A stretch of DNA of 64,000 nucleotides from Calcarisporiella thermophila CBS 279.70 (taxonomy: Eukaryota; Fungi; Calcarisporiellomycota): NCBI RefSeq assembly GCF_041956535.1, contig NW_027192215.1, positions 289,208-353,207 of the forward strand. Direction: 5' to 3'. The notes below the pieces were generated by a model, which saw only the letters and a list, made by a program, of their open reading frames with translations, searched no databases and was not told where the DNA came from. The translations under genes and the position numbers were made by a program. How positions within the stretch are numbered: position 1 is the first letter of the stretch; each line of letters opens with the position of its first letter. Below are positions 1-64,000 of this stretch, in pieces.

Positions 1-2348
<2,348 letters not shown>

Positions 2349-2944
2349 CACAAGCTATTATATATAAGAAAATTTCGTCAATGCCAGATTGACAAAAAAA
2401 AAGATCTAGGTGCGAGCCGTAAGAAAATCTGCAAGTGAACAAAGATGCAAAATTCGGTTAGCAACTTCTTGATTCCATCCATGAAAATAATCATCCAAGG
2501 CTTGACGCCCATCATCCACATCATCATCCAGCCATTTTAGAGGAAAAAGCAAGACTGACCTCGACTACTTCAACCGATTGGAGACGATGAAGCTTAAATG
2601 AAAAGATAAGAAGAGAGAAGAATTTTAACAAGCCCAGTATATAATATTAAGACACATGCACTTTCAAAGAGATAGACACCCGATCCTCATCTCAACTGCT
2701 TTCATCCAAACAAATGATAGAGGCAATAATGCTAGCAGAACTTATATATATATATGAATAGGATGGGCTAGACAAGAAAAGAGGTTGCACTGCCTCGAAA
2801 AATAGCTTCTGCGAGTCAAGCGACTATGTTGAGTGCAAAATTTTTGATCACGTCACTGGTTTTTTTTAAACTTACTCTTCTGGCTCCTAGTTCGTATTCA
2901 TCCCGCCGAATTTGCACCCCTAGATCGCTTTAGCAACAGAAGTG

Positions 2945-5341
2945 ATGGTGAACCAAGATCAGCAACAGCAGGACAAGGTAGCCTCCATTCCACAGCTTTT
3001 TGGCGAACTGGAGCGCGTCGTCAAAAAAGAAGAGTATGAAAAGGCCGTAAAATTATGCGACAAAAGTAATTCCCTCCCTCCTACTTCATTGCGTCATCAT
3101 CTAATTCTAATATTTCCAATCCTAGTCCTAAAGCAATCACCCAATGATGCCGATGCCCTACGCTGCAAAGCTGTAACGCTTATTCGTCTCGAAAAGTATG
3201 ACGAAGCGTTAGGGGCCCTTGCCCATCTTCCCTCGGATGCCAGCGAGGAGGCAATTTTCGAAAAGGCCTACTGTCTATACAGAACCAACCGCCTTGAAGA
3301 GGCCATGGAATTGATTAAGAAGCGGCGAGATTCGGAAAAATCGCTTCAATATTTGGAGGCTCAAGTGGTATGTCTCCCGCAAGAAATTGGCAGCTGACAT
3401 GGCTTTAGAGATTATTTATTTCATGGGAATGTATATGCTAGTATTATCGCAAAGAAGACTATCAGGGTTGTCTACGGCTCTACGAACAGTTGCTTAGAGA
3501 TGCCCAAGATGAACATGAGCGGAGCGATATCCTCACTAATATGGAGGCGGCTAGGGCTGCGTTGCTTCTTTCGGGCGGGCAATTGGAGCAGGAGGTAAGA
3601 AAGCGTATATCCATCTGATACTCTGGGACGTTTGGACTAATACCTTTGGCGTGAGTAGAGCATTGTGAATAATAAACAGAGCACGTATGAGCTCCTCTTC
3701 AACTCAGCCGCGGTCCACCTCAGTCAAGGGGATTTGGCGGGAGCGGCCAAATTGCTTGAGAAATCAACGCGTACGTTGGATGTGTTTGTAGATGGGCTTC
3801 GCTCCTCTCTAACCATTTTTGTCTCTATTCCTTAAGAATTGTGCAAGAAGACCCTGAGCGAACAAAAGCTAACGCAGGAAGAGATTGATCAAGAGATGGC
3901 CGTTATCCTCGTGCAGCTAGCCTATGTATATCAACTACAAGGTCGGCACTCCAAGGCTATCGAATTGTATCAAACGGTACTTAAATACAAGTATGTATCC
4001 AGGTATATTCGGAGCTGTCTCCATGGTCTGACACTATATTATTTTTTATTCTGGATAGACTCGATCCTGCCACTGCTGCTGTAGCAAATAATAATATCGT
4101 TGCCGCCAGCAGCATCGCCTCTAATCTTGCCTTCGATGCTGCCAACAAGCTGAAACAGGCCACCAAGAAGCAAGCGCAAGCCAAGCTGCTGAGAACCCAG
4201 CGCCACATCATTGCGATGAACGAGGCTCTTCTTGCCCTTCACATGGATAAGTTTGCCGTTTGCCGCGAGAAACTACAGATGCTTATTCAGCAGAACCCAG
4301 ACATGGACGAGCTTTGGGTCGCTATGGCTGCCTGCACCCTGAAGCAAAAGAAGGTCTCAAAGGCACTCGAAGAGTTACAGGTGAGCTCCCAGAAACGCAA
4401 GCGCCCCTGCTTCCTTCGCCGCGGCTAACCTCTCTTGTCCTTACTAGAAATATGCCAAGGCAAATCCTTCCTCTCTCGCCATCCACTTTGCCATCATGCA
4501 ACTCCAGCTTCTCCAATCCCAGCAGCCGAATACCGCGATAGAGACCCTGGAAAGATACCTCTCCCACGTCTCTGCGCCTCTTAAGCCCGGCGTGGTCGCG
4601 GTCCAAGTATGGCTCTACCAACAGGCGCAACAGACGGAAAAAGCGATGCAATGTCTTGAGGAGGCGATGGGGCAGTGGGCCAAGTCCGGCAAGTCGATCA
4701 ACACCCGCAGCCTACTGAGGCAGGCGGCTCTGTTCAAGCTGAGATCTGGCAAGCAGCAGGAGGCTGCGAAGGATTTGGAGGGATTGGTCCGGGAAGATCC
4801 GCTGGACGCGCGGGCGGTGGCGGCCCTCATCGAGGCCTATGCCGCATTTGATCCAGCCAAGGCGGAACAGTACGAAAGCGCCCTACCAGAAATGGAGTCC
4901 CTGATGGCGCTCGATGCAGAGCAGCTGGAGGGCTCTGTTCCTGGAGTGCGCGGCAGAAGCTACGGCAAGAGCAAGTTGGAGAGCAGCGACCAACGCCTCC
5001 TCGCCCAGAAGCTGAAAGCGAAACGCAAGAAGAGAAAGCCTCGTCTCCCGAAGAACTACGATCCCAACAAGCAGCCCGATCCGGAGAGATGGCTCCCTCG
5101 GCGAGAGAGATCCACCTACAAGATGAAAGGGAAGAAGAAGGCGAACCTCCTCAGGGGGTCGCAAGGCACAGCTGTGAGCGGAGGAGGTATTGGCGGGACA
5201 GGAAGCGCTAACATCTACAAGGGAAGCAAGGACGAGCCTGCAGAAGAGCAGCAGCAGCAGCAACAGGCGCCGAGCTCAGCCGCTTCCTCAAAGAAGAAGG
5301 AGGCTCCGAAGAAGAAAAAGAAGAAGGGGAACAAGTGGTAG
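2945..5341 (+). CDS. SRP72: Signal recognition particle subunit SRP72, multi-exon
   Basis: N-terminal TPR region (FEKAYCLYRTNRLEEA, LEAQV) and C-terminal SRP72 RNA-binding motif KRKKRKPRLPKNYDPNKQPDPERWLPRRERSTY, with a lysine-rich end (KKKKKKGNKW). Confidence 0.95.
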
Positions 5342-6436
5342 AGGGGAGGGGGGTTGTTGACTTGTTTGACTTTTGCGTGGTCTACCCAAACTCAATAAAC
5401 ATAATAGTTATTTATTTGGCTTGAGAGAGAGGGCTTGTGGGTAGCAGCGTGAGGTGAGGAACCACGCAACAGCATGGATGTTTTCTCCAAACACCACCAC
5501 GCACAAGCTTTAAAATTGATGGGGTCAACCGTAAATTATGGCGTTTTCGAAGCAATAAGAACAAGGTTTATGTCAACACGATGTCGTAGGCAGTCACGAG
5601 CAGGCGTGCAGGGTTAAGGTGTGTCACGTGGGAGGGCTTTGGGTTTGCGGTGGACGAAGGCCTCTTTGACATGGCCACGCAATGAACACTATTTCCGCAA
5701 TGACTTGAGGCGAGCCCGCCCCCCGCGAAGACCGGCTTCGGGGAATAGGGACTGGGCCGTCCATTTGGGGCAAAGATGCCATAGCGCACAAGTTACAAAC
5801 ATCCCCGACCATTTTCAAATACTGGGGATGCTCTGACACGATTTGATTGCAAACGGTTCTGATTGCGAGGGCGCCAGGGGGTGGGGGGGGAGCGAGCGCG
5901 GCTTAGGGAACGGCCGCGCGAGGATGAGGTTGTATTTCTAATCGGCTGAGACGCGCGCGTATCCCATCAAATCGCAAGGCCGTTTGGCCACCGCACGTTT
6001 GGGAGGATCCGAACGAAAAGAGTGACTGGCAATACTTCCGCAAAAGGCATGGATCGCGTGTCCCCATTTTTTTCTGCACTTGCTCTCTTCCTTTTCTGCT
6101 ATAATGACGGGGGAAGATCTGTGCTCTTTGTCACGCAGGGATTTTTTTTTTTGTTTGCAGCTACAGTTTTTTTTTTATTTAACTTCCCAGGTTTTTTTTT
6201 AACTGTTCGCATCCTCCCCCTTCTTTCCTTTCTTCTTCCTCCGCTTCTTCTCGCGCTCCATTTCGGCCGTCATCGCATGCCCCCCCTAATGTGAATTCCG
6301 AATTGCCTTTCCATTTCACGAAATCGCACGCATCCCTCAACCATTTTCCCCCACGCAAAATCTAACTTATATATCCGCAATACTATACACCATATTATCC
6401 CTAGATACAAAAGCCACATATTAACTTATAGACGCC

Positions 6437-7636
6437 ATGTCAATGAACTTGTTCGCTGAGCCCCCAGAGGACTTTGCGGTCCACCTCACCTCGCGGCTGT
6501 TCCCCCGGGACCAGCCCGCCCATCCCATGCAGCCTTACCCGTCCAATGCGCCGCGCGAGCCGGCGAGCTCGCTGCTGCCCTCGCCGACCGAGTTCGACGC
6601 CGCCATCCAGGACTACCTGGACTCGCTCTCTCCCAAGAAGCGCGACAAGGCCGTGCTCGACCGCGAGACCTACAACCAAATACTGTCCGTTCTGCTCGAG
6701 CCGCGGAGCACCCGGGTGGCCACCGCCCAATTTCGATTCTGGGCAAAACGGATGTTCACGCTGGTCGTCGGAGGCGCGGGGCAGACTCTGGTCTGTCACG
6801 ACGACAAACCCGTGGCGGTTAGAGAGGATCTCTACGAAATTATGTCCAGGTGCCACCAAATGGCTTCCCACGGAGGCCGCGACAAGACTAGCGCGCTGGT
6901 AAGGCGGCAGTACTCGTGGATTCCAAAGGAGCTGATAGCTCGCTTTGTGCGCCAGTGCCCACACTGCAACGCGAAACGCTCTGGCGGGCAACGCCTGCCG
7001 CAGTCCTCCCATAACCAGCCCTCCTCCCCCTGTTCCCCCATCTCACCCAGCTCTACCTCGGGGGATACTCCTCCCTCCTCCGCGATCTTGCCCACCAGGG
7101 AGAGAGATCCTTCGCTCCTCATGCTTTTCTCGCCGCGCGAGCCATCCAGGCGGCTGGGCGATTTCAAGACAATCTCGCCCACGTACGAGCCCCCCTCGGC
7201 GCCCCTCTATCTCCCAATGAGCGACCAGACGGCCGAACAGGACACCCTGGGGATGGGGCTGCCGGATGAGATGGCCTTGGACGCGGCCGCGAACGAGTGG
7301 TGGAACATCTCCGCGGTGAACGACGTGTTCCTTACTCTCCCCCCGCATCTCTTCTTCTCCAACTCCTCCTCCAATTTCGCCGCCCTCGCTACTCCCTCAA
7401 AAAACCTCTCCTCTTCCGGCGAGGAATCCCCCAGAACGCCGCCCTCCCTAACCTCCTCTCCCACCCAGTCTTTGCCCGCGGCCACCGACCCCTCCATCGA
7501 CTCATGCACCGCATTGGCCACCGCAGGAGACACAAGCATGGATTTGAATTATTTCTGGGGAGGGGAGTTCGGCCGGCAGGCCGATGACTTGACGGACTTC
7601 GATAGGGTGATGATGTCGTCCGGCGGTATTTTTTAG
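6437..7636 (+). CDS. NOL4-like protein with integrase-type H2C2 zinc-binding domain and Ser/Pro-rich tail
   Basis: 399-aa ORF containing QFRFWAKRMF..KPVAVREDLYEIMSRCH..SHGGRDKT..YSWIPKELIARFVRQCPHC (HHCC motif). No RT, RNaseH or DDE core and no LTRs seen. A short upstream exon is possible. Confidence 0.75.
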   Translation: MSMNLFAEPPEDFAVHLTSRLFPRDQPAHPMQPYPSNAPREPASSLLPSPTEFDAAIQDYLDSLSPKKRDKAVLDRETYNQILSVLLEPRSTRVATAQFRFWAKRMFTLVVGGAGQTLVCHDDKPVAVREDLYEIMSRCHQMASHGGRDKTSALVRRQYSWIPKELIARFVRQCPHCNAKRSGGQRLPQSSHNQPSSPCSPISPSSTSGDTPPSSAILPTRERDPSLLMLFSPREPSRRLGDFKTISPTYEPPSAPLYLPMSDQTAEQDTLGMGLPDEMALDAAANEWWNISAVNDVFLTLPPHLFFSNSSSNFAALATPSKNLSSSGEESPRTPPSLTSSPTQSLPAATDPSIDSCTALATAGDTSMDLNYFWGGEFGRQADDLTDFDRVMMSSGGIF

Positions 7637-9888
7637 CCAAGCTGTATTGTATTAAAGGCCCTACCTATTTTGATATCTATCTATCTATAACATAATTCTC
7701 TTTATCTATTATCTATTCCCAGTAAATAGTTGTGTTGTAAATGTGTGTTTTATTCTATACTATTGGGTATCCTATGTTTCTTTTTTATTTTTGTAAACAG
7801 TTTTGTCCATATCTTTGTTGTTGCTCTCAGCGTTACTATCTTCCTTTCCACTCCCTGGCCTTTTTTTTTACTTTTTTACCTTTTTTTACTCTTTTAGCTT
7901 TAAAGTGGTTTGTGTTGGTGATTTCTGTAAATGTAAAGTATTCTATGCAAGCATCCATCACTGTGCAAAAAGGTCAGCCGTGGAACATGGAGTCTTCTGA
8001 CGTAATTAGAAGTGCCGAAAATCAAAATTGGAATTATCCAATTTACTAGGCCGCCATAATAGCACTGAAGATTATGAAACCCCCCAATTCATACGTACCC
8101 ACCGCGTATTTCAAATAGCACCAAATTATGCCGATACCACTTAACCATTTCCGACCGCCGGTTCCACCCCTCCACGCCCACCACTTCCCCTTATACAGTT
8201 GTGCTGCAAAAAGAAAATAGTACAGGCTAATATAGATTAGATTGCTTCTCCAGTGCTCAGCTGTCAATTTCCTCATGATACATCCGACAAGCTCAAGAAT
8301 GGATTAGTTTTCGCGACCCTCACCAATACGGAAAGGCCCGGTGCCATAACCGTGCTGCATTCGGAAATATTCGAAAGAAAACGAAAATAAAAGTAAATAT
8401 AGAAAGATGGGTAGAGTCAGGCAGAGTGTTCCGTGGTTCCCCACGAGGAAGGAAGACTGCCATTGGTGCTTGGTCTCTTGAGCAGCGGCATCCCCTGGAG
8501 CATTCTATTTCTGTCCCACCGATATGTTGGGATCCTAGCCCTCGCAGCTATTGAAACTGCATCATGAGCGTTTTTGCGTAGCTCACGCTTGAGGAAATAG
8601 GCACAACCTGATCAGGACCATCGTCTGTTTGAATGGCCCATGCTTGGAGATTGTACTATAACCATAGGCAGATAAGGTTGCATAATCATGGCATAGGATA
8701 CAGGCGTTGAAGCCACCTTGGCATAATTTCTACTATATCTCCTTCTCCCCTAAGCGTAGCGATATTTTATCACTAGCCCACTAGGTCGTGGACGAAAACC
8801 ATGTGTGGAGAGTTGGGTTTACAGAGTCCAACTCTCCATCAAGCGTAAATTTGGCTCCTTCTCCTTGGCATATAAGAGGCGCTAGTTAAGTTTAGGGTTA
8901 ATTATGACACATGCCCTCGTTTCTTAACTGATCCCTCGGCCAATAAATGGCATTAGTTTGCCGACCGGCTGATGATTGGACGAGAATCTCTACTATTGTC
9001 CTATAGGCTTTATGGTTTAACCACCACGTATTGTCCATACGCTCCAGCCCTTTTGATCTTTGGTGGCCTGGATAATCACAATATTAGCATATAGATGGGG
9101 GTGATTAATTAGTGAGCTTTCTGAATCCCTGTCCGTCGTAAATAATAGAAAACAAACTATCTGCGCAGGTATCTTTGAGTGAAAACCATACTAACTCCTG
9201 TAAAAAGTTTAAAGCATCCGAAAATGATTATAGCAAATTCAATTTGAAAAATTCGGTGTAGTCATCATCTTCTTACTACTAAATATACCCATTTTATTGT
9301 CTTCTTTTTCATATTATTGTCAGATCTCTATGGCCTTCTTTGGCCTTCGTCCTTTTTGTAGACTATGCTAAGATGCGTTTAACCTTGAAGCAATACACAC
9401 TTAGGTTTCTAATACCATGGAATAACAGTCATTCTGATAAGATCAACCGGAATGTTGCTTTCTTCGTAGGCTAGTTCAACAGAATCTATCGAGTATACAT
9501 GCTCAAAAAAAAAGTGCTAGAGCTCAAATCTCCTCCATAATAGAACGATAATAATGGCAGGAGACATGGCTCTTGAATATATTCATCCTAAGAATAAAGC
9601 TTTCTTGGAACTTACCTCACTTAATCGCAGCCCAAAGACACTGTCATTAGCTCGCCAAACCACAGTAAGCATCTAGCCGCAAATGTGATGCTAGTTTGAG
9701 GGAGCGAAAATCTCTTACTTCAATCTGGTTTTCATCTTTCAATCATTCTGGATGACATCTGCTGGTTTTCAAAATTACAAGGCTAGATATTTATTGAAAT
9801 AGGCGTTAAATTATAGAGTTAACAAAAAGTAATACTAAAGAGCAGGAGTGCATTATCCACAGGGAAAAAAAAACAAGAGGTATTATTA

Positions 9889-11779
9889 TTATGAGAGTTC
9901 AGTCTTTTCGTCTAGGTGTTCATCCGACCCGTCGACCATTTTAGCCATGTCTTGCTCATGCTCGCTCTTGTATTTGTAGAAATAGGCCTGGATCGTGAAC
10001 CACAGCCAGCCACCTTTTCAAGAGAAATCCCACGGTAAGTAAAACGGAGAAGCAAAATGCGCTTAAAACAGTAATATTTACCCAAACCAATTCCCATATA
10101 CATAAAGTATTTGGATGGGCCGGTGACGGTCTTTTCCGCAGTGCCGGCAATGGCGGTGTTGACAATGTTGCCGAACGCAGTCATCAAAAGCCAGATGGAC
10201 GACGTCTGGGCCTTGAGTGCCTTACCGGATTCCTGGTAGCAGAACAGGAGACCCGTCGGGGAGAGGAGGGCTTCGGCGAGAGAGAGGACAAAGAACTGGG
10301 GCACCTGCCACAAGGCGGGCACGCAAGTGGGGCAAGCGACGACCTTGCCATTCTCCTTGATGGGATTGTAGTTCGCCTCGACGCTGATATGCAGCAACCC
10401 AGAAATTAAGAAGGCCATGCACACGAGGAAGAAGCCCAACGAGATACGTCGCAGGGTGGTGCAGCGGATGCCAAGGCCCTTCTCAATGACGGGATACAAA
10501 AAGCCCAAGCTTGGCACCATGATGATGATGAGCAGCGAGTTGATCACTCCGAAGGATTCCGGCGAGACCTTGATGCTTCCGATTTGCTGGTTCATCATCC
10601 TGTATTGGGCTAGGACGGGTGGATGGAGGTTAGCTCGTTTTCGACGCGAGTGAAAAGCTCATAATAAGCAACTTACCTTGCCACTCGGTGGATTTCTGGT
10701 CGTAAATCATCCAGAAGAACAGAGTGGGCAGGATCATGTAGATGATGCGGCCCAAGAGACGGGTTTCCTCCACGAACGGAGCGCCCACATCGGCTAGCGC
10801 AAAGTTTAGGATCCCACCTTTGTGCTGGCGCTCCTCTCTGGATGCGAACAGCCAGCGGCCAAAAGCCAGCACCGCGACCTTGGCGGCCTTGAACGGCAAG
10901 AACTCGCCCACCGGCGGAACAATGCGGTAGTAGCGCACACCAAAGATAAATGCAAGCAAAGCCACTAAAAACATTGCGCTAGGCAGGATATACGAGCCGA
11001 AGTAGCAGGGCGCCCCGAAGCACTGGATGTTGTTTTTGATGTGCGGGGTGATGTTCTGGGCAAGCAGCGAGCCGACATTGATGGTGGTGTAGAACACCGT
11101 GAAGAACCAGTCGATGCCGGTCTTCTGGTGTGGGAGAAACTGGTCACCTCCGTGGGTGGACACGCAGGGTTTGATGCCGCCGGTGCCGATGGCCATGAGC
11201 ACGAGGGCTGCATAGGGCCCGGCAATGGGGATGTTGGGGAAGTCGCCCATGACGTGATTGATCGAGAAAATGGTGAGCAATGCGGTTCCGATGAAGTAGA
11301 TGACGGAGAGATAGACGATGGTGCGGTATTTGCCCAGATACGAGTCGGAGATGGCGGCCCCGAGCAACGGGCAGAAGTACGAGATCACGATGAAGGAGTG
11401 GGTCAGCATCTTGCTGTACTCTGGGGTCGTGCTGCACATGTCGATGAAGTACAGGTACAGTAGCGGCTTGATACCGTAGAAGCAGAACCGTTCGCCGAAC
11501 TCATTCGGGATGATGAAGAAGATGGACATGGGGATGCGGCTCGGGCTGGCCATCAGCTTTGTGTCGACGCGCTCATTCAGCCGGATCTCGAGCTCGAGCA
11601 GCTCGCGGTCGCGCTCCGTCAGCTCCTGGCCCTGGAAGCGGTCCTATGGGTCAAATCGGGAATACCAGCCCGCGCCTGCATTAGACACTTGGGGAGGCGC
11701 GAGGGAAGCGGGCGCGGCCGCGCACACTCACCTTAACCAGGATCTCGTAGACTGGATTGTTTTTCACGTCGTCCCCCAT
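9889..11779 (-). CDS. PTR2: Proton-dependent oligopeptide transporter (POT/PTR2 family, MFS)
   Basis: ExxERFxxYG motif (NEFGERFCFYG), GAAISDSYLGKYRTI, GTGGIKPCVSTHGGDQF, WQVPQF. Exons approximately 11779-11732, 11643-10677, 10599-10082 and 10013-9889. Confidence 0.93.
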
Positions 11780-13925
11780 GGTGGAAAAGAGCAAACCGTG
11801 TGAAAAACGGCGAGTCCCACTTCAAATATCAACCTTTTTTGTTTAGCTTATGCGCAGGATTTCGGGCTCCGTCCACTTGTGCCGGGGTCTTATTGGTGAT
11901 GGGAACCTTAATTTTACAAACAGAGTAGTATGCAGCACACGAGGTTCCAAGGGAGTACAGCCGCAGCTAGTATGGTCACCACCGGTGTGCAACGCTTCAT
12001 CCAAGCAAATGGGCGCTCTGCTCTATTCTGCCAGCAGTCCTCCTCTCGCTCTGCGCCTCAGTATTCCCCGCCAAGACTCAGCCGCTTCTATTGGAACAAC
12101 TCAAACCCTGGTATTAGCTCCGCCCGGGCAAGATTTGGGATGATTTCTGCTGAGTCACAGGCTATGAGTGAAAGGGCACGAGAGAACTCTGGCTAGCTCT
12201 GCTTGTGTAATTCTGAGTGCGACTGGGAGAGGCCAGTCTCGCCGCTTGTTGGTCGACCGCGGTCCCCTCTGTGTGAATTCTATCCTTAAATAACTATGCT
12301 ACGGGAGCTAAGACTGAAATGTCCAAAAATTTAATATTGCAAACATGTCGCCGCGTGGGGGCCTTTGAAACCTCACGTTTCTGCACCCTGTCCGTAAATA
12401 GAATCGTGAATGCGCGATGTCGGAATGCTTAGCGATCGCCTCTCTCAAGCGTGCCACTAGGCCCGAAATTCGGAAATTCACTGGTTGGGGCGAGAACTTG
12501 TCCGGCGGACTACGGAGCCGAGAGGAAGAAGCGGTGGCTGAGTCCGGCTATAGGACTCTCTCGACTTCAAAAAGGACCCAACACGATGGAAAATTGTTCA
12601 GACTCCCCATAGAGATTGTGCCCCAATTCTAACTCTACCGGTGGTTGTTCTGGATATCCACGAGAGTTCTTTCCATCACGCCCACATGGTTGCGTGCTTC
12701 ATGGTACACTCAAGACAATGGATATTCCACGGTTGTACCCTAGGAGTGTTACGGCCAAATAAGCCTGTGACTGTGTAAAGTGTTGCTGTGCACTCTCGCT
12801 GTGAATACACAGCAGCACTTTTCCTTAGCACGACTAGTCGGGCTTTGAATGGAATCAACTGGAGAGGCACAAGTTGGTTGCAGGGTAGATTTTCAATTGC
12901 TCGCATTCCCAATAATGGGCCGTGCGCCTCAAATTGGTGCCATTGTGTGGCTTAGGAAGCTCTTTAGCCACCAATAGCTACGGTGACATAACAAGTTTGG
13001 ATTTTTGGGCCGTCATTTGGGATACGTCTCTCGGTCAACAGGTGATCACGCCCAAATGGTTACCGACTTCGGTCACTCTATTATGCACCCAATGAAACGT
13101 GTGCACACTCTCATTAGGCTGAACTCTTGGCGGTTTTTGTGCTGGTGTCAATAATTAGCAGTGTGTAATATGCGGGTTCATAGAGAGTCTCAGTAATGTA
13201 GCGGCATGAGGATCATTCAAATCTACAATGACTCCCAGCCCAGAAATGGACGAGAATAATTGGGGGTAGGTGGGAGTTTCGTCTGCCGATAGGTGATGAT
13301 GTGCTATGCGGGTATTTAGAACTCCCGCCTCTGCTCTACTACTTGGAGAGCTGTATCATATCAGCTTTGCCTATTCATATGGCTCGCCAGTTTTAGGGAG
13401 TTTGGGAATACGTATGAGCGAAATTCGCGATAAACTTGTGGACTGATAAGACAAAAACTCCATTTAAGCTAGCTCGCGAACTTGGCCTAGAAGGGCCGTG
13501 CTCGCCCTTTCCGGCATCACGGGACAGCCGACCGGCCCAATCAGTTGAATTTCCTCTTGATTGCATGTTTCTGGAATGGCACGGTATATGAGCTGCAGAT
13601 TCGGATAGTGCCCACTGGTCGGGGTCTGAGCCCCCTCTAAGTAGCCTAATTAAATTTTGTGCCGATAGAAATATGAAAGAGGAGCAATGAAAAGACTCGA
13701 TAAAACTATCGCGCTGGTCTTATCTCTGGCTTAGTTGTTGGGCCCAGGTGGTCTTACTCAGTTCAGTTCCCCATTAATGGAGTGTCCAAACCGGTAGCCC
13801 TCCCCCCTTTCGTATTTATTATGTTACCCTCTTCGTACTGTCGCTACCCTTGCCCTCATACTCTCTCCATTGCCGATGCTGCGCGCGTCCATTTGGTCGA
13901 CTTGAGGTTCATGTGCTGATTTATC

Positions 13926-15927
13926 ATGAGCACGAACACCGACATGGCCAAGGTCGTGAAACGGCTTGCCGACAAATCTCAAAACGCTGACATTCCCGAT
14001 CTCTCCATCTCGGATCCTTACTACAATGAGCTATTTTTCGAGTTTAGCGGTAAAGCATGGACATCGGATTTTAGCCGTCCTTTATGCATTGCTCAACATA
14101 ATGTTTGATTCTAGTTTATTGCACCATCCTGAGCATTATTGGAGGATGCCTCGTGGTAATGATAACATTTTTACTCTGGCTTTACGACCGCAAGTTTGTC
14201 GACCGCATCAGCTTGCGTTTGAACTTGGCTATATCTATATGTGATGTACTCCGGTCATCCATGTATTTTATTGCCTTCTACTTCAATGCTTCAGGTGATT
14301 TCCTCCTTTTATTCCTCCCAGCAAACTACAGCCTAGACGCCAACTTGACATTGCTCTCCTCTATTATAATTTTGCGAACTCTTTTGACACGCTGTTCCGC
14401 TTTTAGCTGGGTTCGAATGCAATATCACCATCACTTTCTTCATATTCTTCACCCACATGTATCTTTTCCTAAGCGTGGCGATTGCTCTCAACCTGCACTG
14501 GATTGTTCTAATGGAGCGACGGTTTAAGCCATGGATGGAAGTGTGGATATACTACGGCGGGTCGGTCGCGTTCGCACTATTGCTCAGCTTCACACCGCTC
14601 GCAGCAGGGCGATTCGGCTATGATCAATCTCAAGGGATTTGCTGGTACCGGGAGAGCTATTTGCTGACAAGCAAACTCTGGGAGTTGGTAGGCCTGGTTT
14701 CTCGGCGTTTTCGCTCACTCGAACTTTAACCCGACAATTCTTTTTTCTTTTCTCTCTCTCTTTCTATTTAAGCTAACCTTTATCATCCCGATCCTCATCT
14801 GCATTCTATATTGTAACGTGGTGATTGGATTTGTCGTCGCCAAAATCGTCAAAGAGAACCACTTTATCAAACGCCAAATTACCTCTGCAGGCAAGCACAA
14901 CCCGATATTCTCCCAACAGCAATACACCCAGCTAGCCATCAATCGCATCATCATCCGCATTCTATCCTATCCCCTCATCCCTTTCTTGACGCAATCCATT
15001 CTAATGGTGAACGAGATCTACTTGCAGACGAATGGGCGCATTGTATATGTCTTAGCTATCGCTGCGAACACAAGCGCTGGTTTGCCCGGTAATCCTTTTA
15101 GTGAAACCACTCTTTTTTTTTTCAGAGATCTGGGATTGAATGCCTTGGGTTGCTTTTTAGGGGTCTTTAACTGTCTTGCCTTCCTCTTTGATCCCGCGGT
15201 TGTCAAATCACTCCAAAAGATTCAGTTGGATCTTATCGAGCGCTATGCGGACGACAACCAGCATAGAGTCAAACGCTGGCTTGTGCGCAAGCTTCTTTTA
15301 CCCCTGTTCCCAAGCCCTACGTTGAATCCGGAAGCTTCGAGGCAGGAGGCGGAGTGTGTGAGTAAATCGGTGCCGAAGGAAATTGAGGAGGCTAGGCAAG
15401 ATGAGATTGCCGTCGAAAGCTTATCATTTGACTGTTCACCTATGTCAGATGCGACGTGTGTAGAGCCGCGTCATCTCGGAGCATGGCCAAATCATTTGGA
15501 AATAGATATTGACACGAGAGAATATAAGGAAAAACTTGGAGACCTGGTCGGCAGGGCCCAGTGTGGACGGGAGGGTACAAGATGGATGGGTTTGGAGGGC
15601 AACGAGGATATGCATCATAAGCAACAGAGAACAATGGACTTCAATACAGGACATGAGATCGAGCACAATGGAAAGGGAAGCAGCGGCGCAAAAGGATTAG
15701 GGGGGGATGAGGCCACAGACTTGCGAGCGGCTGGGAGAGTCGATTTCTCCCTCCCCATAGAAGAAAATTTGCCCTCGCATACGAACACCGAGGCTGTGGC
15801 AGAGAGGCTGCCACAACCGCGACGCGGTTCGTGGCAACTCCGAGTCTCGTATTGGAAAGAGTCGGATGAGTTAGAGAATGACAGCGAATGGGCGAATTAT
15901 GCGAAGGAATTCATTGGCCATCTTTGA
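13926..15927 (+). CDS. 7-TM GPCR-like receptor (cAMP-receptor/Git3-like fungal family) with long C-tail
   Basis: Exons 13926-14049, 14115-14294, 14407-14687, 14773-15088, 15161-15927. Seven hydrophobic segments with DRISLRL..D, TM3 Cys (FECNIT), IALNLH, ECL2 GICWY, RILSYPLIP, GVFN..FLFDP. Confidence 0.85.
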
Positions 15928-16450
15928 GGGTGGATGTACAGAGTCGCTCTGGGCTATCCATGATATCTTTTTTATCCTATTTATTCGGGTATAACCTGCT
16001 TTCAGTATCTTTCACTTACATTGGTTCAGTATATGATTCTGGTTTATTATGCATTTTTTAATTTTCTCTAAAAGAAGGGACTCCATGTCGTTGCTTTGCA
16101 ATTTCTACACAACTCAAGCCTGTTTTCTACCTCGAGGCTAATAGAGTTGGAGAAAAGATTCAGTATGTTACAGGCGTGTTATACCAGAGCGCCCACCCCT
16201 TTTCAAACACGGACTCATAGTAGGGGAGCATAGAGAGTCCAAGTGTAAAGTATGTGCCGTTTGGCCAAGATTGCTCAATTCTTTGCTCGGCATGCATTTC
16301 GAACTGTATGCTACAGCCCCAGACATGGCTGAGTTGCTTAAATCCTATAAGGATGTCAGGTGTTGATCGGGGTCAACATGGTATGTATGCAAATAGACTC
16401 CCGCTCTAATAAAGCATATGTTCGGATATCTCTCTTCGAATCCATCCAGC

Positions 16451-17572
16451 CTAAGGATCCCTTGACATTGTATCATACGGGAACTCGTCGGTGGCTTCGG
16501 AGGATCCTGAGGCACTCTTGAGTATTTTAAAGAGCTTGTAGCGCGAGAGGGCACGAACAACCGCAGGATTGAGAAGGAAGACGATCAGATTAAGAAGACC
16601 CTGCATTCCGGTCGTGATAGCTTCTGCTCTCTGTGTCCTCAGCCCCAGCTCGGTTAACGGCTGATTGGTCAGAAAGAGCCAGTTGAGGACAAGAGAGGCA
16701 GGCTGGCAGACGACGAGCACGGTGGGATATAGGAGAATCCGCAGAACCGAGAGAATCAATTGCTTCTCTCGATCCTCCATTTCGGCCGAGATGGATCGGA
16801 GATTTTCGCGGACCACGCGCAGTGAGGTCAACACACGACAGATCACCGCGAGAATGATGCCAAACGAATAAAGGATAGAGGAGATCATCCAGATGTCGAA
16901 GCAGAAGATCTCAATCAAATACGAGGTCGTTGCATCCACATAAGTGAATATCGCGTGCTATGCATCCCATATTTTGTCAAGAGGGCTCTGGCTTTGTGTA
17001 GAGCAAAACAAACTTCAAAGCTTTACCGAATTCTTGTCCCAGAATGAATCCCCTACAAACGGGATTGGCAAGGCTAGAGAAAAGCTGGCCAGCGTGGCCA
17101 CAGGGAAATACCAGCTCTGGATTTTCTTCATGTTTTTGCGACGGCACAGGAAGGAGAGGTGTAGGTCGAAAGCAATGGAGACGGTGAGGAATGCAAACCA
17201 AATCGGAAAGGCATAAACTGTATAAAGGAGGAGTCGTGCCAGCCAGGGACGCGATGGTGTAATGGCGTCCATGACGTGGTAACTGATCCGAAGCAGGAAG
17301 AGCGCCTGTTTGAGGGGTGAATAGGTTTAGGATGGATGCTTCATTTCCAAGAAGTGGATAAAATAATCAAGCAATGGAGAAAGTAGATCACATGAAGACT
17401 TTACCCGAGACAAGGCATCCACAAGCCCAATCCATAGGGAAAGTTTGAGCGATATTGTGTTTGCAACAGAGGGCTGGCTATATCGGAGAAAGAGAACCAT
17501 GGCCATCATGATAATAGCACAAACCAGAGATGTGATGTTTAACCAGTAGAACTCATTTTGCACATCTCCCAT
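16451..17572 (-). CDS. Compact 7-TM GPCR-like receptor, subfamily A copy 1 (~317 aa)
   Basis: Exons 17572-17405, 17305-17027, 16957-16451 splice in frame. Motifs ANTISLKLSLWIGLVD, IAFDLHLSFL, LRILLYP, GMQGLLNLIVFLLNP. Confidence 0.88.
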
Positions 17573-19380
17573 ATTTTGTTTTTCTCCCCTCGGCCGATGC
17601 TGGCTGCAGAGACGGATCAATGGCGGGAGAAAGATGGACAGCTTTGGCCATGGCCCGAGAAGCCTAATTTATGGGCAATAGGGTAATTTGTGATTTTTAG
17701 GAAATCATGTTTCAGATAAGGGGCTATGGTCACAAATGGCACTGACAGATCTGAAACCAAGAGAGTATCTCTAGCCAACACTAAATATCCATATGAATGT
17801 GGGAAGAAATGGGGAGGCGTGAAAGGAAAGCCGGCTAACTTTAAACACTCTCCAGATGCCGAGTATCCATTCGTTACGGCCAGCATCCGGGGCGGCGAGA
17901 AACTTGTGTGAGAAAAAGGCTTCTTGCTCTCACACCTTCAGCGAGGAGCCGCCCCTCGGAGCAATCGAGGTTGGAGATCGCCGTAAAAGGCCCAGAACAC
18001 CCCGCGCTCTTCGGTGGGAGCATCGCGGTAAAAATTATCATTGCTCCATTTAACAGCTTCCTTCGGGGATGGCGTGCCGATGGATCCATATACTAATACC
18101 ACAAAAGGCCCTTCAAATGATGTCAGATTTATTCGAGTGATTTAGCAATAGACCACTAGAGCTTTTCATCGAGTGAAATGCTTTGGAGAAAGTTTCCCCA
18201 CCTTTGGTTTTTCACTTAAACATTGTATTACTTGCGTTATTAAGAGGGAACGGACATCCTCTTACCGCACACTTAGAGTCTATTAAAAAAATAGCGCACA
18301 TTTCATGAGCATCAAAGAATATAATAGAATCATATTCGCCTTGGGATGGAATAGAGTAATCCCGGAATCAGAAAATTATAGCATCCTTGTGTTCCTCTCC
18401 AAATATCCGTCACCAGAACACTATATCAAAAATATGAGACGGCTCAAACTGGCCTTTGTTCTGCCGTATAAATCTCAATGACGGCGTGAAATGATAGGGC
18501 ATCCTTGCACCTGTGGTTAAAATTGAGCCTATTGATATCAACAGAAAGAATTGCTGTAGAAGAAATCATCCTAACGAAAATGAAACTTTTAGTCAAATGA
18601 TTCAAAAAGCTCGCATGATTATTCAGGCTCGAGGTTTGACTTTTTTTTCATATGATCAATGTGGAGATAATATAGAACGAAAAATGGGCGCCTGGGGAGT
18701 TGTTTTCAGTCAGTGTCGAAGCGCAACCCTTTTCGTTATCACCTTATTTCCTGACTCTATTACAGGGCAAAATGAAACGCGTTCAAATTTGGCCAATACA
18801 AAAGTTATTATTAATATTATAAACTCTGTCCAACATGGCGGCAATGCCAGCAGCTTGAAACTGAAGCTAACACAATGACACTTCATTAAAGAGGCAAAGA
18901 GTGATTTACCCCGCGCTAGAATACCCACAGACCAATTTTGGGGCAGAGTATGTGAAATTAATTTCGAATCTGCACTAGTGATGCGTTGGGAAGCAGTAAT
19001 TCTATACCTCACATCACATCTGCTTGGTATGAAGGCGAGTTGCCATCTCTAGTACTTGAACTAAGAGCGGTGAATATGATATACGATCTCAACATGGTAT
19101 TATCTCAATCGCCTTGTATCGAAGGTGATTAGCTCTGTTGTCAACTAATAATACAGAGGGAACATCTGCCTTCATATCCGATTTTATTGCTCAAAATTGG
19201 GGTATCCATGCTGTTATCTTACAATAAATTATCCATAACAGAACATTTATCACAACCTACATTGCATCCTATTTTACAGTGATCCATTAAAGAATAAAGT
19301 ACCATGAGTTTTAAATTTTGAGTGTGCTCCATCTTTAGCGACTTCTCCAATCCATCTCTTAAACTTCTCCCACGCTCAAA

Positions 19381-20496
19381 TTATGCTTGCTGACTTCCTG
19401 TGAGATTAGGAGAGGGTGGGCTGCCTCCCGAGGTATTGAAAATCCTGTAGGGCGAGAGAGATCGCCCAACGGCAGGGTTGAGGAGGAATACGAGCAAATT
19501 TAGGATACCTTGCAATCCGGTCGTGATAGCTTCGGCCTGCAATACCATCAATGTGTATGGCGTCGTCTTGAGCCTCAAAAGGAAGGCCCAACTGAGAAGA
19601 ATATCCGCTGGACAGCATACCATAAGCACCATGGGGTAGAGTAGAATCCATAACACCGAATGGGTATATTGACGTCCTCTATCTTGCATGTCCACCGGCA
19701 TGGACTCAATATTCTCTTGGATAAAATGCAGGGATATGAAAACATGAATGGCCACGGCAAGCATAATGGCAACCGAGTAAAGAATAGAGGACAGAACCCA
19801 CAAGTCAAAACAGAGAATCTCGAGCGAAAGAGCAATGATAGGATCAATAGATACGGTGATAGTTTGCTACATGGATGCAAGCCCAACATTATTATCTCAT
19901 TCAGATACTGCAGCGCGTGAGACATTTCTTACTGTTTCCACGTTCCACTGTATGTTGGTGATCACAACAAACGGCGAGCTCAATAATAAGCTCGCCAACA
20001 TGGTTAGCGGACAGTACAATCTCTGGATAAACTTTATGTTATTGCGTCGGCAGAGAAAGGATAGATGCAGGTCGAATGCGATGGCGGCATTAAGGAAGAC
20101 AAACCACATTGTGGAAAAATACTTCATGTAGACTAGCAAATGAGGAGCCCACGGCATTGACGAGACAATAGAGTTCAATACAGAGGGATTGACACGAATT
20201 AAAAAGACAATCTACGCGGACAGAAAACAGAAGCTCAGCTCCTCTCATGGCACAAAATACAACAAGGGAAACTTTACGCGGGATAATATGTCGACCAGTC
20301 CAATCCAAAGCGTGAGCTTGAGTGCGATAGTATTCGCGACGTCCGGCTGCTTACACCGAAGGTATAAGACCATCCCCATCATAACAAGGGCACATACAAT
20401 AGATGCAATATGGATCCAGTTGTATTGAGTTTGGGCTGCGTGGATTATATCATGTGGAGAATTTAATGTGCTGTTTTGATTTTGCACAGAGTCCAT
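19381..20496 (-). CDS. Compact 7-TM GPCR-like receptor, subfamily A copy 2 (~327 aa)
   Basis: Exons 20496-20278, 20211-19933, 19866-19381 in frame. Same motifs and intron positions as copy 1. Confidence 0.88.
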
Positions 20497-20810
20497 AGTA
20501 TATTTTATCTATTATATCAATTTGCTCTGTGAAGAAGGGATGGAGAGGAGGGAACAATGGAACCCCTCTTTAAAAGCTTCCAAATGTGGGTTTATATCTA
20601 CAGCTACGATGTAGAGAGCGTGTCTCAGTGCTATCAGAAAGTTTTAATGATAGTTAATAATCCTTGGCAATTGCTTAATAATGCTTAAGGGCCGTTAACG
20701 GAGGTGTCCCATTTTTAATGCACGTTTTGACTTTGACATTGTAACTATTGCACTAATATTCATAGTTTTCGGTGGGAAAATCCCCCCAATAGTAATTCAC
20801 TTTACTCCAA

Positions 20811-20879
20811 AGTTAGACAAGTGTAGTTTAGACAAGTTTAGTTTAGACTAGTTTAGACAAGTTTTACGAGCTTGGACAA
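20811..20879 (+). repeat. Short imperfect tandem repeat of GTTTAGACAA-like units
   Basis: agttagacaa gtgtagtttagacaa gtttagtttagacta gtttagacaa ... cttggacaa, about 5 degenerate units. Confidence 0.6.
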
Positions 20880-21823
20880 CGGCTCTCTCCATAAAGTTAC
20901 CAATACTAAGCACGGTTTCTAATGGGCGAAAAGTAATTTTAATATACAAAGCAGGGAAGCATTAATTTCGGGGTAATGAAAGACCCAAGTGCAAGCAAAA
21001 AAGGTAGAGGTAGATTTGCTATGATCTGGAAATGGCACAATGGGATAAAATTCCCAAGAGTGGCAGGTCTCAAGTTTGTGTTCTATTGATACTTCCATTA
21101 TCATTTGAGTTTTCCCAGGTACGAAATGGACGGCTAGTTTGAGCCGGTGAATACTTGAAACTTGGGGGAGGAGGAGGTAAGTCACGAGTAGAAGAATCGT
21201 GGGCATATTATTATTTTTATGGTGAATATGAGTATACTAAACATGAAAGGGGAATAAGATGACAGCTTTCTACGCTATGAGTTAACTACTGGGGCGATTT
21301 GGTTCATTACATCTCGGGCAGAGCCAATATATTCATCCTCCCCTGATTATAATACGAAGGGTTGACAAATATTAGATAGTACAGCCAAGATTATATTACG
21401 AACACATGGAGCAAGCTACAGGGCTGCAGTAATGGCATCCAATATCACCTAGCTCTGCTATGGCAGCAAGCTTTCGACGCTATAGAATTGAAAGTAGTGA
21501 AATCTGGCCAATTAGATCCGCATTTTTCTGACGCAATTTAATAGCAACCAGGGACTGTATTCCAGGTTGTAGCAACGCCGACCGTTTTATCTAAAACCAA
21601 TGCTGTACTACAAAAGCGCTTATAATCTGAAAATGATCTTTTCGTGAAGCCATTTTGTCGATCAATCATGGATGTATATGAAGGTATCATTCAATCGATT
21701 CCATAATATGATACTGGCACTTAATTCCCTATTTTACAATGCCTCTTTTTGCAGTATTATGTACCGGAAGTTTTCGGTTTATATCAACTCCAGCGTTCAA
21801 CTTGAATCCTCGTTCACCCGTGT

Positions 21824-22942
21824 TCATACAATTGGGTTGGCTTCCGGCGTGTCTTCGGAAGAAGGCTGGTTTTTCACGCAAGTGCTGAAAATCTTGTAGC
21901 GAGAGATCGCCCGCACAACCGCAGGATTAAGAAGGAATACAAGCAAATTTAGGGCAACTTGTAGACCGGATGTTATTGCTTCGGCATGCATTAAGACGAG
22001 GAGGGTATGCGTGATCTCTTGATGCAAAAAGAAAACCCAGCCAAGAAAATTGAGAACAGGGCAGCATACCACTAGCACCAAAGGGTAGAGTAGGATGCGG
22101 AGCAATGAATAGATAAACTGGCGCTCTCTTTTTTGCGTTTCCGCCGACATGCTTCCAAGGTTTTTTCGGATGGCGCTTAGAGATTTGAGAGCATGAAATA
22201 CTACGGTGAGAATAACGGCAAATGAATACAAAATGGTCGACATCATCCAGACATCAAAACAGAGAATTTCAACAGCAAGGGCTGGTGCGAGTTCAACCGA
22301 ATTAAAAATTGAATGCTATCAATGTTTAAACACATCATTAGTATTCCAGGTGGACGATGCAGTACCTGAGTCTCTCTTTACAATTTCTGCATCCCAGTAT
22401 ATATTCCCGACGAAAGCGAATGGTAAGTTTATTATCAAACCCGCAAGCGTTGCCACAGGACAGTACAGCCTTTGCATTGGCCCAATATTATTGCGACGGC
22501 AAAGAACAGTGAGATGCAGATCGAGTGCAATTGCGGCACTGAGAAATGCAAACCACATTGGGAAAAAATGGGACGTGTATGAAAAGAGGCGAGGGGCCCA
22601 AGACACCTGGGAGACGATGAAGTTCATTGCAGCTGGATTGACTCGGATCAAAAAGTTTACCTAAAAGAACAGAAGATAAGCGTCCAGTTTGCCGCAACGC
22701 ATGCGATGCCACAAATAGGTTTTTACTCGGGACAATACGTCGGCCAATCCAATCCAGAGTGAGAGCTTTAATGATATTGTGTTCGCGATGGTAGGTTGCT
22801 TACAGCGAAGAAATAGGGCTATCACCATCATCACCAGGGCACAAGCGATAGATGTGATCTGCAGCCAGTTGTAGTGATTTTGAACAGCTCGAATTACGTG
22901 TGTAGACTCCAGTGTGCTGTTCTGATTTTGCATGGAGTCCAT
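21824..22942 (-). CDS. Compact 7-TM GPCR-like receptor, subfamily A copy 3 (~328 aa)
   Basis: Exons 22942-22727, 22660-22382, 22315-21824 in frame with family motifs. Confidence 0.88.
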
Positions 22943-24230
22943 GTTGTAGCTGTTAAAAACCGCAGGAAGTCAGCTAGCATCTTGGAGGAGGCATGAGATT
23001 AGGGAGAGAAAAGCTGCCTCCACAGTCTCAGGAACCAGGTCCAAATTAACAAGTTTAGCGAAATTAACGAAAATTCCGAGTTTCAGTTCTAAACTCGAAA
23101 TTTTCGTTAATGATTCACCCTTGTGTAAAAGTTTCAAACGATTGTGCCTTTTTCAATGCCAAATTACAATTTCTGAGAGCTACCGGTGATATAGTAGAAA
23201 CGATATGTTGACGATATATTGGGACATTGAGATAGTGTACCGACCTTTACATTCGTAGTGTTTACATAGCAATTTCATTTCGTCCACTTATTTAAAATAA
23301 AAGAATAGAGTTTAATAGACTTTTTTGAGCTATCTAAAAATTCAAATGGCAGGCCAGGTTTCTAGTGGGCGAATGCTATTAGAATCCGCGGAAAGTATCA
23401 ATTAAATCAGATTAAAAAGAAACATAAAAAACAAGCAAAAAGAGAACACTCCTGCTTTGATTTGGATAATTTAGAATAAATGTTTTTTCCTAGTGGAGTA
23501 ATGGACAAAAAATTCGCTAATCTAGTATTCTTCGTCGGGCAGTTCGCATTATCAGTATCCATTGATTAGGCGGTTGAATGTGTTTTATAATAAATGAGGA
23601 ATACCTAGGTATTTTTACGTTAAACCAAAAGCAAGGCAACCGTACAATTCTACATAAGTCAGAGGTTAAGCAATTTAAGAAAGCAACATTTGACAGCCGC
23701 TATAAACTTGTTGCCGTGAGTCAGCTGTCAGTAGAAAAATCGAATTAATTACATGTTAAACAATATGGTCATGCGATCGCTTAAACGATCCCTGTAGAAT
23801 TTCTGATCGAAGGCTAAGAAACATCTGCTTCTCAACCACACTCTAAGATTAGATCAAAGTTTGTAGTGATAGTTTATAGTTAAAGAGTTGAGAAAATCTC
23901 CAAATATTTGACGATCCTGTTAACCTCCATCTACTGTCATTAGATAGGAATATGAATGTCACCTAGGAGCTTGCATTACAAGAATATGACATCATTCCTT
24001 CTTGGAGCGATTGATTAATCTAGAAACTATGCCAATAGCTATGATTATTAAGTAATTAAAATAGCTATTGTTACTGAGTAGTTGCTTATTTATCCTACAT
24101 ATTTATCCTCAGTATATTAGAAAGATCTGAACTACTGCAGTGACTTGGGATTTAATATTGGATCCGCACGTTTATTTTTATAATAACTCCACTTGTATGC
24201 TATCTCATCCTAGCTGGAGCTTTTGAGTGG

Positions 24231-24280
24231 CAATATAAAAATCTGTATAATGTTTGATCATTATACAGATTTTTATATTG
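24231..24280. repeat. Perfect 22-bp inverted repeat with 6-nt loop
   Basis: CAATATAAAAATCTGTATAATG-tttgat-CATTATACAGATTTTTATATTG; the arms are exact reverse complements. Confidence 0.9.
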
Positions 24281-24578
24281 TCTTCTCACGTCTGCATCCA
24301 TACGAATATATCATTAAGCCAATACATTAGCGTAGAATACATGTCTCTGTAACTATTAATTGAAGGATCATTCAAAAGCTCATGATAGCATTCTATTATA
24401 GGCAATTAGGTGATCAAACGCGGGTATATGCGTCAATATCTTACAATGAATCCTATTAAAAGATACAGTAAACACGGGTTCTCCTACGTCTCCTATTTTA
24501 CATTTGATATATTTACAAGATTTTACATTATCCAACATGAATATGCCTAATTTCCAGTTTTCCTCCACATCCATCTCC

Positions 24579-25705
24579 CTACCACTGCTCCGTATTCATG
24601 ATATTTTGGTTGCCTTCATGTTCATCAGCAGAAAATAATGAATTGCTGAAGATCTTGTAATGCGAGAGGGCCCGCACGACGGCAGGATTGAGAAGAAACA
24701 CGAGCAAATTTAAGATACCTTGCAATCCAGAAGTTATTGCATCAGCGCGCATTGCTGCCATGACAGAAGGTGAAATCTCCGGATTCATATAGTAAATCCA
24801 GTCGAGAATAATGCCCGCAGGACAACATATCAAGAGCACCATAGGATAGAGCAGTATTCGTAATACGGAATAGGTAAACTGCCGCTCTCTGGCTTGCATG
24901 TCCACCGACGTGGATTCGAAATTCTCTCGGATGATGTGGAGGGATTTGAAAACGCGAAACACTACGGCGAGAATTACAGCAAATGAGTATAATATGGCGG
25001 AAGCCATCCATAAGTCGTAGCAGAAGGTTTCAAGAATAATGGCCTGTGTACGCTCTAGAGATATATAAACTATTTGCTAAAAAGGTAAAAACACATCATT
25101 AGGATTCCAGATGGTAGCTCTATCAGCTGAATCCCTCATTACAAATTCTGGATTCCAATATATATTGCCAACGAATAGGAAGGGCAGAGGGATTATTGAG
25201 CTAACTAGCGCCGCTAAGGGAGAGTAGAACCTCTGAATTATCTTGATATTAACGCGACGACAGAGGAAGGAGAGGTGTAGATCGAGCGCAATTGCGGCAC
25301 TTAGAAATGCAAACCACATTAAAAAAAAGAAGGATGTGTATACTAATAGCCGCGGAAACCAAGGTATCGTGGACACAGTAATGTTCATCAAGGAAGGATT
25401 GACGCGGATCAAAAAGTTGGCCTAGCAATACAGAAGACAAAAGCTTAGTTCTGTAATATTGGAAGATGCCCAGTTGAACCTCTTACGCGGGATAATACAT
25501 CGACTAACCCAATCCAAAGCGAGAGTTTAAGTGATATTGTGTTGGAGATGGTAGGCCGCTTACACCGAAGATAGATAGTTATCGCCATCATTATAAGGGC
25601 ACATATGATGGATATGATATGTAGCCAGCTGTATTGACTCTGTACTGTGTATGAGTAATTATGCGTAGACTCCGAGGTACGGTTTTGATTCTGCTCGATG
25701 TTCAT
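24579..25705 (-). CDS. Compact 7-TM GPCR-like receptor, subfamily A copy 4 (~331 aa)
   Basis: Exons 25705-25487, 25421-25143, 25076-24579 in frame with family motifs. Confidence 0.88.
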
Positions 25706-27176
25706 ATTATGCTTGTCGTTTTAAGCACAGGATAAAGTTTACAAGCGGTGTGAAGGAAGAATTGACAGTAATTAAGTGGCTAAATTTTCCTTTCAAAAAA
25801 TTCTGAAACTATTTTCACAATATAACATGTCTCAGTTGGAATTTCCATTAATAATTTGATTTTGAATTATAGTTTATACGGTTATTTGGATCCCGATTGA
25901 TAAGAGGAGGATCATATCTAAGCACACAATTGAAAATATGAAACGATTATGTTTGTAATGGATAAGGATACTGAAGTTTCTGGACCGAAAATCACTGTGC
26001 ATATATGGAAGTATCATGTCGATGAGAGGCGTACTAAATAACAGGTTTATTTTTCAAATACCGGCAATAAAATCTTGGACAAAGAACATCCGAAATGCAT
26101 AAATGTCTGCAAGGTTATTTTACCTCACCGGCAAAGTATTAAGACAAAAAAGAGAGCAAATAACCTTTGGTCACATGGGGAACAAGGCGACCATGGATGG
26201 TTAATAGTCAATAGCCTATAAATATGGAGTTAGAAAGACATTGTGCATGCTATAACTACATAAAATTTTACACGTGGCAAAAATTTTATAGTGAAATTTA
26301 TACTATTTATGTGAAAAAAAAATAACCCTTTGATAATATTTGTACATCCTGCATTTAGTTTGGCTAGACACTCATTGTCCTGCACCAATCAAGCTGGTCA
26401 TAGTTGGCACTCTAGAGAGGTTTTCAGACAACAATTATCCTCTCCGACAATTGAAAAGGTGAGGGTCTTTTGCAATGATAATGAGGGGGAGCCTGCACAA
26501 CAACTGAATTAAGAAGGAATATGTGCAATTTTAAGATGTATTGCAATCTGAATATTATGGTACCGAATGCAAAAGCAGCAATAAAAAATGCAGATAATAT
26601 GGAAAAATAGGTTCTTGCGGATTACAAATCCGAGAGACGACGAAATTCAACACAGGGTGTTGGAAAAGTATTTGTGAGAACGAGGGAATAGTTAGAGAGA
26701 CTGCTGACCCTGACTTATTAATTTCGCTTGAGTCTAGCGATGTGAGGCTTAAGTAGGTATTATCACGAAATCCAACCTATCTTAAAATGTGCCTGTTGCA
26801 CCTATAAATCTAGATAGAATAGAAATATCTCCAACGTGACCCTCTTTATTCATATGTAAACCCCTATTAGCCCTTATAGTCCTCCAAGATATTATCGTAA
26901 ATGCGTAAATATCTTTTACATGCTTTTCCTAGTTTCAGATGTATACTGTTAGTTATGTCTACAGCATTTAATTATTGAACGTTTTTTTTTTTTGCCATAA
27001 TGGATATTTTGTTGAGTTTCATTTTTACATATATAAAAACACATTTTATTTAGGTAAATGTCTAGGTAATCGTACTTCAAAAGTATAAATTCATTAAGCT
27101 AAAAGAATCCATGAGACATCAAAAAACACTAGGAAAACAATACAACATACGATCAAGCTTCGGCTGTACACATTGT

Positions 27177-27192
27177 TTTGTCCTTGAGAAAA
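27177..27192 (+). promoter_or_regulatory. Conserved upstream element TTTGTCCTTGAGAAAA (copy 1 of 7)
   Basis: Lies 175 nt before ATG 27367; recurs at similar spacing before the other subfamily-B genes. Confidence 0.65.
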
Positions 27193-27366
27193 TAAAACTT
27201 TAATTCAGCTTCAAACTTTAAAATCGATATAAACGAGGATGAGAGGATGAGTTTTTGTTACGAGGCTAAAGCCTACACTACATTCATTACGTGAGTAAAT
27301 CAAGTTATCCAGATTGAAAAGAAAACATTGCACTGATAATATTATACTGATTGCAGATTTTCGAAA

Positions 27367-29824
27367 ATGAAATTCGCTATTTCAGATGGTGAATTAGCGA
27401 TTAATTTCGCGTCGGTTGTGTGCGGTACACCCATAATGATACTAGTCGTTTTACTTCGGTACACACAGCCTCAGGCCACGCGTAGCATTTCTTTCAAACT
27501 AAGCTTTTGGATTGGTCTTTCCGATGCTCTCTATCGTAGTTTCTATATTATTTACGTGGCAAGTGACTTCTTAGATGAGGTCATTCCAAACAATCTCTGG
27601 CTGGGCCGAATTATTTTTTGGTCTTTTCATTTCTTTCCTATATGGTTTTCGCTACTCACCGTGAGCATTGCTTTTGACTTGCAACTCTCGGCATTCCATA
27701 ACAAGCTCACCGTACAAAGGTATCAAAAGTGGTATCTCCCTGTATCCACCTTAGTTGCATTCGGCTTATGCTCTCCTGTGCTATTCTATGCGAGCATGGG
27801 ATATGATCCAAAACAAGTAAGCTCTTGATATTAGTTTGCACCTTATAATTACTTACCCGCTAATTCATTTATTTATTGCAGCATAGAGTCATTTATGAGT
27901 GGCCTTATGAAGCCAATCTTATCAGAGTAGTAGTTTTTATTACTGTTATCTCTCTCTGCCTCTTGTATTCCTTCACGATCATTTTCTTCTGCGCGATTAA
28001 GGTTTTCTCTACGGTATTCCGCGTAAGAAGAGAAAAGGACCATCATGGAGAGAAGAATCGCCAAAGAGAACGCCTTTTGATAATGTCTGTTCTTCGACTA
28101 CTAGGATATCCGACTGTATTTATTTTATACATGCCTGCTGAGTGTATAATGCATTATATAATTATCACTAAGACTCGCGACACACCTTTCTGAGACTTCA
28201 CAGGAAAAGCAAAGGCAATCTTGACTGGAATGATCGGTATATTCAACTTCATCATATTTTTATTTAATCCGCCTTTCTCAAATGCAGTCAGCAAATTTTT
28301 TAAGAAAACACAATGTCCACAATCCAAATCGCGAAGCATCTCATATGCATCCACTAAAATGGATGGAGGAGACAACGCGCCGCAATTTGAATCTTTTATA
28401 TGGAAAAATCCAATTAACAAGCCAGCTCTGGTAGAAGAGCAGCCTGCAACTCTTTTCAAAAAGGTTAGGTTTGTGCAGAGTTGTCCGAGAATGAAAGAGG
28501 AGTTGTTACCAAAAACCGGTGCTCAGTTGAAGGGAAATACTGCAACAAGTGCATTTGCTCTGCATCAAGTTGCATTTTCTCCATCAGATATACCAGAATC
28601 GCGTACAAGTGAAACTGGATACAGATATATAATGGGAAGGTGTTTTTGTGCAATTACAGGTTAATATTCTCATTCGCTATTGCTAAGAGCACTTAATCTC
28701 TAATATTATCTTCATAGGAATCCACTACATTCTACCAAATGATGAGGAGAGATAGAGAGGCTAATCAACCAACATTACTTCTTTCGGTACATTATTTTAT
28801 ACTTGCGAAAATCTTGAAGCATTTGTTTAAAATTCCAAACTATTAGATCATTCTTCTCCAATCGCAACTTCCAATCTCCGGTTAAAGAAAGCTTGCTGGA
28901 TGGTGCAATAGTGCTAGATGTAGGGTAAATATTGCTTATTACGACGTATATTAAACATTTTTTTCTCAACTACCTTTTGTTGTGGTTAGGTGTGGACCAG
29001 GTATATGGACCATGGAGATGGCCACAGAATACCCGAGAAGCCAGTTTCATGGCATCGACATATGCGATATGTTCCCGCAGCAAATCAGACCAGCCAACTG
29101 CCATTTTCAGATTGCGGATATCCTCAAGAGGCTACCATTTGAGGACGCGCAGTTTGACTTCATATACATTCGATGTATGAGTCTAGCAGTATTCCAGAGT
29201 GAATGGCCGGATGTGATCTCTGAGATATTCCGAATCATAAAGCCTGGAGGTTATTTGGAATTTGTCGAAGCGGGTAAGAAGAGACCGGAAGATGATTCTT
29301 TACACATAATGGCTTACATATATCACTGTAGATTATGCGATTCAATGTGACGGAAAAGCACTCCGAAAAATCACGGAAGGGAGTCAGTATATGAAATTTT
29401 GCCACAGCTTGTTTGAATATTACTAATAAGTTCTTCTCTCATGATTTTTATCGTAGTTTACAATACATTACGTGCACGAGACACTCACCCATCATGGGCG
29501 TGTAGAATCGGCGAATATTTGAGGTTCATTGGTACTGAAGATGTAAATTCCTTCTCCCATCCAATTACAGTCAGTAGTCAATCTGGTGAAGATGTGAGTT
29601 GCGGGAAAGATTATTGGATGCACTTTCTTCGTGCAATTAAGCCGCATCTTGCTCAGGTGATGTACATCAGCCCTGAGGAATATGACGAGCTGCAGCAATG
29701 CGTTTATCGAGAATTAAGTGCTGATAATATCCGCATTGATGTAGTGAGTACATATGGGTGGAAGCCATTTAAGATAATCCAGGTACGGGAGGATGACGAG
29801 CAGATAGATACGTTTTCAGGATAA
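27367..29824 (+). pseudogene. GPCR-methyltransferase fusion, pseudogenised copy
   Basis: Same 7-exon layout as 33912 and 40943. It has TGA at 28191-28193 where paralogues encode Gly (PFGD) and a 1-nt deletion near 28750 (GATGAGGAG-AGATA versus DEEEI) that shifts the frame. Downstream MTase exons remain recognisable (VLDVG/CGPGIW..HGIDI..FDFIYIR). Confidence 0.85.
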
Positions 29825-30216
29825 TCTAGGATTTGCCTGTTGGGCTTGAAATGGAAGAATTGTGTGATATGTACTTAAAAAAATTTTTTTATTTATCATC
29901 TCAAATGTATAATATTTACAGTTTATTCCATTTTACGATTTTAATATTTAATTTTAATATCAAGCGAAATCTAAACATTAGATCCCATTATATCATATAA
30001 ATTATCTTTTACAAGTTAATTAGCCACAAATTTAATGTAGTATCCACTTTTTTTTTAGCAACTGAGCTGAATTAAAGATGCTTGGTAAGTTACTCTTAGA
30101 CACTTTGTTTTTAAGGGGCAGAGTATTCTACTAGAAAACACTATAAAGTTAATACAGAGTTTGGGACTTATTTAGTATATTTTCTGTGAACGAAAATATT
30201 CCTTGTATTACAGGAT

Positions 30217-30232
30217 TTTGTCCTTGAGAAAA
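30217..30232 (+). promoter_or_regulatory. Conserved upstream element TTTGTCCTTGAGAAAA (copy 2)
   Basis: Exact match upstream of the decayed receptor at 30394. Confidence 0.6.
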
Positions 30233-30393
30233 GTAAACATGATAAAAATAAAATAACGAGGGTGATATTAGCGTGCCTTAGCAAGTAGAAGATTTCCATT
30301 CGCTTTTACTTAATAATAGCAAGCATCGTACTTTAAAAATTGAATTGATGAGAATGTAAACAGAGACATTCTTTTTATCTCAGGTGTTTGGAG

Positions 30394-30925
30394 ATGAAAT
30401 TTGGATATCTGAAGAAGAATTGGCAAATAAGTTCGCTTTAATTGTATGCACTGCGCTCATTCTGTGTTAGTTTCCTCGCTACATTCAGCCTCAGGCTAGG
30501 TGTAGTACCAAACTTAGTTTTTGGACTGGCCTTTTTGATACTTTCTACCGATACATCATTTATGCGGCAGATGATTTCCACGATGAAATCATGCCAAACA
30601 ACAACCGGCTCGGTCGGATTATTGCGTAGTCTTTTTTATTATTCATGTAGTTTCCATTGCTCACTGTGATTATTATTTTCAACTTATAGATTTCAGCTTC
30701 CGCATGAAGTTCAGCTAACCTTATGGAGTATCACACAAAAATAGGAAAAGGCATAAAAGGAGAGAAGAATAGGGAGGGTCTTGTTATGAAGGCTGTGCTC
30801 CGATTCCTGGGATATCCGCTGGTACTCTATTTGCTTGCCAGCAGAATGCATGATACATTATTTAATCTTAACTATTTCTCGTAGCAAATTTTGGCGATGC
30901 CACAGGAAATGCGAAGACAATAATA
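30394..30925 (+). pseudogene. Heavily decayed subfamily-B GPCR remnant
   Basis: Frameshifted fragments match paralogues: ATGAAATTT..gaattggc, cagcctcaggct, cttagtttttggactgg, ggagagaagaatagg, ctgggatatccgctggtact, ccagcagaatgcatgatacattat, ggcgatgccacaggaaatgcgaag. Confidence 0.8.
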
Positions 30926-31579
30926 CTACACGCGATGTAGAATGATGAGAAAATAGGCAGTGTGCTTTGATGATTAAGGCATGATTGGTATCAATCTAGA
31001 TGAGTTCCATTTTCAAAAAAAACATATTCCTGATATTGCTTAATATCATCTGAGATTTTCGCAAATACGATTTTTTTAGCCTGTATGTAGAATTTTTATA
31101 TACTAGATTCGTTATCTCCTGTGTTAATTATTTTCTATTAATGTAAGACACAATATAACAGGAACAAAGCTAGATGCCCAACCTCACGATCTCTCCCAAA
31201 TCTGAAGAATATGGATATTTAAGTGCCATCATATACTGAATATTTTTCTTAATACTATATCTAAAACAATAATAGATCTTTGAACGACCTTATAATTAGC
31301 TTATCTTGTAAATATTCTGTACATTTTAACGATAATTTTGTTCTATTAGCTATGTATACAGAGTATATTCCATGAAATTTTTATTATTATACCAGCAATT
31401 AGATTAAATTCATTTTTATATTTATAGGAAGTATATCTAAAGAAGATATACTTAAAATTTTCAAGCAATTGTACTTCAAAATATACTCTTTAAAGCTATT
31501 TAGGATCCAGAAAATAAAACTTCAAAGAATGTAGATAAGACTATGTACAATATGATCAAGCTTCCGCGGTATCCAATGC

Positions 31580-31595
31580 TTTGTCCTTGAGAAAA
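31580..31595 (+). promoter_or_regulatory. Conserved upstream element TTTGTCCTTGAGAAAA (copy 3)
   Basis: Exact match, 175 nt before ATG 31770, followed by TATATAA near 31631. Confidence 0.65.
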
Positions 31596-31769
31596 GACAA
31601 CTTTAAATCACCATCAAACTTTAAAATTTATATATAAGAAGATTAGATGGATTTGTGTTTGCGAAATCAAAACCTATCCAGTATACGTTAAAAAAGTAAT
31701 CAAATATTATCAAGATGAATATATAGCATCTATTCGGAAAAATAATGTACTAATTGAATGTATTCACAG

Positions 31770-32998
31770 ATGAACTTTGCCATTACAGATGGAGAATTGG
31801 CGATTAATTTCGCGTCAGTATTTTGTGGTGCACTCATAATGATACTCGTCGTTTTCCTTCGGTACACACAGCCTCAGGCCACGCGTAGCATTTCTTTCAA
31901 ACTAAGCTTTTGGATTGGTCTTTCCGATGCTCTCTACCGCAGCTTCTATATTATATACGTGGCAAATGATTTTGTCGATGCTGTTATGCCAAACAATCTC
32001 TGGCTGGGTCGAATTATTTTTTGGTCTTTTCATTTCTTTCCTATATGGTTTTCACTACTCACCGTGAGCATTGCTTTTGACTTGCAACTCTCCACATTCC
32101 AAAACAAACTCACCGTACAAAGGTATCAAAAGTGGTATCTCCCTGTATCCACCTTAGTTGCATTCGGACTATGCTCCCCAACGTTATTCTATGGAGGTAT
32201 GGGATATGATCCAAAGCAGGTAAGTTTTATCTTTTTATAATAGTTTGCAATTTTCGGCAATTTACTCGCTATTTTATATATTTATTGCAGCATAGAGGTA
32301 TCCTTGATTGGCCTTATGAAGCCAATCTTATCAGAGTAGTAGTTTTTATTACTGTTATCTCTCTCTGCCTCTTGTATTCCTTCACGATCATTTTCTTCTG
32401 CGCGATTAAGGTTTTCTCTATGGTATTCCGCGTAAGAAGGGAAAAGGACCTCCACGGAGAGAAGAATCGTCTAAGAGAGCGCCTTATGATAATGTCTGTT
32501 CTACGACTACTAGGATATCCGGCTGTACTTATTTTATGCATGCCTGCTGAGTGTATAATGCATTATTTGATAATTACCAACACTCGCAATACATCTTTCG
32601 GAGACTCCACAGGAAAAGCGAAGGCAATTCTGACCGGAATGATCGGCATCCTCAATCTGATCATATTTTTATTCAACCCAGCTTTCTCAGGAGCCCTTAG
32701 TAATTTCAAAATATTCAAAGATGTTGAATATATGAAATATTGGAATCGGACCGCTGCCTACACAGATTATGCCAAGAAGTATCCGCATTTGCAACAAATT
32801 GCTGAAAATGCACAGGCAGATGCCAAAGCGAGTGCAAATATAAACAAATTGGACACTGGGAAATCGGATGAGCCAGAGATTTCTCGAGTGCAAGAACAAA
32901 AGATCCTACCAAATCAACACTTACTTGACGCAAAAAGAAAAGAAGATCGTATTCTTATACCCTTTTCGAGCGGGATTAGCGACTTTTCTACTCGTTAA
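31770..32998 (+). CDS. Subfamily-B 7-TM GPCR-like receptor without methyltransferase domain
   Basis: Two exons (31770-32219, 32291-32998). 7TM region nearly identical to the 27367 copy, but after FLFNP it continues AFSGALSNFKIFK into an unrelated tail and stops; no MTase exons downstream. Confidence 0.85.
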
Positions 32999-33736
32999 TA
33001 TACCTTACATGCTTTAATGCTTTCTTTTCCTCATCTTAAATGTATCTTCTTGATTTTGATTATTAATTGTTTTTTATAATTGAGTTAATGCTTAAGGAAC
33101 TACTACATATTTGTCAACGATATTAATCAATATACTTCACTATTTAGTCGTTTTTAATTTATGGTTAGCAACTAGGAATTAATTAGTCTAACAATTTCTT
33201 AATCAGAATTATACACAGATACTAAACATTTATTTAAATGGGTAGTAACAAATGGGCGAAGATTAGTAAGTAAATGGATCTTTTATAGATATCTGTAAGC
33301 ACTTTCTTTGCATATGCCCATCTAAGCTAGTTTTCGTCTATCATTTTCTGATTTCTTGATTTTATACTTCTATTTATATATTTATTCTCGTGATATTCTG
33401 AAATGATATTTATTTCACTAAAGACATATTTCGATTAATGTTGATTTATAACAGAGCTATTTTTCGTAACTAAAGTTTTTCTGTGTAATAATATGGTAAA
33501 AAAAATATTTAAATTAGAAATGGTAGTATTTCTCATCATTTACGGATATCATAACTATTTCGTGGTGGTTTAGCAATATTTGAAAATATTATTAACCCTC
33601 ACTGGTACTTGGCCTAGTTCATGCGATTTATTTTATATCATTCTAAATAATTTAACAAATGTAGTTTGGTGCATTTGTGGCTAAATGAGGTATTTGGAAA
33701 ACTACCGTAACCCAAAACCTTGTGCGGTTTATAGAG

Positions 33737-33752
33737 CTTGTCCTTGCGAATT
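33737..33752 (+). promoter_or_regulatory. Conserved upstream element variant CTTGTCCTTGCGAATT (copy 4)
   Basis: 160 nt before ATG 33912, followed by TATATAA near 33771. Confidence 0.55.
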
Positions 33753-33911
33753 ATAACTTTGTAATGGCAATATATAAGAGATCAAATGCATCTGCTTGCG
33801 TTGACAAGCACAAGATCTCCTATCACTTTTACTCCACTAGTAAGCAAAAATATTTTACAGGTTAATTTAAAAATATAGTCCGAGTAAACTCTGATTTGCA
33901 GCAGCTAAAAG

Positions 33912-36381
33912 ATGAAATTTGCAATATCGAAAGGAGAGCTTGCCATTAATTTTGCCTCGATCGTATGTGCTACACTCATTATGGGACTTGTAGTTTTCCT
34001 TCGGTACACTCAACCACAGGCTACACGCAGTATTTCTTTCCGACTTAGTTTCTGGATTGGACTTGCTGATGCTCTCTACAGAAGTTTTTATATCATATAT
34101 GTGGCAAGCGAATTTATCGACTCTGTCATACCCACCAATATCTGGCTCGGTCGGATTACTGCTTGGTCATTTTATTTTTTTCCTATGTGGTTCTCTTTGC
34201 TTACAATGAGTATTGCATTTGATCTGCAACTTTCCGTATTTCACAAACACCTCAAAATACAGAGTTTTCAAAAGTGGTATTTAGCATTTGCAACTTCAGT
34301 CGCCTTCGGCTTATCCTCACCTGTGCTATTCTATGGGTCCATGACATACGATCCGAACCTGGTCAGCTTACTTCTGATATCACTCCGCTGTTTCGAAATA
34401 TTAACTTCATATAATTTCAAATAGAAAAGAGTAATTTACGAGTGGCCATATGAAGCCAATCTTGCCAGAGTAGCGGTATTCATCGCTGTCGTCTCTATCT
34501 GCATATTGTATTCCTTTTCGATCATTTTTGCATTTGTGCTTAAGGTTTTCATCATGGTATATCGCTCAAGGAGAGAAAAAGACCAACAAAGAGAGCGAGA
34601 CCGAATCAGAGAACGCCTTGTTATGATGTCTGTGCTGCGACTCCTAGGATACCCAGTAGTACTCATCTTGTGTTTGCCAGCTGAATGTATAATGCAATAT
34701 TTGATCTTTACCAATTCTCGCAACACACCATTTGGCGATACCACAGGAAGAGTGAAGGCAATCCTGACTGGAATGATCGGTATCTTCAACCTGATCATAT
34801 TTTTCTTTAACCCTTCTTTTTCAAGTGCCATCAGCGAACTTTTCAAGAAATCAACATGTCCGCAGTCTAAATCGCGAAGCATCTCATATGCATCTACTAA
34901 GTTGGATGGAGGAGACACCATTTTGCCTCATTTTGAATCCTGGATATGGAAAAATTCAAATAGAAATTCGACACCATCAGATGCAGTACTGTCTGCAGCT
35001 CGCTTCAAAAAAGTTAAATTTGCACAGGATTTGCGAGAGATAAAAGGCCAGATAGAACAAGTTACTAGCGCCCAATTGCAGCGAAATTCTACCTCAGCAA
35101 GCACAAATGCTCAGTGTCGACTAGTGTTTTCACCATCAGAGGTACCAGGATCGCACATAAATGACAATGGATACAATTGGGTAATGAGAAGGCGATTCTG
35201 TGCTGACTCAGGTTTTTATACCTATTCACATCGTCTTAGAAAATGCAATCACTGACTTGTACATCTCACAGAGATTCACTATATTTTACCAAACGATGAG
35301 GAGGAGATGAATCGGTTAATCAGTCAGCACTATTTCTTCCGGTATAGTATTTTGTAATAGTGCATATCATGAAGCATTTACTTGATATGCTTCACTATTA
35401 GATCTCTATTTTCCAATCGCAATTTCCTCTCTCCGGTTCAGGATGTCCTGAGAGATGGAGCAATGGTTCTGGATATAGGGTAAGTGTGCATTTTTAGGTG
35501 TACTTTAGTTATTTCTCCTCAGCATTCCTCTGATGTGGAAAGGTGTGGGCCAGGTACTTGGACTATGGAAATGGCTACAGAATACCCGAGAAGCCAGTTT
35601 CATGGCATCGACATATGTGATATGTTCCCACAACAAATCAAACCAGTTAACTGCCACTTTCAGATTGCGAACATACTAAAGAAGCTTTCATTTGATGATG
35701 CATCGTTTGACTTTATATACATCCGATGTATGAGCTTAGGAGTATTCCAGAGCGAATGGGTGGAGGTGATTGCAGACGTGCTCCGAATCATAAAACCTGG
35801 AGGATACATAGAATTTGTCGAAGCAGGTATTAATGCCCTAGATAATTGCAAATCGAATGAAAACCTTACTAATATATCACTTCGATTAATGTAGATTATG
35901 CGATCAAATGTGACGGTAAAGCACTCCGAAAAATCACGGATGGAAGTAAGTATATAGGTTTCCTTTTGGCTCAGCTTATTTGAATGATACTAAGGGTTTC
36001 TTAATTTTCATCACAGTTTACAACACATTACGTGCACGAGACATTCACCCGTCATGGACGCGTAGAATTGGCGAATACCTGAAATACATTGGTGTTGAAG
36101 ATGTAAATGCTTTGTCCCTGCAATTTCCAGTTAGTAGGCTATCAAGAGAAGATGGGGGCAGTGGAGTGGAATATTGGATGCAATTCCTGAGTGCAATGAG
36201 GCCACATCTTGCTCAAGTGATGTATATTAGTCCCGAAGAATACGACGATCTACAACAAAACGTCTATCAGGAATTGAGTGCAGAGCGCTTTAACATTGAT
36301 GTAGTTTGTACATATGGTCGAAAACCATTTAATATAACCCATGAAGTGGAGGATAGGCAAGTCGAAGTGCATCATAAATGA
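33912..36381 (+). CDS. GPCR-SAM-dependent methyltransferase fusion protein, intact copy 1 (694 aa)
   Basis: Exons 33912-34361, 34425-35211, 35272-35341, 35402-35479, 35543-35826, 35895-35945, 36017-36381 total 2085 nt in one open frame, all introns GT-AG. 7TM, then linker, then RRRFCADSEIHYILPNDEEEMNRLISQH..VLDIGCGPGTW..FHGIDI..FDFIYIR..KPGGYIEFVE. Confidence 0.88.
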
Positions 36382-36525
36382 TTAATCGTGAGTTAAATCA
36401 GATAGATACCATTTGAAAAAAAAAGGATGTGTAATATCAGACTTATATTACCCGTGTATAAGGCAAAAGTCGTAGGATTTTAAAAGAAACGTTCTTTTTT
36501 TATTTGGTACAGTAATTCCATCAAG

Positions 36526-37300
36526 TTATATTTTGATTAATATTATAGTTTTGACATAAAGTGCGTTCTGGCTCAAAATGTCGGAAAAAAAGTCATAACA
36601 TTCCTTCTTTTTGCTTTCGACGCATACCTCACACATATCGGTATTCTTGCACGCTTTCTTAAAGTTTTTCGGAATTATAGAATAAAATTTTTGATATGGA
36701 GATCTTGAAATCAAATTAGAAATTTTAAATCATTTGAATTTTCAGCTTTGTATCGTTCATATACCGAACCTGGATATATCTCTCACCATCATACCCTTTG
36801 TCAGTTTCTTCTTCTATTACATCACCTCTTTTCCTTTTCAAAACTTTATCTGTTGCAATCCGAGATGACTCCATAAGAAAATCCAAAACAGCTTTGGGCA
36901 TTAAAAAGCCAGGTACAATTAAGAATAAGCAAAGGTTCTAATAGGAATTTTTTGAAGGAATATTCACCTGGTTCACGCTTCATTGCTCAGTTTGTTTCTA
37001 GAGAGGGAGTTGTACCATTCTGTTTATTCGACTGTCCCCCATTCAATCGTGTGCCGTCTATATTTAATATATAATAGCAAATTAGTAGAAAGTAAATAAT
37101 GGTTTGTAACTAGACATTAGCTTATGAGGTAAGCGATACATATTTCGATTTAACTACTCGAGCAGTACGTGATTTGTTATTATCAAACCTAAAGCCCAGC
37201 CGCCTTAGAAATTCCCGTGGAAACCCCTCAGAAACTAAGAAAACAGCTGTTTCTTTGCTCATGTCTTTCACCTCTCTGTAGGACGGTAAGTTGACTTAGG
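36526..37300 (-). mobile_element. Possible decayed transposase-like remnant
   Basis: Broken minus-strand peptides unrelated to the array (EGFPREFLRRLGFRF; VLDFLMESSRIATDK..YIQVRYMNDTK; KFYSIIPKNFKKACKNTDMCEVC). The last resembles the K..D.CxxC motif of some DNA-transposon proteins. No TIRs or DDE triad identified. Confidence 0.35.
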
Positions 37301-37832
37301 GTATGAAGATAAGAATTATCTGTATGTTTTAGCAAATGAGCATATAATGCATCCCATCTCTGAAATGAAAAGTGAATTGAGTAATGCTGTCCAATTGCTC
37401 TTTGTAAGCAAGAAAAGATAAAGCATCTTTTAAAATCGCCTTGCCATTTTTCCGTTTAACATTTGGCAAGAAATGGGTCCCTAACTATGAAATAAAACGG
37501 GAAATGGAAGTCGAAAGAGTTGCAATAATTTGATGACGAGAAGTTGAAGAACGCAAAACAAAAGTATTCTAGAATTATTTCTCTAGTAATCAAATTTATA
37601 AAAGATATATCAACAGTTGCAGATACTTCTGATACACTGATTTTTCTATTTCTAAATCCAGTATATCTGCTCAGACTTGGAGTCACCTTTTAAATTTCAA
37701 AAGGGTGAATATTTTGTTAGCAAGCATTTCAAAAATCGAACCTGAATAGCCCAAATTAAATTTGACTCGGAGTACTTGTGACTAAAATATCTATGACTTT
37801 TATTACCCTTAAGCTTTCACGGTATATAGAGC

Positions 37833-37848
37833 TTTGTCCTTGAGAAAA
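37833..37848 (+). promoter_or_regulatory. Orphan copy of upstream element TTTGTCCTTGAGAAAA (copy 5)
   Basis: Exact match with flanks (agagc..., ...aactc.ataatggc) like the copy at 40754, but no plus-strand gene follows. Confidence 0.6.
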
Positions 37849-37927
37849 GTTAACTCTATAATGGCAGTAAAAAAGAGGATCAGAACACCCCCATTAACAT
37901 TTTAATATTTTCTAATAGGACACTGCC

Positions 37928-39097
37928 TCATAAAAACTTTAAGTTGTATCCGTCTGAGTAACAAGTATTGGGGGTGTTCACGCTTCCGCTGACCCTTCTA
38001 ACTCGAGCTGTAGACAGCACATTATCTGTTAGAGCCGACTTGCTCTTTAAATTATTCCATATCCATGGTTTTGTCTGAAGTATGGTATCTCCTTCATCCA
38101 ACCTGGTGGATGCATATGAGATACTTCGCGATTTTGACTGCGAATATGTTGTTTTCTTTAAAAACTCGCTGATAGCATTTGAAAAAGACGGATTAAACAA
38201 AAATATGATGAAATTGAAGACGCCTAACATTCCAGTCAAGATTGCCTTCACTTTCCCAGTAGCATTGCCCAAAGGTGTATTACGAGTGATGGTGAAATTT
38301 ACATAATGAATTATGCACTCGGCTGGCATACACAATATGAGCACTACTGGATATCCTAGTAGTCGCAGCACGGACATTATCATAAGCCGTTCTCTGAGGC
38401 GGTTCTTTTCTCCGTGGATATCTTTTTCTTTCTTCACGCGAAATACCATACTAAAAACCTTAATCACGCAAGCAAAAATGATCGTGAAGGAGTATAAAAC
38501 ACATCCAGAGATTACGCCAATGAACACCACCACTCTGGCAAGATTGGCTTCATATGGCCATTCATACGTGACTCTTTGCTATTATGTTAATAGTGTTGCT
38601 GGAATTAATATACAGAATATTAAATTTTATATCTAAGGAAAACTCGCATGTTTCGAATCGTATATCATAGTCGCATAGAAAAGAATAGGGGACGACAAAC
38701 CGAATGAGACCGTTGTTGCAAATAAAAGGTACCATTTCTGGTACTTTTGTATAGTGATTTTATGGTGAAAGACAGAAAGTTGCAGGTCAAAAGCAATGCT
38801 CACTGTAAGCAGCGAGAACCACATTGGGAAAAAGTAAAATGACCATACAAGAATTCGACCTAGCCAAATGTTATTAGGAATGACTGCATCCAGAAAATCT
38901 AGCTCTGTGTACATGATATAAAAACTCCGGTACAGAACATCAGAGAGACCAATCCAGAAGCTGAGTCTAAAGGAAACACTACGTGTGGCCTGAGGCTGTG
39001 TGAAGCGAAGAAAAGCCACAAGGATCATTATGAGAGTAGCGCAAACAATCGAGGCAAAGTTAATGGCTAGTTCACCATCGGGAATGTCGAATTTCAT
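37928..39097 (-). CDS. Inverted subfamily-B GPCR-like receptor, truncated within the fusion linker
   Basis: Two exons (about 39097-38648 and 38578-37928). Full 7TM plus linker QSKSRSISYASTRLD..WIWN..ARVRRV, then unrelated sequence and a stop; no MTase follows. Confidence 0.8.
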
Positions 39098-39260
39098 TTC
39101 CAAATACCTGTTAATAATACTTTACAAAATAATTGGTTTCATTGTTTCATGTTCTAATAATTTTGGGCTTACTTGTTTAATGAATGCAAAGATTGAAAAT
39201 GTTCTAAGCAGTTAAACTGATCAGCCTGTCTAGTTTTATACAGGCATTATTAAGGTTTAT

Positions 39261-39276
39261 TTTTCTCAAGGACAAA
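39261..39276 (-). promoter_or_regulatory. Conserved upstream element (copy 6, minus strand)
   Basis: TTTTCTCAAGGACAAA is the reverse complement of the motif, 164 nt upstream of ATG 39097. Confidence 0.65.
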
Positions 39277-39739
39277 ATACTTTATACCACTGAATCTTGT
39301 AGGTTTAATAAGGTTACCAAATTAAGCAAAGTATTGATTTGAAAATGGACAGTTTTGGTCTATATATTGTAAAGACGAATCATATATATTTAACATATCT
39401 TCAGAGAAACTATCTAAATTTTATTATTCTAATGAGTAGATATAGGATAATAATTTAAATATTTTTCAAATTATCCACTACATAATAAATAAGGGCCTTC
39501 ATCCTCAACCATTTGACCATTGTTAAACAGTAATCAGTCAGATGTACAAACTAATCTACGTGGGTTCAAATCCTACTTTCCCTATCAACGCTCACTCCTC
39601 AGTTATGGCCACTGCTCACTTAATCATTTGTGAGATTTTATTACTGGAAAGATTGCTCCTACATTGATTACATCGATTTCACCTACACGTTATTCACGGG
39701 CAACATCGATACTTATCAATCAAGATCTAGTGCCTTAAG

Positions 39740-40010
39740 AATTTGTTTATTATTACAATTAAGTGCTGAAATTATAAAATAAAATTAAAAAGTAAACATT
39801 ATACATTGAAGGTGATTAATAAAATTGTTAGTTATATAACATTCACATATGTTCTACTTTGAACCCAACCGGCATATCCTATTCTATCCCGATTATACTC
39901 TATCTGCTCATTGCCTTCCCTTACCAGGTTTATCTTAAATGGTTTCCGGCCATAGGTACTCACTACATCAATGCGGATACTCTCAGTACTTTATTCTCAA
40001 TAAATATAAA
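39740..40010 (-). pseudogene. Inverted fragment: 3' end of methyltransferase last exon plus 3' flank
   Basis: Minus strand reads STESIRIDVVSTYGRKPFKINLVREGNEQIE, matching SADNIRIDVVSTYGWKPFKIIQVREDDEQID at 29717-29810; the downstream non-coding sequence resembles 29830-29960. Confidence 0.85.
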
Positions 40011-40019
40011 TTTTTCCAC

Positions 40020-40331
40020 CAAATTACTGATGGAAGTCGGTATATGACCTTTTCCACCACTTGTTTGAATGTTACCAAGAGGGTCTTATTTTTCATCACA
40101 GTTCACAACACATTACATGCACGTGACATTAACCCATCATGGACGTGTAGAATTGGCGAATATCTGAGGTTCATCGGTGCTGAAGATGTAAATTCTCTCT
40201 CCCTGACATTTCCGTTTAATGGGCTATCTGGAGAAGATGAGAAGCTTGGAATGGATTATTGGATGCAATTTCTGAGTGCAATGAGGCCGCATCTTACTCA
40301 AGTGATGTATATCCGTCCCGAAGAATATGAC
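40020..40331 (+). pseudogene. Methyltransferase fragment (end of exon 6, intron, first part of exon 7)
   Basis: ITDG, intron, then HNTLHARDINPSWTCRIGEYLRFIG..YWMQFLSAMRPHLTQVMYIRPEEYD; homology then ends abruptly. Confidence 0.88.
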
Positions 40332-40753
40332 TATCCTATTAATTAGAGCCTATGTTGGCTCTAGGGGGTTCAAGAGCTGTAGAAAAAGGCCACCAACATA
40401 ACCTGGTGTACTTTAAGATAGGTTAGCAACTCTATATTACACTATTGGGAGAAGGGAAAATTTTGCATTGGGCTTCCTTTTGGAAGCCTCAAGAATAAAA
40501 AAGGAGTATTCATTGCATCAAAAATGAATGTATAGAATGTATATTGGTAGAGTTATTAGCTCTCAAAAAAAAAAAGGACATATTATACTACCTATTTTTC
40601 TGGACCAATCAAACTTCGTAATCCTTATTTCCGGATATATTACTGTATGTCTGATTCATCTTGGAATCTCCCAAATTATAATCAAGTATCTAGTACATAT
40701 AAAGGAAGTGTGACTTTAAAGTCTAAGTGTAACGAAGTTTTGAGATACAGAGC

Positions 40754-40769
40754 TTTGTCCCTGAGAAAA
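40754..40769 (+). promoter_or_regulatory. Conserved upstream element TTTGTCCCTGAGAAAA (copy 7)
   Basis: One mismatch to consensus, 174 nt before ATG 40943. Confidence 0.62.
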
Positions 40770-40942
40770 GAGAACTCAATAATGGCGAAATAAAAGTAGA
40801 GAAATGCGCAGATGGATGCAGGTAAGCCCACACACCCTAACTCTCCTTCATTTTATTAGTAAGACTATCCAATAATACTAATTAAAAAAAATATTGTAAT
40901 TAATACATTTTAAAATTTTCGATAATTTACAGGAATCTGGAG

Positions 40943-43406
40943 ATGAGGTTCGATATATCAGATGGGGAACTAGCGATCAATTTCGCGTCAATAATATGTG
41001 CTACATTTATTATGGTTCTTGTCATATTTCTTCAATATACTCAGCCCCAGGCCACACGCAGTGTCTCTTTTAGACTCAGTTTTTGGATTGGTCTCGCGGA
41101 TGCTCTCTACCGAAGTTCTTACATCATATATACCGAACTAGATTTCTTAGATGCAATCATGCCAAACCACATCTGGTTAGGTCGAGTTATTTTATGGTCT
41201 TTTCATTTCTTTCCAATGTGGTTCTCACTACTTACAGTGAGCATTGCCTTCGACCTGCAATTTTCCGTATTCCACCAGCACATACCCATACAGAGATTTC
41301 AAAGATGGTATCTCTTATTTGCAACCTTGGTCGCATTTGGCCTATCTTCTCCAGTTTTATTCTATGCAAGTATGAGATATGACGCGAATACTGTGAGTCT
41401 ACCTCACATATCAACTAATGCTCTCCAGACATGTTCCCACTAACCTTGTTCTCTATGGATTAGAAAAGAGTCATTTATGAATGGTCTTATGAGGCCAATC
41501 TTATCAGAGTAGTGGTGTTCATTATTGTTGTGTCCCTCTGCGTATTATACTCCTTCTCCATCATATTTGCCTGCGTGTTAAAAGTTTTTTTATTGATAAT
41601 TCGCGAGAGACGAGAAAAAAATCTCCACGGAGACAAGAATCGTGGTAGGGAATGGCTTGTAATGATGTCAGCTCTTCGGCTCCTTGGATATCCTCTGGTA
41701 CTCATAATATGTTTGCCACCTGAATGCATAATGCATTATATCATCATTTCCAAGACTCGCAATACAGTATTTGGTGATTTCACGGGGAGAGCGAAAGCGA
41801 TCTTAACAGGAATTCAGGGAATTCTCAATCTAATCATCTTTTTGTTCAACCCAACTTTTACAAGTGCACTGAAGGAGTTCTTCATTAACAAACCGGTGGG
41901 ATTTCCGTCAAAATCACAAAGTGTCTCCTACGCCTCGACAAGGATGAATGGGGTAGACACGATACCGCATTTTGGATCCTGGATATGGAAGCAATCTGCT
42001 AGCAAATTGGATCCCATATGTGAAAATATGTCTCCTACTTCTAAAAGGGTTAAATTTGCAAATGTACCAGAGATGAAGAAAGGAAAGATGTCAAATATTG
42101 GAGATGCATTGCAATCCAACCCCTCAATAACAGTCACATCAGATCAGAAACAGTTTGTATTTTCACCAACAGATATACCGGAATCCCAACCTAATGACCG
42201 AAACAAATGGATAATGGGACGACGGTTTTGTGCCGATTTGGGTATCTTTCATTTCATAGTGTTGCTGTGAGCATGTGATCACTGACTTTTACTATGCAGG
42301 GATACATTACATCTTGCCAAATGACGAGGAAGAGATAGACCGATTGATTAGCCAGCACTTTTTCTTTCGGTATGAATTTCATACGCATATATTAACTGAA
42401 GCATCTGCTTTAAGATTTTCCATTATTAGATCACTATTCTCCAATCGCAATTTTCTCTCTCCAGTTCAAGATATCCTGAGAGATGGAGCAATGGTTTTGG
42501 ATTTAGGGTAAGTGTGCATATACAGATGCTTTTAGATATTCTTTCTCAGCGTTTCCTATCGTTGCTAGGTGTGGACCTGGCACATGGATCATGGAGATGG
42601 CTACCGAATTCCCGAGAAGCCAGTTTCACGGCATCGACATATGTGACTTGTTCCCTCAGCAAATCAGACCGGACAATTGTCATTTCCAAGTTGCGAACAT
42701 CCTTAAGGGACTGCCGTTTGAAAACGCGCTGTTTGATTTTATATACATCCGATGCGTGAGTCTAGCAGTGTTCCAGAGCGAATGGGCTGGTGTGATTACA
42801 GAGATACTCCGAGTCCTGAAACCTGGAGGCTATTTAGAATTTGTAGAAGCGGGTAAGAGACTACCAAGAGCTAACGCGTCGCTCACAAAACTGACATATT
42901 TCACCTAACTTCTGTAGATTATGCGATTCAGTGTGAGGGGAAATCTCTCCAGAAGATTGCAGATGGAAGTCAGTTTAAAAACTTTTACCGTAGCTTATTT
43001 GAATGAGACTAAGAGGCAATTATTATTCATCATAGTTTACAACTCATTACGTGCACGAGATATTCATCCATCGTGGACACGTAGAATAGGCGAATATCTA
43101 AGGTCGATTAGCGTTGAAGATATAAGTTCTCTATCTCAGCCCTTTCTCGCTAGCATTTTCTCTGGAAAAGATGGGGAGCGTGGGGTGGTTTACTGGATGC
43201 AGTTTCTAAGTGCATTGAAGCCGCATCTTGCTCAAGTGATGTACATCAGCTCTGAAGAGTACGACGAACTACAACAATGTATCTGTCGGGAACTGAGCAC
43301 AGAGCGTATCCAAATTGATGTAGTATGTACATACGGCCGAAAATCAGGTTACATTGACCAGGCAGAGGAGAATGAAGATCAAATAGAAATATACTCGGAT
43401 GGATAA
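40943..43406 (+). CDS. GPCR-SAM-dependent methyltransferase fusion protein, intact copy 2 (693 aa)
   Basis: Exons 40943-41392, 41464-42241, 42300-42369, 42430-42507, 42569-42852, 42918-42968, 43036-43406 total 2082 nt in one frame. Exons 1 and 3-6 (450, 70, 78, 284, 51 nt) have the same sizes as copy 1. Motifs GRRFCADLGIHYILPNDEEEIDRLISQH, VLDLGCGPGTW, HGIDI, LPFENALFDFIYIR, RVLKPGGYLEFVE. Confidence 0.9.
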
Positions 43407-43759
43407 GGTCGGCAGAGTCAGCTAGGCTTAATGTAGAATGTATCGAAGCTGTCATTGCATTCCAAAATATTTCTAATGTAAATGCATGAATTGGCTGGCA
43501 GTATTAGTGGAAAACCTGGAGCTGATTGATATGATATTTATTTTAACTTAATGTACTTTAAATCCTTTCTTATTCTGTATATTTTCAACTTAGCTCTAGA
43601 ATTAATGCCCATTAATATACCCAGCTAAAATGCGACCTAACGAACTATTACAAGTTTGCTGGATTTGAAGGAAAGTGTGACCGAATATTGAGAATAAAAC
43701 TAGCAAGTTTTTATATTCCCAATCTTAGAAGAGATTTCTCCCTTAAGATTATCTTGAAA

Positions 43760-44265
43760 AAAACATCCGTGGTATGGAGTGTTTTATCACTGGGATAATT
43801 TTAGGCCTCAACGCTGGATAACAAAATATAAATTTATTCAAGCTTACAATATATATTTTATATTCAATGGGATATATCCAAAATGAAATCATATTATAGC
43901 ACTGGCAACATAAGATGTGCAATGTTATTCTTAACCTCATCCTTTACTCCTCGATTACCTTTTTATCCCAGCGTGGCTATTGCTTTAGTAAAGGTGCTTC
44001 GAATATGCAGTGAAAAAGCTCCACGTAGAGCGATGAATCATAATAGGGAACGACTTGTAATATATTCTACTTTGAATATCATGTTTTTCCTAGTTGCCAT
44101 CAAATGTCTTCCAGCCGAATTACTTATTACACATGCTAATTATTATACATTCATGCAACATTCCCCTGTGGCTATTCTATTGCACGAGCTAACATTGTCT
44201 TGATTAGGAAACAAAGTATTGTCTAATCCTCTTTTTGCTCAAGCAACCGATGTTCTCTAATACGC
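43760..44265 (+). pseudogene. Decayed GPCR remnant (TM5-TM7 region)
   Basis: KVLRICSEK..NRERLVIYSTL..CLPAELL aligns with RERLVMMSVLRLLGYP..CLPAECIM of subfamily B; frameshifts and stops; boundaries approximate. Confidence 0.6.
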
Positions 44266-44615
44266 TCTTCTGGGATGAGACAACTAAGAATGATTTTTTT
44301 CTATAATATTCGGATCAGACTGCCGTAAATAACAATTATACCAAGATGTATCCGCTTACACTACTATACGATAATTTTATATCTTATAAAATTCGCCTAT
44401 TAACTTCCTAGTACGAAGATTTGAGTTTAGATTGAATTATGGAGTTTTTTTTTGTGCCAAATTGATACCAGCAATTATTCAAAAACTTTGACAAAATCGA
44501 GTATATTTATTCTTTTGAAATTAGTCTAAGTTGTAATTAGGTATACAAGAAGACTCTCTCTCGTTAATTTTCTCTTGGATCTAACTGCACCACCTGAAAG
44601 TACAGGATGGATTAG

Positions 44616-45472
44616 ATGGGCGATTATATTCTGAAAATTTTTTAAAGAAACTAGAGTGATCCAAGCTACTCAAATATTTAAGGTAACCCGACACCAGAGA
44701 TTCGAAATATTTTTTTCTTTCTCTTTTAAAAGAATGTATAGGCAAAAAAAAATTGGAGGCCGCAAAAAAAATCTCATCGCGAGAATCCAGCAATACGGCG
44801 CTGTGCGAAACTCGCATTTGATTTACGTAAGAAGAAAGGACTTAGTGCGTTAGATGTAAATACATTATCTGCAACCGAGAAATGGCGATTTGAAATGGAA
44901 GTCAATCGACTGTTTAGGAAGTGGGCACATAGGCAACATGCGCGAGGGGCTTTAAAAATTGATGAAGATGGCGTAATACGCGATGCAACACCTGACGAGG
45001 TATTTCGGCGAGCTGAGATTACAAGCGATTCATGTCTTTCTCCAAATCCAAAAGCAACTTTTAGTCCTTCATCCACTCCCCCTCCAGAAGGACTCGATAA
45101 CTTTCAGAAGCAATATGTAACGGCACCCCTTACTTGAGCTTTACTTTTCCGGCTGGAGAGAGATTCACATTCTACGATATTTACGAGAAGAGAAAGGCGA
45201 GTCTCGGGAAAGGAACAAACGTTCAAATTGAAACGAATTATCCGACAAATTTTCGCAAAGGAATGCAGGATATTATATGGAAATATTAAGTTTGTTGCTT
45301 CGACTAATAATGCATGAGATAGCTCCTGGCACAAGCTTAGATGTAATTGATTTAGTAATAACACCTTGAATTACGCGGCGATATATCCCAGAGGACTTGG
45401 AGTGCAACTCAGAGAGAGTGGAAACAATGCTGGACGAGTTCAATACTATGAATTATGGAATGGACTTTGATT
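44616..45472 (+). pseudogene. Unidentified frameshifted coding remnant
   Basis: Protein-like stretch SHRENPAIRRCAKLAFDLRKKKGLSALDVNTLSATEKWRFEMEVNRLFRKW..GALKIDEDGVIRD, with a plausible GT-AG intron (44683-44741) and frame breaks at homopolymer runs. Family not recognised. Confidence 0.35.
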
Positions 45473-46767
45473 AAAACCAAGTATTGCGTCTTACCGAAAA
45501 CTTTCTCTCACGCTGGCAAACCCGTAACAGAGACCCAGCATCCGACATAGAATATACGACTGAAGCAACTCATATACTTGACAAACTTGTTTAAAATTTT
45601 GAAAAAAAAAAAAAGCTTATTTCATCTCAGCCCATCTTCCGATTTTGGCCCTATGCTTCCCGTTACATCTCATTGCTCAGTAATACAATTATATTCTATC
45701 TGCTTATAGATAGAATTGATCCAGAATTGCAGTAGTATTTTTCTCATCAAATTACCTAGCTCAAACCCCCAAAACATCTGTGAGAACTTTGTAAGAATCC
45801 TGTATTGACCCTAAATAGACACAGTACGCTGAAATGGAGTAACACTTTAATCAAAGGCTAAATGCTAAAAGACTCTGGTGCAGTAGCTTACATCAAACAT
45901 ATCATTAAAGCTTCGTAGCAACGGCATCAATTCTTGATATTACTCTAAGAAAAGCAATCCGCAGGTAAACAGAAATATATGCCAAATAAAATTTGGTTAA
46001 CTGCTATTTGTCCCTTTAGAACAACCCTTTGAAGTACAGCACACAATTATTATTCGAATCGACCTGCAGAAATCGGGTTATTACGCTCTGGGACAAGTTT
46101 CGGTAATCCAAGCAGCTTATTCACCCTGGCTTGAGAACAAGGATCATAAGTGCAGAGGCTTGAAAGTCGGTGAGTTTCTGTTGACGTGATGCATGTATTA
46201 TTATTCTCAGAGCAAAAATTGGTTGTAGTTTAACGTGGTCTTTGCTAAACATTTGATGGTAAAGGAGGAGCTCACACAAGAAAAAAAGAGTGTTTCAAAC
46301 CAACCTGCTTGGCTGGGATTAGAGTTAATTTGTTTTATACCTATTTATACATTCGGTTTGTCTTCAATAGGATAATGGGCAATTAGTGTGAGGTGATTTG
46401 TTTTTTTTTATGCCAAGTGTCTGCTGACCCGACTCCATGGTAAAACTCTGGAAACCGGCCAGGTCAATGCTGTGCTGTACTGCTAACGCAATACTAGAGT
46501 AGACAGGTGTGAAATTTCAGATAAGATAGGGTATCTGTCCTTTAAACCGAGAGCTCAAAATTTGTGCCTCCAGATATTAATTTGATGGGTTTTGGGAATC
46601 GCCAATAGCGTGCTTTCCCCACCCAATGGGCCACAATTTAAAATTGACCCTTATTTCAAGGATTACATTTTGCATGCTGATCAGATATATATACTTCTGT
46701 CAAAGTGGCAAGCATGCATCTCCGAACGACTCTCCGTTCACTCGGCCTTTTCTCGGTTTAGGCCAGC

Positions 46768-47939
46768 ATGGATGATGTACAGCAAGAGTATTTTGCGTTA
46801 AATTTAGCATCCATAGTGTGTGCATTTTCGATCATGGCCATGGTCGTATGGCTAAGATGGACACAGGTAGACATTGCCAGCACTATTTCATTCAGGCTGT
46901 CATTTTGGATAGGTTTTGTGGATGTGCTCTATCGTGTATGTATAGCCTCTTATTGATCCCCTCTTCTGCCTTCAATCGGTTCCGGGGCACTTACCATGCA
47001 TCTCCATTCGTTTGACTCAGGGCATATTTCTCTTTCGCACCAACTACTCTCTCATGGACACTCTGCTCCCCTCCCAGCCCCTGATCGTGCGTCTTCTTCT
47101 GGGATCAATCTATATCTTCCCACTTTGGTTTGCATTCCTTAATGTGACCATAGCCCTCGACTTGCACCTCTCCTTTCTCTGTCGACAATCCAATATGAAG
47201 AGGTTCCAACGTTGGTATCTTCCAGCGTCTTTCTTCGCAGCAATAGTCCTCGGAATCCCGATTATGCTAGTTGGGACACCTTACTGGGACAAGGAGCTTG
47301 TGAGTGAAGTGGCTAAAAATGTTCCCCCACCCACATCTTAGAGCTAATGTTTCGTTGTGCGTGTAATAGCACTCTGTCATGTTCGACTGGAACTTCTCTA
47401 CGTCCATCGCAATCGAGCTTCTTTGTTCAGATATATGGATGGCATTTGCGATTGTGTATGCCTTCTTCATTATTCTCGCGGTGCTCTTTCAAATCCTAAA
47501 GGATCTCAAGGCTATAAAAGTACGCACCCAAACTATTCAGTACGAATTTCGAGAGAAGGAGGGGCAACTTGTCTGCTCAGTTCTGCGAATCTTACTCTAT
47601 CCATGCGTGCTAGTCATCTGCCAGCCTGCGACCATTGTGGTTAGCTGGCTTTTCGTCACCGACACCGCGTTTACTAAGCTCGGTTCGGCAATAAGACGCA
47701 TAGAGGCGATTACGAATGGGTTGCAAGGAATTCTTAATCTCATTGTCTTTCTCATCAATCCTGCAGTTGCACGAGCACTCTGTCGTGTACCATGGATCAA
47801 AAGATTTTTAAATCGCATATTTCCAAGCAATAACCAGATCCACATGGTTGAAAACGGTGCGGCGATTGACATCATGGTTGCTCGTCTGGACAATCAAGGT
47901 GCCATGAATTCCAGCTCAAATATACCCCCTAGTGCATAA
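46768..47939 (+). CDS. Compact 7-TM GPCR-like receptor, subfamily A copy 5 (~338 aa)
   Basis: Exons 46768-46935, 47021-47299, 47370-47939 in frame. Motifs ASTISFRLSFWIGFVD, IALDLHLSFL, LRILLYP, GLQGILNLIVFLINP. Confidence 0.88.
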
Positions 47940-48506
47940 ACCGAATTATCATCAAATGCTCAGTTATTATTTAATATTCTGTATGATTGCTATAAGCCTA
48001 TTATGTGCATTAGAAATGTGTTTTTAGCTTCATGCTGGCCCTATATTTTCTTTAGCTTTTCTTTGAAATGGAGAGTGGGAAAAATATCCTCCTGGTGTCA
48101 AATTTGAATCTGAATATGAAATTTTCATATTGTATCCCCGTTTCTAAGTTTTCCCAAGTCAAGAGAGCTCGCAAGTCTAATAGTATGAGTTAGGGGTCTG
48201 CTAGCAGAGAGGGTCTATTGCAGTTTTAGTATTGTTGAAAAGTCGCATTCTTCGTCCTCTGATAATCCCTTTGCTACACTATACAAGGTGTGAATGATCA
48301 ATTTTAATACCATGATTGCGTCCGTGTCCACAAATCACATGCGGCGCAGCGTCATGTCTTGTGACCGTCAACCCAAGGGTGGGGATTAAAATGATAGCCA
48401 AGATTCTTGAGCTCCTTTTCTTTTCCTTGCTACTTTGCTTCTAATCACCATCGATCATTATTAATCGGTTACCACACGAATAAGCATCATTGAATATACT
48501 CAGAAC

Positions 48507-49050
48507 ATGCGTTCTAAATTTAAAGACGAGCATCCATTCGGTAAGATTAACTTTCCGTTACTTTTAATTTTATATTGGTGGGGAACCATAAGTGGGATAC
48601 GCATGAAGAATGAAAGCATAATGTGCATTTTTCACTAATTCGCTCTGATATTTAGAGAAGAGAAAGGCGGAGGCGGACCGCATTCGCCAAAAGTATCCTG
48701 ACCGTATTCCTGTAAGTGCTCTACCCCGTGCCACCAGCCTTGTTCTTTAACCAGGTATTAACTCGTTTTATTGAACGCCATTTTAGGTAATCTGTGAGAA
48801 GGCAGACCGCTCTGACATCCCCGACATTGATAAGAAGAAATACCTTGTACCTGCGGACTTAACTGTGGGTCAATTTGTATATGTGATTAGAAAGCGAGTG
48901 CAGCTGCAAGCCGAGAAGGCCATATTCTTGTTCGTGGATGACATGCTCCCTCCGACAGCAGCCCTCATGTCTGCAATCTACGACGAGCACAAGGATGAGG
49001 ACGGTTTCCTGTATATTACTTACTCTGGCGAGAATACTTTTGGGAATTGA
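48507..49050 (+). CDS. ATG8: Autophagy ubiquitin-like protein Atg8
   Basis: Exons 48507-48540, 48656-48711, 48787-49050 give [61 protein letters not shown]. Confidence 0.98.
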
Positions 49051-49369
49051 GATGTAATTTTTTTTCTATGTGTAGATTTTTCTTTTTCTCCTAGCGTTTA
49101 TTTAGTGAAATATCTTTCCTATTTTTTGCACTTTTTTCCCTTTCTGACGGAGTGTATTTCTCTCGTTTATCACTTTCGCAGTAACCTTCTCTCTTGATTA
49201 ATTTCTATTATTCCAATCATTTTTCTCGCTCTTTTTCTTTTTGTTAATTTCCAAAGGTTAAATGATATAAACAATGCGTATTTCATTGAGATCTTGAAGG
49301 AAAAATAAAACATTGGAGAACAATCCGCTTTCATACTCTAAAAATACAAAATAACATCCTATATTATTT

Positions 49370-50109
49370 CTACACGTCCAGCTCCTCCTCAGTGTCCCTG
49401 CCCAGCGAGAGCCGTAGTCGCTTCCTCTCCCCTCCACTCCCAACGACGACCCTAGTTTTTTTCTTCTTCAATACACCTCTCGATGCGATACTGGAGCGAT
49501 CATCGCTCGAGTCATCATCATCACGCTCACGCAGGGCGATAGCCTAGTAGGGTCAAAGCCAAATAGATAGCACATTAGTTATCCGGGAGGGCAACAAAGT
49601 AGAAGATTAATGCGCTTGTTGGGGGAAGAGGGATAGTAGGAGATCAAATAAAAAGGGAGCTAGAGCGATGGATTACCTTTGCAAAAGTGGTCGAACTCAT
49701 GGAAAAGAGCCGATCGGCATCGGTTATCCTTCGCCTTCTCTCTCCAGCAATGGCTCGCCCGCCCAAATAACCCTCGAATCCCCGTATAATATTTCCATAT
49801 TGCTGGGTGTCCTCAAGGTAGTTGCCCTCATACATGTAGATCGATTGCTCAAGCTTAGTCTATTAAAAAGGTTGATATCAGAGATCAGGTGATAGAGAAT
49901 AGATGATGTGCGGGATGAGGCAATATACCAGGTTCTGATCAACTTGTTTCTTGCGCGAGAGTAGTTCCTGGAGCTCATGCTTCACCTCCTCGTACTGCTC
50001 CATGGTTGGTTTCTGTAAGATCGACCCAATTAGCAGGGGTCTACCTAGCATATTCAATAGTAGGAATTCTCACCTCGGTATTAGCGCTCGTATTACTGAT
50101 GTCCGGCAT
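49370..50109 (-). CDS. EAF6: NuA4/NuA3 histone acetyltransferase subunit Eaf6
   Basis: Four exons: ELQELLSRKKQVDQNL/TKLEQSIYMYEGNYLEDTQQYGNIIRGFEGYL..DADRLFSMSSTT. Confidence 0.93.
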
Positions 50110-50676
50110 GGTCTATCTATAAATATGATGTGAAATGATTCTTTCGACCACAATTGTGGATCGCTTTGATTAAAGCTCTTCAGAGGGTCAAGCTAACAGG
50201 CTGCGCCGCAATTCACATCAAATTTAAGCCCTCGTGATCAGGAAATTTGATTAGAGCACTCAGGATTGAAATATCGAAGCAGGCAAATTTTCGGAATACA
50301 GCAAGAACATACTTCGTGTATTATTATCGAAAATTCATGGAGATCTGTCGTCTTTTGCCATGAGAATCTTTCATTCTAATATTGGGAGTAGGTTTTGTTT
50401 CTTTTTTAAAAGAAACCACTGAACTGTCTGAGGATGATGCAGATAATATTTTGAAAAATAAAATAGTGGAAGACATTGATTTAAAGCCGAGGCTGGTCTA
50501 AAAAGCATTTTCAATTATGATACTAAATGGTAGAGTGTCCTTCAATCCGAGCGTTGAGTATAGAAAAAGAGAAGAGATCAGACAAAAAGAGATGAAATAA
50601 CATGGCCTAAAAAGACAGTTGTAAAGAATAATTACACCTTTTACAATAAAGCAACCGCCAGAGAGCACACATGGCA

Positions 50677-51445
50677 CTAATGCAACCTCCGAAAGCTCTC
50701 TGATACCCTGTTGACCGACCCACTTGTTCCAATGCCCGGCTTTCGCTTTAGCTTGTTGACCTCTTGGACCGCAGACACGATCTCGGAGATATTCGTCTCA
50801 AGCACCTAGTGTAATTCGCGTGGTTAGCGATATGAGCTTGCAAAAAAGGAACTTATAGGGCCTTACCATTCCGCCAGAAATGACTTCGGAGAGGATGTGA
50901 TGCACCTATATTCAGCAATGAAAATATATTAGCGAACACCGCTCCACCACCGGTAAGAAAAACGCGAACATTACCTCTTCAAAATGGAATATCAGATCCA
51001 GCTCACATACATTTTCAAAGCATCTATCCAGACTCTCCACGAACACCTATTCGCATCCCATTGATTGTTAGCGACATTCTGGTATTGCACTCAACATCAA
51101 ATTGCCCCACCTGTATCAAGTCTAGAATTCCGAGCTCACTTTCACAGTCATCTACCACAAAGACAAAATAGAGTGTTGCATAATGACGATAAATCACACG
51201 TGTGTCTTTCCCTCCGAGCATCTGACTCCCCTCCAGGAAATTGCACACGGTATCCGGGCGCTTTGACACTAGCGTATAGATCTCTTGGAGAAGGGCTTGT
51301 TGCGTTGCAATGTCCTATACAAGCCAAACATTGGTTGGTATGGAAAAACACATTAAGAAAAAAGCAAAATGATTACAATCTGCTGGTAGAATTTAGTTAA
51401 TCGGGGCTTCCCATGGTTATTAAATATAAGGACCGATTTGATCAT
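50677..51445 (-). CDS. APS3: AP-3 complex sigma subunit
   Basis: Five exons: MIKSVLIFNNHGKPRLTKFY..VCNFLEG..IYRHYATLYFVFVVD..ESELGILDLIQVFVESLDRCFENVCELDLIFH..GGMVLETNI. Confidence 0.96.
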
Positions 51446-51584
51446 GGTTATACGTTAAAAAGATAGCCTTCAGCCGAAAAATAACCTAAAGACACCTTTT
51501 AGAGAATTGTGGCGCATTTTTTCCATAATCATCCACTGTAATTTCTGCCTGGCTCTCGCAAACATTTCGATCGATTCCATCGCC

Positions 51585-52209
51585 ATGGCAGAAAACGACC
51601 CGCCTCGCTCTGCCGATGCATCCACATCGGGTCAGAACAAACCCTCCTCGTTGACCGATGCTGTCAAAGTAACTACCGATTGAGATTGGCGCTGCACCTG
51701 TTCCACTGACGCTAATGCATTACACTTTAATGGATAGACCATTTCCTTGTCTGATTTCCAAAACATTGGTCGAATGCCGTGTGCACGCTCCAGTCTTCTC
51801 TATGGAATTGGCAGTGGCTTCGGCGTCGGTGGTATCCACTACCTCCTTCGAGGTAGTACTGAATTCTATCCGCTTTTCGTGCATTCTAAGGCTGGTTGCT
51901 AATGGGTTTTTTTGGGTGGAGGATAGGCAATCTAAGAAGGGCATGCAACTGGAGCGTGGGTGCTTTCTGTCTTGTGTCGATTGCTTCCTGGTAACTGTCC
52001 TTTTCTCCCAGCTGACTCGAGAGGGGACTGGAGAGACGGATGCTAACGGGTTTGGATGGGATAGGGAGCTCTGCCAGAGCAAGCGTAGAGCGGCCGCGCA
52101 GCGGATACAGACCATCATCCAGCAGGCCGAAGAGACACGGCGGAGGAAGCTCGAGAGGAAGGCCGCTGTAGAGCAAGCACAGGACAAGCCGGAGGTAGAC
52201 GGCGTCTAG
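51585..52209 (+). CDS. COX20: Cytochrome c oxidase assembly factor Cox20
   Basis: Four exons give DFQNIGRMPCARSSLLYGIGSGFGVGG..RRACNWSVGAFCLVSIASWELCQSKR (Cox20 PCxRxS, NW and WExC pattern). Confidence 0.88.
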
Positions 52210-52996
52210 TTTGCCGGGTGGGGGAAGAAAATTTGGAGCCGTCTTGCCGAATTCTTGGAGGAGGAGAGTGACTGTTAGACTCAATGTGATGATAAAAATT
52301 TTCTGTTATTTTTTCTCTTTTCTTCGTTGTTGCATTGCACCTTCACCCCCTTCATTGTTGCTGTTTTTGTCTCATTGGCAACTATATCAGAGTCCTATTT
52401 ATTTATCCTCGATATCCCACCCTACGTCTGCATTGCTGGTAAAAATCGTCTTTTGCGTAGCGCTGGCTATAGACAAGAGAAGCTCCGTGGCCGATATTAA
52501 CCCTGATCTCCCCATTGCAGCCACGATTACGTCTCTTTTCCTTCTCCACACGAACTGACGTAGTCCTGTATATAAGGGGTTGCAAGAATCTAGCCATTCC
52601 ATCTAGCATTGCCAATAGGCTATTTATCATTCCAGCTTCCGCCCTTTTTTATTGGATCACCACGCCCTTGCGCAATCAAGTATTCAAGGTAGGCTATCTC
52701 TTCCCTGATCTATTACGTGTACTTTGGGGGTGTAGGCTAATGCCATGATCTCTAGTTTTGGATTCAACCAGAATCTCCGAATTGATTGGTGGGGGGGAAT
52801 TCTCCGGGGATTACACAGCCGGTAGGGCATCGCCTCGCTATCTCTCACATTTGCTGGGCATTAACCCTCCTCCCTTTTGCCATTAGACCCCCCAACCAGC
52901 ACACAAGAGCCACTCACATCGTCAAGACCACCCACCCACAACCTCCCCTCTGACAACGAGGACGAAAGCGCGCACCCTCGCAAGCGCGCACGCACC

Positions 52997-55331
52997 ATGT
53001 CTAAATCTCTTCCCTCCGCCCTTAACGGCACTCCCTCCCTCTCAACGGCCACCCCCTCCAAATCGCTAGCCTCCACGCCGACGCCGACATCCGCAGGCCT
53101 GCTGACGAAGCTGGGGCGTGCTGGCGAGCTCTTCAAGACGGAGGAAATGGTGAGGCTAATGGTCCAGGCCCTGCGGGATCTGGGGCTCAACCAGTCCGCC
53201 ACCCAGTTGGAGGCGGAGAGTGGGGTCAGCCTTGAAACGCCGGCTGTCTCCACGTTCAAGCGCTTTGTCCTCTCCGGAGACTGGGACGACGTGGAGACCG
53301 CTGTGCTTGAGTTTGTCGACTCGACCGATGCGCCGCAAGTCCAGCTCCTCATACGACGGCAAAAGTACCTCGAGCTGCTGGAACGGCGGCAGCTGAAGTC
53401 AGCGCTCGGCGTGCTGCAAGGGGAGCTGACCCCGTTGTTGAGCCTAAACGTGGAGGCCAAGGAGGGCATCGAAAAGGGGAGCAACAGGGGCTTGGGGCAG
53501 GAGACTTTGCACACGCTGGCGAGCTATATGATGTGCGGCAGTGGCGACGAGTTGAGGCGACGGGCGGCATGGGATGGAGCGAAGGGGAAATCACGAAAAG
53601 CATTACTTGTCGAGTTGCAGAGTAGGTGTTTCAGCATCCTTTGTTCTTTGGTTTTGTCACCTTGCCTCCCGTCTGCTTACTTGATTTATCGACTCCTTTC
53701 CAACTTACACACACCCACCCCTTCAATGGTCATCCCATTATTTTCTCGTCCCGTCTCTTGTTCCATGGCCAATTCCATTGACAGATTTTAGAGTGCTCCA
53801 CTAACCCATATGCTCTCCCTCCCTTAGAATACATCTCCCCGACGATCATGGTGCCCGACCGGCGGTTGGAGCAACTGCTGCTGCAGGCAACCGAGCACCA
53901 GCGGGCCCAGTGTTTGTACCATAATGCAGGGGATGAAGAGGAGGACGAGGACGAGGAGGAAGAAGTCTCCTTGTTAACCGACCACAAATGCGACAAGTAA
54001 GCTGATGGGCGATGGGTCCTCTTGACGGCTCACTGTGATTAACCCCCTCCCCCATCTCCTCTAACTGGCAGGGCTAGATTCCCGTGCACCACTCTGCACG
54101 TGCTAGAGCACCACACCGACGAGGTCTGGTACATAGCCTTCTCCCACGACGGCCGGCAGCTCGCGTCTGCCTCCAAGGACCAGAGCATCGTCATTTGGAG
54201 CGTCGACGACGGATACCTCTTGCGGGAGTTGATAGGGCACACCCACGAGGTGTCCTTTGTGGCCTGGTCGCCCAACGACGAGATGATTCTGAGCTGCGCC
54301 AACGACGGGGTCCGGTTATGGAAGCTCCCGGTGAGTAGGCTTTTCTCTCTCCCCTCGCCCCTTCATTTTCAGCAGCCCAATTCTATTACTGGACATGCTG
54401 CGCCACGTTTCCTAAGTATCTATAACCTAACCCTTTCCTCCATCCCCCTCTACCCTCCCCCCTACAGGAGGCGGAGTGCATCCGGACCATTCAACGGCAC
54501 ACCGATCAGGTCACCTCGTGCGCGTGGCTGCCCGACGGCCAGCGCTTTGTCACCGCGGGCATGGACAAGAACCTCTATCTGTGGAGTATCGACGGCACCA
54601 TGCTGCACCGGTGGACCACGGGGCGCATCATCTCGCTGGCCATGGACCCGCGGGGAGAATTCGTGGTGGGGGTGTGCTACGATCGGCGGATTAGGCGATA
54701 TAACCTGATTGACCGGGTGGAGGAAAAGTAAGCTTTCTCTCTCTCTCTCTCTTTACTCCACCGACGCGACGAGTCTAACCTGTATTGCCCTGTGGCTTGC
54801 AGCTATATCCAGGAGAGCGAGCCAATCACGTCTCTGAGCTTGGCGGCGGATGGGCGCCACGTGCTGGTGAATCTGAAGAGTTCGGTGAGTAGCCGCCCGC
54901 CGGGTCCCTCCCAGCTCTGGGCGGGCCCGCGGACGATGAGAAGGAGTCGCCTCCCGTGCGGTACTAATGTGTGTTTGTGTTCTGCGCAGGAGCTCCACCT
55001 CTGGGACATCCAGGACCGGCTTCTCCTCCGCACCTACACGGGGCACCGCCAGGGCGAGTTTGAGATCCGGTCGTGCTTTGGCGGCCACTCGCAGCGCATC
55101 ATTGCGTCCGGGTCCGAGGACGGGGCGGTGTACTTGTGGAGCCGGGAGCGCGGAGCGCTCATGGAGGTGCTGGTGGGGCACGGCGGGGTGGTCAACGGGG
55201 TGGCGTGGAATCCGCGCGATGCGCGGATGTTTGCGAGCGCGTCGGACGACAAGAGCGTGCGGGTGTGGGTGGGCGAGCGCCAGCGGCCCGAGGGCAAGGG
55301 CAAGGGCAAGCGGAAGGGCGGCCCTGTGTGA
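52997..55331 (+). CDS. GID7: WDR26/Gid7-like LisH-CTLH-WD40 subunit of the GID/CTLH ligase
   Basis: EEMVRLMVQALRDLG..LEAESG (LisH), RQKYLELLE..AL.VLQGELTPL (CTLH), MVPDRRLEQLL.QA, HTDEVWYIAFSHDG.LASASKD, YTGHRQGEFEIRSCFGG, WNP..MFASASDD. True start may be upstream (possible acceptor near 52886). Confidence 0.9.
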
Positions 55332-57067
55332 ACCGGCCAATCCCATGCAGTCTCGTTACCACGCCCCCTCCCCCCCCGCGCTCTACTCTCTACTGCGCCG
55401 TGCGGTTCTCCTACTCCCTGTGCATTGTCTCGGTTCTCTTTGTTGCTATCTCCATCGGGGGACGGCTTTGGTTTTCCTGGTTATTCTTTTTCCGTGTCTT
55501 TTGTCTCCGTTTCTCGCCATGTGACTGGTTTTCTCATTCCCTGCTTGTTTCCGCCCTTCTTCCACATCTCAATCCATTACAATACAATATACTAAACAGG
55601 AAGCTGAGATTTTTTGGGTTTTTCCAAATTTTCCCGGCGCCTGCCATTGGGGTTTTCTCGCGTGGATAAAAATCGTTCCATGTGGCCCAGTCGCACTTTA
55701 TCGCTTCTGGCCCAGCGTCGGCCTTTGAAAGTGGGATTCTCCATTACTAACCGCCTCGGCGTGTGGCAACGCGCGAGTCAGGCGGATTTGGGTTAGGCGC
55801 GGGAGGCGGTGACGTTCGCGGGGAGCCATCCCCGGCGGAGGGGCGGCGGGGGCGGCGGGGGCGGCGGCTAGGAGGCCCCCGGCGGGGTAGGTTAGGTTAG
55901 CTCGGGCGATCTGGCGAGAAAAGGGGGGAAGATGGGCGGAGGAGGCGATTGGGCGGGGGGAAGGGTTTGTTCCACGGGATTGGTTGGTGGGAAAGATTTG
56001 TTTTTGAGTTGCGTTTGGGCTGAACAATCCAAGAGGAGGTAGGTTGTTCAGCAGTGCGACTGTGCTGGGGGGGGGGGGGTGGGGTCCGCCGCGGCCAGAG
56101 GGGCGGTAGGGGATCCGGCCGTGCGATGATCTGGTTTCTCCGGCTTGGTGCGCAATATAATTTTTTTTTTTTCCACCGGCACGGAGCCGGCAGGGTGGGC
56201 GGGCGGGCTTGGCCCAAGATTGGTGAATTCTAACCTCGTCTTGTGTAAACGTGGACAGATTGGCTTTTTTTAATTTCTGATTTCCTGAGGGAACAATGCG
56301 GGCGGCGGGCATGAATCACGGCGGCGCCGGCGCGGGCTGCGGCATGCGCATCGGCGGGGGGCAGATCGCAGGCGAGGCCCAGGAGCGCGGGAATGTCTCG
56401 TTTGTCAGGCGGTGCTTATGCGATCGGAGGGCGATTGGATGCGCGCAGAATTGCAGCATTGAATTGGACAAAAGAAGAAGGGGTGAAACGCGGTGATTTG
56501 CATTTTTTTTTTCCCTCTTCCAATGCCCCTGACATGACCACCCGGAGCCCACACACAAATCACCGCCAGCCGCATCAGCCCGGATCGAACCGCCAACAGG
56601 CGGGCTTCTTTTCCGGCTGCGGGGCTCTGGCCCAGGCCGCGAAGGGAAAGCATAAGCAAAATTCCAGTGTCCGCATCGCGCATTTTTCTTTTTAGAGTTC
56701 TCAGACGGGCTGGCCCAAGGACTGGTTGCGGACGAGTCGGCCGGGTGGTGTGTTGGTTTTACACGCACGCCCGCCCCCTCTTTTCTCATCGCCCTCTTGA
56801 ACTCAAATTGGTTTGCCTCCCTCAACTCTACTTTTGTTGGCCTCTTCTGCCCACGGCCTCATCCGCATCCGCCCTCTCTCCCGCTCTCTCTCTCTCCCTC
56901 CCGCGTCTGGAAAATGACCAGGCCCCTCCCGCGTGCACTTGCTCTTGCCTCTTGCTGAATTGCGCGCTAATTGCCTCCTCGCCTGCTCGCCATCTACCCG
57001 TCCCCATCCCCCGCATCCCTCCTCTCTCTCCCAATCCATCCGCTGCCGCTCATCCCCGCGCCTGACA

Positions 57068-58393
57068 ATGACGGCTCATCCGGCCTCGTCGGCCGCCCCA
57101 TGGTACCCCCTCGCCATGATGGACATCCTCCGCCCCCCACGCGTCATCCCCGCCTCCGCACAGCCCGCGCTCTCCCTCGCACCCGCCGCGCCCGCCCCCC
57201 CGCCCGCCGCCCAGCCGCTCATATACCTCCCGCAGCCCTCCACGCTCCTCCCGCATCCATCGCATCTGCCCCTCCCGCTCCCCAAGACCGTGTACGCCGC
57301 GCCGGCGTCGTGCGTCCCCGCCTACCGCCTGCCGCCGCTCGTCTTCCACCGCCCCATCGCCTTCCCGCCGCTGCGGCAGCTGCAGCCAATGATGGAGGTG
57401 CATCCGTCGCCGCCCGCTTCGCCGCCGCGCACCGTGCCTGAGCCGCGGCAGGAGGAATGCCTGGCGGACATGACGGCCCGCATGGCATGCTTCTTGTGGT
57501 ACGGCCGGCCCAGCCCTCCCCCCGCATGCTCCCTGGCCGGCGGGAGAGGCGGCGGAGCGGACGGAGACAGTCGCATGCTGTTCGCCCGCTTTTGCCGCCG
57601 GCTCTTCGAGGCCACGCGGGTCACGTCCGCCAACTGCCTCCTCGCCCTCCTCTACATCTACCGATACCGACGCGCCCAGCCCAACGTGCGCGGCTCGCCT
57701 GGCTGCGAGTACCGCCTCTTGACCGTCGCGCTGCTGCTGGCGAACAAATTCCTCGACGACAGCACCTACACCGCGCGGACGTGGGCGGACGTGAGCGGGA
57801 TCCCCGTGCGCGAGGTGGTGGTGATGGAGGTGGAGTTCCTGGCCGCTCTCGACTACAAGCTCTGGGTCGACCCCCACGAGTTTGCCGGCTGGAAGGAGCG
57901 CGTGGAGCAGTGGACCGGCATGGGCGATGGGCTCCTGGTGTCCCTGGCGTCCAACTTCGGGTCGCCGGCGCTGCGCACCCCCCTGAGGCTGGTTGCGGTG
58001 CCGTGCGAGGACTCGCCGCTGATGACGCCGGGGTACGGCTCGCCGACCCTCAACCTATTGCACCAGCAGCAGCACCAGCACATTTGCTACCATAAGCAGC
58101 ATCAGCAACCCCAACCGCTCCAGCACCCGCAGCCTCTTCAGCGCCAGCAGCCATACCACTACCATCAAATCACGCCCGTCACAAGCCCCACCCGCCGGAG
58201 GCGGAGGCGCCAGCAACAACAGCAGCACTACCAGCAGCTTTTGTCCGCCCAGCAGCAGCAGCAGATCCAGGTGGTGCCCGAGTGGACCGAGGACCGCGCG
58301 TGCGGTCTGAAACGGCGTAGTGATGAGGATATGGAGGAGCGAACGAAGCGGCTGGCAACGGAACGGGCATGGTATGGGGTTATCCATGTCTGA
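57068..58393 (+). CDS. Pho80/Pcl-family (Clg1-like) cyclin with Pro-rich N-terminus and Gln-rich C-terminus
   Basis: Cyclin box FCRRLFEATRVT..LLALLYIYR..EYRLLTVALLLANKFLDDSTYTARTWADVSGIP..MEVEFLAALDY; single exon; start codon choice uncertain. Confidence 0.88.
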   Translation: MTAHPASSAAPWYPLAMMDILRPPRVIPASAQPALSLAPAAPAPPPAAQPLIYLPQPSTLLPHPSHLPLPLPKTVYAAPASCVPAYRLPPLVFHRPIAFPPLRQLQPMMEVHPSPPASPPRTVPEPRQEECLADMTARMACFLWYGRPSPPPACSLAGGRGGGADGDSRMLFARFCRRLFEATRVTSANCLLALLYIYRYRRAQPNVRGSPGCEYRLLTVALLLANKFLDDSTYTARTWADVSGIPVREVVVMEVEFLAALDYKLWVDPHEFAGWKERVEQWTGMGDGLLVSLASNFGSPALRTPLRLVAVPCEDSPLMTPGYGSPTLNLLHQQQHQHICYHKQHQQPQPLQHPQPLQRQQPYHYHQITPVTSPTRRRRRRQQQQQHYQQLLSAQQQQQIQVVPEWTEDRACGLKRRSDEDMEERTKRLATERAWYGVIHV

Positions 58394-61300
58394 AGGTGGT
58401 ATCCGCTAGCTTATCCAAGCCTTGGAATATATAGTATTGTCTTTTGTGTGTGTGTTTTTCTTTCTGTAAATAGCACATCTTATTATGAGAATCTCCCCTC
58501 CTCCTACTGCTACGTTATCTTTTTCTTTATTTTTCCTTACAAGCTACTTTGTTGCTTTCTCTTTTATTATTCTTGCGTTTGTATATGTCATTCATTTGCT
58601 CCTGGAGCTGTGGCAAAAAAAAAAGAAAGAGACGGAATTATATTATACTATAGGTATTGGAATTTCTTTTTTTTATTCTCATAATTATATAATATCGTCT
58701 ACTATTTTTTTTTCCCCTCCCTTTATTACCTACCCAATGGAAGTTTCCTTCTAAATAGATGCATTTTTTCCCCCCCTTTCCTATCTCTATAAATTCGCTT
58801 TCTTTCCCATTACTCAAATACTGAATTCCCCCCCCCCCCCCCTTTCTTGTCTGTTTGAAGTCACTCCTTTGAATACAATTGTAGCAAACCGATGTGGCCA
58901 AATAAAGTACTAAGAGTCTGAAAGAACATAACGCGGCGCTGACAATTGATATGCCTATGCAGTCCAGCTTGGTGCTTGATTTCAGGGCTTAATGAGTCGA
59001 ACATGGCTTGGTTATTGCTTTTTTTTTTCGTCTCTTCAGGATAAGAGGCCCCGAAACAAATGGTTCCCCCTTTTCCTCTCCCATCTTTGGGGCGTTAGAA
59101 ATGTGTTTAGCCACCAAGCATGAAAGGCTTTATTAAAAATAGATGACTAAACAACGTCGCCTCGTCAGCCGTCACGTCGTGTCCTCCTTGGGGGTCCGAG
59201 GATCCTCACCCTGGCTTTGAGGAAATGACAAACATGCGCCTCCATTGGCTCTCCTCTTGAGACAAAATGTGGGGGGAATGGGGTTTTCCCGCAACCGACA
59301 TTGCATGACGAGACAAGTGGCTGACCCATGGAGGATGAGAGTCATTGAGGAGTCTGTACGCGGGGCCTCAGGCTGCCATTCACTCGCCAAAGTTTGATCG
59401 AGATTGAGGATGAAGTTCCAAGAGAGAGAGAAGGAGAATGGGAATATCCGATGGCATAATAATTATGGCGTGTGGTAATGGAGGTATCTACACACAAGCG
59501 ATCCTGGCATTCTGAGGCGATTACATTGATTGATCTTGTCGAAAAGCTAAAAAGCTCCTAGCCAAAGACGGACTCCAGCGCCAACGATGGCTGTGATTGA
59601 CAAAGTGGTTGGATAGTAATAAATAAAAATGGAGTTAAAGATATGCCGTGAAACCAGAGGTCAGAGCCGCTAGTGTATTTGGGGAAACAGAGTCAAGCTG
59701 CCAAAATGAATGAATACGATGTTCAACAGGAAAGGCATCCAAGAACCAAATGATCTCGTTTACGCTCGAAAGATTGCAAAACATCCTTTAGAAATACTCG
59801 AGATTCACCGCGAAAGGACGGGCGAGGGCTAGTGCTATTGATGGGTGTTCTCCTCAGGAGGGTGCATTGTATATCCCACTGGATCCGTATGCGCTTGTGT
59901 CTTGACTTTTACCGGATTGTGTGACGATGCAGCTCGCCTCTCTCCCTCTCCCTCTCATCCGTGCCAGTGATCCATTTTCTTTTGTGAACACGGACACGCC
60001 CATGGTCAGTAGAGTTAAAGTCCAACTCTAGGCCATATGATTCATAATACGGCTAACTCTCTGGGGATAGCGGGTAAAATGTAACTCTATGGACGCAATC
60101 CTCTTGACTCGTCGGAGCACATCCATTGCATGAGCCAACATAATCCTAAAGTCTGTGGTATGCTTTGTGGCTCCCAACCACCAAGTGGTGGCTTGCTTGC
60201 TTGTAAATCAGCGGAGAAAGAGTCAAGGATGTTTAATATACCCCAATATGGAATAGCTTACCAGCCATACTTTGTGGTCATTAGGGCAGAAATATCAGAT
60301 GACGTATGGAAAATTGGAAATGAGGCGGGGGGTGGTGATTCCTAAAGATGAAAAAGGATGTGAGAAGACCAGAGGTTTCTCTCATTGGCCCTTTGTAGCT
60401 AATCTAAATAAAGAGTTCCTGGCGGTTGCAATTTTGAATATTACTAATAGAATAGAGTGGATGGTCCGACAAGAGCGCAGGGGCTTGTTTTGGGAGAACC
60501 GTGCGGCTGGATCACAAACTCTATGCACCTCATGTGCCACAGGCTGGAAGAGAGCAAGGAATGCTCGCCAGGGTCATTGGGAAGCTGTGTTTTATTAGTG
60601 GCCTGGGTGGATACATACTGTGGAGGTGGTGCAAGTCTAAAGTCTTGGGAGGAGTTGTTTCCCTCGGCACAACCGGTAAATTACAAGATCTGGTTCCCCG
60701 TGAGTCCCCCAAATTTCCCACCTAATAATTCTATAATTTCGTGCTCGCTGGCTGATGCTTACAAGCTTATTAGGTGGTCGGTAGAAGCAGCCGCAAGCAT
60801 GAGATCATCAGCACCAGTCAAATATTGCGTTAGCTCCATAGATGGCGCCGGCCTAGCTGAAAAATACTAGTTATTTATGCAGCCTCCATAGTGCAATGAT
60901 ACCCTACTAAACATGAGAGCATTAACTGGGATCCTTTCAACGTTGCTCAAGGAGCATAACCCGCCCGCTATAAACAAACGCATTTTACAACAGTTAGGGG
61001 CAGTGGATAAGTCGGGATTCCGCAGCAGGCGTTTTCAAAAATGGGTTGGCGTTGGAGCGCCCAGGAGGTTTCCTGAGCTCCAACTCTATTCTAACAATTA
61101 CTCATCAAACATGTATGAAAAAGGAATTAAGGACCTTGCCACACATCAAATGCACTAATTATCTGGCACTATTGATCTTCCTAGAGCCATCATCTTACAA
61201 ATGTCGCTCTTGCTTTTAACCATACAAGAAACGATCTGACTCAAAAGTATAGTACTCAATCGAAATGCAACTGCAATGTATTAAATTGTTGTCGGTTATA

Positions 61301-62415
61301 ATGCATACGATGTGAAAAGAGTTAAAAGCCGTAACTGGATCTAACTCATCTAGATTGCTACCACTGCTGTTCTTTGGGTTACTAGATGATCACAAAGGCA
61401 TTTCTTGCGTTTGAATTGTTAAACACCGGGCGGCCAATGTATCAGCCGATCCAATTGCATTTTCACATCGTAGCTCGTTAAACTCTCGGATGATCTCGTG
61501 TTATTTTTTTTTATTTAACGCGAGATCATCTGCACTAATGCTGATGGATGTTCTCTACTGGCTAATGGCCAACGTTTGTAATACTAAGCTCTAGGCTATT
61601 GTATCCTGAGCGTCATAGAGAAATGAACAAAATACTGTCTTTATGATATATGTCACGAGGTTCTTCGGGAAAAGCAATCTGGTACGGCAATGGATTACAA
61701 TTGAGTGTTTAGTGCATCTACAGATTTGTCGGGGTAAAATGGGGTTTGCTGTGCACTTGCAGGTGCAAGCTGAAAGGTTAGAATTAAAGCGATGCCATAA
61801 CCAATGCTATCCAATACAAGTGATTATTGGAGATCTTCTTAAGATTTACCACACCTTGTTTTAATAGCACATAATACACCTCACGAGTCGAACTGAGAAC
61901 GATTCTGATCCATCAGAAGAATAGCTTCTCTCGCTTTTCATATTTAATATTCTCGAGGTCAAGCTCTATCTTTAAAGCACTCTTCCCCCTACAGTGTCCC
62001 ATTATTTAAAAGCAACGTAGGGCGAGAATTCCGACTGAGTAGCTTAAAACGGCCCTAAAGCATTGAGAGAGTCGGTATTCGATGCTAGAGTAGACGAGAA
62101 AGTATATTTTAGTCCTACTAGTTAGTGTTGCTATTGCCATGCATTTTGTGATTAACAGGAATAAGCAGTTATGAAAAATGGTAATAAGAGATGACCAGTG
62201 AAAACAGGTTTATTGCTTACTATTGATATAAATGAAGTCCATCCACTTCATATACGATAAAAATTTGAAGTTTGTGGCTGTGCTCACGTCCTTGTTCCCC
62301 GCCGGCTGCTGTCCACGTATACTTTGTGTCACCCGAAGGTTTTCCTAGTACCCAAGAAATGTAACATATCTGCTCGGAATTATATTGCCTCCAATTTTCT
62401 TACTATCAACCCGTA

Positions 62416-63444
62416 ATGGACCTCAATTCCGCACATTTCCCGGCCCCTGGTATGTGTGAACCATTCACAATGCTTATCTCTCTCACTCTCTATAGCATTT
62501 ATTATTAACGCATTATCGTTCTAGACATAGACAAAAGCCTTATTTCTCACAAGAATGAGACTCATTCTCCTGGGGCGGTGACAACAAGAATTTTGGATGG
62601 ACATTCAGAAAGTGTTTACTGCGTTCAATTTGATGAGGAGAAAATAGTAACTGGTTCCAAGGATCAGACCATCAAAATCTGGTGTGCCAAGACTCTACGA
62701 TGCCTGAGAACGCTAAGTGGTCACAAAGGGTCTGTAGTGAGTTTACAGTATGATTCGCGTTGGTTGGCAAGTGGGTCAGTCGACTCAACAATAGTACTTT
62801 GGAATATGAACACCTATTTGCCGGTACGCACGCTGACCAACAACACATCGAGCGTACTAGGTTTGAGCTTGGGTGAAAATATAATTGCGGGCAGCTTCAA
62901 GGATTCCACCATTAAGCTCTGGCAAATCGAAACAGGATTGCTATTGCATACTCTTACGGGCCACATCGGCCCATTATCCGCGTTGAAACTTCATGGAAGT
63001 CAAATTGCTTCAGGGTCTGCCGACCGACTTGTAAAACTTTGGGACGTAGAGACGGGAGTTTGCCTACGCGACTTTTCAGGGCATACGCGAGGCATCTGCT
63101 GCCTACAATTCGACGGGCGTGTTATTGTTAGTGGAGCAAACGATTGTAGCATTAAGATATGGGATGTGGCGACAGGCGACTGTATTCGTACACTTGAGGG
63201 TCATACAGATTTAGTCAGGTCGATGCATCTCCGAGATGCAATCCTTGTCACGGGGTCCTACGACCGGAGTATTCGAGTCTGGGATTTGACCACAGGCGAA
63301 TGTTTGTCGCACCATCCAGATTGTCACGATGGCTGGGTGTACGGTGTTATATTTACTGAATCGCGCATTGTTAGCGTTGGCCAAGACGGCAAGGTTGTAG
63401 TGATGGATTTTGAAGAGGGCATAGTTCCCCGTGGCAGCGCTTGA
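62416..63444 (+). CDS. WD40-repeat protein (beta-TrCP/FWD-1/Cdc4-type propeller) without recognisable F-box
   Basis: Exons 62416-62449 and 62525-63444 in frame. Seven WD repeats (GHSESVYCVQFDEEKIVTGSKDQTIKIW, GHTRGICCLQFDG, GHTDLVRS, IVSVGQDGKVVVMDF) with only about 30 aa before the first repeat. Confidence 0.85.
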
Positions 63445-64000
63445 ATGCTTATTACCTAATTTTTAATGTTGATTGAGCTCTATTCTTCCACTATTTATAT
63501 TTAAATTATACATATATCCTTGTGTTTCTTTTTTGTATATTGATCGCTGCTTTAGACATTTAACTATTCTCATTGGAAATTTTTACAGATGCAGAAGTAC
63601 TGTTTCAAGATTGACAATGTCTATTTGTAACAGCTCTTTCAAAACAGCTACACTCTATTGATACTAATACTCCTAAAGTAAGACCACTACTTGAGTAATT
63701 CACGTGCTGGGCTTAAGTTTTTATAACTATTTAAATTCAAAAATACGAGATAGAAAAGATCATACCGTGGTCTGTTTTAGAAATTACGCCGCTCCAACCA
63801 TTTCTTGGTTCCATAACTCTTGTTCTCCTGGGGTTTCGATATATAGCCTCTTTTGTCCCTTGTTCAAGTAAATAGGCGGGTAATGAATAGTGAAGCGAGG
63901 TAAGCAAATACCTTTAATTGATCAAGTAGAGCGGGATTTCGTGAATCATTTTGAGCGAACCAAATCAATATATCCAAATATGGTATAATCTACGTCAACC

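Follow-up and report, generated by a model that had tools for sequence, protein, structure and literature searches.

Within the 64,000-nucleotide stretch of Calcarisporiella thermophila (Mucoromycota) DNA analysed here, hereafter the window, positions 33912-36381 of the forward strand hold a gene in which a seven-transmembrane (7TM) receptor and a class I methyltransferase (MTase) share one reading frame (Table 1). Its seven exons splice into 694 codons plus a stop with no internal stops, and the six introns, all GT-AG and 60-71 nt long, each contain a branch-like word of the CTRAY type. A sequence-only reading of the window had proposed this same seven-exon 7TM-linker-MTase frame of 694 aa, and it was borne out, an independent spliced aligner reproducing its junctions. 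An intron 1 acceptor at 34429 breaks the frame, so 34424 was adopted. In the public model of the gene, VTP21DRAFT_6134 (528 aa), translation begins at Met144 and 69 nt of TM5 are removed; this model was rejected because the excised stretch is hydrophobic, is kept in all paralog models, and has a dN/dS of 0.06 against the neighbouring copy.

The earlier reading had further placed the conserved N-terminal motif of the MTase in the exon that encodes TM5-TM7. This holds for its first part, W..RRRF, which lies in exon 2, whereas HYILPNDEEE..RL..QH lies in exon 3. The core motifs VLDIGCGPG, GIDI, and FDFIYIR are intact as described, the first of them interrupted by intron 4. Upstream, receptors of the younger subfamily carry a TGTCCTYGAGAAA element 145-202 nt ahead of the start codon. 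The degenerate state of this element at 33912-36381, along with a weak intron 2 donor and a purine-rich intron 4 acceptor, makes expression of this particular gene less sure than that of its family. Retention of intron 2 would stop translation 14 codons into the intron and leave a receptor with its linker only. No tRNA genes or Rfam families were found near the gene array.

Table 1. Coordinates of the fusion gene, its parts, and its neighbours in the window
Feature	Position	Strand	Remarks
Broken fusion copy	27367..29824	+	Stop at codon 254, frameshift near codon 423
Enzyme-free sister receptor VTP21DRAFT_6133	31770..32998	+	7TM 72% identical; unrelated short tail from helix 8
Putative promoter element	33740..33752	+	Degenerate TGTCCTYGAGAAA copy, 2 mismatches
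Exon 1	33912..34361	+	Short N-terminus, TM1-TM4, start of ECL2 (aa 1-150); helices from P0011 model
7TM GPCR-fold domain with helix 8	33930..34844	+	aa 7-290, across intron 1
Introns	34362-34424, 35212-35271, 35342-35401, 35480-35542, 35827-35894, 35946-36016	+	
Exon 2	34425..35211	+	TM5-TM7, helix 8, entire linker, W..RRRF (aa 151-412); contains receptor-enzyme join
Disordered linker (predicted)	34845..35174	+	aa 291-400
Ser/Thr cluster S.S.SiS.AST	34866..34898	+	Conserved, directly after helix 8; candidate phosphorylation site
RVxF-type motif KKVKF	35007..35021	+	Aligned in 10/10 large-subclade linkers; candidate PP1 docking site
Intron 2	35212..35271	+	60 nt, weak donor GTTTTT; position as in stand-alone parent enzyme
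Exon 3	35272..35341	+	HYILPNDEEE..RL..QH motif of LaeA-type methyltransferases
Exon 4	35402..35479	+	Reaches first half of SAM motif I
Exon 5	35543..35826	+	Rossmann core: remainder of motif I, GIDI, FDFIYIR; Methyltransf_25 E 1.5e-12
Exon 6	35895..35945	+	Helical cap begins
Exon 7	36017..36381	+	Helical cap, last strand (YGRK), short tail, stop
Truncated inverted sister	37928..39097	-	Receptor and first half of fusion linker, without enzyme
Second intact fusion gene	40943..43406	+	Same six introns; identity 73% (7TM), 43% (linker), 76% (enzyme)

Copies of the fusion and constraint on the join

Twelve fusion loci could be resolved in the genome. Seven are intact (33912-36381, 40943-43406, and copies on C4, C10, C15, C17, and C32), four are broken (27367-29824 and copies on C4, C10, and C1), and one, on C10, is unclear, being intact apart from a run of N in exon 1. 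Two further C10 loci, partly masked by N, lie outside this count. Across the whole genome, receptor exon 1 has at least 58 matches and the enzyme core exon at least 36. Every resolved fusion copy has the end of the receptor and the start of the enzyme within one exon, and in the C17 copy the entire 7TM domain, linker, and enzyme start form an intron-free open reading frame (ORF) of 427 codons. Public gene models join both domains at five loci: P0007, P0010, P0011, P0022, and P0020, the last being the shortened model of the 33912-36381 gene. Since the pipeline behind these models was automatic and drew on transcriptomes only for genomes that had them (PMC11393059), the models may be ab initio and do not amount to transcript proof.

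Comparisons among the copies bear more directly on the join. Purifying selection acts on the receptor and the enzyme alike: between close pairs, dN/dS is 0.09-0.16 for the 7TM domain, 0.11-0.16 for the enzyme, and 0.27-0.68 for helix 8 plus linker, values that are rough in that dS is near saturation. Changes on the terminal branch of the 33912-36381 gene are mostly synonymous, with 11 nonsynonymous (N) to 31 synonymous (S) and 7 N to 21 S in the two domains. Terminal branches of the linker carry 9 N and 3 S, small counts that suggest near-neutral amino-acid change. In each of the 11 fusion copies measured, TM7 and the enzyme lie 115-129 aa apart, at linker identities of 10-47%, and linker indels among the copies preserve the frame. 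Every measured linker is free of stops except that of one broken copy. When linker DNA is shuffled, 0.03% of trials give a sequence without stops. No linker Met occupies a position shared among the copies and two copies have none at all, making a separate enzyme start unlikely. Chance adjacency of two genes was rejected in view of the shared exon, the C17 ORF, the constraint on the linker, and the lack of a shared internal Met.

Two products might nonetheless arise from the gene, by intron 2 retention or early polyadenylation, with the enzyme separate or absent, or the 33912-36381 copy might be a freshly silenced pseudogene. The weak intron 2 donor GTTTTT, followed 14 codons later by a stop, the degenerate upstream element, and the breakage of 4 of the 12 fusion copies would all fit such a reading. 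It is hard to reconcile with an enzyme whose first motif lies in frame within the receptor exon in all copies, with the absence of a conserved internal Met, with the strong donors of other copies, and with the mostly synonymous changes in both domains of this very gene, and we hold it to be highly improbable. The fused protein, to judge from the reading frames, very probably exists. As far as DNA and its evolution can tell, the receptor-enzyme fusion is confirmed as real and as being under selection.

In the nine-member large subclade, the enzyme and receptor trees have identical branching; joint duplication of the 7TM domain and the enzyme is shown at this phylogenetic level. Fusions are scattered across the receptor clade of C. 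thermophila, with at least five changes between the fused and enzyme-free states. The enzyme-free receptors on C25, C4, and C1 have a homologous short tail, yet the heads of the enzyme-free C4 and C10 receptors are closest to those of their fused neighbours (81% and 77%), which suggests that heads have been exchanged or homogenised at about helix 8. The enzyme appears to behave as an optional output module, similar receptors occurring with and without it.

The receptor and enzyme domains

Sequence searches of Pfam and the PDB, run like all database searches here on single exons or public protein entries, left the 7TM domain unplaced, and the hydropathy profile of the 33912-36381 product has six peaks above 1.2, TM2 being weak. 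The claim that this domain is a 7TM GPCR gains its support from structure prediction. The AlphaFold model of residues 1-290 of a paralog, P0011 (66% identical), contains seven helices and helix 8 at a pLDDT of 88.5. Foldseek searches with this model return GPCRs as all of the top 50 matches, and VIA-align superposes it on the orexin-1 receptor with a Z of 22.3 and an rmsd of 3.4 over 272 residues. Its best Atlas match is a Zoopagomycota cluster (TM 0.81). Lys and Arg together number 2, 3, 10, and 4 in loops 1, 3, 5, and the tail, and 0, 2, and 1 in loops 2, 4, and 6. These positive-inside counts and homology to GPCR structures favour an N-out, C-in topology that would place the enzyme in the cytoplasm, in line with the original expectation.

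At the level of motifs the picture is less conventional. DLQ replaces DRY, NPSF replaces NPxxY, ECL2 lacks a Cys, and 7tm_1 scores 11.4 bits against a cut-off of 30.5. By its predicted structure the receptor is of the class A fold, yet no motif-level member of class A. The Pfam families of the Git3 (class III) and cAMP-receptor-like (class V) receptors give no direct match; two paralogs have weak matches to GPR_Gpa2_C (E 0.039; one other 0.0024), and a distant relative, P0112, scores above the Dicty_CAR cut-off (23.2 bits versus 21). Receptor relatives number 710 at E <= 0.001 and occur in Dimargaritales, Ramicandelaber, Basidiobolus, and Glomeromycota. The receptor is best called a member of a Pfam-orphan fungal GPCR-fold family near the cAMP-receptor-like/Git3 group. 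Its extracellular loops are the most variable parts, while TM2, the end of TM3 with ICL2, TM6, and TM7 stay conserved whether or not the receptor is fused, and the TM3-end/ICL2 and TM7 motifs are common to unfused receptors of other fungi. Since these cytoplasmic motifs match those of unfused relatives and about 15 G-alpha loci are present in the genome, the receptor probably still couples to G proteins.

The model of the enzyme domain predicts an entire class I fold, helical cap included. The nearest solved structure is an uncharacterised archaeal enzyme (3mgg, Z 21.4), followed by OxaG, TmtA, and other small-molecule N- and S-methyltransferases at Z 17-18, a likeness of fold only. NCBIfam offers generic methyltransferases, all below threshold. 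All fusion copies carry the N-terminal motif GRRF...Y.LP.D..E..RL..QH, which we take to mark the LaeA family. The Rossmann core, motif I, acidic beta-2 residue, N-terminal motif, and helical cap together identify the enzyme, as far as sequence and model go, as a LaeA/Llm-type class I methyltransferase. The LaeA-like assignment made at the outset is thereby supported through motifs and predicted cap, and the enzyme is not filed as LaeA itself.

Its closest relative in sequence is a stand-alone protein of the same genome, VTP21DRAFT_11468 (P0163), 65% identical to the C15 copy. P0163 groups by features (0.97-0.98) with Methyltransf_23/25 clusters of Mucoromycota, Ascomycota, and Basidiomycota. 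In trees, the fused enzymes and P0163 form one clade (97/99), and a single origin of the fusion is compatible with the AU test (p 0.144). All five enzyme introns match P0163 in position and phase, showing capture of the enzyme at the DNA level from the VTP21DRAFT_11468 lineage; capture by retrotransposition is excluded by the same five introns. None of the SAM and N-terminal family motifs differs between the fusions and P0163, the C-terminal tail motif of P0163 is retained in the C15 and C17 fusions, and a family-typical loop of the cap is diverged in the 33912-36381 subclade. P0163, three other stand-alone relatives, and one Modicella homolog begin with MGxxxS, the N-myristoylation pattern. 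Given this myristoylation-type Met-Gly start of the stand-alone lineage, the receptor seems to have taken the place of a lipid anchor. The enzyme family may already have worked at membranes, the fusion swapping a lipid anchor for a receptor.

Coupling of receptor and enzyme

The linker is predicted to be disordered over 106 residues, with a pLDDT of about 30. The large subclade keeps three short elements, namely the Ser/Thr cluster and the RVxF-type motif listed in Table 1 and vFS..D.p directly before the enzyme; the linker also has a conserved basic patch. The RVxF motif turns up by chance in 3-13% of shuffled linkers taken singly, and the two deepest fusion copies, C15 and C17, lack it. Phosphorylation and PP1 binding are motif-level guesses at what these elements may do, as is myristoylation of the stand-alone enzymes. 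On present evidence the linker resembles a receptor tail under phospho-regulation more than it does a rigid transducer.

The reading that we favour, and to which we give about an even chance, is that of a tethered enzyme for which the receptor sets place and time, without rigid allostery. An N-terminal myristoyl group (MGxxxS) would have kept the parent enzyme family at membranes. After the fusion, anchoring would fall to the receptor, with the enzyme on a flexible leash of ~120 residues on the cytoplasmic side. Ligand binding would alter the state of the receptor, its partners, the phosphorylation of its tail (through the Ser cluster and the PP1-type RVxF site), and its trafficking, and these changes would set when and where the enzyme meets a substrate near the receptor. 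G-protein signalling by the receptor would probably run alongside. Candidate substrates are a membrane-near signalling protein, such as a receptor or a G protein, in a CheR-like adaptation, and alternatively a lipid or a small molecule; the capped fold is similar to that of small-molecule methyltransferases.

Several other couplings can be weighed against this arrangement. The sequence-only reading had put forward a one-component system with direct output, in which receptor conformation or dimerisation would switch on the enzyme without G proteins. The constant linker length and the short conserved motifs flanking both domains are consistent with it, and such models have been proposed for GPCR-bigrams (PMC6033456). 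However, ~110-125 predicted-disordered residues between TM7 and the enzyme make a rigid form of direct output less likely. The near-neutral change of the linker, the occurrence of similar heads with and without the enzyme, and a pTM of 0.48 for the ESM Atlas model of the full protein also count against direct signalling, which we regard as unlikely.

Methyltransferase folds that sense SAM exist, SAMTOR being an example, and the MTase domain might likewise be a SAM/SAH-binding regulatory or scaffold module that tunes the receptor to the methyl-donor state rather than a working enzyme. LaeA is without a known outside substrate (PMC4299510), and the diverged cap loop of the 33912-36381 subclade would suit a module of this kind. 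The invariance of the SAM and N-terminal family motifs between the fusions and the stand-alone parent, together with a dN/dS of about 0.11 over the whole enzyme domain, renders it improbable.

Release of the enzyme is another candidate: a signal would trigger cleavage of the linker and free the enzyme for the cytoplasm or nucleus, much as the membrane-tethered, LaeA-type VipC-VapB is freed from VapA on a signal (PMC4299510). A long, exposed linker with a conserved basic patch would lend itself to cleavage, although the analysis brought up neither a known protease site nor a nuclear signal, and the apparently permanent lipid anchor of the parent enzyme points to a membrane-near substrate; this outcome seems unlikely. 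A further view is that the receptor serves solely as a constitutive anchor or targeting device for a ligand-independent enzyme. The parent family seems to need a membrane anchor, and an Aspergillus oryzae 7TM-RGS mutant was rescued by the RGS domain alone (PMC13308352). The heads, however, are widely diversified (33-73% identity, loops fastest) and seem to have been exchanged with unfused receptors, so they look like ligand sensors instead of anchors, and a purely anchoring role is very unlikely. A more far-reaching reading is that of a eukaryotic family of receptor methyltransferases, in parallel to the receptor kinases and cyclases, with ligand-controlled, SAM-dependent methylation and interchangeable heads that occur both with and without an enzyme, possibly acting on receptors or G proteins in CheR-like adaptation, a proposal that we advance tentatively and consider doubtful as a whole.

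Relation to known receptor-enzyme systems

The bacterial CheR proteins are class I methyltransferases tethered to chemoreceptor tails, whose known substrates are receptor glutamates. As in the C. thermophila fusion, a class I methyltransferase is kept near receptors on a flexible C-terminal leash. The receptor fold is unrelated, the CheR tether is non-covalent, and methylation of the receptor, established for CheR, is conjectural in the fungus. A second comparison is with the Aspergillus VapA-VipC-VapB complex of the LaeA/Llm group, in which LaeA-type methyltransferases are kept at the plasma membrane and have been proposed to respond to a signal from outside (PMC4299510). There a FYVE zinc-finger protein provides a non-covalent tether without a known sensor (PMC4299510), whereas in C. 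thermophila it is covalent and itself a receptor. Fungal class VI 7TM-RGS proteins (GprK, GprR) and plant RGS1 likewise join a 7TM domain to a cytoplasmic signalling domain, but RGS is a GTPase accelerator and not an enzyme with its own chemistry.

The architecture is most akin to the GPCR-bigrams of oomycetes and other protists, which include GPCR-PIPK, -INPP, -AC, -PDE, and -TKL (van den Hoogen and Govers, PMC5784254, PMC6033456). Both have an N-terminal 7TM GPCR domain and a C-terminal cytoplasmic catalytic domain, here deduced from the genomic frame, and both form multi-copy families alongside stand-alone versions of the enzyme. They differ in the accessory domain, a class I methyltransferase in C. 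thermophila rather than the PIPK, INPP, AC, PDE, TKL, or aspartic protease described for them, with neither paper listing a methyltransferase, and in distribution, the present fusion being fungal and found in one species only, while GPCR-PIPKs are reported absent from fungi.

The initial statement that no GPCR-methyltransferase fusion was known appears to stand. The word "methyl" does not occur in PMC5784254, a methyltransferase fusion is not among the 17 fungal GPCR classes covered by PMC13308352 and the 2025 classification (PMC12842992), and a search of full-text literature, which mostly leaves subscription papers outside its coverage, gave no precedent for the pairing. Sequence relatives of the receptor domain are Pfam-orphan 7TM proteins of Zoopagomycota and Mucoromycota (Dimargaris, Dispira, Tieghemiomyces, Basidiobolus, Funneliformis); outside C. 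thermophila, none of the best 150 of the 710 relatives carries a methyltransferase. Nor was a fusion found among the few long enzyme relatives from other organisms that a word-based search offered, or on metagenome contigs, two of which hold the receptor only.

The C. thermophila fusion is a new type of GPCR-bigram, apparently confined to one lineage. With it, methyl transfer joins the few enzyme outputs that are fused to GPCR-fold receptors, and a fungus gains a family of catalytic GPCR-bigrams. Naturally paired receptors that have or lack the enzyme, their heads 72-81% identical, make receptor-enzyme coupling in GPCR-bigrams testable. For LaeA no methylation substrate is known (PMC4299510), and a covalent tether would confine the substrate of a LaeA-type enzyme to the leash length of a known membrane protein. 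C. thermophila offers a small, culturable system for both questions. Through such a fusion, an outside signal could be tied to intracellular methylation.

The receptor-rich array and its debris

The window contains an array of about 35 kb that is rich in receptors. Besides the fusions and their enzyme-free sister receptor, it holds five more distant same-family receptors without the enzyme, which carry three introns and show identities of 28-32%, and likely a further GPCR-type exon. One degenerate receptor fragment bears several stops and deletions, and still has the upstream element before its start. Next to the intact downstream fusion lies a rearranged remnant, whose components are listed separately in the table. 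Inside the receptor array on contig C10, mobile-element ORFs resembling reverse transcriptases were also observed, along with long stretches of N.

Features of the array and of related C. thermophila loci (window positions unless an L locus is named)
Feature	Position	Strand	Remark
Element TGTCCTYGAGAAA	27179, 30219, 31582, 37835, 40756		further copies on contig C4
Element TGTCCTYGAGAAA	39262	-	
Distant enzyme-free receptors (four)	16454-25624	-	
Distant enzyme-free receptor (one)	46777-47936	+	
Likely GPCR-type exon	near 14102-14524	+	
Degenerate receptor fragment	30395-30900		
Rearranged remnant	37835-40346		
Orphan upstream element	37835		in remnant
Receptor in inverted orientation, carrying half of a fusion linker	39097-37928	-	in remnant
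Enzyme last-exon piece	40101-40331	+	in remnant
Enzyme last-exon piece	40005-39928	-	in remnant
Short-tailed enzyme-free receptor	31770-32998		common tail
Short-tailed enzyme-free receptor	L001:4476-5688	-	common tail
Short-tailed enzyme-free receptor	L003:9094-10000	-	common tail
Short-tailed enzyme-free receptor	L009:3968-4897	+	common tail
Reverse-transcriptase-like ORF	L005:1150-2909		C10 array
Reverse-transcriptase-like ORF	L006:9035-9961		C10 array

A shared upstream element and possibly exchanged heads

In the younger receptor subfamily, the element TGTCCTYGAGAAA sits 145-202 nt upstream of the start codons. It occurs six times in the window, against 0.23 expected, and seven of its eight exact matches genome-wide fall within the C25 and C4 arrays; upstream of the stand-alone enzyme there is only a reversed core, at -201. 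Several enzyme-free receptors end in common short tails. The heads of those on C4 and C10 are closest to the heads of adjacent fused copies, which suggests that heads were swapped, or altered by gene conversion, with helix 8 as the boundary.

Stand-alone enzymes and G-alpha proteins

At four loci (L012, L013, L015, L016), stand-alone LaeA-type methyltransferases begin with MGxxxS, a myristoylation pattern; judged by titles, no literature on lipid anchoring of this family was found. The large receptor expansion of C. thermophila is accompanied by a large G-alpha repertoire, with about 15 loci on C1, C2, C4, C6, C7, C8, C13, C16, C21, C22 and C26.

Public gene models

Both intact window fusions are cut short in public models (VTP21DRAFT_6134, 528 aa; VTP21DRAFT_6135, 454 aa), and the public protein P0065 is a 337-aa model stitched from the broken copy, so the fusion architecture is hidden from domain surveys. 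A related 7TM receptor, P0085, continues into an AMP-binding/acyl-CoA-ligase-like region. This could reflect a merged gene model, or P0085 could be a further bigram, a GPCR fused to a C-terminal catalytic domain.

Follow-up and report, generated by a model that had tools for sequence, protein, structure and literature searches.

The gene at 40943-43406 on the forward strand of the window, by which we mean the whole stretch of 64,000 nucleotides that was analysed, is probably one of at least six intact receptor-methyltransferase fusions that share a single origin, were copied as a unit and have both domains under purifying selection. The host, Calcarisporiella thermophila (Mucoromycota), has a 28-Mb genome, and we refer to this gene as copy B. 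The gene model, frame check and codon counts were obtained by splicing exon pieces from the window sequence, and searches were run exon by exon or with the proteins P0001, residues 1-170 of which come from copy B exon 2, and P0002, a publicly annotated paralogue. Copy B has 7 exons of 450/778/70/78/284/51/371 nt and introns of 71/58/60/61/65/67 nt, 6 of 6 of which are GT-AG. The 693 codons plus TAA contain zero internal stops, so that the frame is open through the seven-transmembrane (7TM) domain, the linker and the methyltransferase (MTase), as a sequence-only reading of this DNA had claimed. The parts of the gene are as follows.

40943..41392, + strand: exon 1 (450 nt, phase 0), from the start codon through TM1-TM4 into extracellular loop 2
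41464..41898, + strand: exon 2, codons 1-145, with TM5-TM7, including the TM7 NP motif, and helix 8
41899..42144, + strand: exon 2, codons 146-227, a Ser/Thr-rich cytoplasmic tail or linker, conserved in length and poorly in sequence
42145..42241, + strand: exon 2, last 32 codons plus 1 nt, with the GRRF motif, where the MTase-homologous region begins
42300..42369, + strand: exon 3 (70 nt), the MTase N-terminal helix (LPND...RL..QH region)
42430..42507, + strand: exon 4 (78 nt), running up to SAM-binding motif I
42569..42852, + strand: exon 5 (284 nt), the Rossmann core with the GCGPG motif I, the acidic GID motif and motifs II and III
42918..42968, + strand: exon 6 (51 nt)
43036..43406, + strand: exon 7 (371 nt including TAA), the lid or cap at the C-terminus of the MTase, plus an acidic tail

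Copy B was compared with two other fusion copies in the window.

27367..29818, + strand: copy C, the third fusion copy, disrupted in exon 2 by an in-frame TGA (28191-28193) and in exon 3 by a frameshift
33912..36381, + strand: copy A, the comparator, an intact fusion gene of 694 codons in 7 exons

Copies A and B are tandem neighbours at a distance of 7 kb, and their cluster also includes rearranged fragments; copy C provides an example of decay within the same window. The exons of copy A measure 450/787/70/78/284/51/365 nt, its introns are all GT-AG and its phases are those of copy B; our re-derived gene models agree with the earlier observation that exon phases and the sizes of exons 1 and 3-6 (450/70/78/284/51) are equal in both copies. 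An in-frame difference of 9 nt had also been reported for the linker. A net difference of 9 nt is indeed present in exon 2, made up of five single-codon indels, and exon 7 differs by 6 nt, which the earlier reading had left unmentioned. Parts of the same exon structure recur in the wider family: exon 1 of P0002 is likewise 450 nt long, the 51-nt exon is also found in the deeply diverged paralogue P0009, and copy B exon 3 has a counterpart in every fused paralogue but the broken copy C.

Sequence searches with the receptor half gave little. Pfam returned no family over threshold for the receptor domain, in any copy B exon or in 23 family members, the best sub-threshold match being 7tm_1 (E 7e-4) in 2 of these members, and a PDB sequence-profile search with the receptor domain produced no match. 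Structure prediction was more informative. The AF2 model of P0002:1-300 (pLDDT 88.8, pTM 0.88) shows seven long helices and a helix 8; this fold model was built on P0002 rather than on copy B, and P0002 is 66 % identical to copy B in exon 1 and 59 % in the 7TM part of exon 2. When the P0002 model was compared with the PDB using Foldseek, at least 459 matches were obtained at E<=1e-3 and the top 50 were all class A GPCRs (TM 0.55-0.72), and a structure search of the ESM Atlas matched the receptor domain to GPCR clusters at TM 0.74-0.81. From these models we are confident that the receptor half is a 7TM domain with a predicted GPCR fold. The N-terminus of the domain is short and extracellular, extracellular loop 2 forms a beta-hairpin, TM6 contains a proline and TM7 an NP motif, and helix 8 is present. 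The TM5-TM6 loop carries 8 K+R, which bears on topology, and the N-terminus is predicted to face outwards and the C-terminus inwards.

The enzyme half, judged by its motifs and modelled structure, is a predicted class I SAM-dependent MTase whose cofactor motifs are intact. Exon 5 alone matches the Pfam families Methyltransf_25 (50.3 bits, cut-off 27) and Methyltransf_11 (42.7 bits, cut-off 21.2) and also Methyltransf_31, and P0001 scores 59.5 with Methyltransf_25 and 46.0 with Methyltransf_23; among NCBIfam models, the MTase half matched only generic class I MTase families, below their cut-offs. With copy B as the reference, an alignment of 27 sequences shows conservation of 90 % or more, up to invariance, at the LD.GCG, GID, FD and PGG positions. 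AF2 modelled P0001:160-454 with a pLDDT of 91.4, and Foldseek matched this model to MTase structures with E down to 5e-16. The nearest solved folds are the small-molecule MTases 3mgg, LahSB, phosphoethanolamine MTases, OxaG/RoqN, RebM, JHAMT and GtmA, which favour a small molecule, a lipid head group or a peptide terminus over nucleic acid as the putative substrate. The label 'LaeA-like' for the enzyme is no more than a lead, the signals in its favour being at family level: Methyltransf_23 above its cut-off and weak matches to ascomycete MTases (E 1e-14 to 1e-15). Closer homologues are free-standing Methyltransf_23/25 MTases, which are common in early-diverging fungi and were found across Mucoromycota, Glomeromycotina, Mortierella (Mortierellomycotina) and one chytrid, among them P0029 of Halteromyces and P0031 of Diversispora. 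Their identity of 32-43 % spans the whole domain, including the N-terminal GRR...LPND...RL..QH stretch, and the corresponding ESM Atlas models reach TM 0.80-0.90. Unlike the fusions, these proteins are 280-370 aa long, soluble and without a 7TM domain, and all are uncharacterised.

TM5-7, a tail of roughly 120 residues and the first MTase-homologous residues all lie within one exon, exon 2, and the fusion is therefore independent of any splice prediction. BLASTP alignments of P0001 with the free-standing P0029 and P0027 begin at P0001 residues 163 and 145, respectively. In six paralogues, with 38 % identity overall, 123-132 residues separate the TM7 NP motif from the GRRF motif; the tail itself is long and rich in Ser/Thr, and apart from a few conserved islands its sequence is mostly not conserved. 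When we shuffled the 114-117 codons between the end of TM7 and the end of exon 2, the frame stayed open by chance in 10 and 5 of 20,000 trials, that is, with a chance of about 2.5-5 in 10,000 per copy, and no stop occurs from TM7 to the MTase in at least 8 copies. Prediction of a complex between the 7TM and MTase domains scored 0.17, which gives no answer either way, and the ESM Atlas model of the whole protein has a pTM of 0.48.

The introns, third codon positions and linkers of copies A and B had been described as visibly diverged, and the measured values bear this out. Introns are 64 % identical, compared with 51 % for shuffled introns; 20-68 % of sites differ at third codon positions, compared with 4.5-25 % at positions 1 and 2; and linker protein identity is 46 %. 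Identity is 58 % and 51 % in the 300-nt flanks, and amino-acid identity for exons 1-7 is 75/59/86/92/78/69/64 %. With dS of about 1-2 and introns near random identity, the copies must be old and have not been homogenised. Because dS is near saturation, omega values between A and B are only rough: dN/dS is 0.08-0.095 for the 7TM domain, the lowest of the gene's parts, 0.11-0.24 for the MTase and 0.31-0.41 for the linker (uncorrected 0.59, 95 % 0.41-0.84), and 0.046 for exon 1 of copy B against copy A. Uncorrected pN/pS is 0.24 for the 7TM domain and for the MTase, and a value of 1 was reached in 0 of 1000 bootstraps. A dN/dS near 1, the outcome named in advance as counting against selection, was thus seen in neither domain, and the proposal that the fusion is maintained by selection is upheld. 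Purifying selection acts on both domains and on the continuity of the frame, and more weakly on the tether. Copy C against copy A gave no clearly relaxed omega; the inactivation of copy C is recent relative to its divergence.

The fused architecture, with collinear exon order, is present at 12 loci on 8 contigs, of which at least 6 are demonstrably intact and 2 more are without a stop in any matched exon. The fusion genes of the family are predicted to encode single polypeptides of about 690-760 residues, and four paralogues (P0002, P0022, P0009 and P0011) have independently been annotated as fusions of 674-764 aa. In the MTase tree, the fused domains form one clade with 100/100 support, apart from the free-standing MTases of C. 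thermophila itself and those of other fungi, and the 7TM and MTase trees have matching branching orders, the locus L009 being placed by the MTase tree only. Since the two trees agree, a single fusion event is indicated: phylogenetically, the fusion appears to have arisen once, from a lineage-specific receptor and a member of the free-standing MTase family, and to have been copied as a unit thereafter. An AU test rejected the topology 'all fused rows one clade' (p 0.002), which could be read as multiple origins; we set that reading aside, as the rejection stems from P0026, the truncated public annotation of the C32 locus, which is fused, and from P0025/L018a, an MTase without a 7TM domain. The locus L016 (C10:858000-867999) was considered as an intronless 731-aa fusion and is not among the clear loci, its 'open frames' being runs of N. 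An assembly chimera or chance adjacency, which had already been argued against, is excluded by the one-exon junction, the spread over 12 loci and 8 contigs, the congruent trees and the four annotated fusions.

The fusion is not kept unconditionally: some copies have decayed and some have lost the MTase. Several fused copies are pseudogenes with stops and frameshifts at a divergence comparable to that of intact copies. Unfused receptors, whose 7TM domains are intact and constrained, also branch among the fusions; several of these receptors, from their position in the tree, appear to have lost the MTase secondarily. As the unfused receptors are constrained, the receptor half evidently can function, or at least be retained, on its own. 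Protein libraries and metagenomes yielded no fusion outside the C. thermophila genome: among 1.84 billion library representatives there were 20 matches, 19 from C. thermophila and 1 from Dimargaris, and a metagenome scan with a junction-exon profile detected no relative. Within these searches, the fusion gene family appears to be restricted to C. thermophila. The sole relatives of the receptor domain found outside this species are the unfused 7TM proteins P0020, P0059 and P0060 of Dimargaris cristalligena, which match it at 25-27 % identity and with profile E values of 1e-44 to 1e-66; they differ in lacking an MTase, in belonging to another phylum (Zoopagomycota) and in their long branch. All three carry the name 'G-protein coupled receptors family 1 profile domain-containing'.

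The closest likeness in architecture is to the GPCR-bigrams of oomycetes and other protists, which include GPCR-PIPK, -INPP, -AC, -PDE and -TKL (PMC6033456, PMC5784254). Like these, copy B joins an N-terminal GPCR-fold domain to a C-terminal, predicted-cytosolic catalytic domain in one 693-codon frame, and in both cases the fusions are multi-copy and exist beside canonical free-standing enzymes. Unlike them, the C. thermophila partner is a SAM MTase, the host is a fungus and the receptor family is different and lineage-specific. The copy B enzyme is none of the described bigram partners (PIPK, INPP, AC, PDE, TKL, aspartic protease), the word 'methyltransferase' is absent from both PMC6033456 and PMC12716839, and we found no receptor-MTase combination of this kind described in the literature.

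By analogy, the protein may act as a receptor-enzyme of the 'GPCR-bigram' type, in which the tail, some 125 residues long between the NP motif of TM7 and GRRF, would leash the enzyme to the cytosolic side of the membrane. A ligand would cause TM5-7 and helix 8 to rearrange and so alter the activity or reach of the tethered MTase, which would methylate a membrane-proximal substrate. We propose this leashed, ligand-modulated MTase tentatively, as a reading with somewhat less than even chances. In bacterial chemoreceptor-CheR systems, an MTase is likewise held beside a transmembrane receptor by a flexible C-terminal tether; there the tether acts non-covalently through a pentapeptide, the substrate is receptor glutamates, and the proteins and the domain of life are unrelated. 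A more far-reaching version, in which the GPCR half directly controls the enzyme so that an extracellular cue leads to methylation at the inner face without a G protein, seems rather unlikely to us, at perhaps one chance among several; neighbouring enzyme-free receptors might be partners or substrates of such a ligand-gated MTase.

Slightly less probable again is that the 7TM domain no longer senses and is a membrane anchor only, which merely positions the MTase. There is a precedent in NHMT (AN4663), the seven-transmembrane LPMO N-terminal histidine methyltransferase of Pezizomycotina, whose 7TM segment and MTase form an anchored enzyme (10.1101/2022.10.03.510680), and the very short N-terminus of the fusions fits such a role. 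Both proteins are fungal and combine an N-terminal 7TM segment with a C-terminal SAM-dependent MTase domain. However, the NHMT 7TM segment has no structural or sequence similarity to GPCRs, and the enzyme is spermidine-synthase/METTL13-like, ER-resident, mostly single-copy, confined to Pezizomycotina and acts on secreted proteins (10.1101/2022.10.03.510680). This description sets NHMT apart from the C. thermophila family, which is of GPCR fold and Methyltransf_25/23 type, multi-copy and mucoromycote, and on the NHMT features given in that paper the shared architecture is convergent and not homologous. A pure anchor would also leave the many conserved enzyme-free family members unexplained, and it sits poorly with a 7TM domain that is the most constrained part of the gene (dN/dS 0.08-0.095) and has kept the GPCR hallmarks of loop 2 hairpin, TM6 proline, TM7 NP motif and helix 8.

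We give a low probability to a sequester-and-release scheme, in which a signal would trigger cleavage of the tail and the freed MTase would move on to another site such as the nucleus. Such a scheme would be the covalent counterpart of the VapA-VipC-VapB system of Aspergillus nidulans, where VapA keeps two LaeA-like MTases at the plasma membrane until a signal frees them (PMC4299510). In that system, as predicted for the fusions, class I MTases lie on the cytosolic side of the membrane in connection with the reception of signals; in A. nidulans the tether to a FYVE zinc-finger protein is non-covalent and release is to the nucleus (PMC4299510), whereas in C. thermophila the tether is covalent and to a 7TM domain. 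Cleavage is among the models proposed for GPCR-bigrams (PMC6033456), and a long, Ser/Thr-rich tail with few conserved islands would suit it, but the nearest solved folds, being those of small-molecule MTases, argue in the other direction.

Still less credible is the view that each locus mainly yields receptor and MTase as two separate products, through an internal start, a retained stop-containing intron 2 or an internal promoter, with the long open frame then of little consequence. Public annotation N-truncates both window copies (copy B to 454 aa, starting within TM6, and copy A to 528 aa), so that their models begin inside the 7TM region and shorter products could therefore be made; the public model of the C32 paralogue (P0026) is MTase-only, and enzyme-free receptors exist. 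Against this, at least 8 copies are stop-free between TM7 and the MTase despite saturated synonymous divergence, TM5-7 and the start of the MTase are common to one exon, tether length is conserved, four paralogues are annotated at full length, and the TM6-start model leaves a nonsensical membrane stub of 1.5 helices. Finally, although copies A and B lie 7 kb apart in tandem in a cluster with rearranged fragments, we hardly entertain the idea that they are intact without selection, merely as young, gene-converted or assembly/adjacency artefacts, given their dS of 1-2 and introns near random identity, pN below pS in every bootstrap for both domains, the stops and frameshifts gained by sister copies over comparable divergence, and the same architecture on 8 contigs.

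Receptor-enzyme fusions are natural experiments on which activities 7TM receptors can drive directly. Here, intact fusions, decayed copies, derived enzyme-free receptors and free-standing MTases occur as internal controls in one genome of a culturable thermophile, and because of this thermophilic origin the proteins may suit structural work on full-length receptor-enzyme coupling. Our gene models also correct the public annotation, in which fragments of 528 and 454 aa stand for copies A and B, and an MTase alone for the C32 copy. The enzymes of known GPCR-bigrams are lipid kinases or phosphatases, cyclases, phosphodiesterases or protein kinases, and to our knowledge methyl transfer is not an output of any eukaryotic receptor-enzyme; an MTase would add a new output chemistry to this repertoire. 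If the MTase of these fusions were truly ligand-gated, it would constitute a one-component mode of GPCR signalling that uses methyl transfer.

The sequence-only reading described copy B as a second intact, diverged copy of a gene that fuses a seven-transmembrane (7TM) receptor to a methyltransferase (MTase), and held that selection maintains the fusion. We rebuilt the models of this gene and of its comparator, copy A, from the window, where the following features concern the family:

16430-25624 (-) and 46774-47837 (+), five more distant unfused 7TM genes flanking the fusion cluster, P0007, P0017 and P0008 among them
27367-29818 (+), copy C, a pseudogene
31770-32902 (+), enzyme-free receptor next to copy A
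33893-33911 and 40925-40942, pyrimidine-rich stretches with the CAG end 10-12 nt 5' of the ATG of copies A and B, respectively
33912-36381 (+), copy A, 7 exons of 450/787/70/78/284/51/365 nt, 694 codons
38003-39097 (-), inverted fragment of another copy, comprising exon 1 and most of exon 2, between A and B
39886-39990 (-) and 40104-40331 (+), two stray exon 7 pieces between A and B
40943-43406 (+), copy B, 7 exons of 450/778/70/78/284/51/371 nt, 693 codons

Copy B runs from an ATG at 40943 to a TAA at 43404-43406, each of its six introns is of the GT-AG type with a length of 58-71 nt, and the spliced frame passes through both domains and the linker (hereafter the tail) without an internal stop, as had been claimed. 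The rebuilt models likewise bore out that A and B share identical exon phases and equal sizes of exons 1 and 3-6, while the reported in-frame 9-nt difference in the linker proved to be a net value left by five single-codon indels in exon 2, all of them in the tail. The divergence noted in introns and third codon positions is real: 20-68 % of third positions differ as against 4.5-25 % of positions 1 and 2, and the introns are 64 % identical (51 % when shuffled), with amino-acid identity of 59-92 % exon by exon and flank identity of 51-58 %. The pyrimidine-rich stretch ahead of either ATG resembles the acceptor site of a 5'-UTR intron.

For the comparison of A and B, dN/dS was estimated by NG86, YN00 and maximum likelihood, and since dS lies at 1-2, near saturation at synonymous sites, we also used uncorrected pN/pS as a conservative measure. 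For the 7TM part, dN/dS was 0.08-0.095 and pN/pS 0.24 (95 % bootstrap 0.19-0.31); for the MTase, 0.11-0.24 and 0.24 (0.19-0.30); and for the tail, 0.31-0.34 (0.41 when its bounds were set slightly differently) and 0.59 (0.41-0.84). No bootstrap reached a pN/pS of 1 for the 7TM or MTase part and 2 of 1000 did so for the tail. With dN/dS of both domains clearly below 1, the claim of selection stands, and the two copies have diverged under purifying selection.

The window, C25:289208-353207, belongs to an assembly of 28.2 Mb in 116 contigs, and exact look-ups identified its proteins as Calcarisporiella thermophila with locus tags VTP21DRAFT. The paper that published the CBS 279.70 genome does not mention GPCRs and refers to MTases only with regard to the loss of O-methyltransferases in thermophiles (PMC11393059). 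In the public annotation both copies are N-truncated: VTP21DRAFT_6135 (P0001, 454 aa) is identical to residues 240-693 of rebuilt copy B, its first Met lying inside TM6, and VTP21DRAFT_6134 (P0021, 528 aa) begins at residue 144 of rebuilt copy A and has an additional 69-nt 'intron' within TM5, which is spurious. Introns 2-6 are the same in public and rebuilt models, so that, though N-truncated, the public models agree with ours on the link between tail and MTase.

Exon 2 encodes residues 1-170 of P0001, and in BLASTP the MTase homology begins at residue 163 (the GRRF motif) against the Halteromyces MTase P0029 and at residue 145 against the species' own free-standing MTase P0027; the stretch from TM5-7 through the tail to the first residues with MTase homology therefore lies in one uninterrupted exon. 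The receptor-enzyme junction is thus independent of splicing. A frame open by chance across the 114-117 tail codons arose in 2.5-5 of 10,000 shuffles, and six members whose overall identity is only 38-62 % have 123-132 residues between the NP motif of TM7 and GRRF. The two halves would be expressed as one protein.

Single exons or database proteins served as queries in our searches. The exon-wise search of the whole genome gave 46 exon 2 and 38 exon 5 matches, and tblastn placed exons 1 to 7 in collinear order at 12 loci, on contigs C25 (three), C4 (two), C1, C32, C10 (three), C17 and C15. One further fusion locus (L016, C10:858000-867999) is interrupted at about 1-2750 and 6250-7750 by long runs of N, which stem from an assembly gap or withheld sequence and created spurious six-frame 'open frames' of 731 and 1351 aa. 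Six fusions are demonstrably intact, namely copies A and B and four annotated at full length (P0002, P0022, P0009 and P0011; 674-764 aa); at C32 and C10:875k all matched exons are free of stops, and stops or frameshifts disrupt another four (copy C, C4:785k, C1:721k and C10:851k). Two lesions disable copy C, a TGA in frame at 28191-28193 (exon 2) and a frameshift near 28750 (exon 3), and its public annotation covers the MTase part alone (P0023, 337 aa), just as that of the fusion at C32:565-4341 (L008) is a 260-aa MTase only. Exon sizes are shared by distant members: exon 1 of P0002 is again 450 nt long and its junction lies in a single exon, and in P0009 exon 5 and the 51-nt exon 6 have equivalents. 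The receptor genes of the window form an array of about 30 kb, and the fragments between A and B are remains of rearranged further copies. G+C is 0.33-0.40 in the receptor cluster, 0.41-0.55 in the first 16 kb of the window and 0.54-0.65 at 52001-58000.

The 7TM sequence matched no Pfam family and no PDB sequence in a PDB sequence search. The 7TM region of the paralogue P0002 was modelled with AF2 from a family alignment of 23 rows (pLDDT 88.8, pTM 0.88). The model has a helix 8 in addition to seven long helices, and its extracellular loop 2 forms a beta-hairpin; the best 50 Foldseek matches of the model are all class A GPCRs, and the ESM Atlas agrees. The paralogue model thus gives the 7TM half a predicted GPCR fold. 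The TM6 proline and the TM7 NP motif are conserved across the 7TM family. The loop between TM5 and TM6 is basic, in keeping with the N-terminus outside and the C-terminus inside, an orientation that would place the MTase in the cytosol. Exon 5 of copy B by itself exceeds the Pfam cut-offs for Methyltransf_25, Methyltransf_11 and Methyltransf_31, P0001 also that for Methyltransf_23, and the cofactor motifs are invariant or almost so among 27 relatives. The MTase region of copy B itself (P0001:160-454) was also modelled with AF2 (pLDDT 91.4), and the closest solved folds to this model are small-molecule or peptide-terminus MTases, including 3mgg, LahSB, phosphoethanolamine N-MTases, OxaG/RoqN, RebM, JHAMT, trans-aconitate MTase and GtmA, which may point to a substrate of such a kind. 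Free-standing homologues of 280-370 aa, with 32-43 % identity, come from Mucorales, Glomeromycotina, Mortierellomycotina and one chytrid, and all are uncharacterised. The fusion may couple ligand binding to methyl transfer.

Exon 2 matched only 20 proteins in 1.84 billion library representatives, and those looked up were all from the C. thermophila genome except one from Dimargaris; the family profile added a further two unfused Dimargaris proteins at 25 % identity, and a metagenome scan gave no match. None of these searches found the fusion outside C. thermophila and, within the data searched, it is lineage-restricted. The closest concept is that of the GPCR-bigrams, in which a GPCR and a catalytic domain share one polypeptide (PMC6033456, PMC5784254), although no MTase type figures among the bigrams described. 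The 7TM histidine methyltransferase NHMT has the same gross layout of a fungal 7TM and an MTase; its authors describe it as a non-GPCR 7TM with a spermidine-synthase-like enzyme, resident in the ER and found only in Pezizomycotina (10.1101/2022.10.03.510680). Going by that description, the proteins are unrelated and the likeness is convergent. Fungal membrane-tethered MTases do serve in signalling, as in VapA-VipC-VapB (PMC4299510), and the literature searched held no other architecture joining a GPCR to a methyltransferase domain.

All fused domains group into one clade of the MTase tree (support 100/100), apart from the species' own free-standing P0027 and P0028 and from 13 enzymes of other fungi. 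Within it, copies A, B and C group with the C4 pair, followed by C1, C32 and C10:875k, then by the other C10 group and then by C15 and C17; the 7TM tree, with the row of locus L009 left out, mirrors this order. Two apparently non-fused rows lie inside the clade. P0026 represents the C32 fusion in a truncated public model, and P0025, an MTase of 445 aa that lacks a 7TM part (L018, C9:266000-273000, about 1980-3030, (-)), branches next to the C17 copy; no 7TM exon match was found upstream of it in L018, and it may be a fusion minus the receptor. Another, more distant MTase is located 2 kb from P0025. Enzyme-free receptors are nested among fused ones on the 7TM tree, requiring at least seven label changes, and the simplest reading is that the enzyme half was repeatedly lost secondarily. 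The receptor at 31770-32902 aligns to the fusion tail as far as exon 2 codon 229 and, judged from this alignment, looks like a fusion minus its MTase. P0003 and P0057, enzyme-free receptors of 385 aa each, adjoin fused genes, the loci being window 31770-32902, C4:778k (L010) and C1:136k (L011). The order 'fusion, unfused, fusion' of C25 recurs on C4 (VTP21DRAFT_8596-8598), which suggests segmental duplication. The fusion has a single origin, and because the trees are congruent and the enzyme-free receptors nested, it is old relative to the diversification of the family, in which it has been passed on as a unit; many copies retain it, whereas others have lost it or are disrupted.
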